This document shows, piece after piece, positions 1 through 45,245 of a stretch of 45,245 nucleotides of DNA. The stretch lies in assembly GCA_963933305.1 (NCBI GenBank), contig CAWVTM010000002.1, positions 1-45,245 on the forward strand. The letters are read 5' to 3'. Under the pieces are notes generated by a model. It worked only from the letters and a program-made list of their open reading frames with translations, ran no database searches and was not told the origin of the DNA. The first letter of the stretch is position 1. Every line of letters starts with the position of its first letter. The position numbers were made by a program, and so were the translations under genes. Source of the DNA: an uncultured bacterium. GTDB lineage: Bacteria > Bacteroidota > Bacteroidia > NS11-12g > UBA9320.

Positions 1-81
1 AATAACAACACTGTTTTTAAAAATTAATATGTTGAAGGTAAGCAATATAAGGTGCCATTATCTTTTTTCAGTAGACCCTAC

Positions 82-1119
82 TTAATCCAAGGCTACACGC
101 TTTACTTTACCCGTATCAGTATATGTTATCTGATCTACGAAGATTATCTCCTTTGGATTATGGTAGAGCGGCAAGTCACGTTTGAGCAGTTCGAGTACGT
201 ATGCTTTATCTGCTATGGGAGGACCCTCTAGGACCAGCACAGCTTTTTCGCCGAGCTCATTGTTCTTTTTTTTAGTGACATAGAAAGCTCTGTTTATGCT
301 GGCTGATTCTAAGACCTTCTTGATTTGCGGTTCTATCAATGCAGGATGTATTTTTATTCCTCCACTATTAATTACATCATCAGATCTACCTAGTATTTGA
401 AAACTATCATCGTGTAGTATAGCTATATCATTGGTTTTGATAAAAAAGTCTAATTCAGGGATGGCAACGCAGAGCTGCTCATCATCCAGTGTTACTTGTA
501 CGCCTGTTTGTGTTTGGAAGTAGTTATCTACTCCTACTTTTCGCAGTGCTATATGGCTAGCCGTCTCGGTCATTCCGTAGGTCTCCCAAAAATTGATGTT
601 TTTAGCTGTACTAAGTTCAGAGATTTTCTTTTCCTGTGAAGAGCTTAAGGCTGCCCCGCCTATGAGTATGTTTTTAAAACAAGAGAGATGCTCTGGGTTA
701 TGATCTAGAATAGCTTGTATCTGAGAAGGAGTAAGTGAGGTCAGACTAAAGTGGCTGGGAAAACGTATGATATCTTTTAAAGGATTGCCCGTGGGATTAA
801 TAAAGTGGATATTCCACCCAAAATGGAGTGAGCGAATAAGTTGCATAAAACCACCCGTTTTTTGTACAGGCAAGCAGCAGAGCACAGATTCGTCAGAGCT
901 TAAGTTTAGAGCTGCTTTGGTACTTTCTACACTCCATATTAAAAGTGCTCGCGGGAGTCTTATTTTTTTGGGTGTGCCGGTGCTACCAGAAGTGAAAAGT
1001 GTAAAATTGTCATCTCCCTTGACCCAGGAATCGATCATACTTTCTACGAAGCTCTTGTCCTTAAAATCGGAAGAATATGTTACGTTGATGGCTGTCAAAT
1101 TCTGGCTATTTTCTGTCAA
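82..1119 (-). CDS. menE: AMP-dependent synthetase/ligase, short O-succinylbenzoate-CoA ligase-like form
   Basis: 345-aa ORF with adenylate-forming motifs TSGSTGTPKK, ETYGMTE and GRSDDVINSGGIK, plus a C-terminal GKVKR lysine. The compact ~350-aa size is typical of Bacteroidota MenE. Substrate cannot be proven from sequence. Confidence 0.6.
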   Translation of the reverse strand: MTENSQNLTAINVTYSSDFKDKSFVESMIDSWVKGDDNFTLFTSGSTGTPKKIRLPRALLIWSVESTKAALNLSSDESVLCCLPVQKTGGFMQLIRSLHFGWNIHFINPTGNPLKDIIRFPSHFSLTSLTPSQIQAILDHNPEHLSCFKNILIGGAALSSSQEKKISELSTAKNINFWETYGMTETASHIALRKVGVDNYFQTQTGVQVTLDDEQLCVAIPELDFFIKTNDIAILHDDSFQILGRSDDVINSGGIKIHPALIEPQIKKVLESASINRAFYVTKKKNNELGEKAVLVLEGPPIADKAYVLELLKRDLPLYHNPKEIIFVDQITYTDTGKVKRVALD

Positions 1120-1234
1120 AAGTATTTATCTTTCTACAAGGAAGATCTACTAAGCAGTATTATTTCTGTTAACACTGCTTGCAAAGCCTATAAATCCTTA
1201 AATTCGCCCTTTATTTTTATTTAAAAGACAAACA

Positions 1235-3211
1235 ATGACAAAAGCTATAAATTTAATTTGCGTTTTTACTCTATTAATCTACAGTATATCTGCTACGGCT
1301 CAGTCGGGTCAGCTAGCTGTAGCTGCTAAAGCACCTGCAGTAGATGAGAAGTTTCCGATCTTTAGTTTCGGTGATGAGATGGTATATAATAATGAGTTTA
1401 TGCGGGTGTTTAATAAAAACAAGCGAGACACCACTGAGCCTACCAAGCAAGAGATAAATGAATACTTAGAATTATACGTTAAGTTTAAGCTAAAAGTGAA
1501 AGAAGCGTATTCTCTAAGGATGGATACTGTACCTTCATTTATAAATGAGCTTGCGGGATATCGTACCCAGCTCGCACAGCCGTATCTCACAGATAAGACG
1601 GTAACTGAAAATCTCATAAAAGAGGCGTATGATAGAAGCCAGCAAGAGGTGAAAGCAAGTCATTTGCTCATTAACTGTGCTTTAGATGCTAAGCCTAGTG
1701 ATTCGCTGGCGGCATATCAGAAGATAGCTGGACTAAGAAATAGAATAGTGAAAGGCGAGGCGTTTAATACAGTGGCTAGTCAGTACTCCGAGGATCCGTC
1801 AGCTAAGACGAATGAGGGAAACCTAGGATATTTTTCTGCATTTCAAATGATATATTCTTTTGAGAATGCGGCTTTTAGTACTCCTGTAGGAGAAGTTAGT
1901 ATGCCTATACGTACTCAGTTTGGGTATCATTTAGTGTTTGTAGCAGATCGTAGAAAAGCATTAGCTGATATTAAGGTTGGGCATATTATGATAAAGTATT
2001 ATAATCCTACTCAGATAGATAGTACTAAGCAGCGAATAGATGCAGTATATGCTAAACTGAAAGCAGGAGCAGATTGGGGGACTACCGTGGAGGAGTTTTC
2101 AGAAGACTTTAATACCAATAGTAAGGATGGAGAGCTTAGCTGGTTCAATAGAACTACAGCTAATATTCCTGTAGAATTTAAGGATATAGCCTATACGTTG
2201 GAAAATGATGGTGACTTTAGTGAGGCGATTAAAACTAACTTTGGATGGCATATTATCAAAAGATTTGAAATAAAACCAACACAGACGTACGAGGACGAGA
2301 AAGAGTATCTCCGCAGAAAAGTAGAAAGAGATAGCCGCAGCGAGATGAATAAAGATGTAGTAGTAAAAAGAATTAAAGTTGAAAATAAGTATACTGAGAT
2401 TTTAGGGTTAGACGCTGTCAAAGATTCATTTGACCAAAAGTTGATTAATGGAGCATATATCAAAGGATCAGGTGCGGGTAAGGTGCTTTTTAAAATAGGA
2501 GATAAGTCGTATACTGACGCGATGTTTATGGCTTACGTAGCTACTAACCAGACGAGAACGAATAAATCCTTAGAAAATGTATTGAGTGATATGTACGTAA
2601 ACTTTGTAAAGAAGTCTAATCTAGCGTATGAAGAATCTATCTTGGAGACTAAGTATGATGATTTTAAATATATCATGCAAGAGTACAAGGATGGTATTCT
2701 TCTTTTTGAACTTACAGATAAGGAGGTCTGGAGTAAAGCAGTAAAGGATACTGCTGGTCTAGAGGCGTTTTACCTAGCGAATAAAGAAGAGTACATGTGG
2801 AAGGATAGATTAGACGCTACTATATTCAGTTGTAAGAATGCTAAAATAGCTAAGAAGGCTAGTAAGCAAGCTAAAAAGGGCAAGACTACGAATGAGATTC
2901 TAGAAAAATGTAATGCTGATGATCCTCTAGCTGTGAAGGTAGAGACTAAGAAGTTTGAAAAAGGGAGTAATGAGTTACTGGATAAAATCTCTTGGAGTAA
3001 GGGTGTGTATGCGTTAGGAAATGAAAATGATAGAGTCAAATTTGTACGTGTAAATGATTTGATAGCTTCATCAGCTAAAGCACTTGAGAATAATATGGGG
3101 CAAGCTACTTCAGACTATCAAAATTTCTTAGAGACTGAGTGGATAGACAAATTGACACTTAAATATCCAGTGCAGTCGTATGAAATGAATGTACAAAGAC
3201 TTCACAGATAG
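1235..3211 (+). CDS. periplasmic peptidyl-prolyl cis-trans isomerase, parvulin (PpiC/SurA-like) type
   Basis: 658-aa ORF with signal peptide (LLIYSISATAQ). Parvulin signatures: SHLLI...GNLGYFSAFQMIYSFENAAF...FGYHLV, and a second degenerate copy (GELSWF...FGWHIIK). Confidence 0.8.
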   Translation: MTKAINLICVFTLLIYSISATAQSGQLAVAAKAPAVDEKFPIFSFGDEMVYNNEFMRVFNKNKRDTTEPTKQEINEYLELYVKFKLKVKEAYSLRMDTVPSFINELAGYRTQLAQPYLTDKTVTENLIKEAYDRSQQEVKASHLLINCALDAKPSDSLAAYQKIAGLRNRIVKGEAFNTVASQYSEDPSAKTNEGNLGYFSAFQMIYSFENAAFSTPVGEVSMPIRTQFGYHLVFVADRRKALADIKVGHIMIKYYNPTQIDSTKQRIDAVYAKLKAGADWGTTVEEFSEDFNTNSKDGELSWFNRTTANIPVEFKDIAYTLENDGDFSEAIKTNFGWHIIKRFEIKPTQTYEDEKEYLRRKVERDSRSEMNKDVVVKRIKVENKYTEILGLDAVKDSFDQKLINGAYIKGSGAGKVLFKIGDKSYTDAMFMAYVATNQTRTNKSLENVLSDMYVNFVKKSNLAYEESILETKYDDFKYIMQEYKDGILLFELTDKEVWSKAVKDTAGLEAFYLANKEEYMWKDRLDATIFSCKNAKIAKKASKQAKKGKTTNEILEKCNADDPLAVKVETKKFEKGSNELLDKISWSKGVYALGNENDRVKFVRVNDLIASSAKALENNMGQATSDYQNFLETEWIDKLTLKYPVQSYEMNVQRLHR

Positions 3212-3217
3212 TCAATA

Positions 3218-4048
3218 TTGAAAAAAACACTCATACTAGGAGTTAGCATTATATTATGTGCCTGCAGTCCTGAGCCTAAGGGTGATGATGTAGTAGCAGA
3301 AGCTTTTGGCAATAAGCTATACGCTACTGAAATTTCGAAAGTAATAGGAGACGATCTCACGTATGAAGATAGTGTGTTTATTACCAAAGAGTATATCAAC
3401 GTATGGCTGAGTAAGCGAGTGCTTCTAAATAAGGCAGACGAAGTACTCACAGATGCAGAGAAGGATAAGTCTAAAGCTCTGGAGCAGTATAGATTAGATC
3501 TGCTGACTTATGAGGTTCTTAATAAGCTTGCAAATCAAGAATTAGATACGAGTATAGATGAGGCGGAGTTACACGAGTATTATGATAATAATGTAGATGA
3601 GTTCGAATTGTCTCAAAATATCTTGAAAATTGTCTTCTATAAAATACCGAAAAGTACTGAAGATGCAGATATGCTGTGGTCCAGTTTTAAGGCGGGAGAT
3701 GGCTCTATTCTAGGTGCACTTAAAGTACTGGCAAAAGAGAACGGAAATTATTATGATGATCAGAGTTGGGTCTATTTTGATGATATCCTAAAAGAGATAC
3801 CTATCAATACGTATAACCAAGAGCATTACTTAAATAATAATAAGTATATAAAGCTAGATGACGCTGATATGGTTTATTTCATAAAAATTCTAGATTTTAA
3901 AATAAGAAGCACTACCTCTCCGTTTTCTATGGAGAGTGGAAACATAAGAGATATCTTAATAATGAAGCGACAGCAAAAATTAGTGCGTTCCATTGAAACA
4001 AAACTGCTAGACGAGGCGTATAGCAAGAAACAAATAAAAACATTTTGA
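3218..4048 (+). CDS. lipoprotein of unknown function in the PPIase/chaperone operon (possibly SurA-N-like chaperone)
   Basis: 276-aa ORF using a TTG start. The N-terminus MKKTLILGVSIILCAC is a lipoprotein signal with lipobox Cys. The first internal Met is about 150 aa downstream, so the TTG start is required. It sits 6 nt after the upstream stop. Confidence 0.6.
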   Translation: MKKTLILGVSIILCACSPEPKGDDVVAEAFGNKLYATEISKVIGDDLTYEDSVFITKEYINVWLSKRVLLNKADEVLTDAEKDKSKALEQYRLDLLTYEVLNKLANQELDTSIDEAELHEYYDNNVDEFELSQNILKIVFYKIPKSTEDADMLWSSFKAGDGSILGALKVLAKENGNYYDDQSWVYFDDILKEIPINTYNQEHYLNNNKYIKLDDADMVYFIKILDFKIRSTTSPFSMESGNIRDILIMKRQQKLVRSIETKLLDEAYSKKQIKTF

Positions 4049-5391
4049 AAAATATAATAACGATTATCTTCCTACTGACGTTTACTTCCGCTTGGTCCCA
4101 AAACGTGCGTGTGATTGACGAGATAGTAGCGGTGATAGGGGAAAATATCGTCATGCGATCTGAGCTGGAAGCAGAATATGCGCAAGCTAAAAAGGAAATG
4201 TCTTACTATGAAGGCGACTTGAAGTGCGAGATACTTAACCAGCTTATCATCCAGAAACTATATCTGCATAAAGGTGATGTGGATAGTGTATACGCTACAG
4301 AAGATAGGGTAGAAGCAGAGGTAGATAGAAGGATAAAATACTATGCTACTCAGATAGGCGGAGAAGCTAGACTAGAGGAGTATTTGGGTAAGAGTGTATC
4401 TGAATATAAGGATCAAATGCGTCCTAAAATAGGGCAGCAGATGGTTACACAGCAGGTAAAGCAGAGTTTAATAAGTAGTATAAAAGCTAGTCCTACAGAC
4501 GTACGCAAGTTTTTCAATGATATACCAATAGATAGCCTTCCTAAATTTGGGATAGAGGTAGAGCTTGGTCTAATAGCTATGAAGCCTACGTCTAGTAATT
4601 ATGCTAAAGAATATGCATTAGAGAAAATCACTAAAATTCGCAAAGACATCTTTAGTGGTGTTTATAGTTTTGATTTTGCAGCTAAGAGTAGTAGTGATGA
4701 TAAGGGTACGTCTATTAATGGGGGCGATTTAGGTTATTTCTCACGTGGTCAGATGGTAGGAGCTTTTGAGCGAGCAGCTTTTAAGCTAGATCAAGACTCT
4801 ATATCCGAAGTAATAGAAACAGAATATGGATATCACATCATCCAACTGCTAGATAGAAAAGGAGATAAAGTAAATGCACGTCATATACTTATAAAGCCAC
4901 TGATAGTAAATAGTGACTTGGTAAGATTGAAAGGTGAGTTGACGGTACTCCAAGAAGCATTAAAAAAAGATAGTCTTACTATGTGTCAGGTAGCGGGTAA
5001 GTATAGTATAGATGCTTTCACAAAAGACAACTGTGGGTTTTATGCAGATCAGACTACTGGCTCACAGCAAGTGCCAGTAGCGGCACTAGAGCCTTTAATC
5101 GCTGCTAAAGTAGAAGTGCTTAAGGTAGGGGAATATTCTTGGCCAGAACAGTTTGAAGATGCAGACGGTACGATAGGGTATAGGTTTTTTTACTTAAGAA
5201 AAATAGTGCCAGCACATACTGCTAATCTAAAAGATGACTACCAAAAAGTGCAGTCACTTGCCTTAGAAAAGAAGCAAGAAGATTCGGTAAAGGAATGGAC
5301 GAATACTTATAAAAAGGGAGTGTATGTTTGGATTGACCCCTTATTTGTAAATTGTACAGAATTAGAAGGATGGAAAGGTTTAAGTAACTAG
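4045..5391 (+). CDS. SurA-like periplasmic chaperone / parvulin PPIase
   Basis: 448-aa ORF. The TTG start overlaps the upstream TGA (TTTGA). Signal peptide MKNIITIIFLLTFTSAWSQ. Parvulin motif GGDLGYFSRGQMVGAFERAAF...YGYHIIQL...ARHILI. Confidence 0.8.
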   Translation: MKNIITIIFLLTFTSAWSQNVRVIDEIVAVIGENIVMRSELEAEYAQAKKEMSYYEGDLKCEILNQLIIQKLYLHKGDVDSVYATEDRVEAEVDRRIKYYATQIGGEARLEEYLGKSVSEYKDQMRPKIGQQMVTQQVKQSLISSIKASPTDVRKFFNDIPIDSLPKFGIEVELGLIAMKPTSSNYAKEYALEKITKIRKDIFSGVYSFDFAAKSSSDDKGTSINGGDLGYFSRGQMVGAFERAAFKLDQDSISEVIETEYGYHIIQLLDRKGDKVNARHILIKPLIVNSDLVRLKGELTVLQEALKKDSLTMCQVAGKYSIDAFTKDNCGFYADQTTGSQQVPVAALEPLIAAKVEVLKVGEYSWPEQFEDADGTIGYRFFYLRKIVPAHTANLKDDYQKVQSLALEKKQEDSVKEWTNTYKKGVYVWIDPLFVNCTELEGWKGLSN

Positions 5392-5395
5392 GAGT

Positions 5396-6361
5396 ATGGC
5401 AAATTTCAGCAACGATAAGGAAGCAGCAGATGCTTTAGTGCTCAAGGTAAAAGAGCTAAAAAAAGAAATAGGTAAGGTCATTATTGGCCAAGAAGAGGTG
5501 ATAAATGGCGTTATCACCAGTATCATTAGTAATGGTCACGCACTGCTTATAGGTGTGCCAGGTCTGGCTAAGACATTACTTATCAAAACCATAAGCGAAG
5601 CTCTAGATATGAGTTTCAATAGAGTACAGTTTACTCCAGATTTAATGCCTAGTGATATTCTTGGTTCTGAGATATTGGACGAGACTAGAAGTCTTAAATT
5701 CAATAAGGGACCTGTGTTTGCTAACATAGTGCTCGCTGACGAGATAAATAGAACTCCACCAAAGACTCAAGCAGCACTCCTAGAGGCTATGCAGGAGAAG
5801 AGTGTAACTATCTCTGGGACTAATTATCCCCTGCCTAAGCCATTCTTTGTGCTCGCTACGCAAAATCCCATAGAGCAAGAAGGTACTTATCCTTTACCAG
5901 AGGCCCAGTTAGATAGGTTTATGTTTAACATGGTACTGGATTATCCGTCAGCCGAAGAGGAAATAAATATAGTGAAAGCTACTACGTCATCTTCATCTGC
6001 TACTGTGAGTAATATAGTAAGCGGTGAAGAGATTATAGCATTCCAAGAGTTAGTGAAGAGAGTACCCGTAGCTGATAATGTATATGAATACGCAGTGTCT
6101 CTAGTAAGACGCACTAGAGCAGGTAGAGATCAAGCTACCGATAAGATAAATGAGTATGTAGAATATGGTGCAGGACCTAGAGCTTCTCAGTATCTCATTA
6201 TAGGAGCTAAGGCTCACGCACTTATTTCTGGCAAGTATTCGCCAGATATAGAAGATGTGCAGGCAGTAGCTAAGATGGTGCTTAGACATAGAATGGTGCG
6301 TAATTATAAAGCTGAAGCCGAAGGCATTTCTGCGGACAGTATCATCGAGGGTATATTTTAA
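5396..6361 (+). CDS. MoxR-family AAA+ ATPase
   Basis: 321-aa ORF with Walker A GVPGLAKT and Walker B VLADEINR. Also has the MoxR-typical LLEAMQE...ATQNPIEQEGTYPLPEAQLDRF segment. Confidence 0.9.
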   Translation: MANFSNDKEAADALVLKVKELKKEIGKVIIGQEEVINGVITSIISNGHALLIGVPGLAKTLLIKTISEALDMSFNRVQFTPDLMPSDILGSEILDETRSLKFNKGPVFANIVLADEINRTPPKTQAALLEAMQEKSVTISGTNYPLPKPFFVLATQNPIEQEGTYPLPEAQLDRFMFNMVLDYPSAEEEINIVKATTSSSSATVSNIVSGEEIIAFQELVKRVPVADNVYEYAVSLVRRTRAGRDQATDKINEYVEYGAGPRASQYLIIGAKAHALISGKYSPDIEDVQAVAKMVLRHRMVRNYKAEAEGISADSIIEGIF

Positions 6362-6365
6362 TCCA

Positions 6366-7724
6366 TTGATATACACTGTAGTAGACATAGAGACCACAGG
6401 GGGGTCTCATGGCAATAGAATCACCGAAATAGCAGCAGTAAAGACAGATGGTAAGCAGGTATTAGACAGCTACGAGACACTAATTAATCCAGAAGTTTTT
6501 ATTCCTAAGTCCATCACACTGCTCACAGGTATTACAAATACGATGGTGCAGGATGCTCCTAGATTTGAAGACATAGCAAGTAAGTTTTTTGCTTTTCTTG
6601 GAGATACTACATTCATAGCCCATAATGTGAGTTTTGATTACGGGATTATCAAGAATCACTTCGAAGATTTAGCAATGACCTTTAACATGAAGAAGCTCTG
6701 TACGGTGAGACTTTCTAGAGGTATTATACCGGGTTATCCATCTTATTCATTAGGGAAAATATGTCCGCAGTTAGGCATAGAAAATCACAGCAGACACCGT
6801 GCTATGGGAGATACTATGGCTACAGTAGAGCTTTTTCATTTACTGCTGACTAAGGATAAGGATGATTTCGTATTTTATTCGCTAAATCAGCTCAATAAAG
6901 AAGCTATGCTCCCGCCTAACTTAGAGAAGGCAGAGTTTGAGAACTTGCCTAATACTGCTGGAGTATACTACTTGCTCGGGGAGAAGATGGAGATATTATA
7001 TGTAGGTAAATCTAAGGATATAAAGAAACGTATAATAACGCACTTTACAGAAAAGAGTAGGAAGAAAAGTGAGCTGCTTCGCAAGATTTATCATGTAAGC
7101 TATGTAGAGACAGGCAATGAACTAATAGCACTGCTACTAGAGAGTGATGAGATAAAAAAACATTATCCACTATATAATAAAGCACAAAAAAATAAGAGCA
7201 ATGACTACCACGTATGCTTTTATGAAGCTCAAGACGGGGTACTTCGTGTAGACGTTTTTTTAAAGAAATTTGCCAAGAATAGTATACAGAGTTTTAGCAG
7301 TGTCACTATGGCTAAGGATCATCTTTACCAGCTTGTAGAGAAGAATAAGCTATGTCCGAAATACACAGGCCTAGAACGGACCAAAGGTAGCTGCTACTTA
7401 GGCAGTGGCTGTGCTATATGCTCAGGTAGTGAAAGTGCTGAGGAGTACAATAAGCGTGTGATGCAGGCTACCGAAAATGAAGCTAAGCAGCAGAATCTAT
7501 GGATCGTAGGTCCAGGGCGTACGAGAGAGGAATTTGGTATAGTAAGTATACAGGAGGGAGACTATGTTGGATTTGGGTATATAGAGACGGTATCTGTATC
7601 TAATCAGGATGAGCTACAAGACGCTATAAAGCCTTATAAGAATAATAATGATATCAAAAGAATACTGAATGGGTTTATGAATAATCCAATACCAAAGATG
7701 TATAAGCTCCTCGAGCAGCAATAA
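6366..7724 (+). CDS. DnaQ-like 3'-5' exonuclease fused to a GIY-YIG (UvrC/Cho-like) nuclease domain
   Basis: 452-aa ORF with TTG start. Exo I motif VVDIETTG at residues 5-12, Exo II HNVSFD, Exo III HRAMGD. Followed by GIY-YIG (GVYYLLGE...ILYVGKSKDIKKR) and a Cx12Cx5Cx2C segment. Confidence 0.8.
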   Translation: MIYTVVDIETTGGSHGNRITEIAAVKTDGKQVLDSYETLINPEVFIPKSITLLTGITNTMVQDAPRFEDIASKFFAFLGDTTFIAHNVSFDYGIIKNHFEDLAMTFNMKKLCTVRLSRGIIPGYPSYSLGKICPQLGIENHSRHRAMGDTMATVELFHLLLTKDKDDFVFYSLNQLNKEAMLPPNLEKAEFENLPNTAGVYYLLGEKMEILYVGKSKDIKKRIITHFTEKSRKKSELLRKIYHVSYVETGNELIALLLESDEIKKHYPLYNKAQKNKSNDYHVCFYEAQDGVLRVDVFLKKFAKNSIQSFSSVTMAKDHLYQLVEKNKLCPKYTGLERTKGSCYLGSGCAICSGSESAEEYNKRVMQATENEAKQQNLWIVGPGRTREEFGIVSIQEGDYVGFGYIETVSVSNQDELQDAIKPYKNNNDIKRILNGFMNNPIPKMYKLLEQQ

Positions 7725-7837
7725 GTTCCTGCTTGGCTGACGCCTATTAAGCTATAAAGTGTCGCATACAAAGAGGTTGTTTGCTACGCAGTAATTAACG
7801 GTAACTACTGCGGTGCTTTGTTTTTTAATACTTCGTT

Positions 7838-8641
7838 CTATAATTTATTTGGTAGTAGATCCTCTTTTGTGAGTTTAAACTCATTGACCACTTCGCCACT
7901 AGGTCCTACATATAAGTACCTAACGTAAATTAGGTTTAATCCTTCCATAGTAGTGATTACTGTTCTGAAGTTTTTGGAGTGGACTATTTCATTCCTTAAC
8001 ATTTCTTTTGCCTCTTCGCCTTTTATGACGTGCACTAGATCCAAAGGTACCTTTACCGTATAGGTTAGCTCTTGTGGATGAATGACACTTACCTGCAGTA
8101 TTTTGATACCCGTACCTACGTCCTCGTAGGGCAAATTAGCATTCAATAGAGTTAGCATTTGTTTTGTGTCTTCAGATAAGTGGCTTAAGTCTCCTGCCTT
8201 AGAGTTGGTAGTTTGCTTTTCTTTAGACTTGGCTAGAAGTTCATTGAGTTTTTGCTCATCCACCCGCATTTTGCGTACAGTGCTATTGGTTTTATCTAAA
8301 AATGAGATATTAAAAGTAACTCCTTCTTGTATCATCTGCTGAGCAGCTGGAGTAGTGCTCAGTAGGTTCGCTATTAGGTCAGGGAGTAAATTCAGGTAGA
8401 GGTCTGTATCAGTGCTGTCTACCGCATTATTAGTGGTGAACTTTAGCCCTACGTCATCCTTGGATATGAAATAGGCAGAAGTGGACCCTACTATGGTATT
8501 ACTAAGTTTATCTGCACCGCGGTTATAGGATTCTACGAAGTCTTGTATACGGTCCTCAGGGCTTTTACAACTAGCAAAGCATAGCGAGGCTACTACTAAT
8601 AAAATGGCTAGAGACCGACTAGTTTGGGTAATGGATTGCAT
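7838..8641 (-). CDS. hypothetical lipoprotein
   Basis: 267-aa ORF with signal peptide and lipobox (LVVASLCFASC). I recognise no catalytic motif. Confidence 0.6.
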   Translation of the reverse strand: MQSITQTSRSLAILLVVASLCFASCKSPEDRIQDFVESYNRGADKLSNTIVGSTSAYFISKDDVGLKFTTNNAVDSTDTDLYLNLLPDLIANLLSTTPAAQQMIQEGVTFNISFLDKTNSTVRKMRVDEQKLNELLAKSKEKQTTNSKAGDLSHLSEDTKQMLTLLNANLPYEDVGTGIKILQVSVIHPQELTYTVKVPLDLVHVIKGEEAKEMLRNEIVHSKNFRTVITTMEGLNLIYVRYLYVGPSGEVVNEFKLTKEDLLPNKL

Positions 8642-8683
8642 TATTCAAAGCAACATAAAAATAAAGTGTATCACAAAGTTTAT

Positions 8684-9655
8684 TTACACCACCATCAAAC
8701 TACAGCCTCTGATATCCGCTTGGTCTAATCGTCCTTTTACTTCAAAAGTACCGTCCTGATATATGCTTCCTATGTCATCTGTAGCTATGAAGCTGCACGT
8801 ATGTAAATTAGCTAGGTCTATGATATTAAGAGCGGCGGACCTCCCTGTGTATTTATGAGTGAGTGGATCGGTATCCTCACGAGGCAGTACTTTCATCCAC
8901 GGTGGAGTGGTATATTTCATATGTTCATCACTATATGCTTGGCTAAGTAGCTCGGTCATGCCATATTCTGAACGGATAGTGGCACTAGGGAAACTTGCTC
9001 GTAGTTCAGCATAGACTTCGTCTTTGGTCATTTCTTTTTTTCTGCCTTTCATTCCACCGGTTTCTATGATAGTGATGGGTGTATCTATGGTATAATCTGC
9101 TGCGAAGTCTAAAAGAGCAAAACTTACTCCAAACAGTAATATCGGCTTGATAGATGCAGTTATTCTGTCATACAGATCCGCATGATTATAAAGATAAAAG
9201 GAGTCTTTTTGTCCATTGAGGTACATAAAGTAGGTAACCATCTCTACGAGTGACGAGTTACTGCGTTCTAAGTAGTTCGGCAATAGGCCTACTATCTCGT
9301 ACTGAGAGATATCCCCTACAGACTCAGTCATGATATGCAATGCATTAGTATGATAATCAGCCAGATGTTTTACGTAATGGTGTGAGATTCCTGTACCAGT
9401 GGTAGAGCTGCTTTCAAATGTGCGTTCACTCTTAAAGCTGCCAGTAATAATCTTATGTGTTTTGAACAATGAGATAGGCAAAAACGGAATTTGCGTAAAG
9501 TGCTCAATTCTTTCGGGCTGTTTATCAATTAATTGTAAATATTCAGCGTATACTAAGTTGTTTTTAGCTTGATATTGAAATATTTTCAAGGCAATAGCGT
9601 TAAAATTGCGGTCTGAGACAGACCAAATCGTTTCTATGCTAGGCAATCGCATCAT
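8684..9655 (-). CDS. LuxE/PaaK-like acyl-protein synthetase / adenylate-forming acyltransferase
   Basis: The track ORF is 371 aa. I prefer the ATG-ATG at 9650-9655 (MMRLPS...), because the upstream 48 codons overlap the divergent lipoprotein gene and look non-coding. Motifs: FESSSTTGTG (SSGTTG-type P-loop), YGMTE, and a near-C-terminal DIRGCSL cysteine as in LuxE. Confidence 0.65.
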   Translation of the reverse strand: MMRLPSIETIWSVSDRNFNAIALKIFQYQAKNNLVYAEYLQLIDKQPERIEHFTQIPFLPISLFKTHKIITGSFKSERTFESSSTTGTGISHHYVKHLADYHTNALHIMTESVGDISQYEIVGLLPNYLERSNSSLVEMVTYFMYLNGQKDSFYLYNHADLYDRITASIKPILLFGVSFALLDFAADYTIDTPITIIETGGMKGRKKEMTKDEVYAELRASFPSATIRSEYGMTELLSQAYSDEHMKYTTPPWMKVLPREDTDPLTHKYTGRSAALNIIDLANLHTCSFIATDDIGSIYQDGTFEVKGRLDQADIRGCSLMVV

Positions 9656-10172
9656 ATATACAACAAAGGTAATCACTCTAGTGATTTGTGCTACGCTAGT
9701 GGCTTGTACCCCTGATAGTTTAGGGTTTAGTGATGTGCCTGCTATATCTATGGAGTCTGTGACGGTACTAAGTGACCTGGAGGGTAATGATAGTATCATA
9801 CAAGTGACTATCTACTACCAAGATGGAGACGGTGATATAGGGCTTACTGGTGCTGATACATCAGCACCTTATGATTTAGGTAGCCCATATTCCCATAATC
9901 TTCCAGTTACCTACTTAGTGAAAAATAGCGTTGATAGCTTCGTGCAGCTTCGTAAATCTAACGGAGATTTGTATGGGAATCAACACGAGCGTATTCCTGT
10001 GATTACTCCTACGGGAAAGTATAAATCCATCTCAGGGACACTTCAGGTAAATTTGCCTGCTAATCCTATATCCCTTGAGCCTAAAACGATAATACTAGAG
10101 ATCAAACTAATAGACAGAGCTCTCAATGTGAGTAATACTGTGACTACCGAAGTGATCCAATTGAAACATTAA
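9636..10172 (+). CDS. hypothetical lipoprotein (beta-rich, DGDGD motif)
   Basis: Preferred start is the ATG at 9636, giving MLGNRIIYTTKVITLVICATLVAC (signal peptide plus lipobox Cys). Contains YYQDGDGDIG. No known family recognised. Confidence 0.55.
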   Translation: MLGNRIIYTTKVITLVICATLVACTPDSLGFSDVPAISMESVTVLSDLEGNDSIIQVTIYYQDGDGDIGLTGADTSAPYDLGSPYSHNLPVTYLVKNSVDSFVQLRKSNGDLYGNQHERIPVITPTGKYKSISGTLQVNLPANPISLEPKTIILEIKLIDRALNVSNTVTTEVIQLKH

Positions 10173-10243
10173 TGTATTTAATACTGTACATCATAAAGCA
10201 TTGAAATAATTATTCTAAAATGAATGTGAGTATCATTTTTTTA

Positions 10244-10251
10244 TATGTTTG
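10244..10251 (+). promoter_or_regulatory. candidate Bacteroidota -7 promoter box (TATGTTTG, matches TAnnTTTG) upstream of the first ompH gene
   Basis: Exact match to the TAnnTTTG consensus, 64 nt upstream of the ATG at 10315. I saw no clear -33 TTTG element. Confidence 0.3.
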
Positions 10252-10314
10252 CAGCACTTTGAGCAATTTAGCACGGTTTGTGTATTAAACGTACTGAAAT
10301 AAAATAGTCATACC

Positions 10315-10911
10315 ATGAAATTAATGATCAAAATAACGACACTGTTTGCCATTTTTGCTTTTTCTTCTACTTCAGTGCTAGCTCAGAAATTCGCATACGT
10401 AGATTCAGAATATATCCTATCACAGATGCCAGCATATAAGTCCGCTCAGACTCAGCTAAACGAGATCAGTAAGCAGTGGCAGTTTAAAGTGGATGAAAAA
10501 TTCGTAGAAATAGATAAGCTCTACAAGCAGTATCAAGCAGAGAAAGTCCTTCTTACTAAGGACATGAAAACAAAGCGTGAAAATGAAATTATAGAAAAAG
10601 AGCGTGCTGCAAAGAAGTTTCAGAATGATAAGTTTGGGTATGAAGGAGAACTATTCAAGAAACGCTCTGAGCTCGTCAAGCCATTACAAGACAAATTGTA
10701 TGAAGCCATCAATAAAGTAGCTAAGGGAAATGGTCTAGATTTTATTTTTGATAAAAGCGGCGACATGCTCATGCTAGTATCTAATTCAAAGTATGATAGA
10801 AGCGATGAAGTGCTCGAAGAATTAGGAGTAGTACCTTCTAAAAAGGGGAATGATAATAATCTGCCTCCAGGATCTAAAGACTATGATGACGAAGACCTTC
10901 CTCCTAGATAA
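10315..10911 (+). CDS. OmpH/Skp-family periplasmic chaperone
   Basis: 198-aa ORF with signal peptide (FAFSSTSVLAQK). FAYVDSEYIL start and long K/E/Q-rich coiled-coil body are typical of OmpH/Skp. Acidic, Pro-rich tail. Confidence 0.8.
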   Translation: MKLMIKITTLFAIFAFSSTSVLAQKFAYVDSEYILSQMPAYKSAQTQLNEISKQWQFKVDEKFVEIDKLYKQYQAEKVLLTKDMKTKRENEIIEKERAAKKFQNDKFGYEGELFKKRSELVKPLQDKLYEAINKVAKGNGLDFIFDKSGDMLMLVSNSKYDRSDEVLEELGVVPSKKGNDNNLPPGSKDYDDEDLPPR

Positions 10912-10956
10912 GTAATTAAAATCAACAGCAATAAATATAAAAACAATAAACAACAG

Positions 10957-11466
10957 ATGAAAAAAGCAATCGTAATAATGCTAATGCTATGTGGTACTAT
11001 AGGTGCTCAAGCTCAAACTAAAGTAGCTCATATTAACATAAGCGCGTTGATAGAAACTATGCCAGAGGCAGACAGTATCCAGAAAAAACTATTGAAGGAG
11101 CAGGAGCAATGGCAACTTATTCTTTCCGAAAAAGAAAAGGATGCACAAATCAAATATACTGCTTTAATGAAAATCTTAGATGATCCAAATGTACCTAAGA
11201 CTTTAAAAGAGATTCAGACACAAGAAGTAGAAAATTTACAGAAGCAGTATCAAGAACTCAACCAAAGAGCTCAGCAAGAATTGCAAAAAAAGCAAGAAGA
11301 GCTTCTCGGTCCCTTACTAGCTAAGGTGAAGGCAACCGTCAGTAAGGTAGCCAAAGCTAACGGGTACTCTTATGTAATGGATAATACAGAGGGTGGTAGC
11401 ATCATATACAGTGATGATGCGTATGATCTTATGCCTTTAGTGAAGGCTGAATTGGGTATTAAATAA
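10957..11466 (+). CDS. OmpH/Skp-family periplasmic chaperone (second paralogue)
   Basis: 169-aa ORF with signal peptide (LCGTIGAQAQ). VAHINISALI plus a coiled-coil Q/E/K-rich body. Tandem with the previous gene. Confidence 0.8.
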   Translation: MKKAIVIMLMLCGTIGAQAQTKVAHINISALIETMPEADSIQKKLLKEQEQWQLILSEKEKDAQIKYTALMKILDDPNVPKTLKEIQTQEVENLQKQYQELNQRAQQELQKKQEELLGPLLAKVKATVSKVAKANGYSYVMDNTEGGSIIYSDDAYDLMPLVKAELGIK

Positions 11467-11473
11467 TAGGAGT

Positions 11474-12265
11474 ATCAAAGCGTCTCAACCTATAGGCGTT
11501 TTTGATTCAGGGCTTGGTGGACTTACCATACTGAAAGCTCTGCAAAAAAAACTTCCAAATGAGCAGTTTGTCTATTATGGCGATACTGCTCATTTACCGT
11601 ATGGAGATAAGAGCGAAGAAGCTCTTATATCTTATGTACAAGCTATTGCACATTTTTTAAAGAGCAAAGACTGTAAGATTCTGGTAGTGGCTTGTAATAG
11701 TGCCACTACAGTGATTAACAAAGCTCCTAACCTCCCGTATTCTTCAGAGGATATAATAGAGGTGATAAGTCCTATAGTAAATCTCATAGCCACACAGCAG
11801 AAGTACACTAACATAGGTATTATCGGTACACGAAAGACGATAAGCTCTGGGATGTTTAATGAAGCTTTAGCTCTGCAAAACGGGAATCTCCAAATCACTG
11901 TAAGAGCTACTCCACTGCTTGTTCCACTTATTGAAGACGGATTTTTAGAAGAGAATGTGCTTTTTCCTGTATTTGATAGGTACTTTAAAGGATTTCAAAA
12001 CTGTCAACTGCTCATACCTGCGTGTACACATTATCCCATTATTTATCAGCAGATAGAGTCTTATTTTGACAATAGGCTAAAAGTGTTACACACACCAAAA
12101 ATAATAGCTGAATCTGTAGAGGCAATGTTGGAGCAAAAAGGACTACTCTCTACAACTAAAAATAATGAGGACGATTATCATCTGTCAGATGTGACGGATG
12201 AGTTTCTAAGAGAAGCAGAACTCTTTTTGGGCAAAAAAGTCCATTTTAACCGTACGTTGGTCTAA
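11474..12265 (+). CDS. murI: glutamate racemase; 5' end uncertain, no canonical start codon
   Basis: The track ORF (GTG 11687) starts right at the catalytic VVACNSAT motif. The same frame is open back to the TAA at 11465-11467. That upstream part encodes the conserved N-terminus PIGVFDSGLGGLTILKAL...YYGDTAHLPYG. The second catalytic motif is PACTHYP. There is no ATG/GTG/TTG in frame between 11468 and 11686, so the ATC at 11474 is given as a provisional start. Confidence 0.75.
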   Translation: MKASQPIGVFDSGLGGLTILKALQKKLPNEQFVYYGDTAHLPYGDKSEEALISYVQAIAHFLKSKDCKILVVACNSATTVINKAPNLPYSSEDIIEVISPIVNLIATQQKYTNIGIIGTRKTISSGMFNEALALQNGNLQITVRATPLLVPLIEDGFLEENVLFPVFDRYFKGFQNCQLLIPACTHYPIIYQQIESYFDNRLKVLHTPKIIAESVEAMLEQKGLLSTTKNNEDDYHLSDVTDEFLREAELFLGKKVHFNRTLV

Positions 12266-12695
12266 TATGACCATACCTCAAATAAGCTAATATTTCTAGT
12301 TTTAACGTTCCTCAGGTCAAAAGTAAACGTGGTTTACTAAATACCTTCATTGGCCAAAATACGGTCTGAATTGCAAAATTCATTGCCGAACTTAGCACTA
12401 ACAAATTAATCAATATGCTAAGAAAATACATGCCAATTACATTTTTATTTTTTCAATTTCAGGTCTGGCACATGATCAGTTTGCGGATATCAGAGGAGTA
12501 TAGCCCTGAAATTTTGATGCTTACTATGATAAGTTGAATTAGACCCTTTGTTACGCACAGTCAATTGTATATTATTATTATAACCTAAAGAAGAACAGTC
12601 CTGATAATTTTGGTGCTCTAAGAAACTTAAGTGTGACACTAAGAAGTACATTTTAATCAAACGGAATAACAGATATTTGCATCGTAAAAAAATCA

Positions 12696-13649
12696 ATGAA
12701 TAAGAAGCATCACATACTTATAATAGATGACGTGCACCCCTTGTTTATGAGTAAGCTCTCAGGTTACTCTATGGAATATGTACCTGATATTGTCAAAGAC
12801 GTTCTTTGGGACGCTATGCAAGAGGCTACTATACTCGTGATGCGTACTAAGCTTCATATGAATGCGGACTGGATAGACAGGGCTCCTAAGCTGAAACTTA
12901 TAGCTAGGCTAGGCTCAGGAATGGATAATATAGATGTGGATTATGCTACCACTAAGGGGATACACTGCATAAATGCCCCAGAGGGCAATAGAAATGCGGT
13001 AGCTGAACAAACTATAGGCACTATGCTTACACTTTTGAGTAATGTATATAAAGGAGATAGGGAGGTCAGCCAAGGAGTGTGGGATAGGAAAGGAAATGAG
13101 GGTAGAGAGCTAAGAAATCTCACGGTAGGTATTATTGGCTATGGGAGCGTAGGGTCTCGATTAGCTGAGTTATTAGTAGGTTTTGGGTGTGAGATACTTG
13201 CTTATGATTTGTATAAAAATGGTTTTGGAAATACACAGATAAAAGAAGTGCATTTAGCAGAGCTACAAGACCGATCAGATATAGTGACGATCCATGTACC
13301 ACTCACAAATAATTCTCAGAACATGGTAAATGATGAATTTATAGATAAAATGAAGAAATCATTCCTATTATTAAACCTTTCAAGAGGTGCTGTAGTAAAT
13401 ATTTCTGCACTTATAAATGGAATAAAAAGTGGTAAAGTATTGGGTGTTGGATTGGATGTTTTACCGAATGAGAAACTAGATACTTATACAGACGAAGAGC
13501 AAAATAACCTATCGTATCTAACAGACAGTAAAGTAGTTATGATAAGTCCGCATATTGGTGGAATTACCAAAGATGCCTATATAATGTTAGCAGAAGTGCT
13601 GGCAGATAAAATATTAAAGTGGGATATTAGACTCCCACTTGTGAACTGA
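12696..13649 (+). CDS. D-isomer-specific 2-hydroxyacid dehydrogenase (phosphoglycerate dehydrogenase-like)
   Basis: 317-aa ORF with NAD-binding GIIGYGSVGSRLA. Catalytic-triad contexts LNLSRGAVV, GLDVLPNE and SPHIGG. Confidence 0.8.
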   Translation: MNKKHHILIIDDVHPLFMSKLSGYSMEYVPDIVKDVLWDAMQEATILVMRTKLHMNADWIDRAPKLKLIARLGSGMDNIDVDYATTKGIHCINAPEGNRNAVAEQTIGTMLTLLSNVYKGDREVSQGVWDRKGNEGRELRNLTVGIIGYGSVGSRLAELLVGFGCEILAYDLYKNGFGNTQIKEVHLAELQDRSDIVTIHVPLTNNSQNMVNDEFIDKMKKSFLLLNLSRGAVVNISALINGIKSGKVLGVGLDVLPNEKLDTYTDEEQNNLSYLTDSKVVMISPHIGGITKDAYIMLAEVLADKILKWDIRLPLVN

Positions 13650-13735
13650 AACTTACCCTTAGGTAAAATTAATTTGAATAATTGCATTTTTATAGCAAAT
13701 ATTGAAGTTCGAAAAAACGTGTAAAAGCAAAGTAT

Positions 13736-16700
13736 ATGAGAAAAACACTTACAGTAATATTGGTTTGTTTTTTTGCAGCCGCATCCTACGCCCAGTCCAA
13801 TTTTGGAAAGCTTCAAGGAAAGGTTACAGATGCCAAAACTAAAATACCAGTTGCCTACGCTACTATACTTCTCGAAAAAGAGGGGATACGTAAGGGTGGA
13901 GCATACACTGATGATGAAGGAAAGTACGTGATTAATGCCTTAGATCCGGGCACGTACAGTGTCACAGTGAATTATCTTGATTATCAAGATAAGAAAGTTA
14001 TTGGTGTGGAGATATCTTCTAACAGTACTAAATACCTCAATATAGAGATGAGTCAGCAGTCTGCAGAAGACGGTGGAATAGCTCAACTGGGTCCAGCAGT
14101 AGTAAGAGCTGGTCGGCCACTCATAGAAAAAGATAAGAATACACAGACCTTAACAAGTGGAGATATAGCTAAGCTTCCTACTCGGAATTTGAATGCTATT
14201 GCAGCTACCTCATCTGGTGCTAATCAGACCAATGGTGGAGGAATATCGTTCTTAGGGAGTAGAGAGGATGCTACAGCATATTTCGTAGATGGTGTACGTG
14301 TACTGGGAAGTTCTAGTGTGCCTCAGTCTGCTCAAGGGCAGATAGATATTATACAGTCTGGTATACCAGCTCAGTATGGTGACTTTACGGGTGGAGCGAT
14401 TAGTATTACTACTAAAGGTCCATCACGTGCAGTGCGTCGTAGTTTTGAGCTTATTTCGTCAAGTCCATTTGATCCATATCACTTCAATCAGGCTGAGTTT
14501 TCTGCACTTGGACCATTATGGATTAAAAATAAAGGAGGAGGAGATAAGGAGTATGTAGCTTTAGGGTATCAAATCTCTGCCAATGTAAATTACAGTGCAG
14601 ATAATCGTCCAGGAGCTGGAGGTTTTTATAGTGTGAAGGCAGATGTGCTTGATGATTTAGAAGCGAATCCGATAACTGAAAACCCAAATGGACCAGGCTT
14701 TATTTACCGCTCACTGCTTCTTAATCAAGATGATCTAGAAGTGACTAAAGCAAGAAAAAATGTTGCTGCTTACTTTGGTAATGTACAAGGCAAGTTAGAG
14801 TATCTGCCTAACAAGAATACTTCAATCAGTATGTTTGGCTCATTCAATCAAAACCAAGGGAATAATTGGAACTATACTCAATCTCTGATGAACTACAGAG
14901 AATATAGCCACAGTACTAGCCAGACATTAAGAACGTATGTGAAATTCACTCAAAGACTAGGTAGTACGAGTGAAGATGACAAAGAAAAAGAGAAATCATT
15001 ATTTTCAGATGCATTTTATAACATACGTCTAGACTATCAGAGTAATTGGCGTGAGACTGAAAATCCACTGCACGAAGGAAATTTCTTCGATTATGGATAC
15101 ATAGGGAAGTTTACTGCAAACAAAGAGCCATTTTATCAGTTTGTCAATGATCCTATCAATCATATTGATCAAAATGGAGATACTGTAACACGTCAAGGGT
15201 ACTTTAACTACTTGACAGATTTTAATACGAGTATCGATTTTGAAAGAAGTGATAAAAATCCACAGCGAGCTGCATATACCCAAAGTCTATTTGACTTTTT
15301 TGAGAACTCTAATAGGACATTACGAACAGATGCAGATATACAGCAGGATTTAGGAATATTAAATGGATTTACTCCTAATCTTACCTACTCACTGTGGTCC
15401 AATCCAGGGTCAGGTGCTACAGGTTATTCCAAGTCACAAAATGAGAGAATAGCGGCATATGCACAAGGAGAGGCTATTCTTAACCTGGAAAATTCACATG
15501 ATTTACAATTTGGTATGTATTTCGAGCAGACTTTATTTAGCTCTTGGAATTTAGGTGCAGGTGGTCTATGGACGCTTATGCCACAACTGGCTAATAGTCA
15601 TATCACTGAGCGTGATTTTGTTACTGAGAATGGATACATCATTGGTGGTAACCATTCATATGATGATTTCGGTACATTTACAGATACCGTCAGCTACGAT
15701 ATACGTGTAGATGCAGATCAACAAAAAACGTTTGATAGAAACTTAAGAGCTAAACTCATAGAGACTGGTGCTAGAGATGCCGCGGGTAATTTATATACTG
15801 AATCCTCTTTTATAGATATCAATGCATTGGACCCGAGCACATTTTCACTGGATATGTTTGGTGCTAATGATCTCTGGAACAATGGTAGCAACAGGGTGTC
15901 TTATTTTGGGTATGATTATTTAGGTAACCGTACACGTAAGGCCTTCTCTTTTAATGATTTTGTAAATGACTTAGACAATAGAAGTATCGGTTCATTCGCA
16001 CCCGTTTATAGTGCTGTGTGGTTACAAGACAAGTTCCAGTTTAAGGATCTTGTTTTGAGACTAGGTGTACGTGTGGAGAGATATGATGCTAATCAGCAAG
16101 GTCTTAAAGATCAGTATTCTCTTTTTGCTACTAAATCTGCAGGGGAACTTGCCAGCATAGAGTCAGGTGATAGAGGTTCAAATTTATTGACAAGCTATAC
16201 GGTGCCTAGTAATATAGGAGACGACTATGTGGTATATGTAGATGATATAGAAAATCCAGGAGAAGTAGTAGGCTATAGAGATGGAAATACCTGGTACGCT
16301 CCAGACGGCACAGAATTGGCTAGCCCGGACCTTGTGCAGCAGTCTACTAAGAGTGGTAGAATTCAGCCATTCCTAAATAGTACCAATGAAGATATAGATC
16401 CATCTGCCTTTGAAGACTACAAACCAGTAATTAATGTACTTCCTCGTGTATGGTTTTCTTTTCCTATCAATTCTGAAGCACAGTTTTTTGCTAACTATGA
16501 TAAGCTAGCACAGAGACCAAATGACGGCTTAATTTTCGCACCTATTAACAGATATGAGTTTTTAGAAGAAAATCAGGGAGGAGTGCTTCCGAATGCTAAT
16601 CTGCAACCACGTGTAAAAACACTGTATGAGATGGGCTTTAAGCAAACATTATCTCGGAATTCTGCCCTAAGTATTATAGCAAGTTATGCTGAGACAAGAG

Positions 16701-17506
16701 GCGATTACGCCTTGGTACAAATAAATCAGGCATATCCCATTACGTATCAGAGTTATCAAAACTTAGATTTTGAAACAGTGAAAAATTTCAGAGCAGAGTA
16801 TGAAATGAGAGGAGAAGGAAGAACTTCGCTTGCCATTAACTATTCACTACTGTTTGCAGATGGTACAGGATCTAACGCTAACTCTGCTGCTGCACTTATA
16901 CAAGCAGGTCAGCCTAACTTGAGGTCACTATATCCTACAGAGCGTGATGTACGTCACCAGATTACGGCAAGGTTAGACTACAGATTCAGAGGTGGAAATG
17001 AGTATACTGGACCTATCTGGTTCAATAAAAAAGTATTTGCGGATGCAGGTGCTAATTTCATTATTTCTACTAAGTCTGGTCAGCCTTACTCAGCGTATCG
17101 TAACGAAATAGCTGGAGTAGCTATAGGTACAGCGTCACGTCAGTCATTAGATGGTAATCCATTCGGTTCTAGACTTCCTTGGCAGTTTAAGGTAGATGGT
17201 ACTTTCAGTAAAAACTTTAGTATCAGAAAGAGAAATCCGAAAGATAACTACAGAGCACAAAGCTTAGAAATACAGGCGTTCTTATGGGTACAAAATTTAC
17301 TAAATGTTCGTAATATTATAAATGTATACGGCTTCTCCAGGTTGCCAAACGATGATGGATGGTTAAGTTCTCCTCAAGGTGCTCAGTCAGCTAGCAATGA
17401 AGTGAACACACAGTCTTATTTAGCACTATATAATGCTAAAGTAGATGATCCACGTAATTACACTACTCCTAGACTTACTAGAATAGGTGTAAGAGTGTAT
17501 TTCTAA
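13736..17506 (+). CDS. giant TonB-dependent-receptor-type outer-membrane barrel with N-terminal carboxypeptidase-regulatory-like domain (Oar/SusC-type architecture)
   Basis: 1256-aa ORF with signal peptide MRKTLTVILVCFFAAASYAQ. CarboxypepD_reg-like segment GKVTDAKTKIPVAYATILLE...GKYVINALDPGTYSVTVNYLDYQ. Plug-like segment LTSGDIAKLPTRNLNAIAATSSG...FLGSREDATAYFVDGVRV...IPAQYGDFTGGAISITTKG. Ends in the OMP-type terminal RIGVRVYF. Confidence 0.8.
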   Translation: MRKTLTVILVCFFAAASYAQSNFGKLQGKVTDAKTKIPVAYATILLEKEGIRKGGAYTDDEGKYVINALDPGTYSVTVNYLDYQDKKVIGVEISSNSTKYLNIEMSQQSAEDGGIAQLGPAVVRAGRPLIEKDKNTQTLTSGDIAKLPTRNLNAIAATSSGANQTNGGGISFLGSREDATAYFVDGVRVLGSSSVPQSAQGQIDIIQSGIPAQYGDFTGGAISITTKGPSRAVRRSFELISSSPFDPYHFNQAEFSALGPLWIKNKGGGDKEYVALGYQISANVNYSADNRPGAGGFYSVKADVLDDLEANPITENPNGPGFIYRSLLLNQDDLEVTKARKNVAAYFGNVQGKLEYLPNKNTSISMFGSFNQNQGNNWNYTQSLMNYREYSHSTSQTLRTYVKFTQRLGSTSEDDKEKEKSLFSDAFYNIRLDYQSNWRETENPLHEGNFFDYGYIGKFTANKEPFYQFVNDPINHIDQNGDTVTRQGYFNYLTDFNTSIDFERSDKNPQRAAYTQSLFDFFENSNRTLRTDADIQQDLGILNGFTPNLTYSLWSNPGSGATGYSKSQNERIAAYAQGEAILNLENSHDLQFGMYFEQTLFSSWNLGAGGLWTLMPQLANSHITERDFVTENGYIIGGNHSYDDFGTFTDTVSYDIRVDADQQKTFDRNLRAKLIETGARDAAGNLYTESSFIDINALDPSTFSLDMFGANDLWNNGSNRVSYFGYDYLGNRTRKAFSFNDFVNDLDNRSIGSFAPVYSAVWLQDKFQFKDLVLRLGVRVERYDANQQGLKDQYSLFATKSAGELASIESGDRGSNLLTSYTVPSNIGDDYVVYVDDIENPGEVVGYRDGNTWYAPDGTELASPDLVQQSTKSGRIQPFLNSTNEDIDPSAFEDYKPVINVLPRVWFSFPINSEAQFFANYDKLAQRPNDGLIFAPINRYEFLEENQGGVLPNANLQPRVKTLYEMGFKQTLSRNSALSIIASYAETRGDYALVQINQAYPITYQSYQNLDFETVKNFRAEYEMRGEGRTSLAINYSLLFADGTGSNANSAAALIQAGQPNLRSLYPTERDVRHQITARLDYRFRGGNEYTGPIWFNKKVFADAGANFIISTKSGQPYSAYRNEIAGVAIGTASRQSLDGNPFGSRLPWQFKVDGTFSKNFSIRKRNPKDNYRAQSLEIQAFLWVQNLLNVRNIINVYGFSRLPNDDGWLSSPQGAQSASNEVNTQSYLALYNAKVDDPRNYTTPRLTRIGVRVYF

Positions 17507-17542
17507 TATAAAGTTAACGGAGCAGATAGAAGAATATAAGAT

Positions 17543-20500
17543 ATGAAAAAAGAGATGAGAAAAATAATGTTTGCCGCTGCCATTTTGATGGTGGTAAGCG
17601 TATTTGCAAAGGAAAATGTAAATACAGAAGAGCCGAATAGCACACGTAGTGGGAGTACAAATACTATGAAGATGAAATTTGGTAACGACTGTGATCCTGC
17701 TACTCAGAGTGCAGATTTGGATGTGAATAATGTTCGAACTAAGATTCTAAATGGTGGTGATATGTGGTGGGATCTAAATAACGCTAAATATGAAGTACCA
17801 AAACTGCCTACAGAAACGAATGAGGTGCGAACGCATAGTCTTTTTGCAGGTGCTATATGGATCGGTGGTGAACAAGATGGTGGAAATCTTAAACTGGCTG
17901 CCATGACGTATCGTCAGCGTGGTTCTGATTTTTGGCCTGGACCTATTAATCCAAACACCGGTACCACAGATAAGACGCAGTGTGATCTGTGGGATAAGAT
18001 ATATGAAGTGTCTGGTCAAGAAATCATAGACCATTCTGCTAATTATCAATCAGGCCTCATAGATGATAATATTCAAGACTGGCCCGCACAATATGCACCA
18101 TATAAAGATTTCAATAATAATGGAATCTATGATCCACAAGGAGGAGATTATCCAGTGCTTCAAGATAAATGTAAAGGTGTTGCTATAGCTAATAACCCAG
18201 AAGATCAACCAGATCAAATGCTATGGTGGATTTATAATGATAGAGGAAATATCCACTCTGAGACTCAGGGAGACCCAATAGGTGTAGAGATGCAAACTAC
18301 AGCATTTGCTTTTGCGACGAACGATGAGATCAATGATATGTCATTTTACAGTACTAGAATAGTGAATAGATCTTCATTACCCTTAACTAACACATACTTT
18401 GGCCAGTGGGTAGATGCAGATTTAGGAAACTTTGCTGATGACTATGTAGGTTGTGATGTAGGCCTTTCGTTAGGCTTTTGTTACAATGGTGATGATAATG
18501 ATGAAGGAGTACTTGGGTATGGACTTAATCCACCGTCTGTAGGTGTAGACTTCTTCGAAGGACCAAGAGTAGATACTGTAATTAACGGTATAGATACAAG
18601 TATTGAGCTAGGGATGTCAAAATTTGTCTATTACAATAATGATGCTAGTCCTATAAATGGTAATCCAGCATTAGCTACAGATTTTTATAATTATTTACGC
18701 GGTAAATGGAGAAATGGTTCAGATATTCAGTTTGGAGGTAATGGAGTGATTGGAACAGACGGAACAGATGCAGATTATATGTTTCCATTTGATACAGATC
18801 CTGCTCATCCCAATAAAAATTGGAACGAGAGACAAGCGGGTAATCAACCGGCTGATAGAAGATTTATACAGTCTTCAGGACCATTTGTACTTAATCCAGG
18901 TGCTACCCAACGATTAACAGTAGGAGTAGTGTGGGCACGTACTAATTTTGGTGGTGCTGATGGATCTCTTTTGCTTCTTAAGCAAGCCAGTAGAAAGGCA
19001 CAAATCCTTTTTGATCAGTGCTTTGACCTTGTAGATGGCCCAGATGCCCCAGAAATAGAGGTGCACGAGCAAGATAGACAAATTGTACTTTCATTTGGTA
19101 ATACCGGTACTGAACAGGTAGAGCTTTACAGTGAAAACTTAAATGAAAATGGAGTAGTAAGAAAATATGAATTTCAAGGGTATAGAATATTCCAGTTAAA
19201 AAGTGCCTCTGTTAGTTTATCAGAATTAGACAACCAGTCTAGAGCTAGAGAGATTTTCCAATGTGATGTAGTAGATGACTTTGGAGACCTATTTGAAAAT
19301 GAGTACGATGTAGATGTAGATGCTGATGTGCTTAAATTAAGAGTACGAGCGGCAAACGAAGGTCTAAGTCATACGGTTAGAATAACGGAGGATCAGTTTG
19401 CTACAGGGTCGGACAAGACACTAGTAAACTCTAAGGTATATAACTATATAGTATTATCTTATGCCGCAGCGGATGGTGGAGCACGTAAGCTTTATTTGGA
19501 AGGGCGTAAAGTCAAGAAATTTTCAGCAATGCCACATAAATTAGAGCCTAAGTTTGGTGGTTCTAGTGTGCCTTCTTTTTATGGGGACGGCCCAGAACTT
19601 GAAAGACTTTCAGGCAAGGGAAACGCTAACAATGAATTAGAACTTACACAAGAATCTGTAACTGCTATAATGACAAATAATAGTCTCCTAAATACAAAGT
19701 ATGAAAATGGAATGGGACCTGTCAATATTAAGGTGATTAATCCTTTGAAAGTTCCTTTAGGTGACTTTGAGCTCTCTTTAGTGCAAAAGAATTTTACCGC
19801 TAATACAGGAAATGACGAGGATAGTTTATTTGCAGACAGTACTATGTGGATATTGGTTAAATTACCAAACGATACTGTATTTGCAGATACTACTATAAAC
19901 TATGAAAATGAGCAGGTTATCTTAGAATCTACTACGGGTAAGAAAATACTAGATTGGGGTTTTGCAGTGACCATAAACCAAGTAGCTGAGCCAGGTAGAG
20001 AACCAGGAAGATATGATGATAATGGACTCGTTAACTGGACTGTGACATTCTCAGATCCGAGTAATGAGTGGCTTACGGCTGTAAGAGACAATGACGCTAC
20101 CACAGCACTTCAGTTTGGAGCATTTGACTGGATACGATCTGGAGTTACAGGTCAGGCGGGTAATTATGATGACCCATCTTGGCATGATTACGGTACTTCA
20201 AGATATGGAGCAACTCAACCTCTAGACAGAAATGGAGTATATGAAAGGATTTGGGATGGACGTATAGCTCCGGCCAGACTAGTCTCTAATACCCAAAGGA
20301 GTAATTCGTCTGAAAGAGTAGCTGTAAATGTGCAGCCTATGACATACGGCTATGCTGGATTGGCAGGCATCGGATTAAATAATATAAGTAGTGTAGACAT
20401 TGTAATTACACCAGATGAGACTAAGTGGTCCAAGTGCGTGATCCTAGAAATGGGAGAAGATCCTGGACTTAATGAAGGAGGTGCTCAGAAGTTTGATATG

Positions 20501-21397
20501 AGAACAGGTACTTTGAATTATAAAGGCCAAGACTTACCCGCAGGGCGATCTATATTTCCGGGATATGCTATCAATGTAAGCACAGGTGAGAGACTCAATA
20601 TTATCATAGGTGAAGATTCATATCAGAAAAGTGAAAATGGCAATGATATGAAATGGAACCCTACCTCTAATGCAGGTATAATAAATGGAAATTACGCCCA
20701 ATTCGGTGGAAGGCACTTCATTTACGTGATGGGATCTCATCAAGGTTTATCAGCAGGAATTCATCCTAAATTACCAATCTATGATGAGGGAAATGCGTAT
20801 TATGATCTTTTGAGTACTATGACTTCTTCTAATAGACCGAATAATTTAAGAGCAATATTTCAAAACTGTGATTGGATCATTCCTACGTATATGGAAGAGG
20901 GTAAGCGTATGATTGAAAATGCCGATGGTATCCCCGTCCCACCCAATGAGATGAAGATGAGATTAAGAGTATCTCAAACGTATGGTACTACAAGTCAAAC
21001 TGAAAATGGAGGTCGTCCTAAGTTTAAGTTTGGTACTCAGGATATATATAATGATATCAATGCAGAAAATGGTAAAGCAGCTTTAGACTTAGCTATTATG
21101 ACGCCAAACCCATACTATGCATTCTCTGGATATGAGGGAAGTGCTATTGACAATGCAGTAAAGATCAGAAACCTGCCACCTAAGTGTGATATATCGATCT
21201 ATACCTTGGATGGTTCATTAGTAAGACGTATCAATAAGGATGATGAGTCTACAGAGGTGATTTGGAATTTAAAAAACAATGCGAGTGTGCCCATCGCTAG
21301 TGGTTTATATATCATTCATATTGATGCTGGAGAGCTAGGTGAGAAGATATTGAAATGGATGGGAGTAATGAGAGAGCTTGACCTTGACTCTTTCTAA
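17543..21397 (+). CDS. large secreted protein of unknown function with C-terminal T9SS-CTD-like beta-sandwich
   Basis: 1284-aa ORF starting 36 nt after the barrel gene. Cleavable non-lipoprotein signal peptide (AAAILMVVSVFAKE). No catalytic motif recognised by eye. The last ~99 aa (TPNPYY...IYTLDGSLVRR...WNLKNN...PIASGLYIIHIDAG...GEKILK) resemble a type-A Por secretion tail. Confidence 0.65.
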   Translation: MKKEMRKIMFAAAILMVVSVFAKENVNTEEPNSTRSGSTNTMKMKFGNDCDPATQSADLDVNNVRTKILNGGDMWWDLNNAKYEVPKLPTETNEVRTHSLFAGAIWIGGEQDGGNLKLAAMTYRQRGSDFWPGPINPNTGTTDKTQCDLWDKIYEVSGQEIIDHSANYQSGLIDDNIQDWPAQYAPYKDFNNNGIYDPQGGDYPVLQDKCKGVAIANNPEDQPDQMLWWIYNDRGNIHSETQGDPIGVEMQTTAFAFATNDEINDMSFYSTRIVNRSSLPLTNTYFGQWVDADLGNFADDYVGCDVGLSLGFCYNGDDNDEGVLGYGLNPPSVGVDFFEGPRVDTVINGIDTSIELGMSKFVYYNNDASPINGNPALATDFYNYLRGKWRNGSDIQFGGNGVIGTDGTDADYMFPFDTDPAHPNKNWNERQAGNQPADRRFIQSSGPFVLNPGATQRLTVGVVWARTNFGGADGSLLLLKQASRKAQILFDQCFDLVDGPDAPEIEVHEQDRQIVLSFGNTGTEQVELYSENLNENGVVRKYEFQGYRIFQLKSASVSLSELDNQSRAREIFQCDVVDDFGDLFENEYDVDVDADVLKLRVRAANEGLSHTVRITEDQFATGSDKTLVNSKVYNYIVLSYAAADGGARKLYLEGRKVKKFSAMPHKLEPKFGGSSVPSFYGDGPELERLSGKGNANNELELTQESVTAIMTNNSLLNTKYENGMGPVNIKVINPLKVPLGDFELSLVQKNFTANTGNDEDSLFADSTMWILVKLPNDTVFADTTINYENEQVILESTTGKKILDWGFAVTINQVAEPGREPGRYDDNGLVNWTVTFSDPSNEWLTAVRDNDATTALQFGAFDWIRSGVTGQAGNYDDPSWHDYGTSRYGATQPLDRNGVYERIWDGRIAPARLVSNTQRSNSSERVAVNVQPMTYGYAGLAGIGLNNISSVDIVITPDETKWSKCVILEMGEDPGLNEGGAQKFDMRTGTLNYKGQDLPAGRSIFPGYAINVSTGERLNIIIGEDSYQKSENGNDMKWNPTSNAGIINGNYAQFGGRHFIYVMGSHQGLSAGIHPKLPIYDEGNAYYDLLSTMTSSNRPNNLRAIFQNCDWIIPTYMEEGKRMIENADGIPVPPNEMKMRLRVSQTYGTTSQTENGGRPKFKFGTQDIYNDINAENGKAALDLAIMTPNPYYAFSGYEGSAIDNAVKIRNLPPKCDISIYTLDGSLVRRINKDDESTEVIWNLKNNASVPIASGLYIIHIDAGELGEKILKWMGVMRELDLDSF

Positions 21398-21425
21398 ATA
21401 GGAATAAGATAAATTAAAAAAATCA

Positions 21426-22505
21426 ATGAAGAAATTAATAATATTATCGATACTAGTATCAGCGAGTGCTACGTTATTTGCCGGGAATCCGGATAGAATA
21501 GGGCAAGCAGGTGCTACACAGCTAAATATCAATGGATTTGGGAGAAGTTCTGGATGGGGATGGGCTGCTGTGAGCGGTGTATCTGGACTAGAAGGAATCT
21601 ACAATAACATAGGTGGATTAGCGCGTACTGACAATACAGAGATTATCTTCTCTCGTACTGCTTGGCTGATGGGTAGTGATATCAATATCAATACATTTGG
21701 GTTTGCACAAAGCATAGGAGGTAGCGGTGCTCTAGGAGTAAGTATAATGAGTTATGACATAGGTGAGATCCCTATTACTACTGCAGAGCAGCCAGATGGA
21801 GGTTTGGGTACTTACAAACCTAGATTTACGAATATCACCGTGGCATATTCTAAGCGATTTACAAAGGAGATTTCAGGAGGTATCGGGTTTAAGGTATTTT
21901 CAGAGTCTATTACTAATGTGAAAGCTCAAGGTTTAGGTATAGACGCTGGTATTCAGTATATCACTACTCTAAAAAGTGATGAAAAAATAAAAAAGAACGA
22001 TGTCAAGTTCGGGGTGTCTTTAAAAAATATCGGTCCAGATGCTAGGTACAGTGGAGATGGTCTCTCTACTAAGCTTACTGATCCAGAGTCAGAGATAGAG
22101 TATACCGTAAATCAACGTGCAGCTAAGTTTAATCTACCTACACTTATGAATATAGGTGCTTCATATGATATCAGATTAGATAAAAATAACGAGACGTATA
22201 ATCATAGAATGACTCCTGCATTCACGTTTACCAATAATGCATTTTCCAATAACCAGTTCACTTTAGGAGGTGAGTATGGTTATAAGACGCTCTTTATGGT
22301 AAGAGCTGCATATGCTTATGAAAACGGGATTACGTCATATGAGACTAGAACTAATGCGTTTACAGGTGTGATGGGTGGTTTTACCTTTGAAGTACCTGTA
22401 AGTAAGGATTCAGAAACGACCTTTGGCTTAGATTACTCTTACCGTCATTCTAATCCATTCGGAGGGTCACACAGTTTTGGTGTAAGACTTAACATAGGAG
22501 AGTAA
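21426..22505 (+). CDS. PorV/PorQ-family-like outer-membrane beta-barrel (divergent paralogue-like)
   Basis: 359-aa ORF starting 28 nt after the previous gene, with signal peptide (SASATLFAG). The N-terminal pattern GQAGATQLNINGFGRSSGWGWAAVSGVSGLEGIYNNIGGLA follows the PorV/PorQ layout (AGAxxLxI...R..G.G.A...NPAGLA). Alternating beta-strand pattern throughout. Confidence 0.55.
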   Translation: MKKLIILSILVSASATLFAGNPDRIGQAGATQLNINGFGRSSGWGWAAVSGVSGLEGIYNNIGGLARTDNTEIIFSRTAWLMGSDININTFGFAQSIGGSGALGVSIMSYDIGEIPITTAEQPDGGLGTYKPRFTNITVAYSKRFTKEISGGIGFKVFSESITNVKAQGLGIDAGIQYITTLKSDEKIKKNDVKFGVSLKNIGPDARYSGDGLSTKLTDPESEIEYTVNQRAAKFNLPTLMNIGASYDIRLDKNNETYNHRMTPAFTFTNNAFSNNQFTLGGEYGYKTLFMVRAAYAYENGITSYETRTNAFTGVMGGFTFEVPVSKDSETTFGLDYSYRHSNPFGGSHSFGVRLNIGE

Positions 22506-22535
22506 TTTCCTATACCTATTAAGAATATTAATTTC

Positions 22536-22577
22536 CAATGTTGTATCTCACTTTCGAGATACAACATTGTTGTTTTA
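22536..22577 (+). terminator. rho-independent terminator closing the three-gene outer-membrane operon
   Basis: Perfect 14-bp stem CAATGTTGTATCTC / GAGATACAACATTG with a 6-nt loop, followed by TTGTTTTA. It lies 31 nt after the stop at 22505. Confidence 0.85.
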
Positions 22578-22595
22578 TAGAAATACAAGGAGAAT

Positions 22596-23066
22596 ATGTC
22601 AATAAACTATATATCACAAAAAGGGTATGACGATTTGAATGAGAATATAGCTCATTTAGAGAAGGTAGAGCGAAAGCGAATTACAGGTCAAATAGCCGAT
22701 GCTAGAGATAAAGGTGATTTATCTGAAAATGCTGAGTATGACGCAGCTAAAGAGGCTCAAGGGTTATTAGAGATGAAAATATCTAAGCTAAAAAATACTA
22801 GAGCCAACTCTAGAGTCATAGACCCTAAGGATGTAGACCTGAGTAGAGTAAATATACAAACGAAGGCACGCTTACTCAATAAGAAAACGAATAAAGAAGT
22901 AACGTATTTCATAGTAGGTGAGAGTGAAGCTAACCTCAAAGAAGGTAAGATATCTGTAAAATCACCAATAGCTGAAGGACTAATGGGGAAAAAGATAGGT
23001 GAGATAGCTGCCATTCAGGTGCCAGCAGGTATAATAGAGTATGAGATACTAGAAGTAAGTATCTAA
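22596..23066 (+). CDS. greA: transcription elongation factor GreA
   Basis: 156-aa ORF with the GreA signature DARDKGDLSENAEYDAAKEAQ and a C-terminal SPIAEGLMGKKIGE domain. Confidence 0.9.
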   Translation: MSINYISQKGYDDLNENIAHLEKVERKRITGQIADARDKGDLSENAEYDAAKEAQGLLEMKISKLKNTRANSRVIDPKDVDLSRVNIQTKARLLNKKTNKEVTYFIVGESEANLKEGKISVKSPIAEGLMGKKIGEIAAIQVPAGIIEYEILEVSI

Positions 23067-23464
23067 TGACCATTTTTGAGAAAGTAGTAGCAGGTGAAAT
23101 ACCAAGCTACAAAATAGCAGAAACGGACGATTTCTTAGCGTTTCTGGATGTGTTTCCGTTGAAAGAAGGGCATACCCTAGTCATACCTAAAAAGGCTGTG
23201 GATTACATATTTGATTTGGAGGATGACACCCTAGCAGAGCTAAATGTGTTTGCTAAAAAAGTAGCCAAGGCTATAGAGTTAGTGGTTCCTTGTAGACGTA
23301 TTGGGGTAGCAGTGATAGGTCTAGAAGTTCCGCATACTCACATACACTTGGTCCCTATAGAGAGCGTAGCGGACATTAATTTTGCGAGTCCTAAGATAGT
23401 AGTGTCAGAAGAGCGAATGAAAGAGCTTGCTTCGCAGATAGCAGAAGCATATACTAAAAGTTAA
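23066..23464 (+). CDS. HIT-family (histidine triad) nucleotide hydrolase
   Basis: 132-aa ORF with the histidine triad VPHTHIHLVP and N-terminal IFEKVVAGEIPSYKI. Its start overlaps the greA stop by 1 nt. Confidence 0.9.
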   Translation: MTIFEKVVAGEIPSYKIAETDDFLAFLDVFPLKEGHTLVIPKKAVDYIFDLEDDTLAELNVFAKKVAKAIELVVPCRRIGVAVIGLEVPHTHIHLVPIESVADINFASPKIVVSEERMKELASQIAEAYTKS

Positions 23465-23465
23465 A

Positions 23466-24062
23466 CTATTTTAGTTTGTCTGGGTTCTTAGCTATGAAAC
23501 TACTCCAACTACCATAACTCTCCGTGGGTTGGATCATTCCAGGTTTATACATGAAATGGTGACAGATGGCGACAGCTACAGCATCTGTGGCGTCTAACTT
23601 ACTGTGATTAGTTTTTAGTTTGAGCAGAGACATTACCATTCCTGCTACTTGTTCCTTGCTTGCTGTTCCTTTGCCAGTTACACTTTGTTTTATACGTTTT
23701 GGTGCGTATTCGAAAACAGGGATATTGCGATTTAGTGCAGCGGCCATACTTACACCTTGTGCCCTGCCGAGCTTCAGCATGCTTTGTGGGTTTTTACCCA
23801 TAAAAGGTGCTTCTAGTGCTACTTCATCTGGTAGGTAAGTTTCCATTAATTGAGTGCATTTTTCGAAGATAGACTTGAGTTTACTCGCATAGTCCTTTTC
23901 TTTACGAAGATCAAATATACCCATACTAATTAGACTCATGTCGTTCTTAGTGATGCCTATTATTCCGTATCCTGCTATATTAGTACCTGGGTCTATTCCC
24001 AGTATTATCTTATCGTAATTGTTATCTTTCGCCACTATTAGCACAAAGGTACTCCATAGCAT
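23466..24062 (-). CDS. ruvC: crossover junction endodeoxyribonuclease RuvC
   Basis: Contains ILGIDPGTNIAGYGII (catalytic Asp), EAPFMGKNPQSMLKLGRAQG and DATDAVAVAICH. Start is uncertain. I chose the ATG at 24062; in-frame alternatives are the GTGs at 24044 and 24035 or the track TTG at 24089. Confidence 0.85.
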   Translation of the reverse strand: MLWSTFVLIVAKDNNYDKIILGIDPGTNIAGYGIIGITKNDMSLISMGIFDLRKEKDYASKLKSIFEKCTQLMETYLPDEVALEAPFMGKNPQSMLKLGRAQGVSMAAALNRNIPVFEYAPKRIKQSVTGKGTASKEQVAGMVMSLLKLKTNHSKLDATDAVAVAICHHFMYKPGMIQPTESYGSWSSFIAKNPDKLK

Positions 24063-24080
24063 CCCTAAGATAATACACAC

Positions 24081-25046
24081 GTGAGCCAAAATAAAACATC
24101 AGTAGGCTATAAACGATTTTACCCATGGCTAAAATGGGTTTTCAGTGCTCTGTCACTCTACTTTTTCTATCAGCAAATAGCTGGGTTAGATTCTAACTTG
24201 ATAGCCGACATAGGAGTTGGTATTCAAAAAAAACCGATACTGTTTTTACTAATAGTAATCTTAGCTTTTGTAAATTGGAATGCTGAAGCTCAAAAGTTTA
24301 AGCTGCTTATAGCGGGAGAGGCTCATTTATCTAACTTCAAATCATTTTTAATTATTCTAGGGGGAATGGCCATCAGTAATTTCACTCCAGCACGTACAGG
24401 CGAGTATATAGGAAGGGGGTTATTGCTTAAGGGACTCAATCCCGTAAAAGTAGTGATTGCCACTGTAGCTGGTAATTTAGCCCAAGTAATGATGACCTAT
24501 TCGCTAGGTTTATTAAGTATAGGAGGGGTATTGCTATGTACAGATTTTGGTGCTGACTTGTTTTCTGAGAATGGCAAACTATCATCTGTTATGGTTTTTA
24601 TGTGTGTGATTATCTTAGTACTCTACTACATTAAAGGTGTGCTGCGTTTAATCAAAAAATACGTACCGAAAAACGTAGCTGATACACTGAATATGATAAA
24701 AAAGTATGACCGTAAGCTTTATCTTGTGGTAGTACAGATAGCATTTATTCGTTACTTAGCATTTGCCACACAGTTTTATCTTCTCCTGCAGTTATTCTCT
24801 GATTTTGCACTGCCCATAGAGGCTCTATTACTCGTTCCTGCAGCATATTTAATGCAGAGTTTAGTGCCCGTCCCAGCTATCTCAGATGTAGGTGTGAGGG
24901 TAGTGGTATCGCAGTTGTTATTTGGTAGTTTTTTACTTGATGCGCCTATTCTGCAGGCAGTTACAAGCCTTTGGTTTATTAACCTCATTTTGCCGGGTTT
25001 ATTTGGCACGGTTTATTTACTTATTAGTACTATACGTCAGAGATGA
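24081..25046 (+). CDS. polytopic membrane protein, UPF0104 / lysylphosphatidylglycerol-synthase transmembrane-region-like
   Basis: 321-aa ORF (GTG start) with about 8 hydrophobic segments. Gene pairing with a GT2 glycosyltransferase is typical of this family. Confidence 0.55.
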   Translation: MSQNKTSVGYKRFYPWLKWVFSALSLYFFYQQIAGLDSNLIADIGVGIQKKPILFLLIVILAFVNWNAEAQKFKLLIAGEAHLSNFKSFLIILGGMAISNFTPARTGEYIGRGLLLKGLNPVKVVIATVAGNLAQVMMTYSLGLLSIGGVLLCTDFGADLFSENGKLSSVMVFMCVIILVLYYIKGVLRLIKKYVPKNVADTLNMIKKYDRKLYLVVVQIAFIRYLAFATQFYLLLQLFSDFALPIEALLLVPAAYLMQSLVPVPAISDVGVRVVVSQLLFGSFLLDAPILQAVTSLWFINLILPGLFGTVYLLISTIRQR

Positions 25047-26143
25047 TAGTCTATATAGCCATAGTATTAGCAGCAGGAGTAGCCTATTATAGCTTACTGA
25101 GTAAGTATAGTGAGCTGTGGTCTGATGTAGAAGAATCAGCATATACTACGAAGCAAAGTTTTAGTGTGACTATCTTGATTCCATTTAGAAATGAGATTAA
25201 AAATCTGCTTACTTTGTTAGATTCTTTAGAACACCTTGAGAGTGCAGAGCACAGTGTACATGTTCTATGTATAAATGATCACTCCACAGACGGTGGAGAG
25301 CAGTTGATAGAAAATTATCAGGGTAAATTAGATATTAGATTAATACACCAAACAGAACGCTCTGGTAAGAAATCAGCCATACGGCTAGGGTGGGAAAAGT
25401 GTACTAGTGATATCATACTCCAGACGGATGCGGATTGTATCCTTCCTGTTCACTGGCTGAAAGCTATGCTTTGTGTATTTAATAACCCAGTTATCAATCT
25501 GGCGTGCGGTCCCGTGCAGTTCCATCATTCAGCTAACTTTTGGAAACGGATAGTAGCTTTGGATTTTGAGGCATTAATAGCTATAGGGGCAGCTCATATA
25601 CAGTGGGGTAAGCCCATGATTTGCAATGCGGCTAACTTAGGGTATCGAAGGAGTTTGGTCTCGGATGTAGATCTAAATGAGAGTACAGCTAGTGGAGATG
25701 ATGTATTTTTATTGCAAAGTGCCTTTCTGAAAGATGCCGAAAGCATTTCTTTTATTAAGAATAAGGATGCTATAGTAAGGACAGAAGGACCAAGTAGCCT
25801 CTCGGCATTTTGGCATCAGAGACTTAGATGGGCGAGTAAAAATGGAGACTATGATATCAAACAAAACACATGGATACTTACTGGTGTCTGGATGTACAAT
25901 GTACTTGTGCTTGGGTCTCTATTGTCTTTTACTGCCGTGGGAGCTACGGCAGGAGCTTTTTTAGTGCTACTGAAGGTGCTAGCAGAAGACAAGTTTTATA
26001 GTGGGTTCACTCCATTTTTTGATAGGGGGCTGTGGTTTACAAACATTCTACTCGGGCAACCGTTTCACCTACTATATATGGCTATTATACCACCACTATC
26101 TCAAGTACTAAAATACAAATGGAAAGAAAGAAAATTACGCTAA
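25043..26143 (+). CDS. family 2 glycosyltransferase (membrane-anchored, processive-type QxxRW motif)
   Basis: 366-aa ORF. Its ATG overlaps the upstream TGA (ATGA). Motifs ILIPFRNE, INDHSTDG, TDADC and QRLRWASK, with C-terminal TM helices. Confidence 0.8.
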   Translation: MIVYIAIVLAAGVAYYSLLSKYSELWSDVEESAYTTKQSFSVTILIPFRNEIKNLLTLLDSLEHLESAEHSVHVLCINDHSTDGGEQLIENYQGKLDIRLIHQTERSGKKSAIRLGWEKCTSDIILQTDADCILPVHWLKAMLCVFNNPVINLACGPVQFHHSANFWKRIVALDFEALIAIGAAHIQWGKPMICNAANLGYRRSLVSDVDLNESTASGDDVFLLQSAFLKDAESISFIKNKDAIVRTEGPSSLSAFWHQRLRWASKNGDYDIKQNTWILTGVWMYNVLVLGSLLSFTAVGATAGAFLVLLKVLAEDKFYSGFTPFFDRGLWFTNILLGQPFHLLYMAIIPPLSQVLKYKWKERKLR

Positions 26144-26409
26144 TAGAGCTTCCTGAGTTGGAAGCTGAGATTTTACAACTATGTATATTCCCAGAAGCCT
26201 TTGAAAGTATAGTAGCTGAGGTGCTCACTGAGACCAAGGTGAGCGTCATAGGAGATGCTGTTAAAAATCTCCTGCATTATAAGTTACTTATAGCAGCTAA
26301 TGAGCAAAACAGTATGCCTTGGCTCTATGATAGCGATAAGATGCGAGAAAGTTCATTTAAGGCTACTGCAAATGGAGTAGAGTGGATGGAGAAGAATGGA
26401 CAACAATAG
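26119..26409 (+). CDS. small hypothetical cytoplasmic protein (96 aa)
   Basis: ATG at 26119 (MERKKITLIELPELEAEIL...). It overlaps the last 25 nt of the GT2 gene in another frame. Composition looks soluble and helical. No family recognised. Confidence 0.45.
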   Translation: MERKKITLIELPELEAEILQLCIFPEAFESIVAEVLTETKVSVIGDAVKNLLHYKLLIAANEQNSMPWLYDSDKMRESSFKATANGVEWMEKNGQQ

Positions 26410-26464
26410 GATGTCTTACTGAGTTACTCAACTGTTTTATTAAGCAGTCATTCTATTATCAACG

Positions 26465-27130
26465 TTACTCCGTATTAAAACCCAATCGTTTGCCTGTAGC
26501 AAATCCGCCTGCATTGTTAAACAGTTGTTTTTGCTGAAGAGTGATCTCGCTCATAGATTTCATAGGAGGGACATAGAGGTCAAAGTCAAGAGCATAAAGC
26601 ATGGTTTGCTCTATTATTTTTATGATAGCCTCTGTTTCTATTTCTTGCTTTGCAAAATCTTTATATAAGAAGTCTAACTGACGCTGCCCGTCTACGTAGA
26701 AGTGTCCTTCAGAGTTGATAAATAAACGAGCAAGTAAGTATCCCACATCTGTAAGTCTATCATATTTAAGGGAATCTGATAAGAAGTTATATGCTTGTAT
26801 CATTCCGCAATAGCCTCGAGTGGGAGCTTCTAGTACATAGTCGTCTTTACCTACAAGATGCTCTGGAGGGAAACTAAATACATTTGTATGCATAATAAAT
26901 GAAATGGTATCGCCACTAAATTTTAGGTGAAATTCAAAATCACTTACCTCTACCAATTCTACCTCCAGGTTTTCATCCTTTTCTATTACTTGAGGAGTCA
27001 AGTGCTCGGCTATTTCCTTCGCACATTTTTTGAGTTCGTTAAATGTAGTGAGTGTATTGCGGTATACGTGCTGCTTTAAAGCAGCTTTGTTATTTAATCG
27101 TTCCAGTATATCTACTATATTTTCTGACAT
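26465..27130 (-). CDS. hypothetical protein
   Basis: Preferred ATG at 27128-27130 (MSENIVDILERL...) gives 221 aa. Acidic and soluble-looking, with no recognisable motif. Divergent from gltA. Confidence 0.6.
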   Translation of the reverse strand: MSENIVDILERLNNKAALKQHVYRNTLTTFNELKKCAKEIAEHLTPQVIEKDENLEVELVEVSDFEFHLKFSGDTISFIMHTNVFSFPPEHLVGKDDYVLEAPTRGYCGMIQAYNFLSDSLKYDRLTDVGYLLARLFINSEGHFYVDGQRQLDFLYKDFAKQEIETEAIIKIIEQTMLYALDFDLYVPPMKSMSEITLQQKQLFNNAGGFATGKRLGFNTE

Positions 27131-27339
27131 GATGTATTTGTTATTGAATTTATGCTTTAGACAAATCAACTGAATTTTAAATTAAATCAGGTATTTTTTA
27201 TTTTTATCAGCATAAAATACAAGGATTTGACAGTGGATATATAAACTGGTGAGTACTCAGGTCAAAGAATTTTAAGTCATTTTAAGAATATGCAGTTGAA
27301 ATAATCGTTGTTTACCTTTTATAATCAGGGTCAAAGCGA

Positions 27340-27347
27340 TAAATTTG
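27340..27347 (+). promoter_or_regulatory. candidate Bacteroidota -7 promoter box (TAAATTTG) upstream of gltA
   Basis: Exact TAnnTTTG match, 37 nt upstream of the ATG at 27384. Confidence 0.3.
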
Positions 27348-27383
27348 CGAAGTTCAACTCAATTAAAAATCATATTAAAAGTA

Positions 27384-28673
27384 ATGTCAGAAATAGCTAA
27401 AATTAATATCCGGGGCAAGGAAACAGAATTGCCAATTATCATAGGTACAGAAAATGAAGTAGGTATCGATATTAGTAAATTGCGTGGAGCTACTGGAGCT
27501 GTTACTTTAGATTTTGGTTATAAAAATACGGGAAGTACTACGAGTGCTATCACCTATCTAGATGGTGAGAAAGGAATACTAAGACACAGAGGCTATTCTA
27601 TAGAGGAACTAGCAGAAAAAGCAGAGTTTTTAGAAATAGCCTACCTACTCATACATGGGGATTTGCCTACTAAAGAGGAGTATGCTAAGTGGGATAATGA
27701 GATACGAAGACATACACTGGTAAATAGTGATATTCAAAATATATTTGATGCATGGCCTACAGGAAGTCACCCTATGGGTCAGCTCATAGCTATGATATCT
27801 TCATTGTCTTCGTTCTATCCAGAGAGTCTGAATCCTAATGCAGGTGAAGAAGCTAAAATGAGAACAATTACTAGATTACTAGCTAAGATGCCTACAATCT
27901 GTGCTATGATATCTAAGAATAGAATCGGTCATCCGCTTATCTATCCGCAAAATAACTTAACGTATGTAGAGAACTACTTGAATATGACGTTCAAGCATGT
28001 TACTGAAGATTATGAGATTGACCCTATACTCGTAAAAGCTATGAATAAGCTTATGATTCTTCATGCGGATCACGAGCAAAACTGCTCTGCATCTACTGTA
28101 AGATTAGTAGGGTCATCTCATGCTAATTTATATGCAAGTGTATCTGCAGGAGTAGCAGCATTATGGGGCCCACTTCACGGTGGTGCAAACCAGAAAGTGA
28201 TAGAAATGCTAGAAGCTATACAAGCGGATGGCGGTAATGCTCAGAAGTACTTGGATAAGGCAAAAGATAAAAATGATCCATTTAGATTAATGGGATTTGG
28301 TCATAGAGTATATAAAAACTTCGATCCGAGAGCTAGAATAATCAAAAAGTCTGCAGATGAAGTACTTGAAAAATTAGGGGTTAATGACCCTACTCTTGCT
28401 ATAGCTAAGAAGCTAGAAGAAGCTGTATTATCAGATCCTTACTTCATAGAACGTAAGCTATTCCCTAACGTAGATTTTTACTCTGGTATTATATACAGAG
28501 CTATGGGATTCCCAGTAGAGATGTTTACTGTACTCTTCGCACTAGGACGCTTGCCAGGATGGATAGCACAGTGGAAAGAGATGATGGAAGATAAGCAGCC
28601 TATCGGTAGACCAAGACAAATCTATACCGGTCCAGTGGTCAGAGACTTTGTGCCAATGGACGAACGAAAATAA
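27384..28673 (+). CDS. gltA: citrate synthase
   Basis: Contains GFGHRVYKNFDPR, LHADHEQNCSASTVR and GPLHGGAN. I prefer the ATG at 27384 (MSEIAKINIRGKE) over the track TTG at 27345. Confidence 0.92.
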   Translation: MSEIAKINIRGKETELPIIIGTENEVGIDISKLRGATGAVTLDFGYKNTGSTTSAITYLDGEKGILRHRGYSIEELAEKAEFLEIAYLLIHGDLPTKEEYAKWDNEIRRHTLVNSDIQNIFDAWPTGSHPMGQLIAMISSLSSFYPESLNPNAGEEAKMRTITRLLAKMPTICAMISKNRIGHPLIYPQNNLTYVENYLNMTFKHVTEDYEIDPILVKAMNKLMILHADHEQNCSASTVRLVGSSHANLYASVSAGVAALWGPLHGGANQKVIEMLEAIQADGGNAQKYLDKAKDKNDPFRLMGFGHRVYKNFDPRARIIKKSADEVLEKLGVNDPTLAIAKKLEEAVLSDPYFIERKLFPNVDFYSGIIYRAMGFPVEMFTVLFALGRLPGWIAQWKEMMEDKQPIGRPRQIYTGPVVRDFVPMDERK

Positions 28674-28708
28674 TCACTAAAAACACGCTAAATCCAAAAG
28701 CGTACTTC

Positions 28709-28770
28709 AAAAAAAACAGGATGGACGATAGAGATGCTGGAGCATTATTATCGTCCATCCTGTTTTTTTT
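28709..28770. terminator. bidirectional rho-independent terminator between convergent gltA and the amidohydrolase gene
   Basis: A8 tract, then a 15-bp stem ACAGGATGGACGATA / TATCGTCCATCCTGT, then a T8 tract. The flanking A and T runs extend pairing to 22 bp. Confidence 0.85.
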
Positions 28771-28872
28771 GGCTCAGCGGGTAGTAATTTCTATTTATAG
28801 GTCCCTTGATAGTTTAGGTCTGAAGTAAAAAAAACATATGTCCAAGGGGAATAGCTAAGTGGTTATAGATCA

Positions 28873-30480
28873 TTAGTCTGCTATTTCGGTAGTTATTACT
28901 TTTGCTTTTAGCATATTTTTTTCCAAAACAATGTCTGTATCTAATATGACATAATCTGCTAGTTTCCCTTTTTCTAAGCTGCCGAGCTTATCATCCATTC
29001 TATTTGCCATAGCAGCCCACAGCGTCATACCTAGCAATGCCTGCTCTGGAGTGAGAGCTTCGTCCATTAAAAAGCCTCCATTGGGTTTCTTATGAGCATC
29101 TTGACGGTGCACAGCAGAGAAGTAGGTATTCAAAGGAGAAATATCCTCTACGGGAAAATCTGTACCTAAAGGCAAATATCCATTCAGAGCGAGTAAACTC
29201 TTATAAGCGTATGCTCCTTCCATCCGCTCAGTACCGAGTCTCTGTGCAGCCCAGTTCATATCACTCGTAGCGTGGGTAGGCTGTACACTTGGCAGTATGC
29301 TGTACTTAGTAAAGAGTGCTCTATCTCTTGGCGTGACTACTTGAGCATGCTCTATTCTCCATCTTTTATCGTTACTGGTTTTCAGGTAGCGGCCATAGGT
29401 ATCCAGTACTAGCCTATTGGCACTATCACCTATGCAATGTGTATTTGCCTGAAAATTCAGAGCTAAGATTCGCTTACAAAGAGCGTCTATCTGCTCTGGT
29501 TCTGTCACCCAAACTCCGGTATGATTTCCGTGGTCACAGTAGGGCTGCTTTAGCTTAGCTCCTCGGGATCCTAAGGCTCCGTCTGCGTATATTTTAAATG
29601 AGGATACTTGAAGTCTGTCGGTGCTTAGTGCTCCATTCTTTTCGAAGTATTGGAAGTTCTCTACATTGGGGTTTGCCATAGCATATACACGTATGGTTAG
29701 GTCGCCCGTCCGTTGTAGGCTGTCTATGAGCAGAATAGTGTTAAGATTAAGACCTGCATCCGTCACTGCGGTAAGTCCGGTAGCTAAGCAGTTTTTTTGA
29801 GCTTTAAGTAGAGCATTTATTTCTAATGTACGAGACGGTGCAGGGATGATGTCATCTATCAGAGCCATAGCGTTATCGGTAAGTATCCCAGTGAGCTTAC
29901 CATTTTTTACCTCTATCTCACCACCGCTTATTGTAGTATTTATGTCTATTCCTGCTAGTTCTAGAGCTTTTGTATTTGCTAATCCTGCGTGGCCGTCTAT
30001 GCGTTTTACGAATACGGGTCTGTCGGGAAAACGGGCACTAAGTCCACTATTGGTAAGCGTACCTTCTTGTGTCCATTCTGTCTGGTCCCATCCACGTCCT
30101 GTGATCCAATATTCTATACTTTCCTTGCTGAAGGCAACTGTTTTTTCTGTGATTTGGTCAAGACTATAGGTTTCTCTGAGGTCCACCTTACTCAGTGTAA
30201 GTCCATAGCCATAGAAGTGGGAGTGGGCATCTATGAGTCCTGGGTACATTATCCCTTGGTATCTAGTGAGCGGACCTTCATACGTACTCGTAATTTCTTC
30301 TTTGGTGCCGAAGGAAACTACCTTACCACCTCGGATAGCTATGGCCTCTGCAGTCTGAAAGGAGGAGTCACAGATGTAGATTTTATCTGCGAGTATAATT
30401 TGGTCTACAGTTATTTTTGGTTGAGTACAGCTATAGATTACGGCCAAGACTATCGTGATTACTATATTTGGATTGCTCAT
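28873..30480 (-). CDS. amidohydrolase-family metal-dependent hydrolase (YtcJ-like), probable lipoprotein
   Basis: GLIDAHSHF (HxH metal motif) plus downstream His/Asp contexts (NTHCIGD, RIEHAQV, GTDFPVE). Preferred ATG at 30480 gives MSNPNIVITIVLAVIYSC, a signal peptide with Cys. Confidence 0.8.
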   Translation of the reverse strand: MSNPNIVITIVLAVIYSCTQPKITVDQIILADKIYICDSSFQTAEAIAIRGGKVVSFGTKEEITSTYEGPLTRYQGIMYPGLIDAHSHFYGYGLTLSKVDLRETYSLDQITEKTVAFSKESIEYWITGRGWDQTEWTQEGTLTNSGLSARFPDRPVFVKRIDGHAGLANTKALELAGIDINTTISGGEIEVKNGKLTGILTDNAMALIDDIIPAPSRTLEINALLKAQKNCLATGLTAVTDAGLNLNTILLIDSLQRTGDLTIRVYAMANPNVENFQYFEKNGALSTDRLQVSSFKIYADGALGSRGAKLKQPYCDHGNHTGVWVTEPEQIDALCKRILALNFQANTHCIGDSANRLVLDTYGRYLKTSNDKRWRIEHAQVVTPRDRALFTKYSILPSVQPTHATSDMNWAAQRLGTERMEGAYAYKSLLALNGYLPLGTDFPVEDISPLNTYFSAVHRQDAHKKPNGGFLMDEALTPEQALLGMTLWAAMANRMDDKLGSLEKGKLADYVILDTDIVLEKNMLKAKVITTEIAD

Positions 30481-30510
30481 GAATAGTACAAAGTAAACTC
30501 TTTCGGATAC

Positions 30511-30544
30511 TAAAAAGGCCAGTGCAAATATTCGCACTGGCCTT
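30511..30544 (-). terminator. rho-independent terminator downstream of the S8 peptidase gene
   Basis: Stem GGCCAGTGC / GCACTGGCC (extendable by AA/TT) with an 8-nt loop. On the minus strand it is followed by TTTTTA. It lies 26 nt past the stop at 30570. Confidence 0.75.
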
Positions 30545-30569
30545 CAGTATATATGGTTTTTTAAAGATT

Positions 30570-32150
30570 TTACTTGTTAGTTCTTTCTTCTGCTAGTCTA
30601 AGTGCCCCAGGTAGGTTGACCTGCCCTCCAGTTTTAGAGATTTCAGATACACATGTTCTCGGTATTCTGGAGTAAAAATGCTTTTTGCGAGCTCCTGGTA
30701 TATGATTTCTTCCTTTTATAGGGATAGCACTATCCAGCAGTATTTTCTTTAGTTCTACAGCTGTGAGGCTCGGATAGTAGCTCCATATAAATGCAGCTAC
30801 ACCAGATACTACTGGGCTAGCCATGCTCGTACCGTCAAAGGCTTCATATTGATTTTCTGGAGTAGTACTGTATATGGCTACTCCTGGTGCAAATAGGTCT
30901 ACTTCTGCTGCTCCGTAATTAGAAAAGTCTGCAAGTGCTTTCGGCTTCTTTTGCCAACTGCTCGCTCCTACTTCTATCCAGTTATTAAACTCACCGTTGA
31001 AGTCATTGGGGTAGTTTTCGGAGTTGTCATTGTTTTTACCATCATTTCCAGCTGCATGTATTAAAAGTACATTTTTACTTTCTGCGTACCGTATGGCTTC
31101 TTTCACTACCTCCGTATTTTGAGCATAGCTCTTACCAAAACTCATATTGACTATCTTAGCACCATTGTCTACGGCATATCGGATACCATTTGCTACGTCT
31201 TTATCTCGTTCGTCTCCTTGCGGAACGTTGCGTATACTCATTATCTTACAACTTTGGCATATTCCCTTAGTACCGAAACCATTGCTAGCATCAGCAGCTA
31301 CTATACCCGCTACGTGAGTGCCATGCTCAGAAAACTCTTCACCATAGTACACCTTATTATTCCCATATCCTTGCTCGTTTGGGTTGCTGTAGTCATCACC
31401 TACTTTTTCAGTTCTGGGATTAAAAGCCACATTAAATCCATAATTATGCATGAAATCATACTGTTCATAAGCTCCTTCCATCTCTTCTTTCACTGCAGCA
31501 TAGTCAAACTCTTTACTTTCTTTAATTATTCCCTGAAGTATCTGAGTAGTGATTTGCTCACTTCTACTTTTGCTCTTATGGTTTGCTAGTTGATCTTTTG
31601 TAGGACTAGATCCGTACTCTTTTTCTAGGAGTTCCATTCCTACCTCCACTTGTTCGAATATCTCAAAGTAAAATTTCGCCTCTTGACTTTCGCTCAAGTA
31701 GGCTTCTTTTAGGGTTTGATACCTTACGTATTCCTCTTGGTTTTTAGTCGCGTCTATGTCCTTTAGCTCATAGATAGTATTGAGTCTGGCATATTCTCTA
31801 GTCAGCTCCATATTGTCATAGGTGGTTTCGCCCAAGAAGTTCCATCCATTTATATCATCCACGTATCCGTTTTTATCATCGTCTATACCGTTGTCAGTTA
31901 TTTCGCCAGTATTGGTCCAGAGCATAGTTTTCAGATCTGGATGATAGATGTCTACACCTGCATCCGCTATTGCCACTACTACGGTAGTAGCAGTTTTGCC
32001 TTTTACCATTTCCTGAGCTTCAGCTAAGCCTATCCCTGAGTTTCCTTTTTTGTTATTTGGCTCTAGGTGCCACAGTGTGTTGATGGGTCCTTGTGCTTTG
32101 GCTACTAGTGATGCTATGGCTATTGCAGCCAGTATGATGTATTGTTTCAT
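30570..32150 (-). CDS. secreted S8-family (subtilisin-like) serine peptidase
   Basis: 526-aa ORF with signal peptide. Catalytic triad contexts VAIADAGVDIYHPDL (Asp), HGTHVAGIVAA (His) and GTSMASPVVSGVAA (Ser). Confidence 0.9.
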   Translation of the reverse strand: MKQYIILAAIAIASLVAKAQGPINTLWHLEPNNKKGNSGIGLAEAQEMVKGKTATTVVVAIADAGVDIYHPDLKTMLWTNTGEITDNGIDDDKNGYVDDINGWNFLGETTYDNMELTREYARLNTIYELKDIDATKNQEEYVRYQTLKEAYLSESQEAKFYFEIFEQVEVGMELLEKEYGSSPTKDQLANHKSKSRSEQITTQILQGIIKESKEFDYAAVKEEMEGAYEQYDFMHNYGFNVAFNPRTEKVGDDYSNPNEQGYGNNKVYYGEEFSEHGTHVAGIVAADASNGFGTKGICQSCKIMSIRNVPQGDERDKDVANGIRYAVDNGAKIVNMSFGKSYAQNTEVVKEAIRYAESKNVLLIHAAGNDGKNNDNSENYPNDFNGEFNNWIEVGASSWQKKPKALADFSNYGAAEVDLFAPGVAIYSTTPENQYEAFDGTSMASPVVSGVAAFIWSYYPSLTAVELKKILLDSAIPIKGRNHIPGARKKHFYSRIPRTCVSEISKTGGQVNLPGALRLAEERTNK

Positions 32151-32159
32151 AGTTTTATT

Positions 32160-33794
32160 TTATGTTTGGATTACGCCCACATTGTACTTTTCTACAGGTG
32201 CATTATTGGCGATTTCTATTCCGGTACTTATCCATTTACGTGTGTCCACAGGGTTTATTATTTCATCTACCCATAGGCGAGACGCTGCGTACTCAGGTGT
32301 AGTTTGTTTATTGTATTTTTTAATGATTTCGTCCAAGAGTTCTTTCTCTCTTTCGGCTGTTATTTCTTCCCCTTTTTTAGCCAATGAAGCTTTTTCTATT
32401 TGCAGTAATACTTTGGCAGCTTGCTCACCACCCATTACCGCTATTTTAGCACTTGGCCACGCTACTATTAGTCGTGGGTCATAGGCCTTGCCGCACATAG
32501 CATAGTTTCCTGCTCCGTAGCTGTTACCCACTATTATTGTAAATTTAGGTACGGTGCTATTACTCATAGCATTGACCATTTTGGCTCCATCTTTTATGAT
32601 TCCGCCTTGCTCACTTCTGCTTCCTACCATAAAACCAGTGACGTCCTGTAAGAATACGAGAGGAATCTTCTTTTGGTTACAGTTCATGATAAATCGAGCA
32701 GCTTTATCTGCACTGTCTGAGTAGATTACTCCGCCAAACTGCATTTCACCTTTTTGACTTTTGACTAACTCACGATTATTAGCCACTATGCCTACAGCCC
32801 ATCCATCTATGCGTGCATATCCGCAAAGGATCGTTTTGCCATAGGTTTCTTTGTATTGTTCGAACTCGGAGTTGTCTACTAGTCGCTTTATAAGCGCTAG
32901 GCTCTCATAGGGCTTAGACCTTTCTCGGGGTAGAATACTGTATACTTCTTCTAGCTTATGTTTAGGCAGAGTAGGAGTATTTCTATTGAATCCAGCCTTA
33001 GGGAATTCACCCATTTTGTCCATTAAAAATTTGATACGATCTAGGCAAGACTTATCATCTGGGAAACGATCATCTATGACACCAGACAGGTCTGTCTGAG
33101 CTACGGATCCTCCCAGCTCTTCATTACCTATAGTCTCACCTATAGCGGCTTTAACTAGGTAGCTACCTGCTAGGAATATGCTTCCTGTCTTATCTACTAT
33201 CAGTGCTTCATCACTCATTATAGGGAGGTAAGCACCACCTGCTACGCAGCTACCCATTACAGCTGCTATCTGTGGGATACCTCTGCTGCTGAGTATGGCA
33301 TTATTTCTAAATATTCTACCAAAATGCTCCTTATCTGGAAAAATCTCATCCTGCATAGGGAGAAATACGCCTGCACTATCTACTAGGTATATAATCGGAA
33401 GGTTATTTTCTAACGCTATCTCTTGAAAACGAAGATTCTTTTTTCCAGTGATGGGGAACCAAGCTCCAGCTTTTACGGTAGCATCATTAGCTACTATCAG
33501 ACATGATTTTCCGGCTACTTTGGTAATTCCTCCTACTACGCCGCCTGCAGGACATCCGCCGTGTTCTGGATACATCTCATATCCCACGAATGTGCCTATT
33601 TCCAAGAAATCAGCACCTTTATCCTTTAGGTAGTCTACACGCTCTCGAGCGGTTAGTTTTCCCTTGGCTCGCTGCTTTGCTTGAGATTTTTCGCCTCCAC
33701 CTAGGTGTATTTTATTTGCTAATTTCTGGTAATCACTCCAGAGCATCTTATTAGCATCTTCATTTTTATTTAATTCTAGTTCTTGTGGGTTCAT
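32160..33794 (-). CDS. acyl-CoA carboxylase carboxyltransferase (beta) subunit, methylcrotonyl-/propionyl-CoA carboxylase type
   Basis: About 544 aa from the ATG at 33794 (MNPQELEL). Carboxyltransferase domain features: KLTARERVDYL, VVANDATVKAGAW, GSCVAGGAYLP and GNSYGAGNYAMCG. Confidence 0.85.
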   Translation of the reverse strand: MNPQELELNKNEDANKMLWSDYQKLANKIHLGGGEKSQAKQRAKGKLTARERVDYLKDKGADFLEIGTFVGYEMYPEHGGCPAGGVVGGITKVAGKSCLIVANDATVKAGAWFPITGKKNLRFQEIALENNLPIIYLVDSAGVFLPMQDEIFPDKEHFGRIFRNNAILSSRGIPQIAAVMGSCVAGGAYLPIMSDEALIVDKTGSIFLAGSYLVKAAIGETIGNEELGGSVAQTDLSGVIDDRFPDDKSCLDRIKFLMDKMGEFPKAGFNRNTPTLPKHKLEEVYSILPRERSKPYESLALIKRLVDNSEFEQYKETYGKTILCGYARIDGWAVGIVANNRELVKSQKGEMQFGGVIYSDSADKAARFIMNCNQKKIPLVFLQDVTGFMVGSRSEQGGIIKDGAKMVNAMSNSTVPKFTIIVGNSYGAGNYAMCGKAYDPRLIVAWPSAKIAVMGGEQAAKVLLQIEKASLAKKGEEITAEREKELLDEIIKKYNKQTTPEYAASRLWVDEIINPVDTRKWISTGIEIANNAPVEKYNVGVIQT

Positions 33795-33920
33795 ATTTGC
33801 TCGGCTCAAACGTAGTGTTTTTTCAGTGTATTTATTTCAAGTTTTGTAATAGCTAAATCACTTTTAATAAAAGAAGTATTAAATGTTGCTTATAAAAATA
33901 GTGTTATTACATTTGCACCC

Positions 33921-34003
33921 GGCTGACATAACCAGCTCCCTTTTAACTCCCCCAGGGCAGGAATGCAGCAAGGGTAAAAGGTCGTAGCGGTATGATGTCA
34001 GCC
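33921..34003 (+). ncRNA. ffs: small (4.5S-type) signal recognition particle RNA; ends approximate
   Basis: The intergenic sequence GGCTGACAT...CCAGGGCAGGAATGCAGCAAGGG...ATGTCAGCC matches the domain IV core of bacterial SRP RNA. That core has a CAGG / AGCA loop pair flanking a GGAA tetraloop closed by GCA/UGC. The terminal helix is GGCUGACAU/AUGUCAGCC, followed by a T9 tract. Confidence 0.75.
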
Positions 34004-34086
34004 TTTTTTTTTCTCTAAATTCCCCAAATTTTACCTGTGAGTTCTCATAATGTCCCATATTTGCGGTTAAAGCAAATTGTATACCC

Positions 34087-34743
34087 ATGAAATTTTTTGT
34101 AGACACAGCTAATTTAGAGCAGATAAAAGAAGCACAAGACCTTGGTATCTTAGACGGGGTGACCACTAATCCATCACTGATGGCTAAAGAAGGTATTATA
34201 GGAGATGCAAATGTGTTGGCACATTATAAGGCTATCTGTGACTTAGTAGATGGTGATATCAGTGCTGAGGTAATCGCTACAGATTTTGAGGGAATGATAA
34301 AAGAGGGGAAAGCCCTTGCTGATATTCACGAAAATATAGTGGTAAAGGTCCCTATGACTAGAGACGGCGTGAAAGCTATAAGATGGTTTACAGATCACGA
34401 TATACGAACTAACTGTACATTGATATTCTCTGCAGGTCAGGCTATATTAGCAGCTAAGGCAGGTGCTACATATCTCTCTCCATTCATAGGGAGAATAGAT
34501 GATATGAATTGGGATGGAATAGAGCTTATAGCTCAGATAGCAGATATATATACTATTCAGGGATATCAGACAGAAATACTTGCAGCATCTATACGCACTC
34601 CCTTGCACATAGTGCGAGCTGCTGAAGCAGGTGCAGATGTAGTGACGTGTCCACTTAGTTCTATTTTAGGGCTTTTGAAGCACCCACTCACGGACATAGG
34701 GCTAGCTCAGTTTCTTGCAGATCATAAAAAAGCAAATTCGTAG
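34087..34743 (+). CDS. fsa: fructose-6-phosphate aldolase / transaldolase family 3B
   Basis: 218-aa ORF. MKFFVDTANLEQIKEA...GVTTNPSL, VKVPMT (Schiff-base Lys context) and NCTLIFS. Confidence 0.85.
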   Translation: MKFFVDTANLEQIKEAQDLGILDGVTTNPSLMAKEGIIGDANVLAHYKAICDLVDGDISAEVIATDFEGMIKEGKALADIHENIVVKVPMTRDGVKAIRWFTDHDIRTNCTLIFSAGQAILAAKAGATYLSPFIGRIDDMNWDGIELIAQIADIYTIQGYQTEILAASIRTPLHIVRAAEAGADVVTCPLSSILGLLKHPLTDIGLAQFLADHKKANS

Positions 34744-34861
34744 ACAACTATTCTTTAATAATAGTAGTCTTAATATTATCAGTAAACCATAATTCACAGA
34801 GTGAAAACTAAAATTGTTTGGGTATTTTACCTAATTGTCTAGTATCTAACAGCTATAAAAA

Positions 34862-35584
34862 GTGAACCCAATAGTAATTATACCTACGTATAACGAGAAG
34901 GAAAATATAGCTCGTATGTTAGATACAGTCATGTCTCTTTCTGAGGCTTTTGATGTATTAGTAGTAGATGATAACTCTCCAGATGGTACAGCTGATTTAG
35001 TGAAGGCTGCTCAGGCCTCACATTCGCGGATACATTTATTAGAGAATGGAAAAAAGAATGGACTAGGCGGAGCCTATATCGCAGGATTTAAGTGGTGCTT
35101 AGAGAGAGAATATGCGTACATATTCGAAATGGACTGTGACTTCTCGCATAATCCCAAAGACTTAGTTCGATTGTATGCAGAGCTACAGAGTGGTGCATGT
35201 GATCTAGTGGTAGGGTCTAGATATGTAGGCAATGTAGTAAATGTGGTAAACTGGCCAATGAGCCGGGTACTACTCAGTTACTTTGCGTCAGCATACGTGC
35301 GTTTCTTTACACGTATGATGTTATCAGATGCCACCGCAGGTTTCGTAGGGTATTCTCGTAAGCTACTGGATACTATAGACTTAGATAGAATTAAATTTAA
35401 AGGGTATGCGTTCCAAATAGAGATGAAGTATACCGTTCATAAGCTCGGATTTACTATCAAAGAGATTCCTATTATTTTCACAGACCGAACTGAGGGAGTG
35501 AGTAAGATGGATGGTGGTATTATCAAAGAGGCATTGGTAGGTGTGGTTAGTCTTCGATTTAAGAGGATAGTAAAGCGAAGTTGA
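34862..35584 (+). CDS. polyprenol-phosphate mannosyltransferase-like GT2 (Dpm1/PpmS-like)
   Basis: 240-aa ORF with GTG start. VIIPTYNEKENI, VVDDNSPDGT, EMDCDFSHNP and GSRY motifs. Confidence 0.8.
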   Translation: MNPIVIIPTYNEKENIARMLDTVMSLSEAFDVLVVDDNSPDGTADLVKAAQASHSRIHLLENGKKNGLGGAYIAGFKWCLEREYAYIFEMDCDFSHNPKDLVRLYAELQSGACDLVVGSRYVGNVVNVVNWPMSRVLLSYFASAYVRFFTRMMLSDATAGFVGYSRKLLDTIDLDRIKFKGYAFQIEMKYTVHKLGFTIKEIPIIFTDRTEGVSKMDGGIIKEALVGVVSLRFKRIVKRS

Positions 35585-35668
35585 TTTCAGGTATCGCAGT
35601 AGTCTTATACCAATTTAGTTTTTCAGTAGATCCTATTTATTTGACAAGGCCATTATACGCTATTATCT

Positions 35669-35704
35669 AAAAAAGCCTCCGATGAAATCTCATCGGAGGC
35701 TTTT
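35669..35704. terminator. bidirectional rho-independent terminator between the GT2 gene and atpC
   Basis: 15-bp stem AAAAGCCTCCGATGA / TCATCGGAGGCTTTT with a 4-nt loop, and A/T runs on both sides. Confidence 0.85.
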
Positions 35705-35728
35705 AGTTTGTTAGAGTGAAGTCTAGAT

Positions 35729-35958
35729 TTATGCTAGTACTACTACTTTGTTATTTAATATTTCTACTATTCCTCCAGAGATATCAAATATCTCCTCACC
35801 GGAGTTTGTACGAACCACTACTTTACCCCTATCTAAACTAGATATGAGCGGAGCGTGATTAGCCAATGCTTCAAAAGAGCCGCCACTACCGGGCAGTTTC
35901 ACTGAAACCGCTTCGCCAGAGAATAGCACCTTATCTGGTGTTATCACTTCTACTATCA

Positions 35959-35959
<1 letters not shown>
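35729..35959 (-). CDS. atpC: F1 ATP synthase epsilon subunit, short form (beta-sandwich only)
   Basis: 76-aa ORF: VEVITPDKVLFSGEAVSVKLPGSGGSFEALANHAPLIS. Its ATG overlaps the atpD stop (TAATG). Confidence 0.85.
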
Positions 35960-37512
<1,553 letters not shown>

Positions 37513-37659
37513 TCATATTATGAAGAGCCTTTCTAAATAGTCTTTATCTCAAAATAAGACTGATGGAAATTGGTCTAATTTAGGGAATTCGGTATGTTTT
37601 TGTCTTAAAACTAGAGCGGTACGCAAATAATGACTATCTTCGAAGTACTATTAACTACT

Positions 37660-39006
37660 ATGACAGATAATTTCAGCGTATTTGTCGTCGAGGACGACGA
37701 ATTTTATAGCGAAGTATTAGAGTATCACCTCTCGCTTAACCCAGATATTACGGTAACTAAGTTTACCAATGCAAAAGAATTTCTTAATAATCTAGATAAA
37801 AATCCAGATGCAGTTACACTAGATTACTCCTTGCCAGATATGAGTGGTGAAGAGGTACTTAAGAAAATAAAAGAGTACAATTCCGAAATTCCAGTAGTAA
37901 TGATCTCTGGACAGGAGAATATCAAGACTGCTATTACACTGCTCAAAGACGGAGCTTACGACTATATCGTAAAAGATGAAGACACAAAAGACCGTATTTG
38001 GAATGCAATTAGAAATATCCGTGAAAAAGAGGGTCTCAAAAAAGAAATCTCGGAACTTAAGCAGCAAGTAAAGAAAAAGTATGATTTTACTTCCAGTATC
38101 ATAGGCAATAGTCCTTCCATGAAGAAGGTGTTTGCTATGATAGAGAAGGCCGTAAAGTCTAATATCACAGTCTCCATTACAGGAGAGACGGGTACGGGTA
38201 AGGAGATAGTAGCGAAGTCTATTCACTATAATTCACCAAGAGGTAAGAAACCATTTGTAGCGGTAAATATTACGGCTATTCCTTCTGAGCTTATAGAATC
38301 AGAGCTTTTTGGTCATGAGAAAGGGGCCTTTACAGGAGCAAGTGCACGTCGTATTGGGAAATTTGAAGAAGCAGGAGAAGGTACTATCTTTTTAGATGAG
38401 ATAGGTGAGATGGATATCAATATGCAAAGTAAGCTACTACGTGTACTCCAAGAAAGGGAGCTTACTCGTGTAGGTGGTAGTGGTCTGGTAAAGGTGAAGT
38501 GTAGAGTACTAAGCGCTACACATAAGGATATGGCTGAAGAGGTTCGAAAGGGCAATTTTCGGGAGGATTTATACTACCGTCTTTTAGGCTTACCTATTAC
38601 ACTTCCTCCGCTTCGTGAGCGTGGTAACGATACATTAGTACTTGCTAAGTATTTTATAGATGAATACGCAGAAGAGAATGACATGGGAAAATTAAAGCTA
38701 TCGAGCAAAGCTCAAAACAAGCTTTTCAAGTATCCTTGGCCAGGAAATATACGTGAGCTCAAAGCGGTGGTAGAGCTGTGCTGTGTCATGACTGATAGTG
38801 ATATAGTAGAGGACGAGCATATTACCTTCAACTCTACAGGGTCTATAGATACGCTTCTTCAGAATGAAATGAGTCTAGAAGAATATAAGAATAGAATAGT
38901 AAAACACTACCTAGATAAATATAGCAATGACGTGGTAAACGTAGCTAAACGTCTGGATATAGGTAAGTCTACGATTTACAGGATGTTACAAGAGCGACTA
39001 GTATAA
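37660..39006 (+). CDS. sigma-54-dependent response regulator (NtrC family: REC + AAA+ + Fis-type HTH)
   Basis: REC domain (VFVVEDD...DAVTLDYSLPDM...). AAA+ motifs GETGTGKE, ESELFGHEKGAFTGA (GAFTGA) and FLDEIGEM. C-terminal HTH (VAKRLDIGKSTIYRML). I prefer the ATG at 37660 over 37630. Confidence 0.9.
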   Translation: MTDNFSVFVVEDDEFYSEVLEYHLSLNPDITVTKFTNAKEFLNNLDKNPDAVTLDYSLPDMSGEEVLKKIKEYNSEIPVVMISGQENIKTAITLLKDGAYDYIVKDEDTKDRIWNAIRNIREKEGLKKEISELKQQVKKKYDFTSSIIGNSPSMKKVFAMIEKAVKSNITVSITGETGTGKEIVAKSIHYNSPRGKKPFVAVNITAIPSELIESELFGHEKGAFTGASARRIGKFEEAGEGTIFLDEIGEMDINMQSKLLRVLQERELTRVGGSGLVKVKCRVLSATHKDMAEEVRKGNFREDLYYRLLGLPITLPPLRERGNDTLVLAKYFIDEYAEENDMGKLKLSSKAQNKLFKYPWPGNIRELKAVVELCCVMTDSDIVEDEHITFNSTGSIDTLLQNEMSLEEYKNRIVKHYLDKYSNDVVNVAKRLDIGKSTIYRMLQERLV

Positions 39007-39027
39007 CTCTAGTAAAAGAAATGAACA

Positions 39028-39369
39028 ATGAGCGACGAGAAATTATATGACTTAGAGCAGCTAAACGCTATAGCAGCGGGCAATGAAGATTTTGTGATTA
39101 AAATGGTGAATATGTTTTTAAAGATGACACCAGAATTAGTAGGACGTATAGAAGCTGGACTGCAGACGCAGAACTGGGCGGAGGTGCAGTCCGCAGCGCA
39201 TAAGATGAAACCATCTGTAGACATGATGGGTGTAAAAAGTCTACACGATGTAATAAGAGCAATAGAAGGTAATGCCAAAACAGAAAGCAACCTAGAACAA
39301 ATACCAGAACTCTATTTTAAACTCTCAGAAACACTAGAAAATGTCTATGAGCAATTAAGAAATAGATAA
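39028..39369 (+). CDS. Hpt (histidine phosphotransfer) domain protein
   Basis: 113-aa helical ORF with an SAAHKMKPSVDMMG phospho-His context. It starts 21 nt after the response regulator gene. Confidence 0.7.
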   Translation: MSDEKLYDLEQLNAIAAGNEDFVIKMVNMFLKMTPELVGRIEAGLQTQNWAEVQSAAHKMKPSVDMMGVKSLHDVIRAIEGNAKTESNLEQIPELYFKLSETLENVYEQLRNR

Positions 39370-39752
39370 CATACAATACAAATAAGTGAAATAGATGGCG
39401 ATAGTCATCCATTTTTTCCAAATACTACTTTAACATCTAGAAGATCTCTATTAAGTTTAAAATCTAACGGTGTTGCAGATTGCTGGGGATTATAGTACAC
39501 TTCGCAAGTATTATTATCCTGAATATTTTGAACTTTAATTTCATCAAAGAGAAGATATCCAAGATGCTTCTGGATACATTCATAAAGGATATTAGGTAAG
39601 TGTTAGAGTCTACTCATTCAAAAGACCAAACCCATTTTTTGAATTTATCATCTGTAAATTTGATTTATCTGCATTCAGTATTTGCATTTTCAAAATGAAT
39701 TTACTTTTAATATCCCGATTCGGTGCTATCTATTAATTTAGCAGTTAGCTGT

Positions 39753-40472
39753 TTAACCTACCACAAGTCTACTCTTATACATACCCACCACGTTATTCAA
39801 TCCATAGTAGAGAGCATCTGAGATAAGGGCGTGACCTATGGATACTTCCAATATTTCAGGTATCTCCGTCACGAAGTAGTTTAGATTCTCTAAACTTAGA
39901 TCATGACCTGCATTGATGCCAAGTCCCAGTTCTGTAGCTCGTTTTGCCGTTGCTTTGTAGGGTGCTATAGCTCCTGCTTTATCTTTGGGGTAGTTAGTTG
40001 CATACGCTTCTGTATAGAGTTCTATTCTATCGGCACCACACCCTAGTGCTGCGTCTACCTGCTCTACTATAGGGTCTAAAAATATCGATACGCGTATTCC
40101 TGCATCCTTAAACCTAGTAATAATAGGAGTGAGGTAATCTTTCTTTGCAATGCAGTCCCAGCCCGCATTACTGGTTATTACATCTGGTCCGTCTGGTACC
40201 AGCGTGACTTGTGTTGGTTTTATTTCCAGCACCATTTGTATGAAGTCTTCACTCGGATAGCCTTCTACATTATACTCTGTTTTTACTACATCTGCTAGTC
40301 CATACGCATCTGCTCTAGTAACGTGTCGCTCATCTGGTCTAGGATGCACAGTTATACCTTCCGCCCCGAAGTTTTCTAAGTCCTTAGCAGCCTGTAGCAC
40401 ATTAGGAGTATCTCCACCTCTGGCATTTCTGATGGTTGCTATTTTATTGATGTTTACGCTTAGTTTGGTCAT
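39753..40472 (-). CDS. pdxJ: pyridoxine 5'-phosphate synthase
   Basis: 239-aa ORF with LSVNINKIATIRNARGG, HPRPDERH, ELYT and GHDL motifs. Confidence 0.92.
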   Translation of the reverse strand: MTKLSVNINKIATIRNARGGDTPNVLQAAKDLENFGAEGITVHPRPDERHVTRADAYGLADVVKTEYNVEGYPSEDFIQMVLEIKPTQVTLVPDGPDVITSNAGWDCIAKKDYLTPIITRFKDAGIRVSIFLDPIVEQVDAALGCGADRIELYTEAYATNYPKDKAGAIAPYKATAKRATELGLGINAGHDLSLENLNYFVTEIPEILEVSIGHALISDALYYGLNNVVGMYKSRLVVG

Positions 40473-40477
40473 TGAGT

Positions 40478-42559
40478 CTATTTAATTTTATATCTAACTT
40501 GTAGCGTAAATGTTTGTTTTACGTTTCCTTTAATTTCTTGCATACCAGATCCGATAGTATAGCTTTGGTCCAAGCTATTTAGCGGCACGTCTTGCTGAGT
40601 ATAGGCATATCTAAACCAGAAGTCTAACCCTTTACGAGTTTTATATCGCACCAGTGCGGCAAATCTCAGCCCTGAAAAGCCGTGTGTGAATAATGGATAA
40701 TCATAAAGTGGTACGGGTTCAAAGCTATAGATTCTGTTTTCAAACTGGTCTATACTGCTATAGGCTACTCTACCTTTTAGCTGAAGGCTACTTCCAAAAG
40801 GCTTATATATAATATCCTGATAGACTAAGCTACCGAAAGAAGTTCTATTTGCTTTTTCCACTACACTCACTTCTATTCTGTTTCGGAGTTGTACACCTTT
40901 TTTTACGGTATAGTCCATATGCAGACGATGCCGTTGGGTGGTGATATTGGTCAGTAGGTTTGTAGTCTCTCCAGGTAAATTAATCTGCTTGGTTTCGGTG
41001 CGGTATCTGTAGTATGCACGCCACTTTTTGCTTGGCTTATAGTGCAGCTCTGTCCACAGGTCATTTCCTTTAGTAGGGGCATCTGCACTAAAGCGTAACC
41101 ATGGACTGGTAAATAGGTCATAGTATCCGAGTAGCGTAAATCGTTTACTTAACTGGGCTTGAAAACCACTGTAAAACCCATTTTCATTACTAGCATTACT
41201 GCTCTCACCAAAACCATTGCTCTGCAAAGTGATGAAGCTTTTGTCATAGTTTCTGTAGACAAAACTTACATCTACTGCCCTATGAAGACTTACCAAAGCA
41301 CCGTATACTTGTGCTATAGCATTTTCAAAACTACTGTGACTTACCTCTCCGTATACATTTATGTTTTTATATACGAAATCATAGTACAGACCATTTTTAA
41401 AATAATCTTCTCCTCTAAAGTTGAACTGATTATACGGTTGCTCATTGGGTTCTAAGCTTGCACTTAGTTTGCGGAGATAGTTTACGGTCCCTATTCTCCC
41501 AAAGGGTAACTTATAATCTAGATAAAATCCAGTTTGAAAATCTGTGATGGCATCCTTATCTGCTAGCTCTGAGGGAGTTCGGTGTAATCCTCCATCTTCT
41601 TGTATGCTCGTAGTGACTATAGGTGCTTCTGGATCTCTATCTTCTTCATCTAGCGTATTGCCGTCTACTTTTTTATAAGATGCGAATATTCCTGTAGTGA
41701 TATTACCTAGTTCCAGAGCTAAAGCTCCTCCACGTAAATAGGCGTTTTCCCTTAAAGAGCGATATGCTCCGAAGCCATTGAAGTTCCGTTTAGAATTAGT
41801 AATGATACTAGATTTACCAAAAGCCAATCCTGTACTAAGTGTTAAGCCTTGACCAAAGTTAGCTTGATAGTCACCTAGATTTAATGCTTTAAGCCTTCCT
41901 ATATCTCTAGCCGCAAAATAGAATGAGTAGTAATCATAGCCAGTAGGATTATTATCACCTCCAAAAGCTTCTCCAGCATCTTTCTCCATGTTTACGCCAA
42001 AAGATATAAAGCGTTTATAGTCAAACCTGTAGCGGAGATTGTTATATAAGGAAGTACCCGTATAGTGGTTTTTACTGCGGTCCGTGAGCGTATCTGCTAT
42101 CAGACGGCCTTTTAGCTGTGGGGTAATTAGCTCTGCAAGACTGAGTATTTGATGACTTCCATTTTGCCATATTTTTTTGGCATCTTTCAGGTGTATAGGG
42201 CTAGATTTTATGGAGACAAAGGGCAGTATTTCTTGGATATCTGTGATACTAAATGATGGGAGTACTTGTAGCTCGTAGATGCTTATAAAATTACCGAATT
42301 TCTTACGGTGTTCTATAATCTCTAAGGATTGAAATCCATCTAAAAATGCAGCAGCAAAGAGTTCTTGCGCATCGGCTTTATTTAGGTCTATCGGATGATA
42401 TATATAGGAGAGTAAGTCACTGGCAAATTGCTGGATATCTACTTCGTCAGAAGTGTTCTCTATATAGCGTTCTATAAATTCATTGACGATTTCATTTTCT
42501 GTTTGTGCTACAGAGAAAAAAGTGACTAAAGTAAGTAATATCCAAAGGTTAAAACGCAT
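40478..42559 (-). CDS. outer-membrane beta-barrel protein with N-terminal ComEA-like tandem helix-hairpin-helix domain
   Basis: About 693 aa from the ATG at 42559, with signal peptide (LTLVTFFSVAQ). DLNKADAQEL...IIEHRKKFGNFISIYELQVLPSF resembles ComEA HhH repeats. The remaining ~570 aa are Y/F/G/N-rich with alternating beta-strand character. Confidence 0.6.
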   Translation of the reverse strand: MRFNLWILLTLVTFFSVAQTENEIVNEFIERYIENTSDEVDIQQFASDLLSYIYHPIDLNKADAQELFAAAFLDGFQSLEIIEHRKKFGNFISIYELQVLPSFSITDIQEILPFVSIKSSPIHLKDAKKIWQNGSHQILSLAELITPQLKGRLIADTLTDRSKNHYTGTSLYNNLRYRFDYKRFISFGVNMEKDAGEAFGGDNNPTGYDYYSFYFAARDIGRLKALNLGDYQANFGQGLTLSTGLAFGKSSIITNSKRNFNGFGAYRSLRENAYLRGGALALELGNITTGIFASYKKVDGNTLDEEDRDPEAPIVTTSIQEDGGLHRTPSELADKDAITDFQTGFYLDYKLPFGRIGTVNYLRKLSASLEPNEQPYNQFNFRGEDYFKNGLYYDFVYKNINVYGEVSHSSFENAIAQVYGALVSLHRAVDVSFVYRNYDKSFITLQSNGFGESSNASNENGFYSGFQAQLSKRFTLLGYYDLFTSPWLRFSADAPTKGNDLWTELHYKPSKKWRAYYRYRTETKQINLPGETTNLLTNITTQRHRLHMDYTVKKGVQLRNRIEVSVVEKANRTSFGSLVYQDIIYKPFGSSLQLKGRVAYSSIDQFENRIYSFEPVPLYDYPLFTHGFSGLRFAALVRYKTRKGLDFWFRYAYTQQDVPLNSLDQSYTIGSGMQEIKGNVKQTFTLQVRYKIK

Positions 42560-43355
42560 ACCCAACGTTTAGTGATGGAGAAAACCCAAGTTGATTATGA
42601 TATGCCCCAGTGATATCAAGTTGTAATTTATCTGCTTTCCATCCGAAACCAACAGCTACAAGTTGATTCAGTCCGAACCCTCCTCTTATAGAATACTTAT
42701 CTCTACTTAGCTCTAGCCCGGCATTCAGGTCTATCTTCTCTTCAGACACTTGTAGTACGTCACTATAGAGTATTATGTTTTCTGCTAATAGGTAATCTAA
42801 TCCTAGGCGGATATTGGCAGGAAGTCTTTCTAGTGGTGAGTCTATTATAGGTGTACGAGTTGGATTAAATGCTTGAAATCCTACATTGAGTTTTTTGTTG
42901 ACTGCGTAGTATAGGCCTATGTTAAAGGTTAAGAAGTTTGCGGTCTTGTAGTATGCATCAGTAGATGACAGTATATGATAATTAATAGCAATACCTGCGG
43001 ATACTTGTTTCCCGAGCTGTTTAGCTACGGCTAGTTGAGCTTTCTGGCTAGTCAAATGGGCCAGCGGTGCTATTTGATAGGAGAATCCTATGTTAGCTAG
43101 TTTGGAAGATACATTCCCAGTTAAAAGTACGTTTGAGTAATCAGATAAACCAAATCTATTTGCTGCATTAAGAGATATTTCGTTCTTAGAGAATGCCAGT
43201 GCAGCCACGTTGTTTTCTATAGAAAAGGAATTGAGGTATGTAGCTGACGACCCTCCTAAGGAGAGCGATATGGCGTTGTTTGCCGGAGGTGAAATGGCGT
43301 AACTATTTATTGCTGTAGTGAGTCCTAAAAGTATGAAGAGTAAAATTTTCATCAT
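42549..43355 (-). CDS. small outer-membrane beta-barrel, PorQ/PorV-like N-terminal motif
   Basis: 268-aa ORF with signal peptide (LGLTTAINSYA). SLSLGGSSATYLNSFSIENNVAALAF resembles the PorQ/PorV entry motif. Ends in the OMP-type terminus NVGYAF. It overlaps the downstream gene by 11 nt. Confidence 0.5.
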   Translation of the reverse strand: MMKILLFILLGLTTAINSYAISPPANNAISLSLGGSSATYLNSFSIENNVAALAFSKNEISLNAANRFGLSDYSNVLLTGNVSSKLANIGFSYQIAPLAHLTSQKAQLAVAKQLGKQVSAGIAINYHILSSTDAYYKTANFLTFNIGLYYAVNKKLNVGFQAFNPTRTPIIDSPLERLPANIRLGLDYLLAENIILYSDVLQVSEEKIDLNAGLELSRDKYSIRGGFGLNQLVAVGFGWKADKLQLDITGAYHNQLGFSPSLNVGYAF

Positions 43356-43375
43356 CCCATAGTAACGCTCGTGGA

Positions 43376-43702
43376 TTAGAGTTCTTCTTTTAGTTGGAGT
43401 AAGAACTTTTTAATGCTTTGTAGTCTCCTTACTACTTCTACATTAGAATCCACCGATCGTTTATCTGTTTTTATTTTTTCTTTAGCTCCTTGTAGTGTGT
43501 AGCCTTTTTCCTTTACCAGAAGATAGATTCTACCTATTTCATCTATATCCTTGCTTGTGTAAAATCGTGTCCCTTTGCTGTTTCTCTTAGGTTTTAGGGT
43601 ATTAAACTCTGTTTCCCAATAGCGTAGCAATGACGCGGCCACATTAAAATGTGTAGATACTTCTGAGATCTGGTAATAAAGTTTGCCTTCTTTTAAGGCC
43701 AT
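43376..43702 (-). CDS. MerR-family transcriptional regulator
   Basis: 108-aa ORF with the N-terminal HTH YYQISEVSTHFNVAASLLRYWETEF. Its ATG shares a base with the upstream TAA (TAATG). Confidence 0.85.
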   Translation of the reverse strand: MALKEGKLYYQISEVSTHFNVAASLLRYWETEFNTLKPKRNSKGTRFYTSKDIDEIGRIYLLVKEKGYTLQGAKEKIKTDKRSVDSNVEVVRRLQSIKKFLLQLKEEL

Positions 43703-44664
43703 TAGTCAAATGACTGATTTGGATTAGAGGAAAGCTTGAGTATTTCTTCGTATTGGTCGCTTGTAAGGTCGTTGTAGAAATATCCTACAGGATTTACTGC
43801 AGTGCCATTTTTGTGTACTTCGTAGTGCAGGTGAGCACCAGTAGATTTACCCGTACTGCCTACTAATCCTATGAGTTGGCCTCGAGTTACTTTTTGTCCT
43901 CTTTTCATTAAGGCCCTACTCATGTGACCATACAAGGTGGAATATCCGTATCCGTGATTTATTACAATGTGTGTACCATATCCCCAGCGAGAGTGGGCTA
44001 CTTTCTGTATCACTCCATCACCAGTAGCATATATTTTGGTGCCTTTAGGAGCGGCAAAATCCATGCCCTTGTGCATTTTACGTGTTTTGTATATGGGATC
44101 TGTTCTGTATCCAAATCCAGAAGCTATTCTACGTAGATTTTTATTTGGGATGGGCTGTATAGCAGGAATAGAAGCAAGCATTTTACTTTTATTCTTAGCC
44201 ATTTTTATAAGCTTATTGTAGGAGTCTTCTTGCACTTTATACTGAGCACTCATATTATCTAGCTTGGCATGCAGGTTTTTGAAGTCTCTACCATTCTTGA
44301 TCTGGTCTAGTGAGGTGTACTTATCTGTGCCACCCGTACCTGCTTTTCTGAGGTCGTCACTGATAGGATCAGCACCGAAAATTTCGCGGTAAACGTCGTC
44401 ATCCATCTGAGCTAAATCATTGAGCTGAGTTTGCATCTCTAGTGATTTATTATTCAAGATTTTTAATTGCACTTCATATTCAGAGACTTGGTGCTGCAGG
44501 TCTTCGGTATTATTGCCATCTAGAGCTATCATTACACTCGCTACGGCTATCACAGCTGCTAGGGAGAGAAAGCCAAATACCTTAGCGATTACGCCTAAAT
44601 AATTTGAAGATTCTCTTTCATATTCAAGAGTTTCCTGATTAAATCTAAATTTCGCTTTACTCAT
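43702..44664 (-). CDS. M23-family metallopeptidase (membrane-anchored, coiled-coil linker)
   Basis: 320-aa ORF with an N-terminal TM helix. Motifs HKGMDFAAPKGTKIYATGDG and GAHLHYEVHKNG. Confidence 0.9.
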   Translation of the reverse strand: MSKAKFRFNQETLEYERESSNYLGVIAKVFGFLSLAAVIAVASVMIALDGNNTEDLQHQVSEYEVQLKILNNKSLEMQTQLNDLAQMDDDVYREIFGADPISDDLRKAGTGGTDKYTSLDQIKNGRDFKNLHAKLDNMSAQYKVQEDSYNKLIKMAKNKSKMLASIPAIQPIPNKNLRRIASGFGYRTDPIYKTRKMHKGMDFAAPKGTKIYATGDGVIQKVAHSRWGYGTHIVINHGYGYSTLYGHMSRALMKRGQKVTRGQLIGLVGSTGKSTGAHLHYEVHKNGTAVNPVGYFYNDLTSDQYEEILKLSSNPNQSFD

Positions 44665-44740
44665 TGTATTTTTGCTGCTTTTATAAAACCTTGCGAATAT
44701 AAAAAATTAGCGTGAGTAAAAAAACACCTTTAGACAAAAC

Positions 44741-45245
44741 AATGACCGCAGCAGAGATAAGACAACAGTTCCTCGATTTTTTTGAGCAAAAAGGCCATAA
44801 AGTGGTGGAATCAGCACCTATAGTAGTGAAGGATGATCCTACACTTATGTTTACCAATGCAGGTATGAATCAGTTCAAAGATATCTTTTTAGGAGATAAA
44901 AAAACTGAAAGTACACGCGTGGTAGATACGCAAAAGTGCCTACGCGTAAGTGGTAAGCATAACGATCTAGAAGAAGTAGGAGTGGATACCTATCATCATA
45001 CGATGTTTGAGATGTTGGGCAATTGGTCTTTCGGTGATTACTTCAAGGAAGACGCCATTAACTGGGCGTGGGAGCTTCTCACAGAGGTGTATAAATTGGA
45101 CAAAGACAGACTCTATGTGTCTGTTTTTGAAGGAGACAAAACGGACAACCTAGGGCTAGATACAGAGGCTAAAGAGCTATGGTTAAAACTCGTAGCCGAT
45201 GACAAAATAATCCTAGGGAATAAAAAAGACAATTTCTGGGAAATG
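44741..45245 (+). CDS. alaS: alanine--tRNA ligase, N-terminal part (runs off the window)
   Basis: Not in the track because the frame is open-ended. ATG at 44741 gives [51 protein letters not shown]...[31 protein letters not shown], the class II AlaS signature. An in-frame GTG at 44711 is an alternative start. Confidence 0.93.

What the first reader, a model, noticed from the sequence alone, without database searches (positions are those of the whole stretch)
13736..22577. Three-gene outer-membrane operon: giant Oar/SusC-type TonB-dependent barrel, 1284-aa CTD-bearing secreted protein and PorV-like barrel
Seen in sequence: three same-strand genes are separated by only 36 and 28 nt, and a perfect 14-bp-stem terminator closes them at 22536-22577. 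Gene 1 has a signal peptide, a carboxypeptidase-regulatory-like domain, a plug domain and a very long barrel ending in ...VRVYF. Gene 2 has a cleavable signal peptide without a lipobox Cys, so it is not a SusD-like lipoprotein. It has about 1150 aa with no catalytic motif I can recognise, followed by a T9SS-type C-terminal domain. Gene 3 is a 359-aa barrel with the PorV/PorQ entry motif layout, but it lacks the canonical PDARxxGMGD-type wording. Established knowledge: PorV is the T9SS shuttle barrel that binds cargo CTDs and partners PorU. SusC-type barrels normally pair with SusD lipoproteins. The Myxococcus Oar TonB-dependent transporter, which has the same N-terminal architecture, has been reported as required for secretion of the protease PopC. 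Inference: this may be a dedicated surface-display or export module in which a PorV paralogue holds the CTD of the neighbouring giant protein on or next to an Oar-like barrel. I know of no characterised system with this composition.
Basis: partly seen in the sequence, partly recalled or inferred. Interest (0 to 1): 0.78.

Follow-up and report, generated by a model that had tools for sequence, protein, structure and literature searches.

The report
Conserved outer-membrane three-gene operon, Bacteroidia
Three tightly packed genes encode a very divergent TonB-dependent-type outer-membrane barrel, an uncharacterised 1284-residue protein with a type IX secretion tail, and a private PorV-like barrel; the trio is conserved in dozens of uncultured aquatic Bacteroidia species but its function has never been studied.

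Summary
Three same-strand ORFs (13736-17506, 17543-21397, 21426-22505) are separated by 36 and 28 nt and closed by a 14-bp hairpin terminator.

- **Gene 1** has a CarboxypepD_reg N-terminal domain. Its AlphaFold model matches solved TonB-dependent transporters over the whole chain (E 1e-26), but no sequence model of a TBDT barrel, SusC or Oar detects it.
- **Gene 2** has a signal peptide without a lipobox and a roughly 1140-aa all-beta body with no Pfam family and no solved structural relative. It ends in a divergent type-A T9SS C-terminal domain (CTD) plus a conserved 9-residue tail.
- **Gene 3** passes the NCBIfam PorV/PorQ family model but fails the PorV, PorQ and PorV2 equivalog models.

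Gene 2 is not PorU or PorZ, so this is not the known attachment pair. The full triad is present in 67 of 79 species-representative loci, with median spacers of 23 and 25 nt, inside a housekeeping neighbourhood. The gene 2 family has more than 7000 clusters at 50% identity. Its CTD evolves more slowly than its body and more slowly than GreA+HIT.

Best reading (about 0.4): a T9SS-exported surface protein is kept on a private PorV-type barrel through an uncleaved CTD and works with the TonB-dependent barrel. No interaction was tested. I rate it a new variant of known kinds and moderately interesting.

The parts
12696..13649 (+). SerA-like D-2-hydroxyacid (phosphoglycerate) dehydrogenase. It is a conserved upstream neighbour and may be co-transcribed; its functional link to the triad is unknown.
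   Evidence: Pfam 2-Hacid_dh_C 152 bits. NCBIfam PGDH 229 bits, below the cut-off of 454. Found directly upstream of gene 1 in 52 of the 67 triad loci. There is no + strand terminator and no TAnnTTTG box in the 86-nt gap before gene 1; the nearest + strand box is at 12605-12612.
13736..17506 (+). Gene 1: 1256-aa outer-membrane protein with a TonB-dependent-transporter fold and large insertions beyond the classical roughly 700-aa fold.
   Evidence: ORF. AlphaFold model of aa 111-1256: pLDDT 84, pTM 0.81. The top 50 Foldseek PDB hits are all TBDTs (PirA, PhuR, PfeA, Cir, FhuA, BtuB and others), E 3e-26 to 2.5e-20, TM-score on the target 0.51-0.78.
13811..14050 (+). Gene 1 N-terminal extension: carboxypeptidase-regulatory-like domain (aa 26-105).
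   Evidence: PF13620 57.1 bits and PF13715 51.1 bits, both above their gathering scores.
14090..14113 (+). Gene 1 candidate TonB box (GPAVVRAG, aa 119-126), between the N-terminal domain and the plug.
   Evidence: Position and an alternating hydrophobic V-x-V pattern are kept in most, not all, of the 40 homologues. This is a motif reading only.
14129..14395 (+). Gene 1 plug domain (aa 132-220).
   Evidence: PF07715 20.1 bits, below the gathering score of 23.9. The family profile weakly matches the Fiu plug, E 0.006. The region lies within the whole-chain structural alignments to TBDTs.
17543..21397 (+). Gene 2: 1284-aa secreted protein of an uncharacterised family.
   Evidence: ORF. No Pfam family. 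No PDB sequence match, alone or as a profile. More than 5658 homologues. 7321 representatives at 50% clustering.
17543..17608 (+). Gene 2 signal peptide (aa 1-22, ...VSVFA|KEN), with no lipobox cysteine.
   Evidence: Read from the sequence. The first Cys is residue 50. A22 and E24 are nearly invariant in the family.
17678..21097 (+). Gene 2 body (aa 46-1185): mostly beta, multi-domain, no known catalytic motif.
   Evidence: AlphaFold model pLDDT 79, pTM 0.65. Foldseek PDB gives only partial matches (about 250-460 columns, E about 1e-3, probability up to 1.0) to chains of GH94, GH116, dextran dextrinase and OpgD/OpgG enzymes. BFVD gives only fibronectin-III-type matches. No HExxH motif.
17750..17845 (+). 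Gene 2 aa 70-101 (NGGDMWWDL...FAGAIWIGG): the region of the body with many invariant residues that is modelled at pLDDT < 50.
   Evidence: Invariant columns. Low-confidence segment 25-56 of the model, equal to aa 70-101. That this is a partner or ligand interface is an inference.
21098..21367 (+). Gene 2 divergent type-A T9SS C-terminal domain (aa 1186-1275; landmarks PNPYYA, SGLYIIHID, KILKWMGV).
   Evidence: TIGR04183 21.2 bits, cut-off 23. 32 of 32 homologues match at E <= 0.01, best 4.3e-6. 7 of 32 match Pfam Por_Secre_tail. NCBI names the homologue P0066 a 'T9SS type A sorting domain-containing protein'.
21368..21394 (+). Gene 2 conserved 9-residue C-terminal tail (MRELDLDSF) beyond the end of the CTD model.
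   Evidence: The TIGR04183 alignment stops at model position 62 of 72 at residue 1264, which leaves about 10 extra residues. Ordinary cargo CTDs from related loci end with the model. The tail is kept in triad and in stand-alone copies. Majority identity of the last 14 residues is 0.85.
21426..22505 (+). Gene 3: 359-aa PorV/PorQ-family outer-membrane barrel, a separate subfamily.
   Evidence: NF033709 125.9 bits (cut-off 90) over aa 29-356. PorV 65.5 (cut-off 250), PorQ 51 (cut-off 220), PorV2 22 (cut-off 325). The family profile's only strong PDB match is F. johnsoniae PorV 6h3i_F, E 1.3e-13.
22536..22579 (+). Intrinsic-terminator-like hairpin (14-bp perfect stem, 6-nt loop) plus T-rich tail, closing the operon before greA.

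Best explanation
The three genes make one outer-membrane assembly.

1. Gene 2 crosses the inner membrane by Sec and the outer membrane by the cell's type IX secretion system, guided by its type-A CTD.
2. The CTD is not removed. With its conserved 9-residue tail it stays bound to gene 3, a private PorV/PorQ-family barrel, in the way PorU stays on PorV and PorZ stays on PorQ. This tethers the 1140-residue beta-rich body to the cell surface without a lipid anchor.
3. There the body works with gene 1, a private and very divergent TonB-dependent barrel. It acts as the barrel's extracellular capture or processing partner for a still unknown substrate, possibly a glycan. It plays the part that SusD-type and other surface lipoproteins play for other Bacteroidota TBDTs.

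Shown: the identity of the three folds and families, the tight conserved operon, and the slow evolution of the CTD. Inferred: T9SS export, CTD retention, both contacts, and the direction of transport.
For: - **Operon anatomy:** spacers of 36 and 28 nt and one terminator.
- **Synteny:** the full triad, same order and strand, occurs in 67 of 79 species-representative loci, with median spacers of 23 and 25 nt. It persists down to 41-42% gene 2 identity.
- **Gene 1:** whole-chain structural match to TBDTs, E 1e-26. It has a conserved TonB-box-like strand and a plug.
- **Gene 3:** a PorV/PorQ family member that is neither PorV nor PorQ.
- **Gene 2 CTD is real:** 32 of 32 homologues match TIGR04183.
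- **Gene 2 CTD is unusually constrained:**
  - Majority identity is 0.775 for the CTD against 0.646 for the body.
  - Mean pairwise distance is 0.51 for the CTD, against 0.75 (body), 0.83 (gene 3), 0.93 (gene 1) and 0.59 (GreA+HIT).
  - It carries an extra tail that three ordinary cargo CTDs from related loci lack.
- **Precedent:** retained CTDs are how PorU binds PorV and PorZ binds PorQ. A review proposes that cognate PorV-like barrels protect CTDs from cleavage (PMC10202324).
- **Correlated evolution:** distance matrices of the three proteins correlate more with each other (r 0.86-0.93) than with GreA+HIT (0.74-0.84). Partial r is 0.61-0.78 after controlling for GreA+HIT.
- **Gene 1 to gene 2 coupling:** one genome carries a second gene 2'-gene 1' pair next to the triad (L029).
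- **T9SS present in the clade:** canonical type-A cargo genes lie in related loci.
- **Possible glycan link:** parts of the gene 2 model resemble chains of glycan-active enzymes.
Against: - No contact between any pair was computed or measured. No multimer prediction was available.
- The mirror-tree correlations can arise from shared locus-level rate variation, and GreA+HIT is a short, noisy control.
- Stand-alone gene 2 paralogues with the same CTD exist far from any gene 1 or gene 3 (L010, L022, L024, L064, L019). Adjacency is therefore not obligatory.
- Many genomes have a gene 1 paralogue with no gene 2 of its own.
- Sequence models do not recognise gene 1's barrel, so it may have lost transport activity.
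- The resemblance of the CTD to the PorZ CTD is not specific: one of three ordinary cargo CTDs hits the PorZ model too.
- Presence of a complete T9SS in this genome was not checked.
- The substrate is unknown.
Confidence: 0.4

Rival explanations
1. Only gene 2 and gene 3 work together, as a T9SS cargo displayed on its own PorV-type barrel. Gene 1 is an independent TonB-dependent nutrient importer that merely shares the transcript.
For: - The cargo-plus-cognate-barrel logic has precedent in PorU-PorV, PorZ-PorQ and type-B cargo with PorP/SprF.
- Gene 1 paralogues occur without a gene 2 of their own.
- Gene 2 paralogues occur without gene 1.
Against: - The gene 1-gene 2 junction is as conserved as the gene 2-gene 3 junction: 72 and 69 of 79 loci respectively.
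- Gene 1 and the gene 2 body give the highest distance correlation of all pairs (r 0.93, partial 0.78).
- L029 has an extra gene 2'-gene 1' pair with no extra gene 3.
Confidence: 0.2
2. Gene 2 is an ordinary T9SS cargo. Its CTD is cleaved by PorU and the body is released or linked to lipopolysaccharide. Gene 3 only acts as a dedicated shuttle during export, or has another role.
For: - The CTD belongs to the ordinary type-A class.
- Stand-alone paralogues show that gene 2 does not need an adjacent gene 3.
- The CTD's match to the PorZ model is not specific.
Against: - The CTD is the slowest-evolving part of the protein and evolves more slowly than GreA+HIT.
- It carries a conserved tail beyond the domain. 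My expectation, from general knowledge, is that a disposable signal would not be so constrained.
Confidence: 0.15
3. The triad is a structural or biogenesis element of the cell envelope of this clade, such as a surface layer, tether or assembly factor. Gene 1 would be a non-transporting barrel scaffold.
For: - The locus sits in a housekeeping, envelope-flavoured neighbourhood: SurA-like PPIases, two OmpH/Skp genes and MurI upstream; GreA, HIT and RuvC downstream.
- The three proteins are conserved about as well as MurI and the SerA-like gene.
- No nutrient-TBDT sequence model recognises gene 1.
- Gene 2 shows no recognisable catalytic motif.
Against: - Gene 1 keeps a plug and a TonB-box-like strand, which argues for an energised gate.
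- Neighbourhood with housekeeping genes is weak evidence.
- The published Bacteroidota BAM subunits are different proteins (PMC12611786 and PMC12578637).
Confidence: 0.15
4. Gene 1 acts outwards, like Myxococcus Oar for PopC, and exports gene 2 or helps to insert it. Alternatively the triad is a T9SS accessory or attachment module.
For: - Oar shares the CarboxypepD_reg plus plug plus barrel architecture and is required for PopC secretion (PMC6434023).
- Weak PorU and PorZ model hits occur in some gene 2 homologues.
Against: - That architecture is the common one in Bacteroidetes TBDTs and is not diagnostic.
- Gene 2 already carries a T9SS signal, and canonical T9SS cargo genes lie in related loci.
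- In the window protein the PorZ hit covers only the CTD (aa 1181-1264, model 670-744 of 757), and there is no Peptidase_C25 hit.
- Myxococcus has no T9SS, so the analogy is remote.
Confidence: 0.1

Closest known systems
PorU-PorV and PorZ-PorQ pairs of the T9SS attachment complex (Porphyromonas gingivalis, Flavobacterium johnsoniae)
   Same: A Sec- and T9SS-dependent protein with a type-A CTD is encoded beside a PorV/PorQ-family barrel. In the known pairs the CTD is retained and is the tether (PMC10202324). Gene 3 passes the PorV/PorQ family model, and its only strong PDB relative is PorV.
   Different: - Gene 2 has no Peptidase_C25 or PorU match. It matches the PorZ model only in the CTD, at 22 bits against a cut-off of 260.
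- Gene 3 fails the PorV, PorQ and PorV2 equivalog cut-offs.
- A TonB-dependent-type barrel is part of the operon.
- The CTD has an extra conserved tail.
SusC/SusD and other TBDT plus surface-lipoprotein 'lid' pairs of Bacteroidota (BtuB-BtuG, XusA-XusB, HmuR-HmuY, DUF4876 and others)
   Same: A TBDT with a CarboxypepD_reg-type N-terminal extension is encoded directly next to a large secreted partner in a conserved pair.
   Different: - The partner is not a lipoprotein: it has no lipobox Cys. All lids in the survey I read are lipoproteins (bioRxiv 10.1101/2023.03.17.533168).
- It is about twice the size of SusD (my recollection of SusD length) and carries a T9SS CTD.
- Gene 1 matches no NCBIfam model at all, and therefore none for SusC/RagA.
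- A third gene, the PorV-like barrel, is part of the unit.
Type-B CTD cargo with cognate PorP/SprF barrels (e.g. SprB-SprF)
   Same: A large surface protein is encoded next to a dedicated PorV-like barrel thought to handle or hold its CTD.
   Different: - The CTD here is type A (TIGR04183).
- The barrel is PorV/PorQ family. Only a few homologues also carry a precomputed PorP_SprF Pfam hit.
- No gliding genes lie nearby.
Myxococcus xanthus Oar (TBDT required for PopC secretion)
   Same: Same order of CarboxypepD_reg domain, plug and barrel.
   Different: - There is no sequence-level relationship beyond the N-terminal domain.
- The architecture is generic in Bacteroidetes.
- The neighbouring protein has its own T9SS signal.

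Membership tests
TonB-dependent transporter (gene 1) | 22-strand beta-barrel closed by an N-terminal plug | tested here: met
   The predicted structure (pLDDT 84, pTM 0.81) aligns over about 1150-1280 columns with solved TBDTs, E 3e-26 to 2.5e-20, TM on target 0.51-0.78. This rests on a model. I did not count the strands.
TonB-dependent transporter (gene 1) | Sequence match to Plug (PF07715) and a TBDT barrel model (PF00593 or relatives) | tested here: not met
   Plug scores 20.1 bits against a gathering score of 23.9. No barrel model matches at E <= 0.1. No NCBIfam hit. The family profile finds only the Fiu plug, at E 0.006. A few distant homologues do carry precomputed PF07715 or PF00593 hits.
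TonB-dependent transporter (gene 1) | TonB box before the plug, and dependence on TonB | tested here: inconclusive
   A GPAVVRAG-type strand with a V-x-V pattern lies at a conserved position in most of the 40 homologues. Function is not testable here.
SusC/RagA family with SusD partner (gene 1, gene 2) | NCBIfam SusC/RagA model match, and an adjacent SusD-like lipoprotein | tested here: not met
   Gene 1 has no NCBIfam hit. Gene 2 has no SusD-type Pfam hit and no lipobox cysteine.
Oar-type secretion TBDT (gene 1) | CarboxypepD_reg N-terminal extension | tested here: met
   PF13620 57 bits. The feature is shared by most Bacteroidetes TBDTs, so it is not diagnostic.
Oar-type secretion TBDT (gene 1) | Requirement for secretion of a protein substrate | not testable with these tools
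   Needs genetics. The neighbouring protein carries a T9SS signal instead.
T9SS type-A cargo (gene 2) | Sec signal peptide plus a C-terminal type-A sorting domain (TIGR04183 / PF18962) | tested here: inconclusive
   The window protein scores 21.2 bits against a cut-off of 23, with no Pfam hit. However, 32 of 32 homologues match TIGR04183 at E <= 0.01. The signal peptide was read from the sequence. A profile comparison with one canonical cargo aligned only the PNP motif.
T9SS type-A cargo (gene 2) | A T9SS (sprA, gldKLMN, porV and others) in the same genome | not tested
   None of the roughly 30 window ORFs I scanned matched a T9SS component model. The rest of the genome was not available. Indirect support: canonical type-A cargo genes lie in related loci.
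PorU sortase (gene 2) | Peptidase_C25-type catalytic domain / NF033707 match | tested here: not met
   The window protein has no hit. 7 of 32 homologues give weak hits, best E 2.7e-4. No PorU-like structure appears among the top 50 Foldseek matches.
PorZ (gene 2) | Full-length NF052228 match (the model is 757 positions long) | tested here: not met
   22.3 bits against a cut-off of 260, covering only model positions 670-744, which is the CTD.
PorV/PorQ family (gene 3) | NF033709 above its cut-off over the full length | tested here: met
   125.9 bits against a cut-off of 90, aa 29-356 on model positions 3-325 of 326. The family profile hits PorV 6h3i_F at E 1.3e-13.
Canonical PorV / PorQ / PorV2 (gene 3) | Equivalog model above its cut-off | tested here: not met
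   PorV 65.5 (cut-off 250), PorQ 51 (cut-off 220), PorV2 22.3 (cut-off 325).

The most novel reading that the evidence does not exclude
A widespread, undescribed outer-membrane machine of aquatic Bacteroidia. A T9SS-delivered protein of about 1300 aa is permanently docked, through an uncleaved CTD and a conserved 9-residue tail, on its own PorV-family barrel. It serves as the extracellular working subunit of its own highly divergent TonB-dependent barrel. That would be a lipoprotein-independent way of building a TBDT surface complex, and a third retained-CTD/PorV-type pair after PorU-PorV and PorZ-PorQ.
Probability: 0.3. Interest if true: 0.8.

Novelty: new variant of a known kind. Interest (0 to 1): 0.6.

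Why it matters
- **Large unstudied family:** the gene 2 family has more than 7000 clusters at 50% identity, with members of roughly 1200-1550 residues among the best matches. It has no Pfam model for its body, no solved relative and no literature that I could find.
- **Core-like locus:** with its two barrels it forms a locus conserved about as well as nearby housekeeping genes. It occurs in many uncultured Bacteroidia, several from marine and lake samples by their record names.
- **If the tethering model is right,** it would show two things. PorV-type barrels would be general docking stations for retained CTDs, not only parts of the attachment complex. TonB-dependent barrels could recruit T9SS-delivered partners instead of lipoproteins.
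- **Testability:** the model can be tested directly by multimer prediction, CTD proteomics and pull-downs. Record CP121331.1 (2.87 Mb) carries a 94%-identical gene 3.

Tried and rejected
1. **Canonical PorU/PorV pair:** rejected.
2. **PorZ/PorQ pair:** rejected. Only the CTD matches PorZ.
3. **Specific likeness of the gene 2 CTD to the retained CTDs of PorZ/PorU:** 25 of 32 and 7 of 32 homologues hit those models. A control showed that one of three ordinary cargo CTDs also hits PorZ, so I do not use this as evidence.
4. **Link to the newly described Bacteroidota BAM subunits (BamG/H/M/P, BamI-K):** I read both papers. They describe different proteins, and there is no link beyond the nearby OmpH/Skp genes.
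5. **Sequence searches of PDB:** nothing for the single proteins and nothing for the gene 2 profile.
6. **Foldseek on gene 2:** only partial matches against PDB and fibronectin-III-type matches against BFVD. No fold assignment for the whole protein.
7. **Profile search of the 1.84-billion-protein library:**
   - It failed with alignment A4 (first sequence too long).
   - It failed with A1 (profile over 1200 positions).
   - It was finally run with the single sequence.
8. **Cluster look-up of ten distant representatives:** almost no names, apart from one 'YCF48-related protein'.
9. **hhalign of the gene 2 profile against one canonical cargo:** aligned only the PNP motif.
10. **Bacteroidota -7 promoter box (TAnnTTTG) in front of gene 1:** none found.
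11. **Literature searches for a described triad or PorV paralogue system:** nothing found.

Full report
**Observation**

The window has three + strand ORFs at 13736-17506 (1256 aa), 17543-21397 (1284 aa) and 21426-22505 (359 aa). The spacers are 36 and 28 nt. The terminator scan finds a perfect 14-pair stem with a 6-nt loop at 22536-22569, followed by TTGTTTTATA. greA starts at 22596. The only adjustments are these:
- The stem ends at 22569.
- The Plug hit of gene 1 and the CTD hit of gene 2 each fall just below their curated cut-offs for this particular sequence.

**Gene 1**

- Pfam finds the carboxypeptidase-regulatory-like domain (aa 26-105, 57 bits) and a sub-threshold Plug match (aa 132-220, 20.1 bits against 23.9). 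It finds no barrel model.
- NCBIfam finds nothing, and therefore no SusC/RagA model.
- PDB sequences are not matched. A 40-sequence family profile finds only CarboxypepD_reg-type domains and, weakly, the Fiu plug.
- An AlphaFold model of aa 111-1256, built on that alignment, is confident (pLDDT 84, pTM 0.81). Its top 50 Foldseek matches in PDB are all TonB-dependent transporters. Examples are PirA, PhuR, PfeA, Cir, FhuA, BtuB, FusA and XusA, with E 3e-26 to 2.5e-20 and TM on the target 0.51-0.78.
- At 1146 modelled residues against roughly 580-850 for those targets, it carries several hundred extra residues.
- A short strand with a V-x-V pattern (GPAVVRAG, aa 119-126) sits where a TonB box would sit. 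The pattern is kept in most of the family.

Gene 1 therefore has the TBDT fold but is too divergent for the sequence models. The Oar paper itself says that this architecture dominates among Bacteroidetes TBDTs (PMC6434023).

**Gene 2**

*Body.*
- The signal peptide ends ...VSVFA|KEN. The first cysteine is residue 50, so the protein is not a lipoprotein.
- Neither this protein nor 31 homologues hit any Pfam family other than weak Por_Secre_tail and FlgD_ig matches at the C-terminus.
- PDB sequences are not matched by the protein or by its profile.
- The AlphaFold model of aa 46-1195 is reasonably confident (pLDDT 79, pTM 0.65) and almost all beta.
- Foldseek finds no whole-chain relative. It gives partial matches of about 250-460 columns (E about 1e-3, probability up to 1.0) to chains of GH94, GH116, dextran dextrinase and OpgD/OpgG enzymes. 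From my knowledge of those enzymes the matched part is probably their beta-sandwich domains, but the tool does not report which region aligned. Against viral models it gives only fibronectin-III-type matches.
- There is no HExxH motif.
- Many invariant residues lie in aa 70-101 (NGGDMWWDL...FAGAIWIGG), which the monomer model leaves at pLDDT < 50. That would fit a segment ordered only by a partner or ligand. This is an inference.

*C-terminal domain.*
- The C-terminal 99 residues have the landmarks of a type-A T9SS CTD. TIGR04183 scores 21.2 bits here (cut-off 23), and all 32 of 32 family members match at E <= 0.01.
- The CTD differs from ordinary cargo CTDs taken from related loci in two ways:
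  - It is the slowest-evolving part of the protein. Majority identity is 0.775 against 0.646 for the body. Mean pairwise distance is 0.51, against 0.75 for the body and 0.59 for GreA+HIT.
  - It continues for about nine residues (MRELDLDSF) beyond the end of the domain model. The three ordinary CTDs I checked end with the model.

*What it is not.* Gene 2 is not PorU: there is no Peptidase_C25 or NF033707 hit. It is not PorZ: only the CTD matches that model, at 22 bits against 260.

**Gene 3**

- It passes the NCBIfam PorV/PorQ family model over its full length (125.9 bits against 90). It fails the equivalog models for PorV (65.5 against 250), PorQ (51 against 220) and PorV2 (22 against 325).
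- A 38-sequence profile has one strong PDB match, F. johnsoniae PorV (6h3i_F, E 1.3e-13).
- NCBI names several of its homologues 'PorV/PorQ family protein'.

It is a separate subfamily of PorV-type barrels.

**Distribution and synteny**

- The gene 2 family is very large. There are more than 5658 hits among 90% clusters, and the best 120 nearly all cover the full length. Among 50% clusters there are 7321 representatives at E <= 1e-3 and 2275 at E <= 1e-30. Most of the 150 best are about 1200-1550 residues long.
- Source names, where present, are 'hypothetical protein', once 'T9SS type A sorting domain-containing protein' and once 'YCF48-related protein'. All named sources are uncultured Bacteroidia, Flavobacteriales or Bacteroidota.
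- A scan of one genome per GTDB species found at least 571 stretches that encode a relative. The best 79 loci are all MAGs or single-cell genomes labelled mostly as Bacteroidia or Bacteroidota, and several record names point to marine or lake samples.
- In those loci, gene 1 ends directly upstream of gene 2 in 72, gene 3 starts directly downstream in 69, and both hold in 67. Median spacers are 23 and 25 nt. Most exceptions are contig ends.
- The flanks are also conserved: a SerA-like 2-hydroxyacid dehydrogenase upstream and greA plus a HIT-family gene downstream. Further upstream lie murI and two ompH/skp genes.
- Median identity to the window proteins is 40% (gene 1), 46% (gene 2) and 48% (gene 3). 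That compares with 42% for the dehydrogenase, 33% for MurI, 54% for GreA and 57% for HIT.
- Variations on the arrangement:
  - Many genomes have a gene 1 paralogue (36-38% identity) between murI and the dehydrogenase. The window lacks it.
  - L029 has a second gene 2'-gene 1' pair after gene 3.
  - Five loci carry a stand-alone gene 2 paralogue with the same CTD in unrelated surroundings. In two of them it sits next to a small canonical T9SS cargo gene.
- None of the roughly 30 other window ORFs I scanned matched a T9SS component. They are housekeeping genes such as SurA-like PPIases, a MoxR-type ATPase, RuvC, citrate synthase and AtpD.

**Mechanism**

The known precedent for a CTD protein encoded with a PorV-type barrel is the attachment complex. 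There PorU keeps its CTD and stays on PorV, and PorZ keeps its CTD and stays on PorQ. A review suggests that cognate PorV-like barrels protect CTDs from cleavage (PMC10202324). Three observations fit the same logic here:
- the unusually constrained CTD with its private tail;
- the private PorV-type barrel;
- the invariant gene order.

Gene 2 would be exported by the T9SS and then held at the surface by gene 3.

The equally tight and conserved junction with gene 1 argues that the TBDT-fold barrel is the third member of the assembly. Two further points support this. The gene 1 to gene 2 body distance correlation is the highest of all pairs (r 0.93, partial 0.78 after controlling for GreA+HIT). 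L029 carries an extra gene 2'-gene 1' pair.

The simplest role is the one surface lipoproteins play for other Bacteroidota TBDTs, namely capture or processing of a substrate for TonB-driven import. All lids in the survey I read are lipoproteins. A T9SS-delivered, barrel-tethered partner would therefore be a new variant.

I put this at about 0.4. None of the contacts, the CTD retention or the transport direction has been tested. The mirror-tree signal can come from shared rate variation. Stand-alone gene 2 paralogues show that adjacency is not required.

The rivals are:
- a gene 2-gene 3 display pair with an unrelated co-transcribed importer (0.2);
- ordinary cleaved cargo (0.15);
- an envelope structural or biogenesis complex (0.15);
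- an Oar-like export or T9SS accessory role (0.1).

**Comparison with the known, and verdict**

The parts belong to known kinds: TBDT fold, type-A CTD cargo and PorV/PorQ family. None is a member of a characterised subfamily. I found no paper that describes the combination. I rate it a new variant of a known kind with interest 0.6. It is a solid, testable lead resting on strong comparative evidence, but it has no functional data and no demonstrated interaction.

Noticed in passing
window 11444-12265 (+): The glutamate racemase gene has no ATG, GTG or TTG upstream of its conserved N-terminal GVFDSGLGG motif. The ORF lister starts it at GTG 11687 (192 aa), but the frame is open from 11444 and encodes the normal MurI N-terminus from 11468. 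Either the gene uses a non-canonical start (ATC 11474, ATA 11492 or CTG 11447) or the sequence has an error there.
   Followed up: partly
window 12266-12695; L001 1307-4993; L003 1530-5159; L083 1-1223: Many related genomes carry a gene 1 paralogue (1200-1230 aa, 36-38% identical, also with CarboxypepD_reg) between murI and the SerA-like dehydrogenase. The window has only a 430-nt gap with short ORFs at that place.
   Followed up: partly
L029 13225-19522: A second gene 2-like (1295 aa) plus gene 1-like pair, in reversed order, lies directly downstream of gene 3 in one MAG. There is no second PorV-like gene.
   Followed up: partly
L010 7869-11741; L022 7866-11729; L024 1769-5632; L064 7851-11681; L019 4404-7895: Stand-alone gene 2 paralogues sit in unrelated gene neighbourhoods. 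L010, L022 and L064 keep the CTD and the ...LDLD(S/T)F tail, L024 ends early at ...KWMGLLQ, and L019 runs off the contig end. In L010 and L024 the upstream gene is a small protein with a canonical Por_Secre_tail (Pfam 39.8 and 43.3 bits). L019 and L048 come from the same MAG, so one genome can hold both a triad copy and a solo copy.
   Followed up: partly
window 12605-12612 and 13650-13735: There is no Bacteroidota-type -7 box (TAnnTTTG) on the + strand in the 86-nt gap before gene 1, and no + strand terminator after the SerA-like gene. The nearest + strand box lies 84 nt upstream of that gene. The transcript may therefore hold four genes.
   Followed up: partly
window 1235-5391 (+) and 10315-11466 (+): Three consecutive SurA/PrsA-type peptidyl-prolyl isomerase genes (the middle one is a weak match) and two tandem OmpH/Skp chaperone genes lie upstream of the operon. 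This is a periplasmic-chaperone-rich neighbourhood with no bamA between them.
   Followed up: no
window 40478-42565 (-): A 695-aa ORF has only a weak helix-hairpin-helix match (PF12836, 26 bits, gathering score 27) and no NCBIfam family.
   Followed up: no
L083 (CP121331.1, 2.87 Mb record, GCA_043511425.1): This record encodes a gene 3 protein 94% identical to the window's, with the same gene order from the dehydrogenase to the S8 peptidase. It is a convenient reference genome for follow-up.
   Followed up: partly
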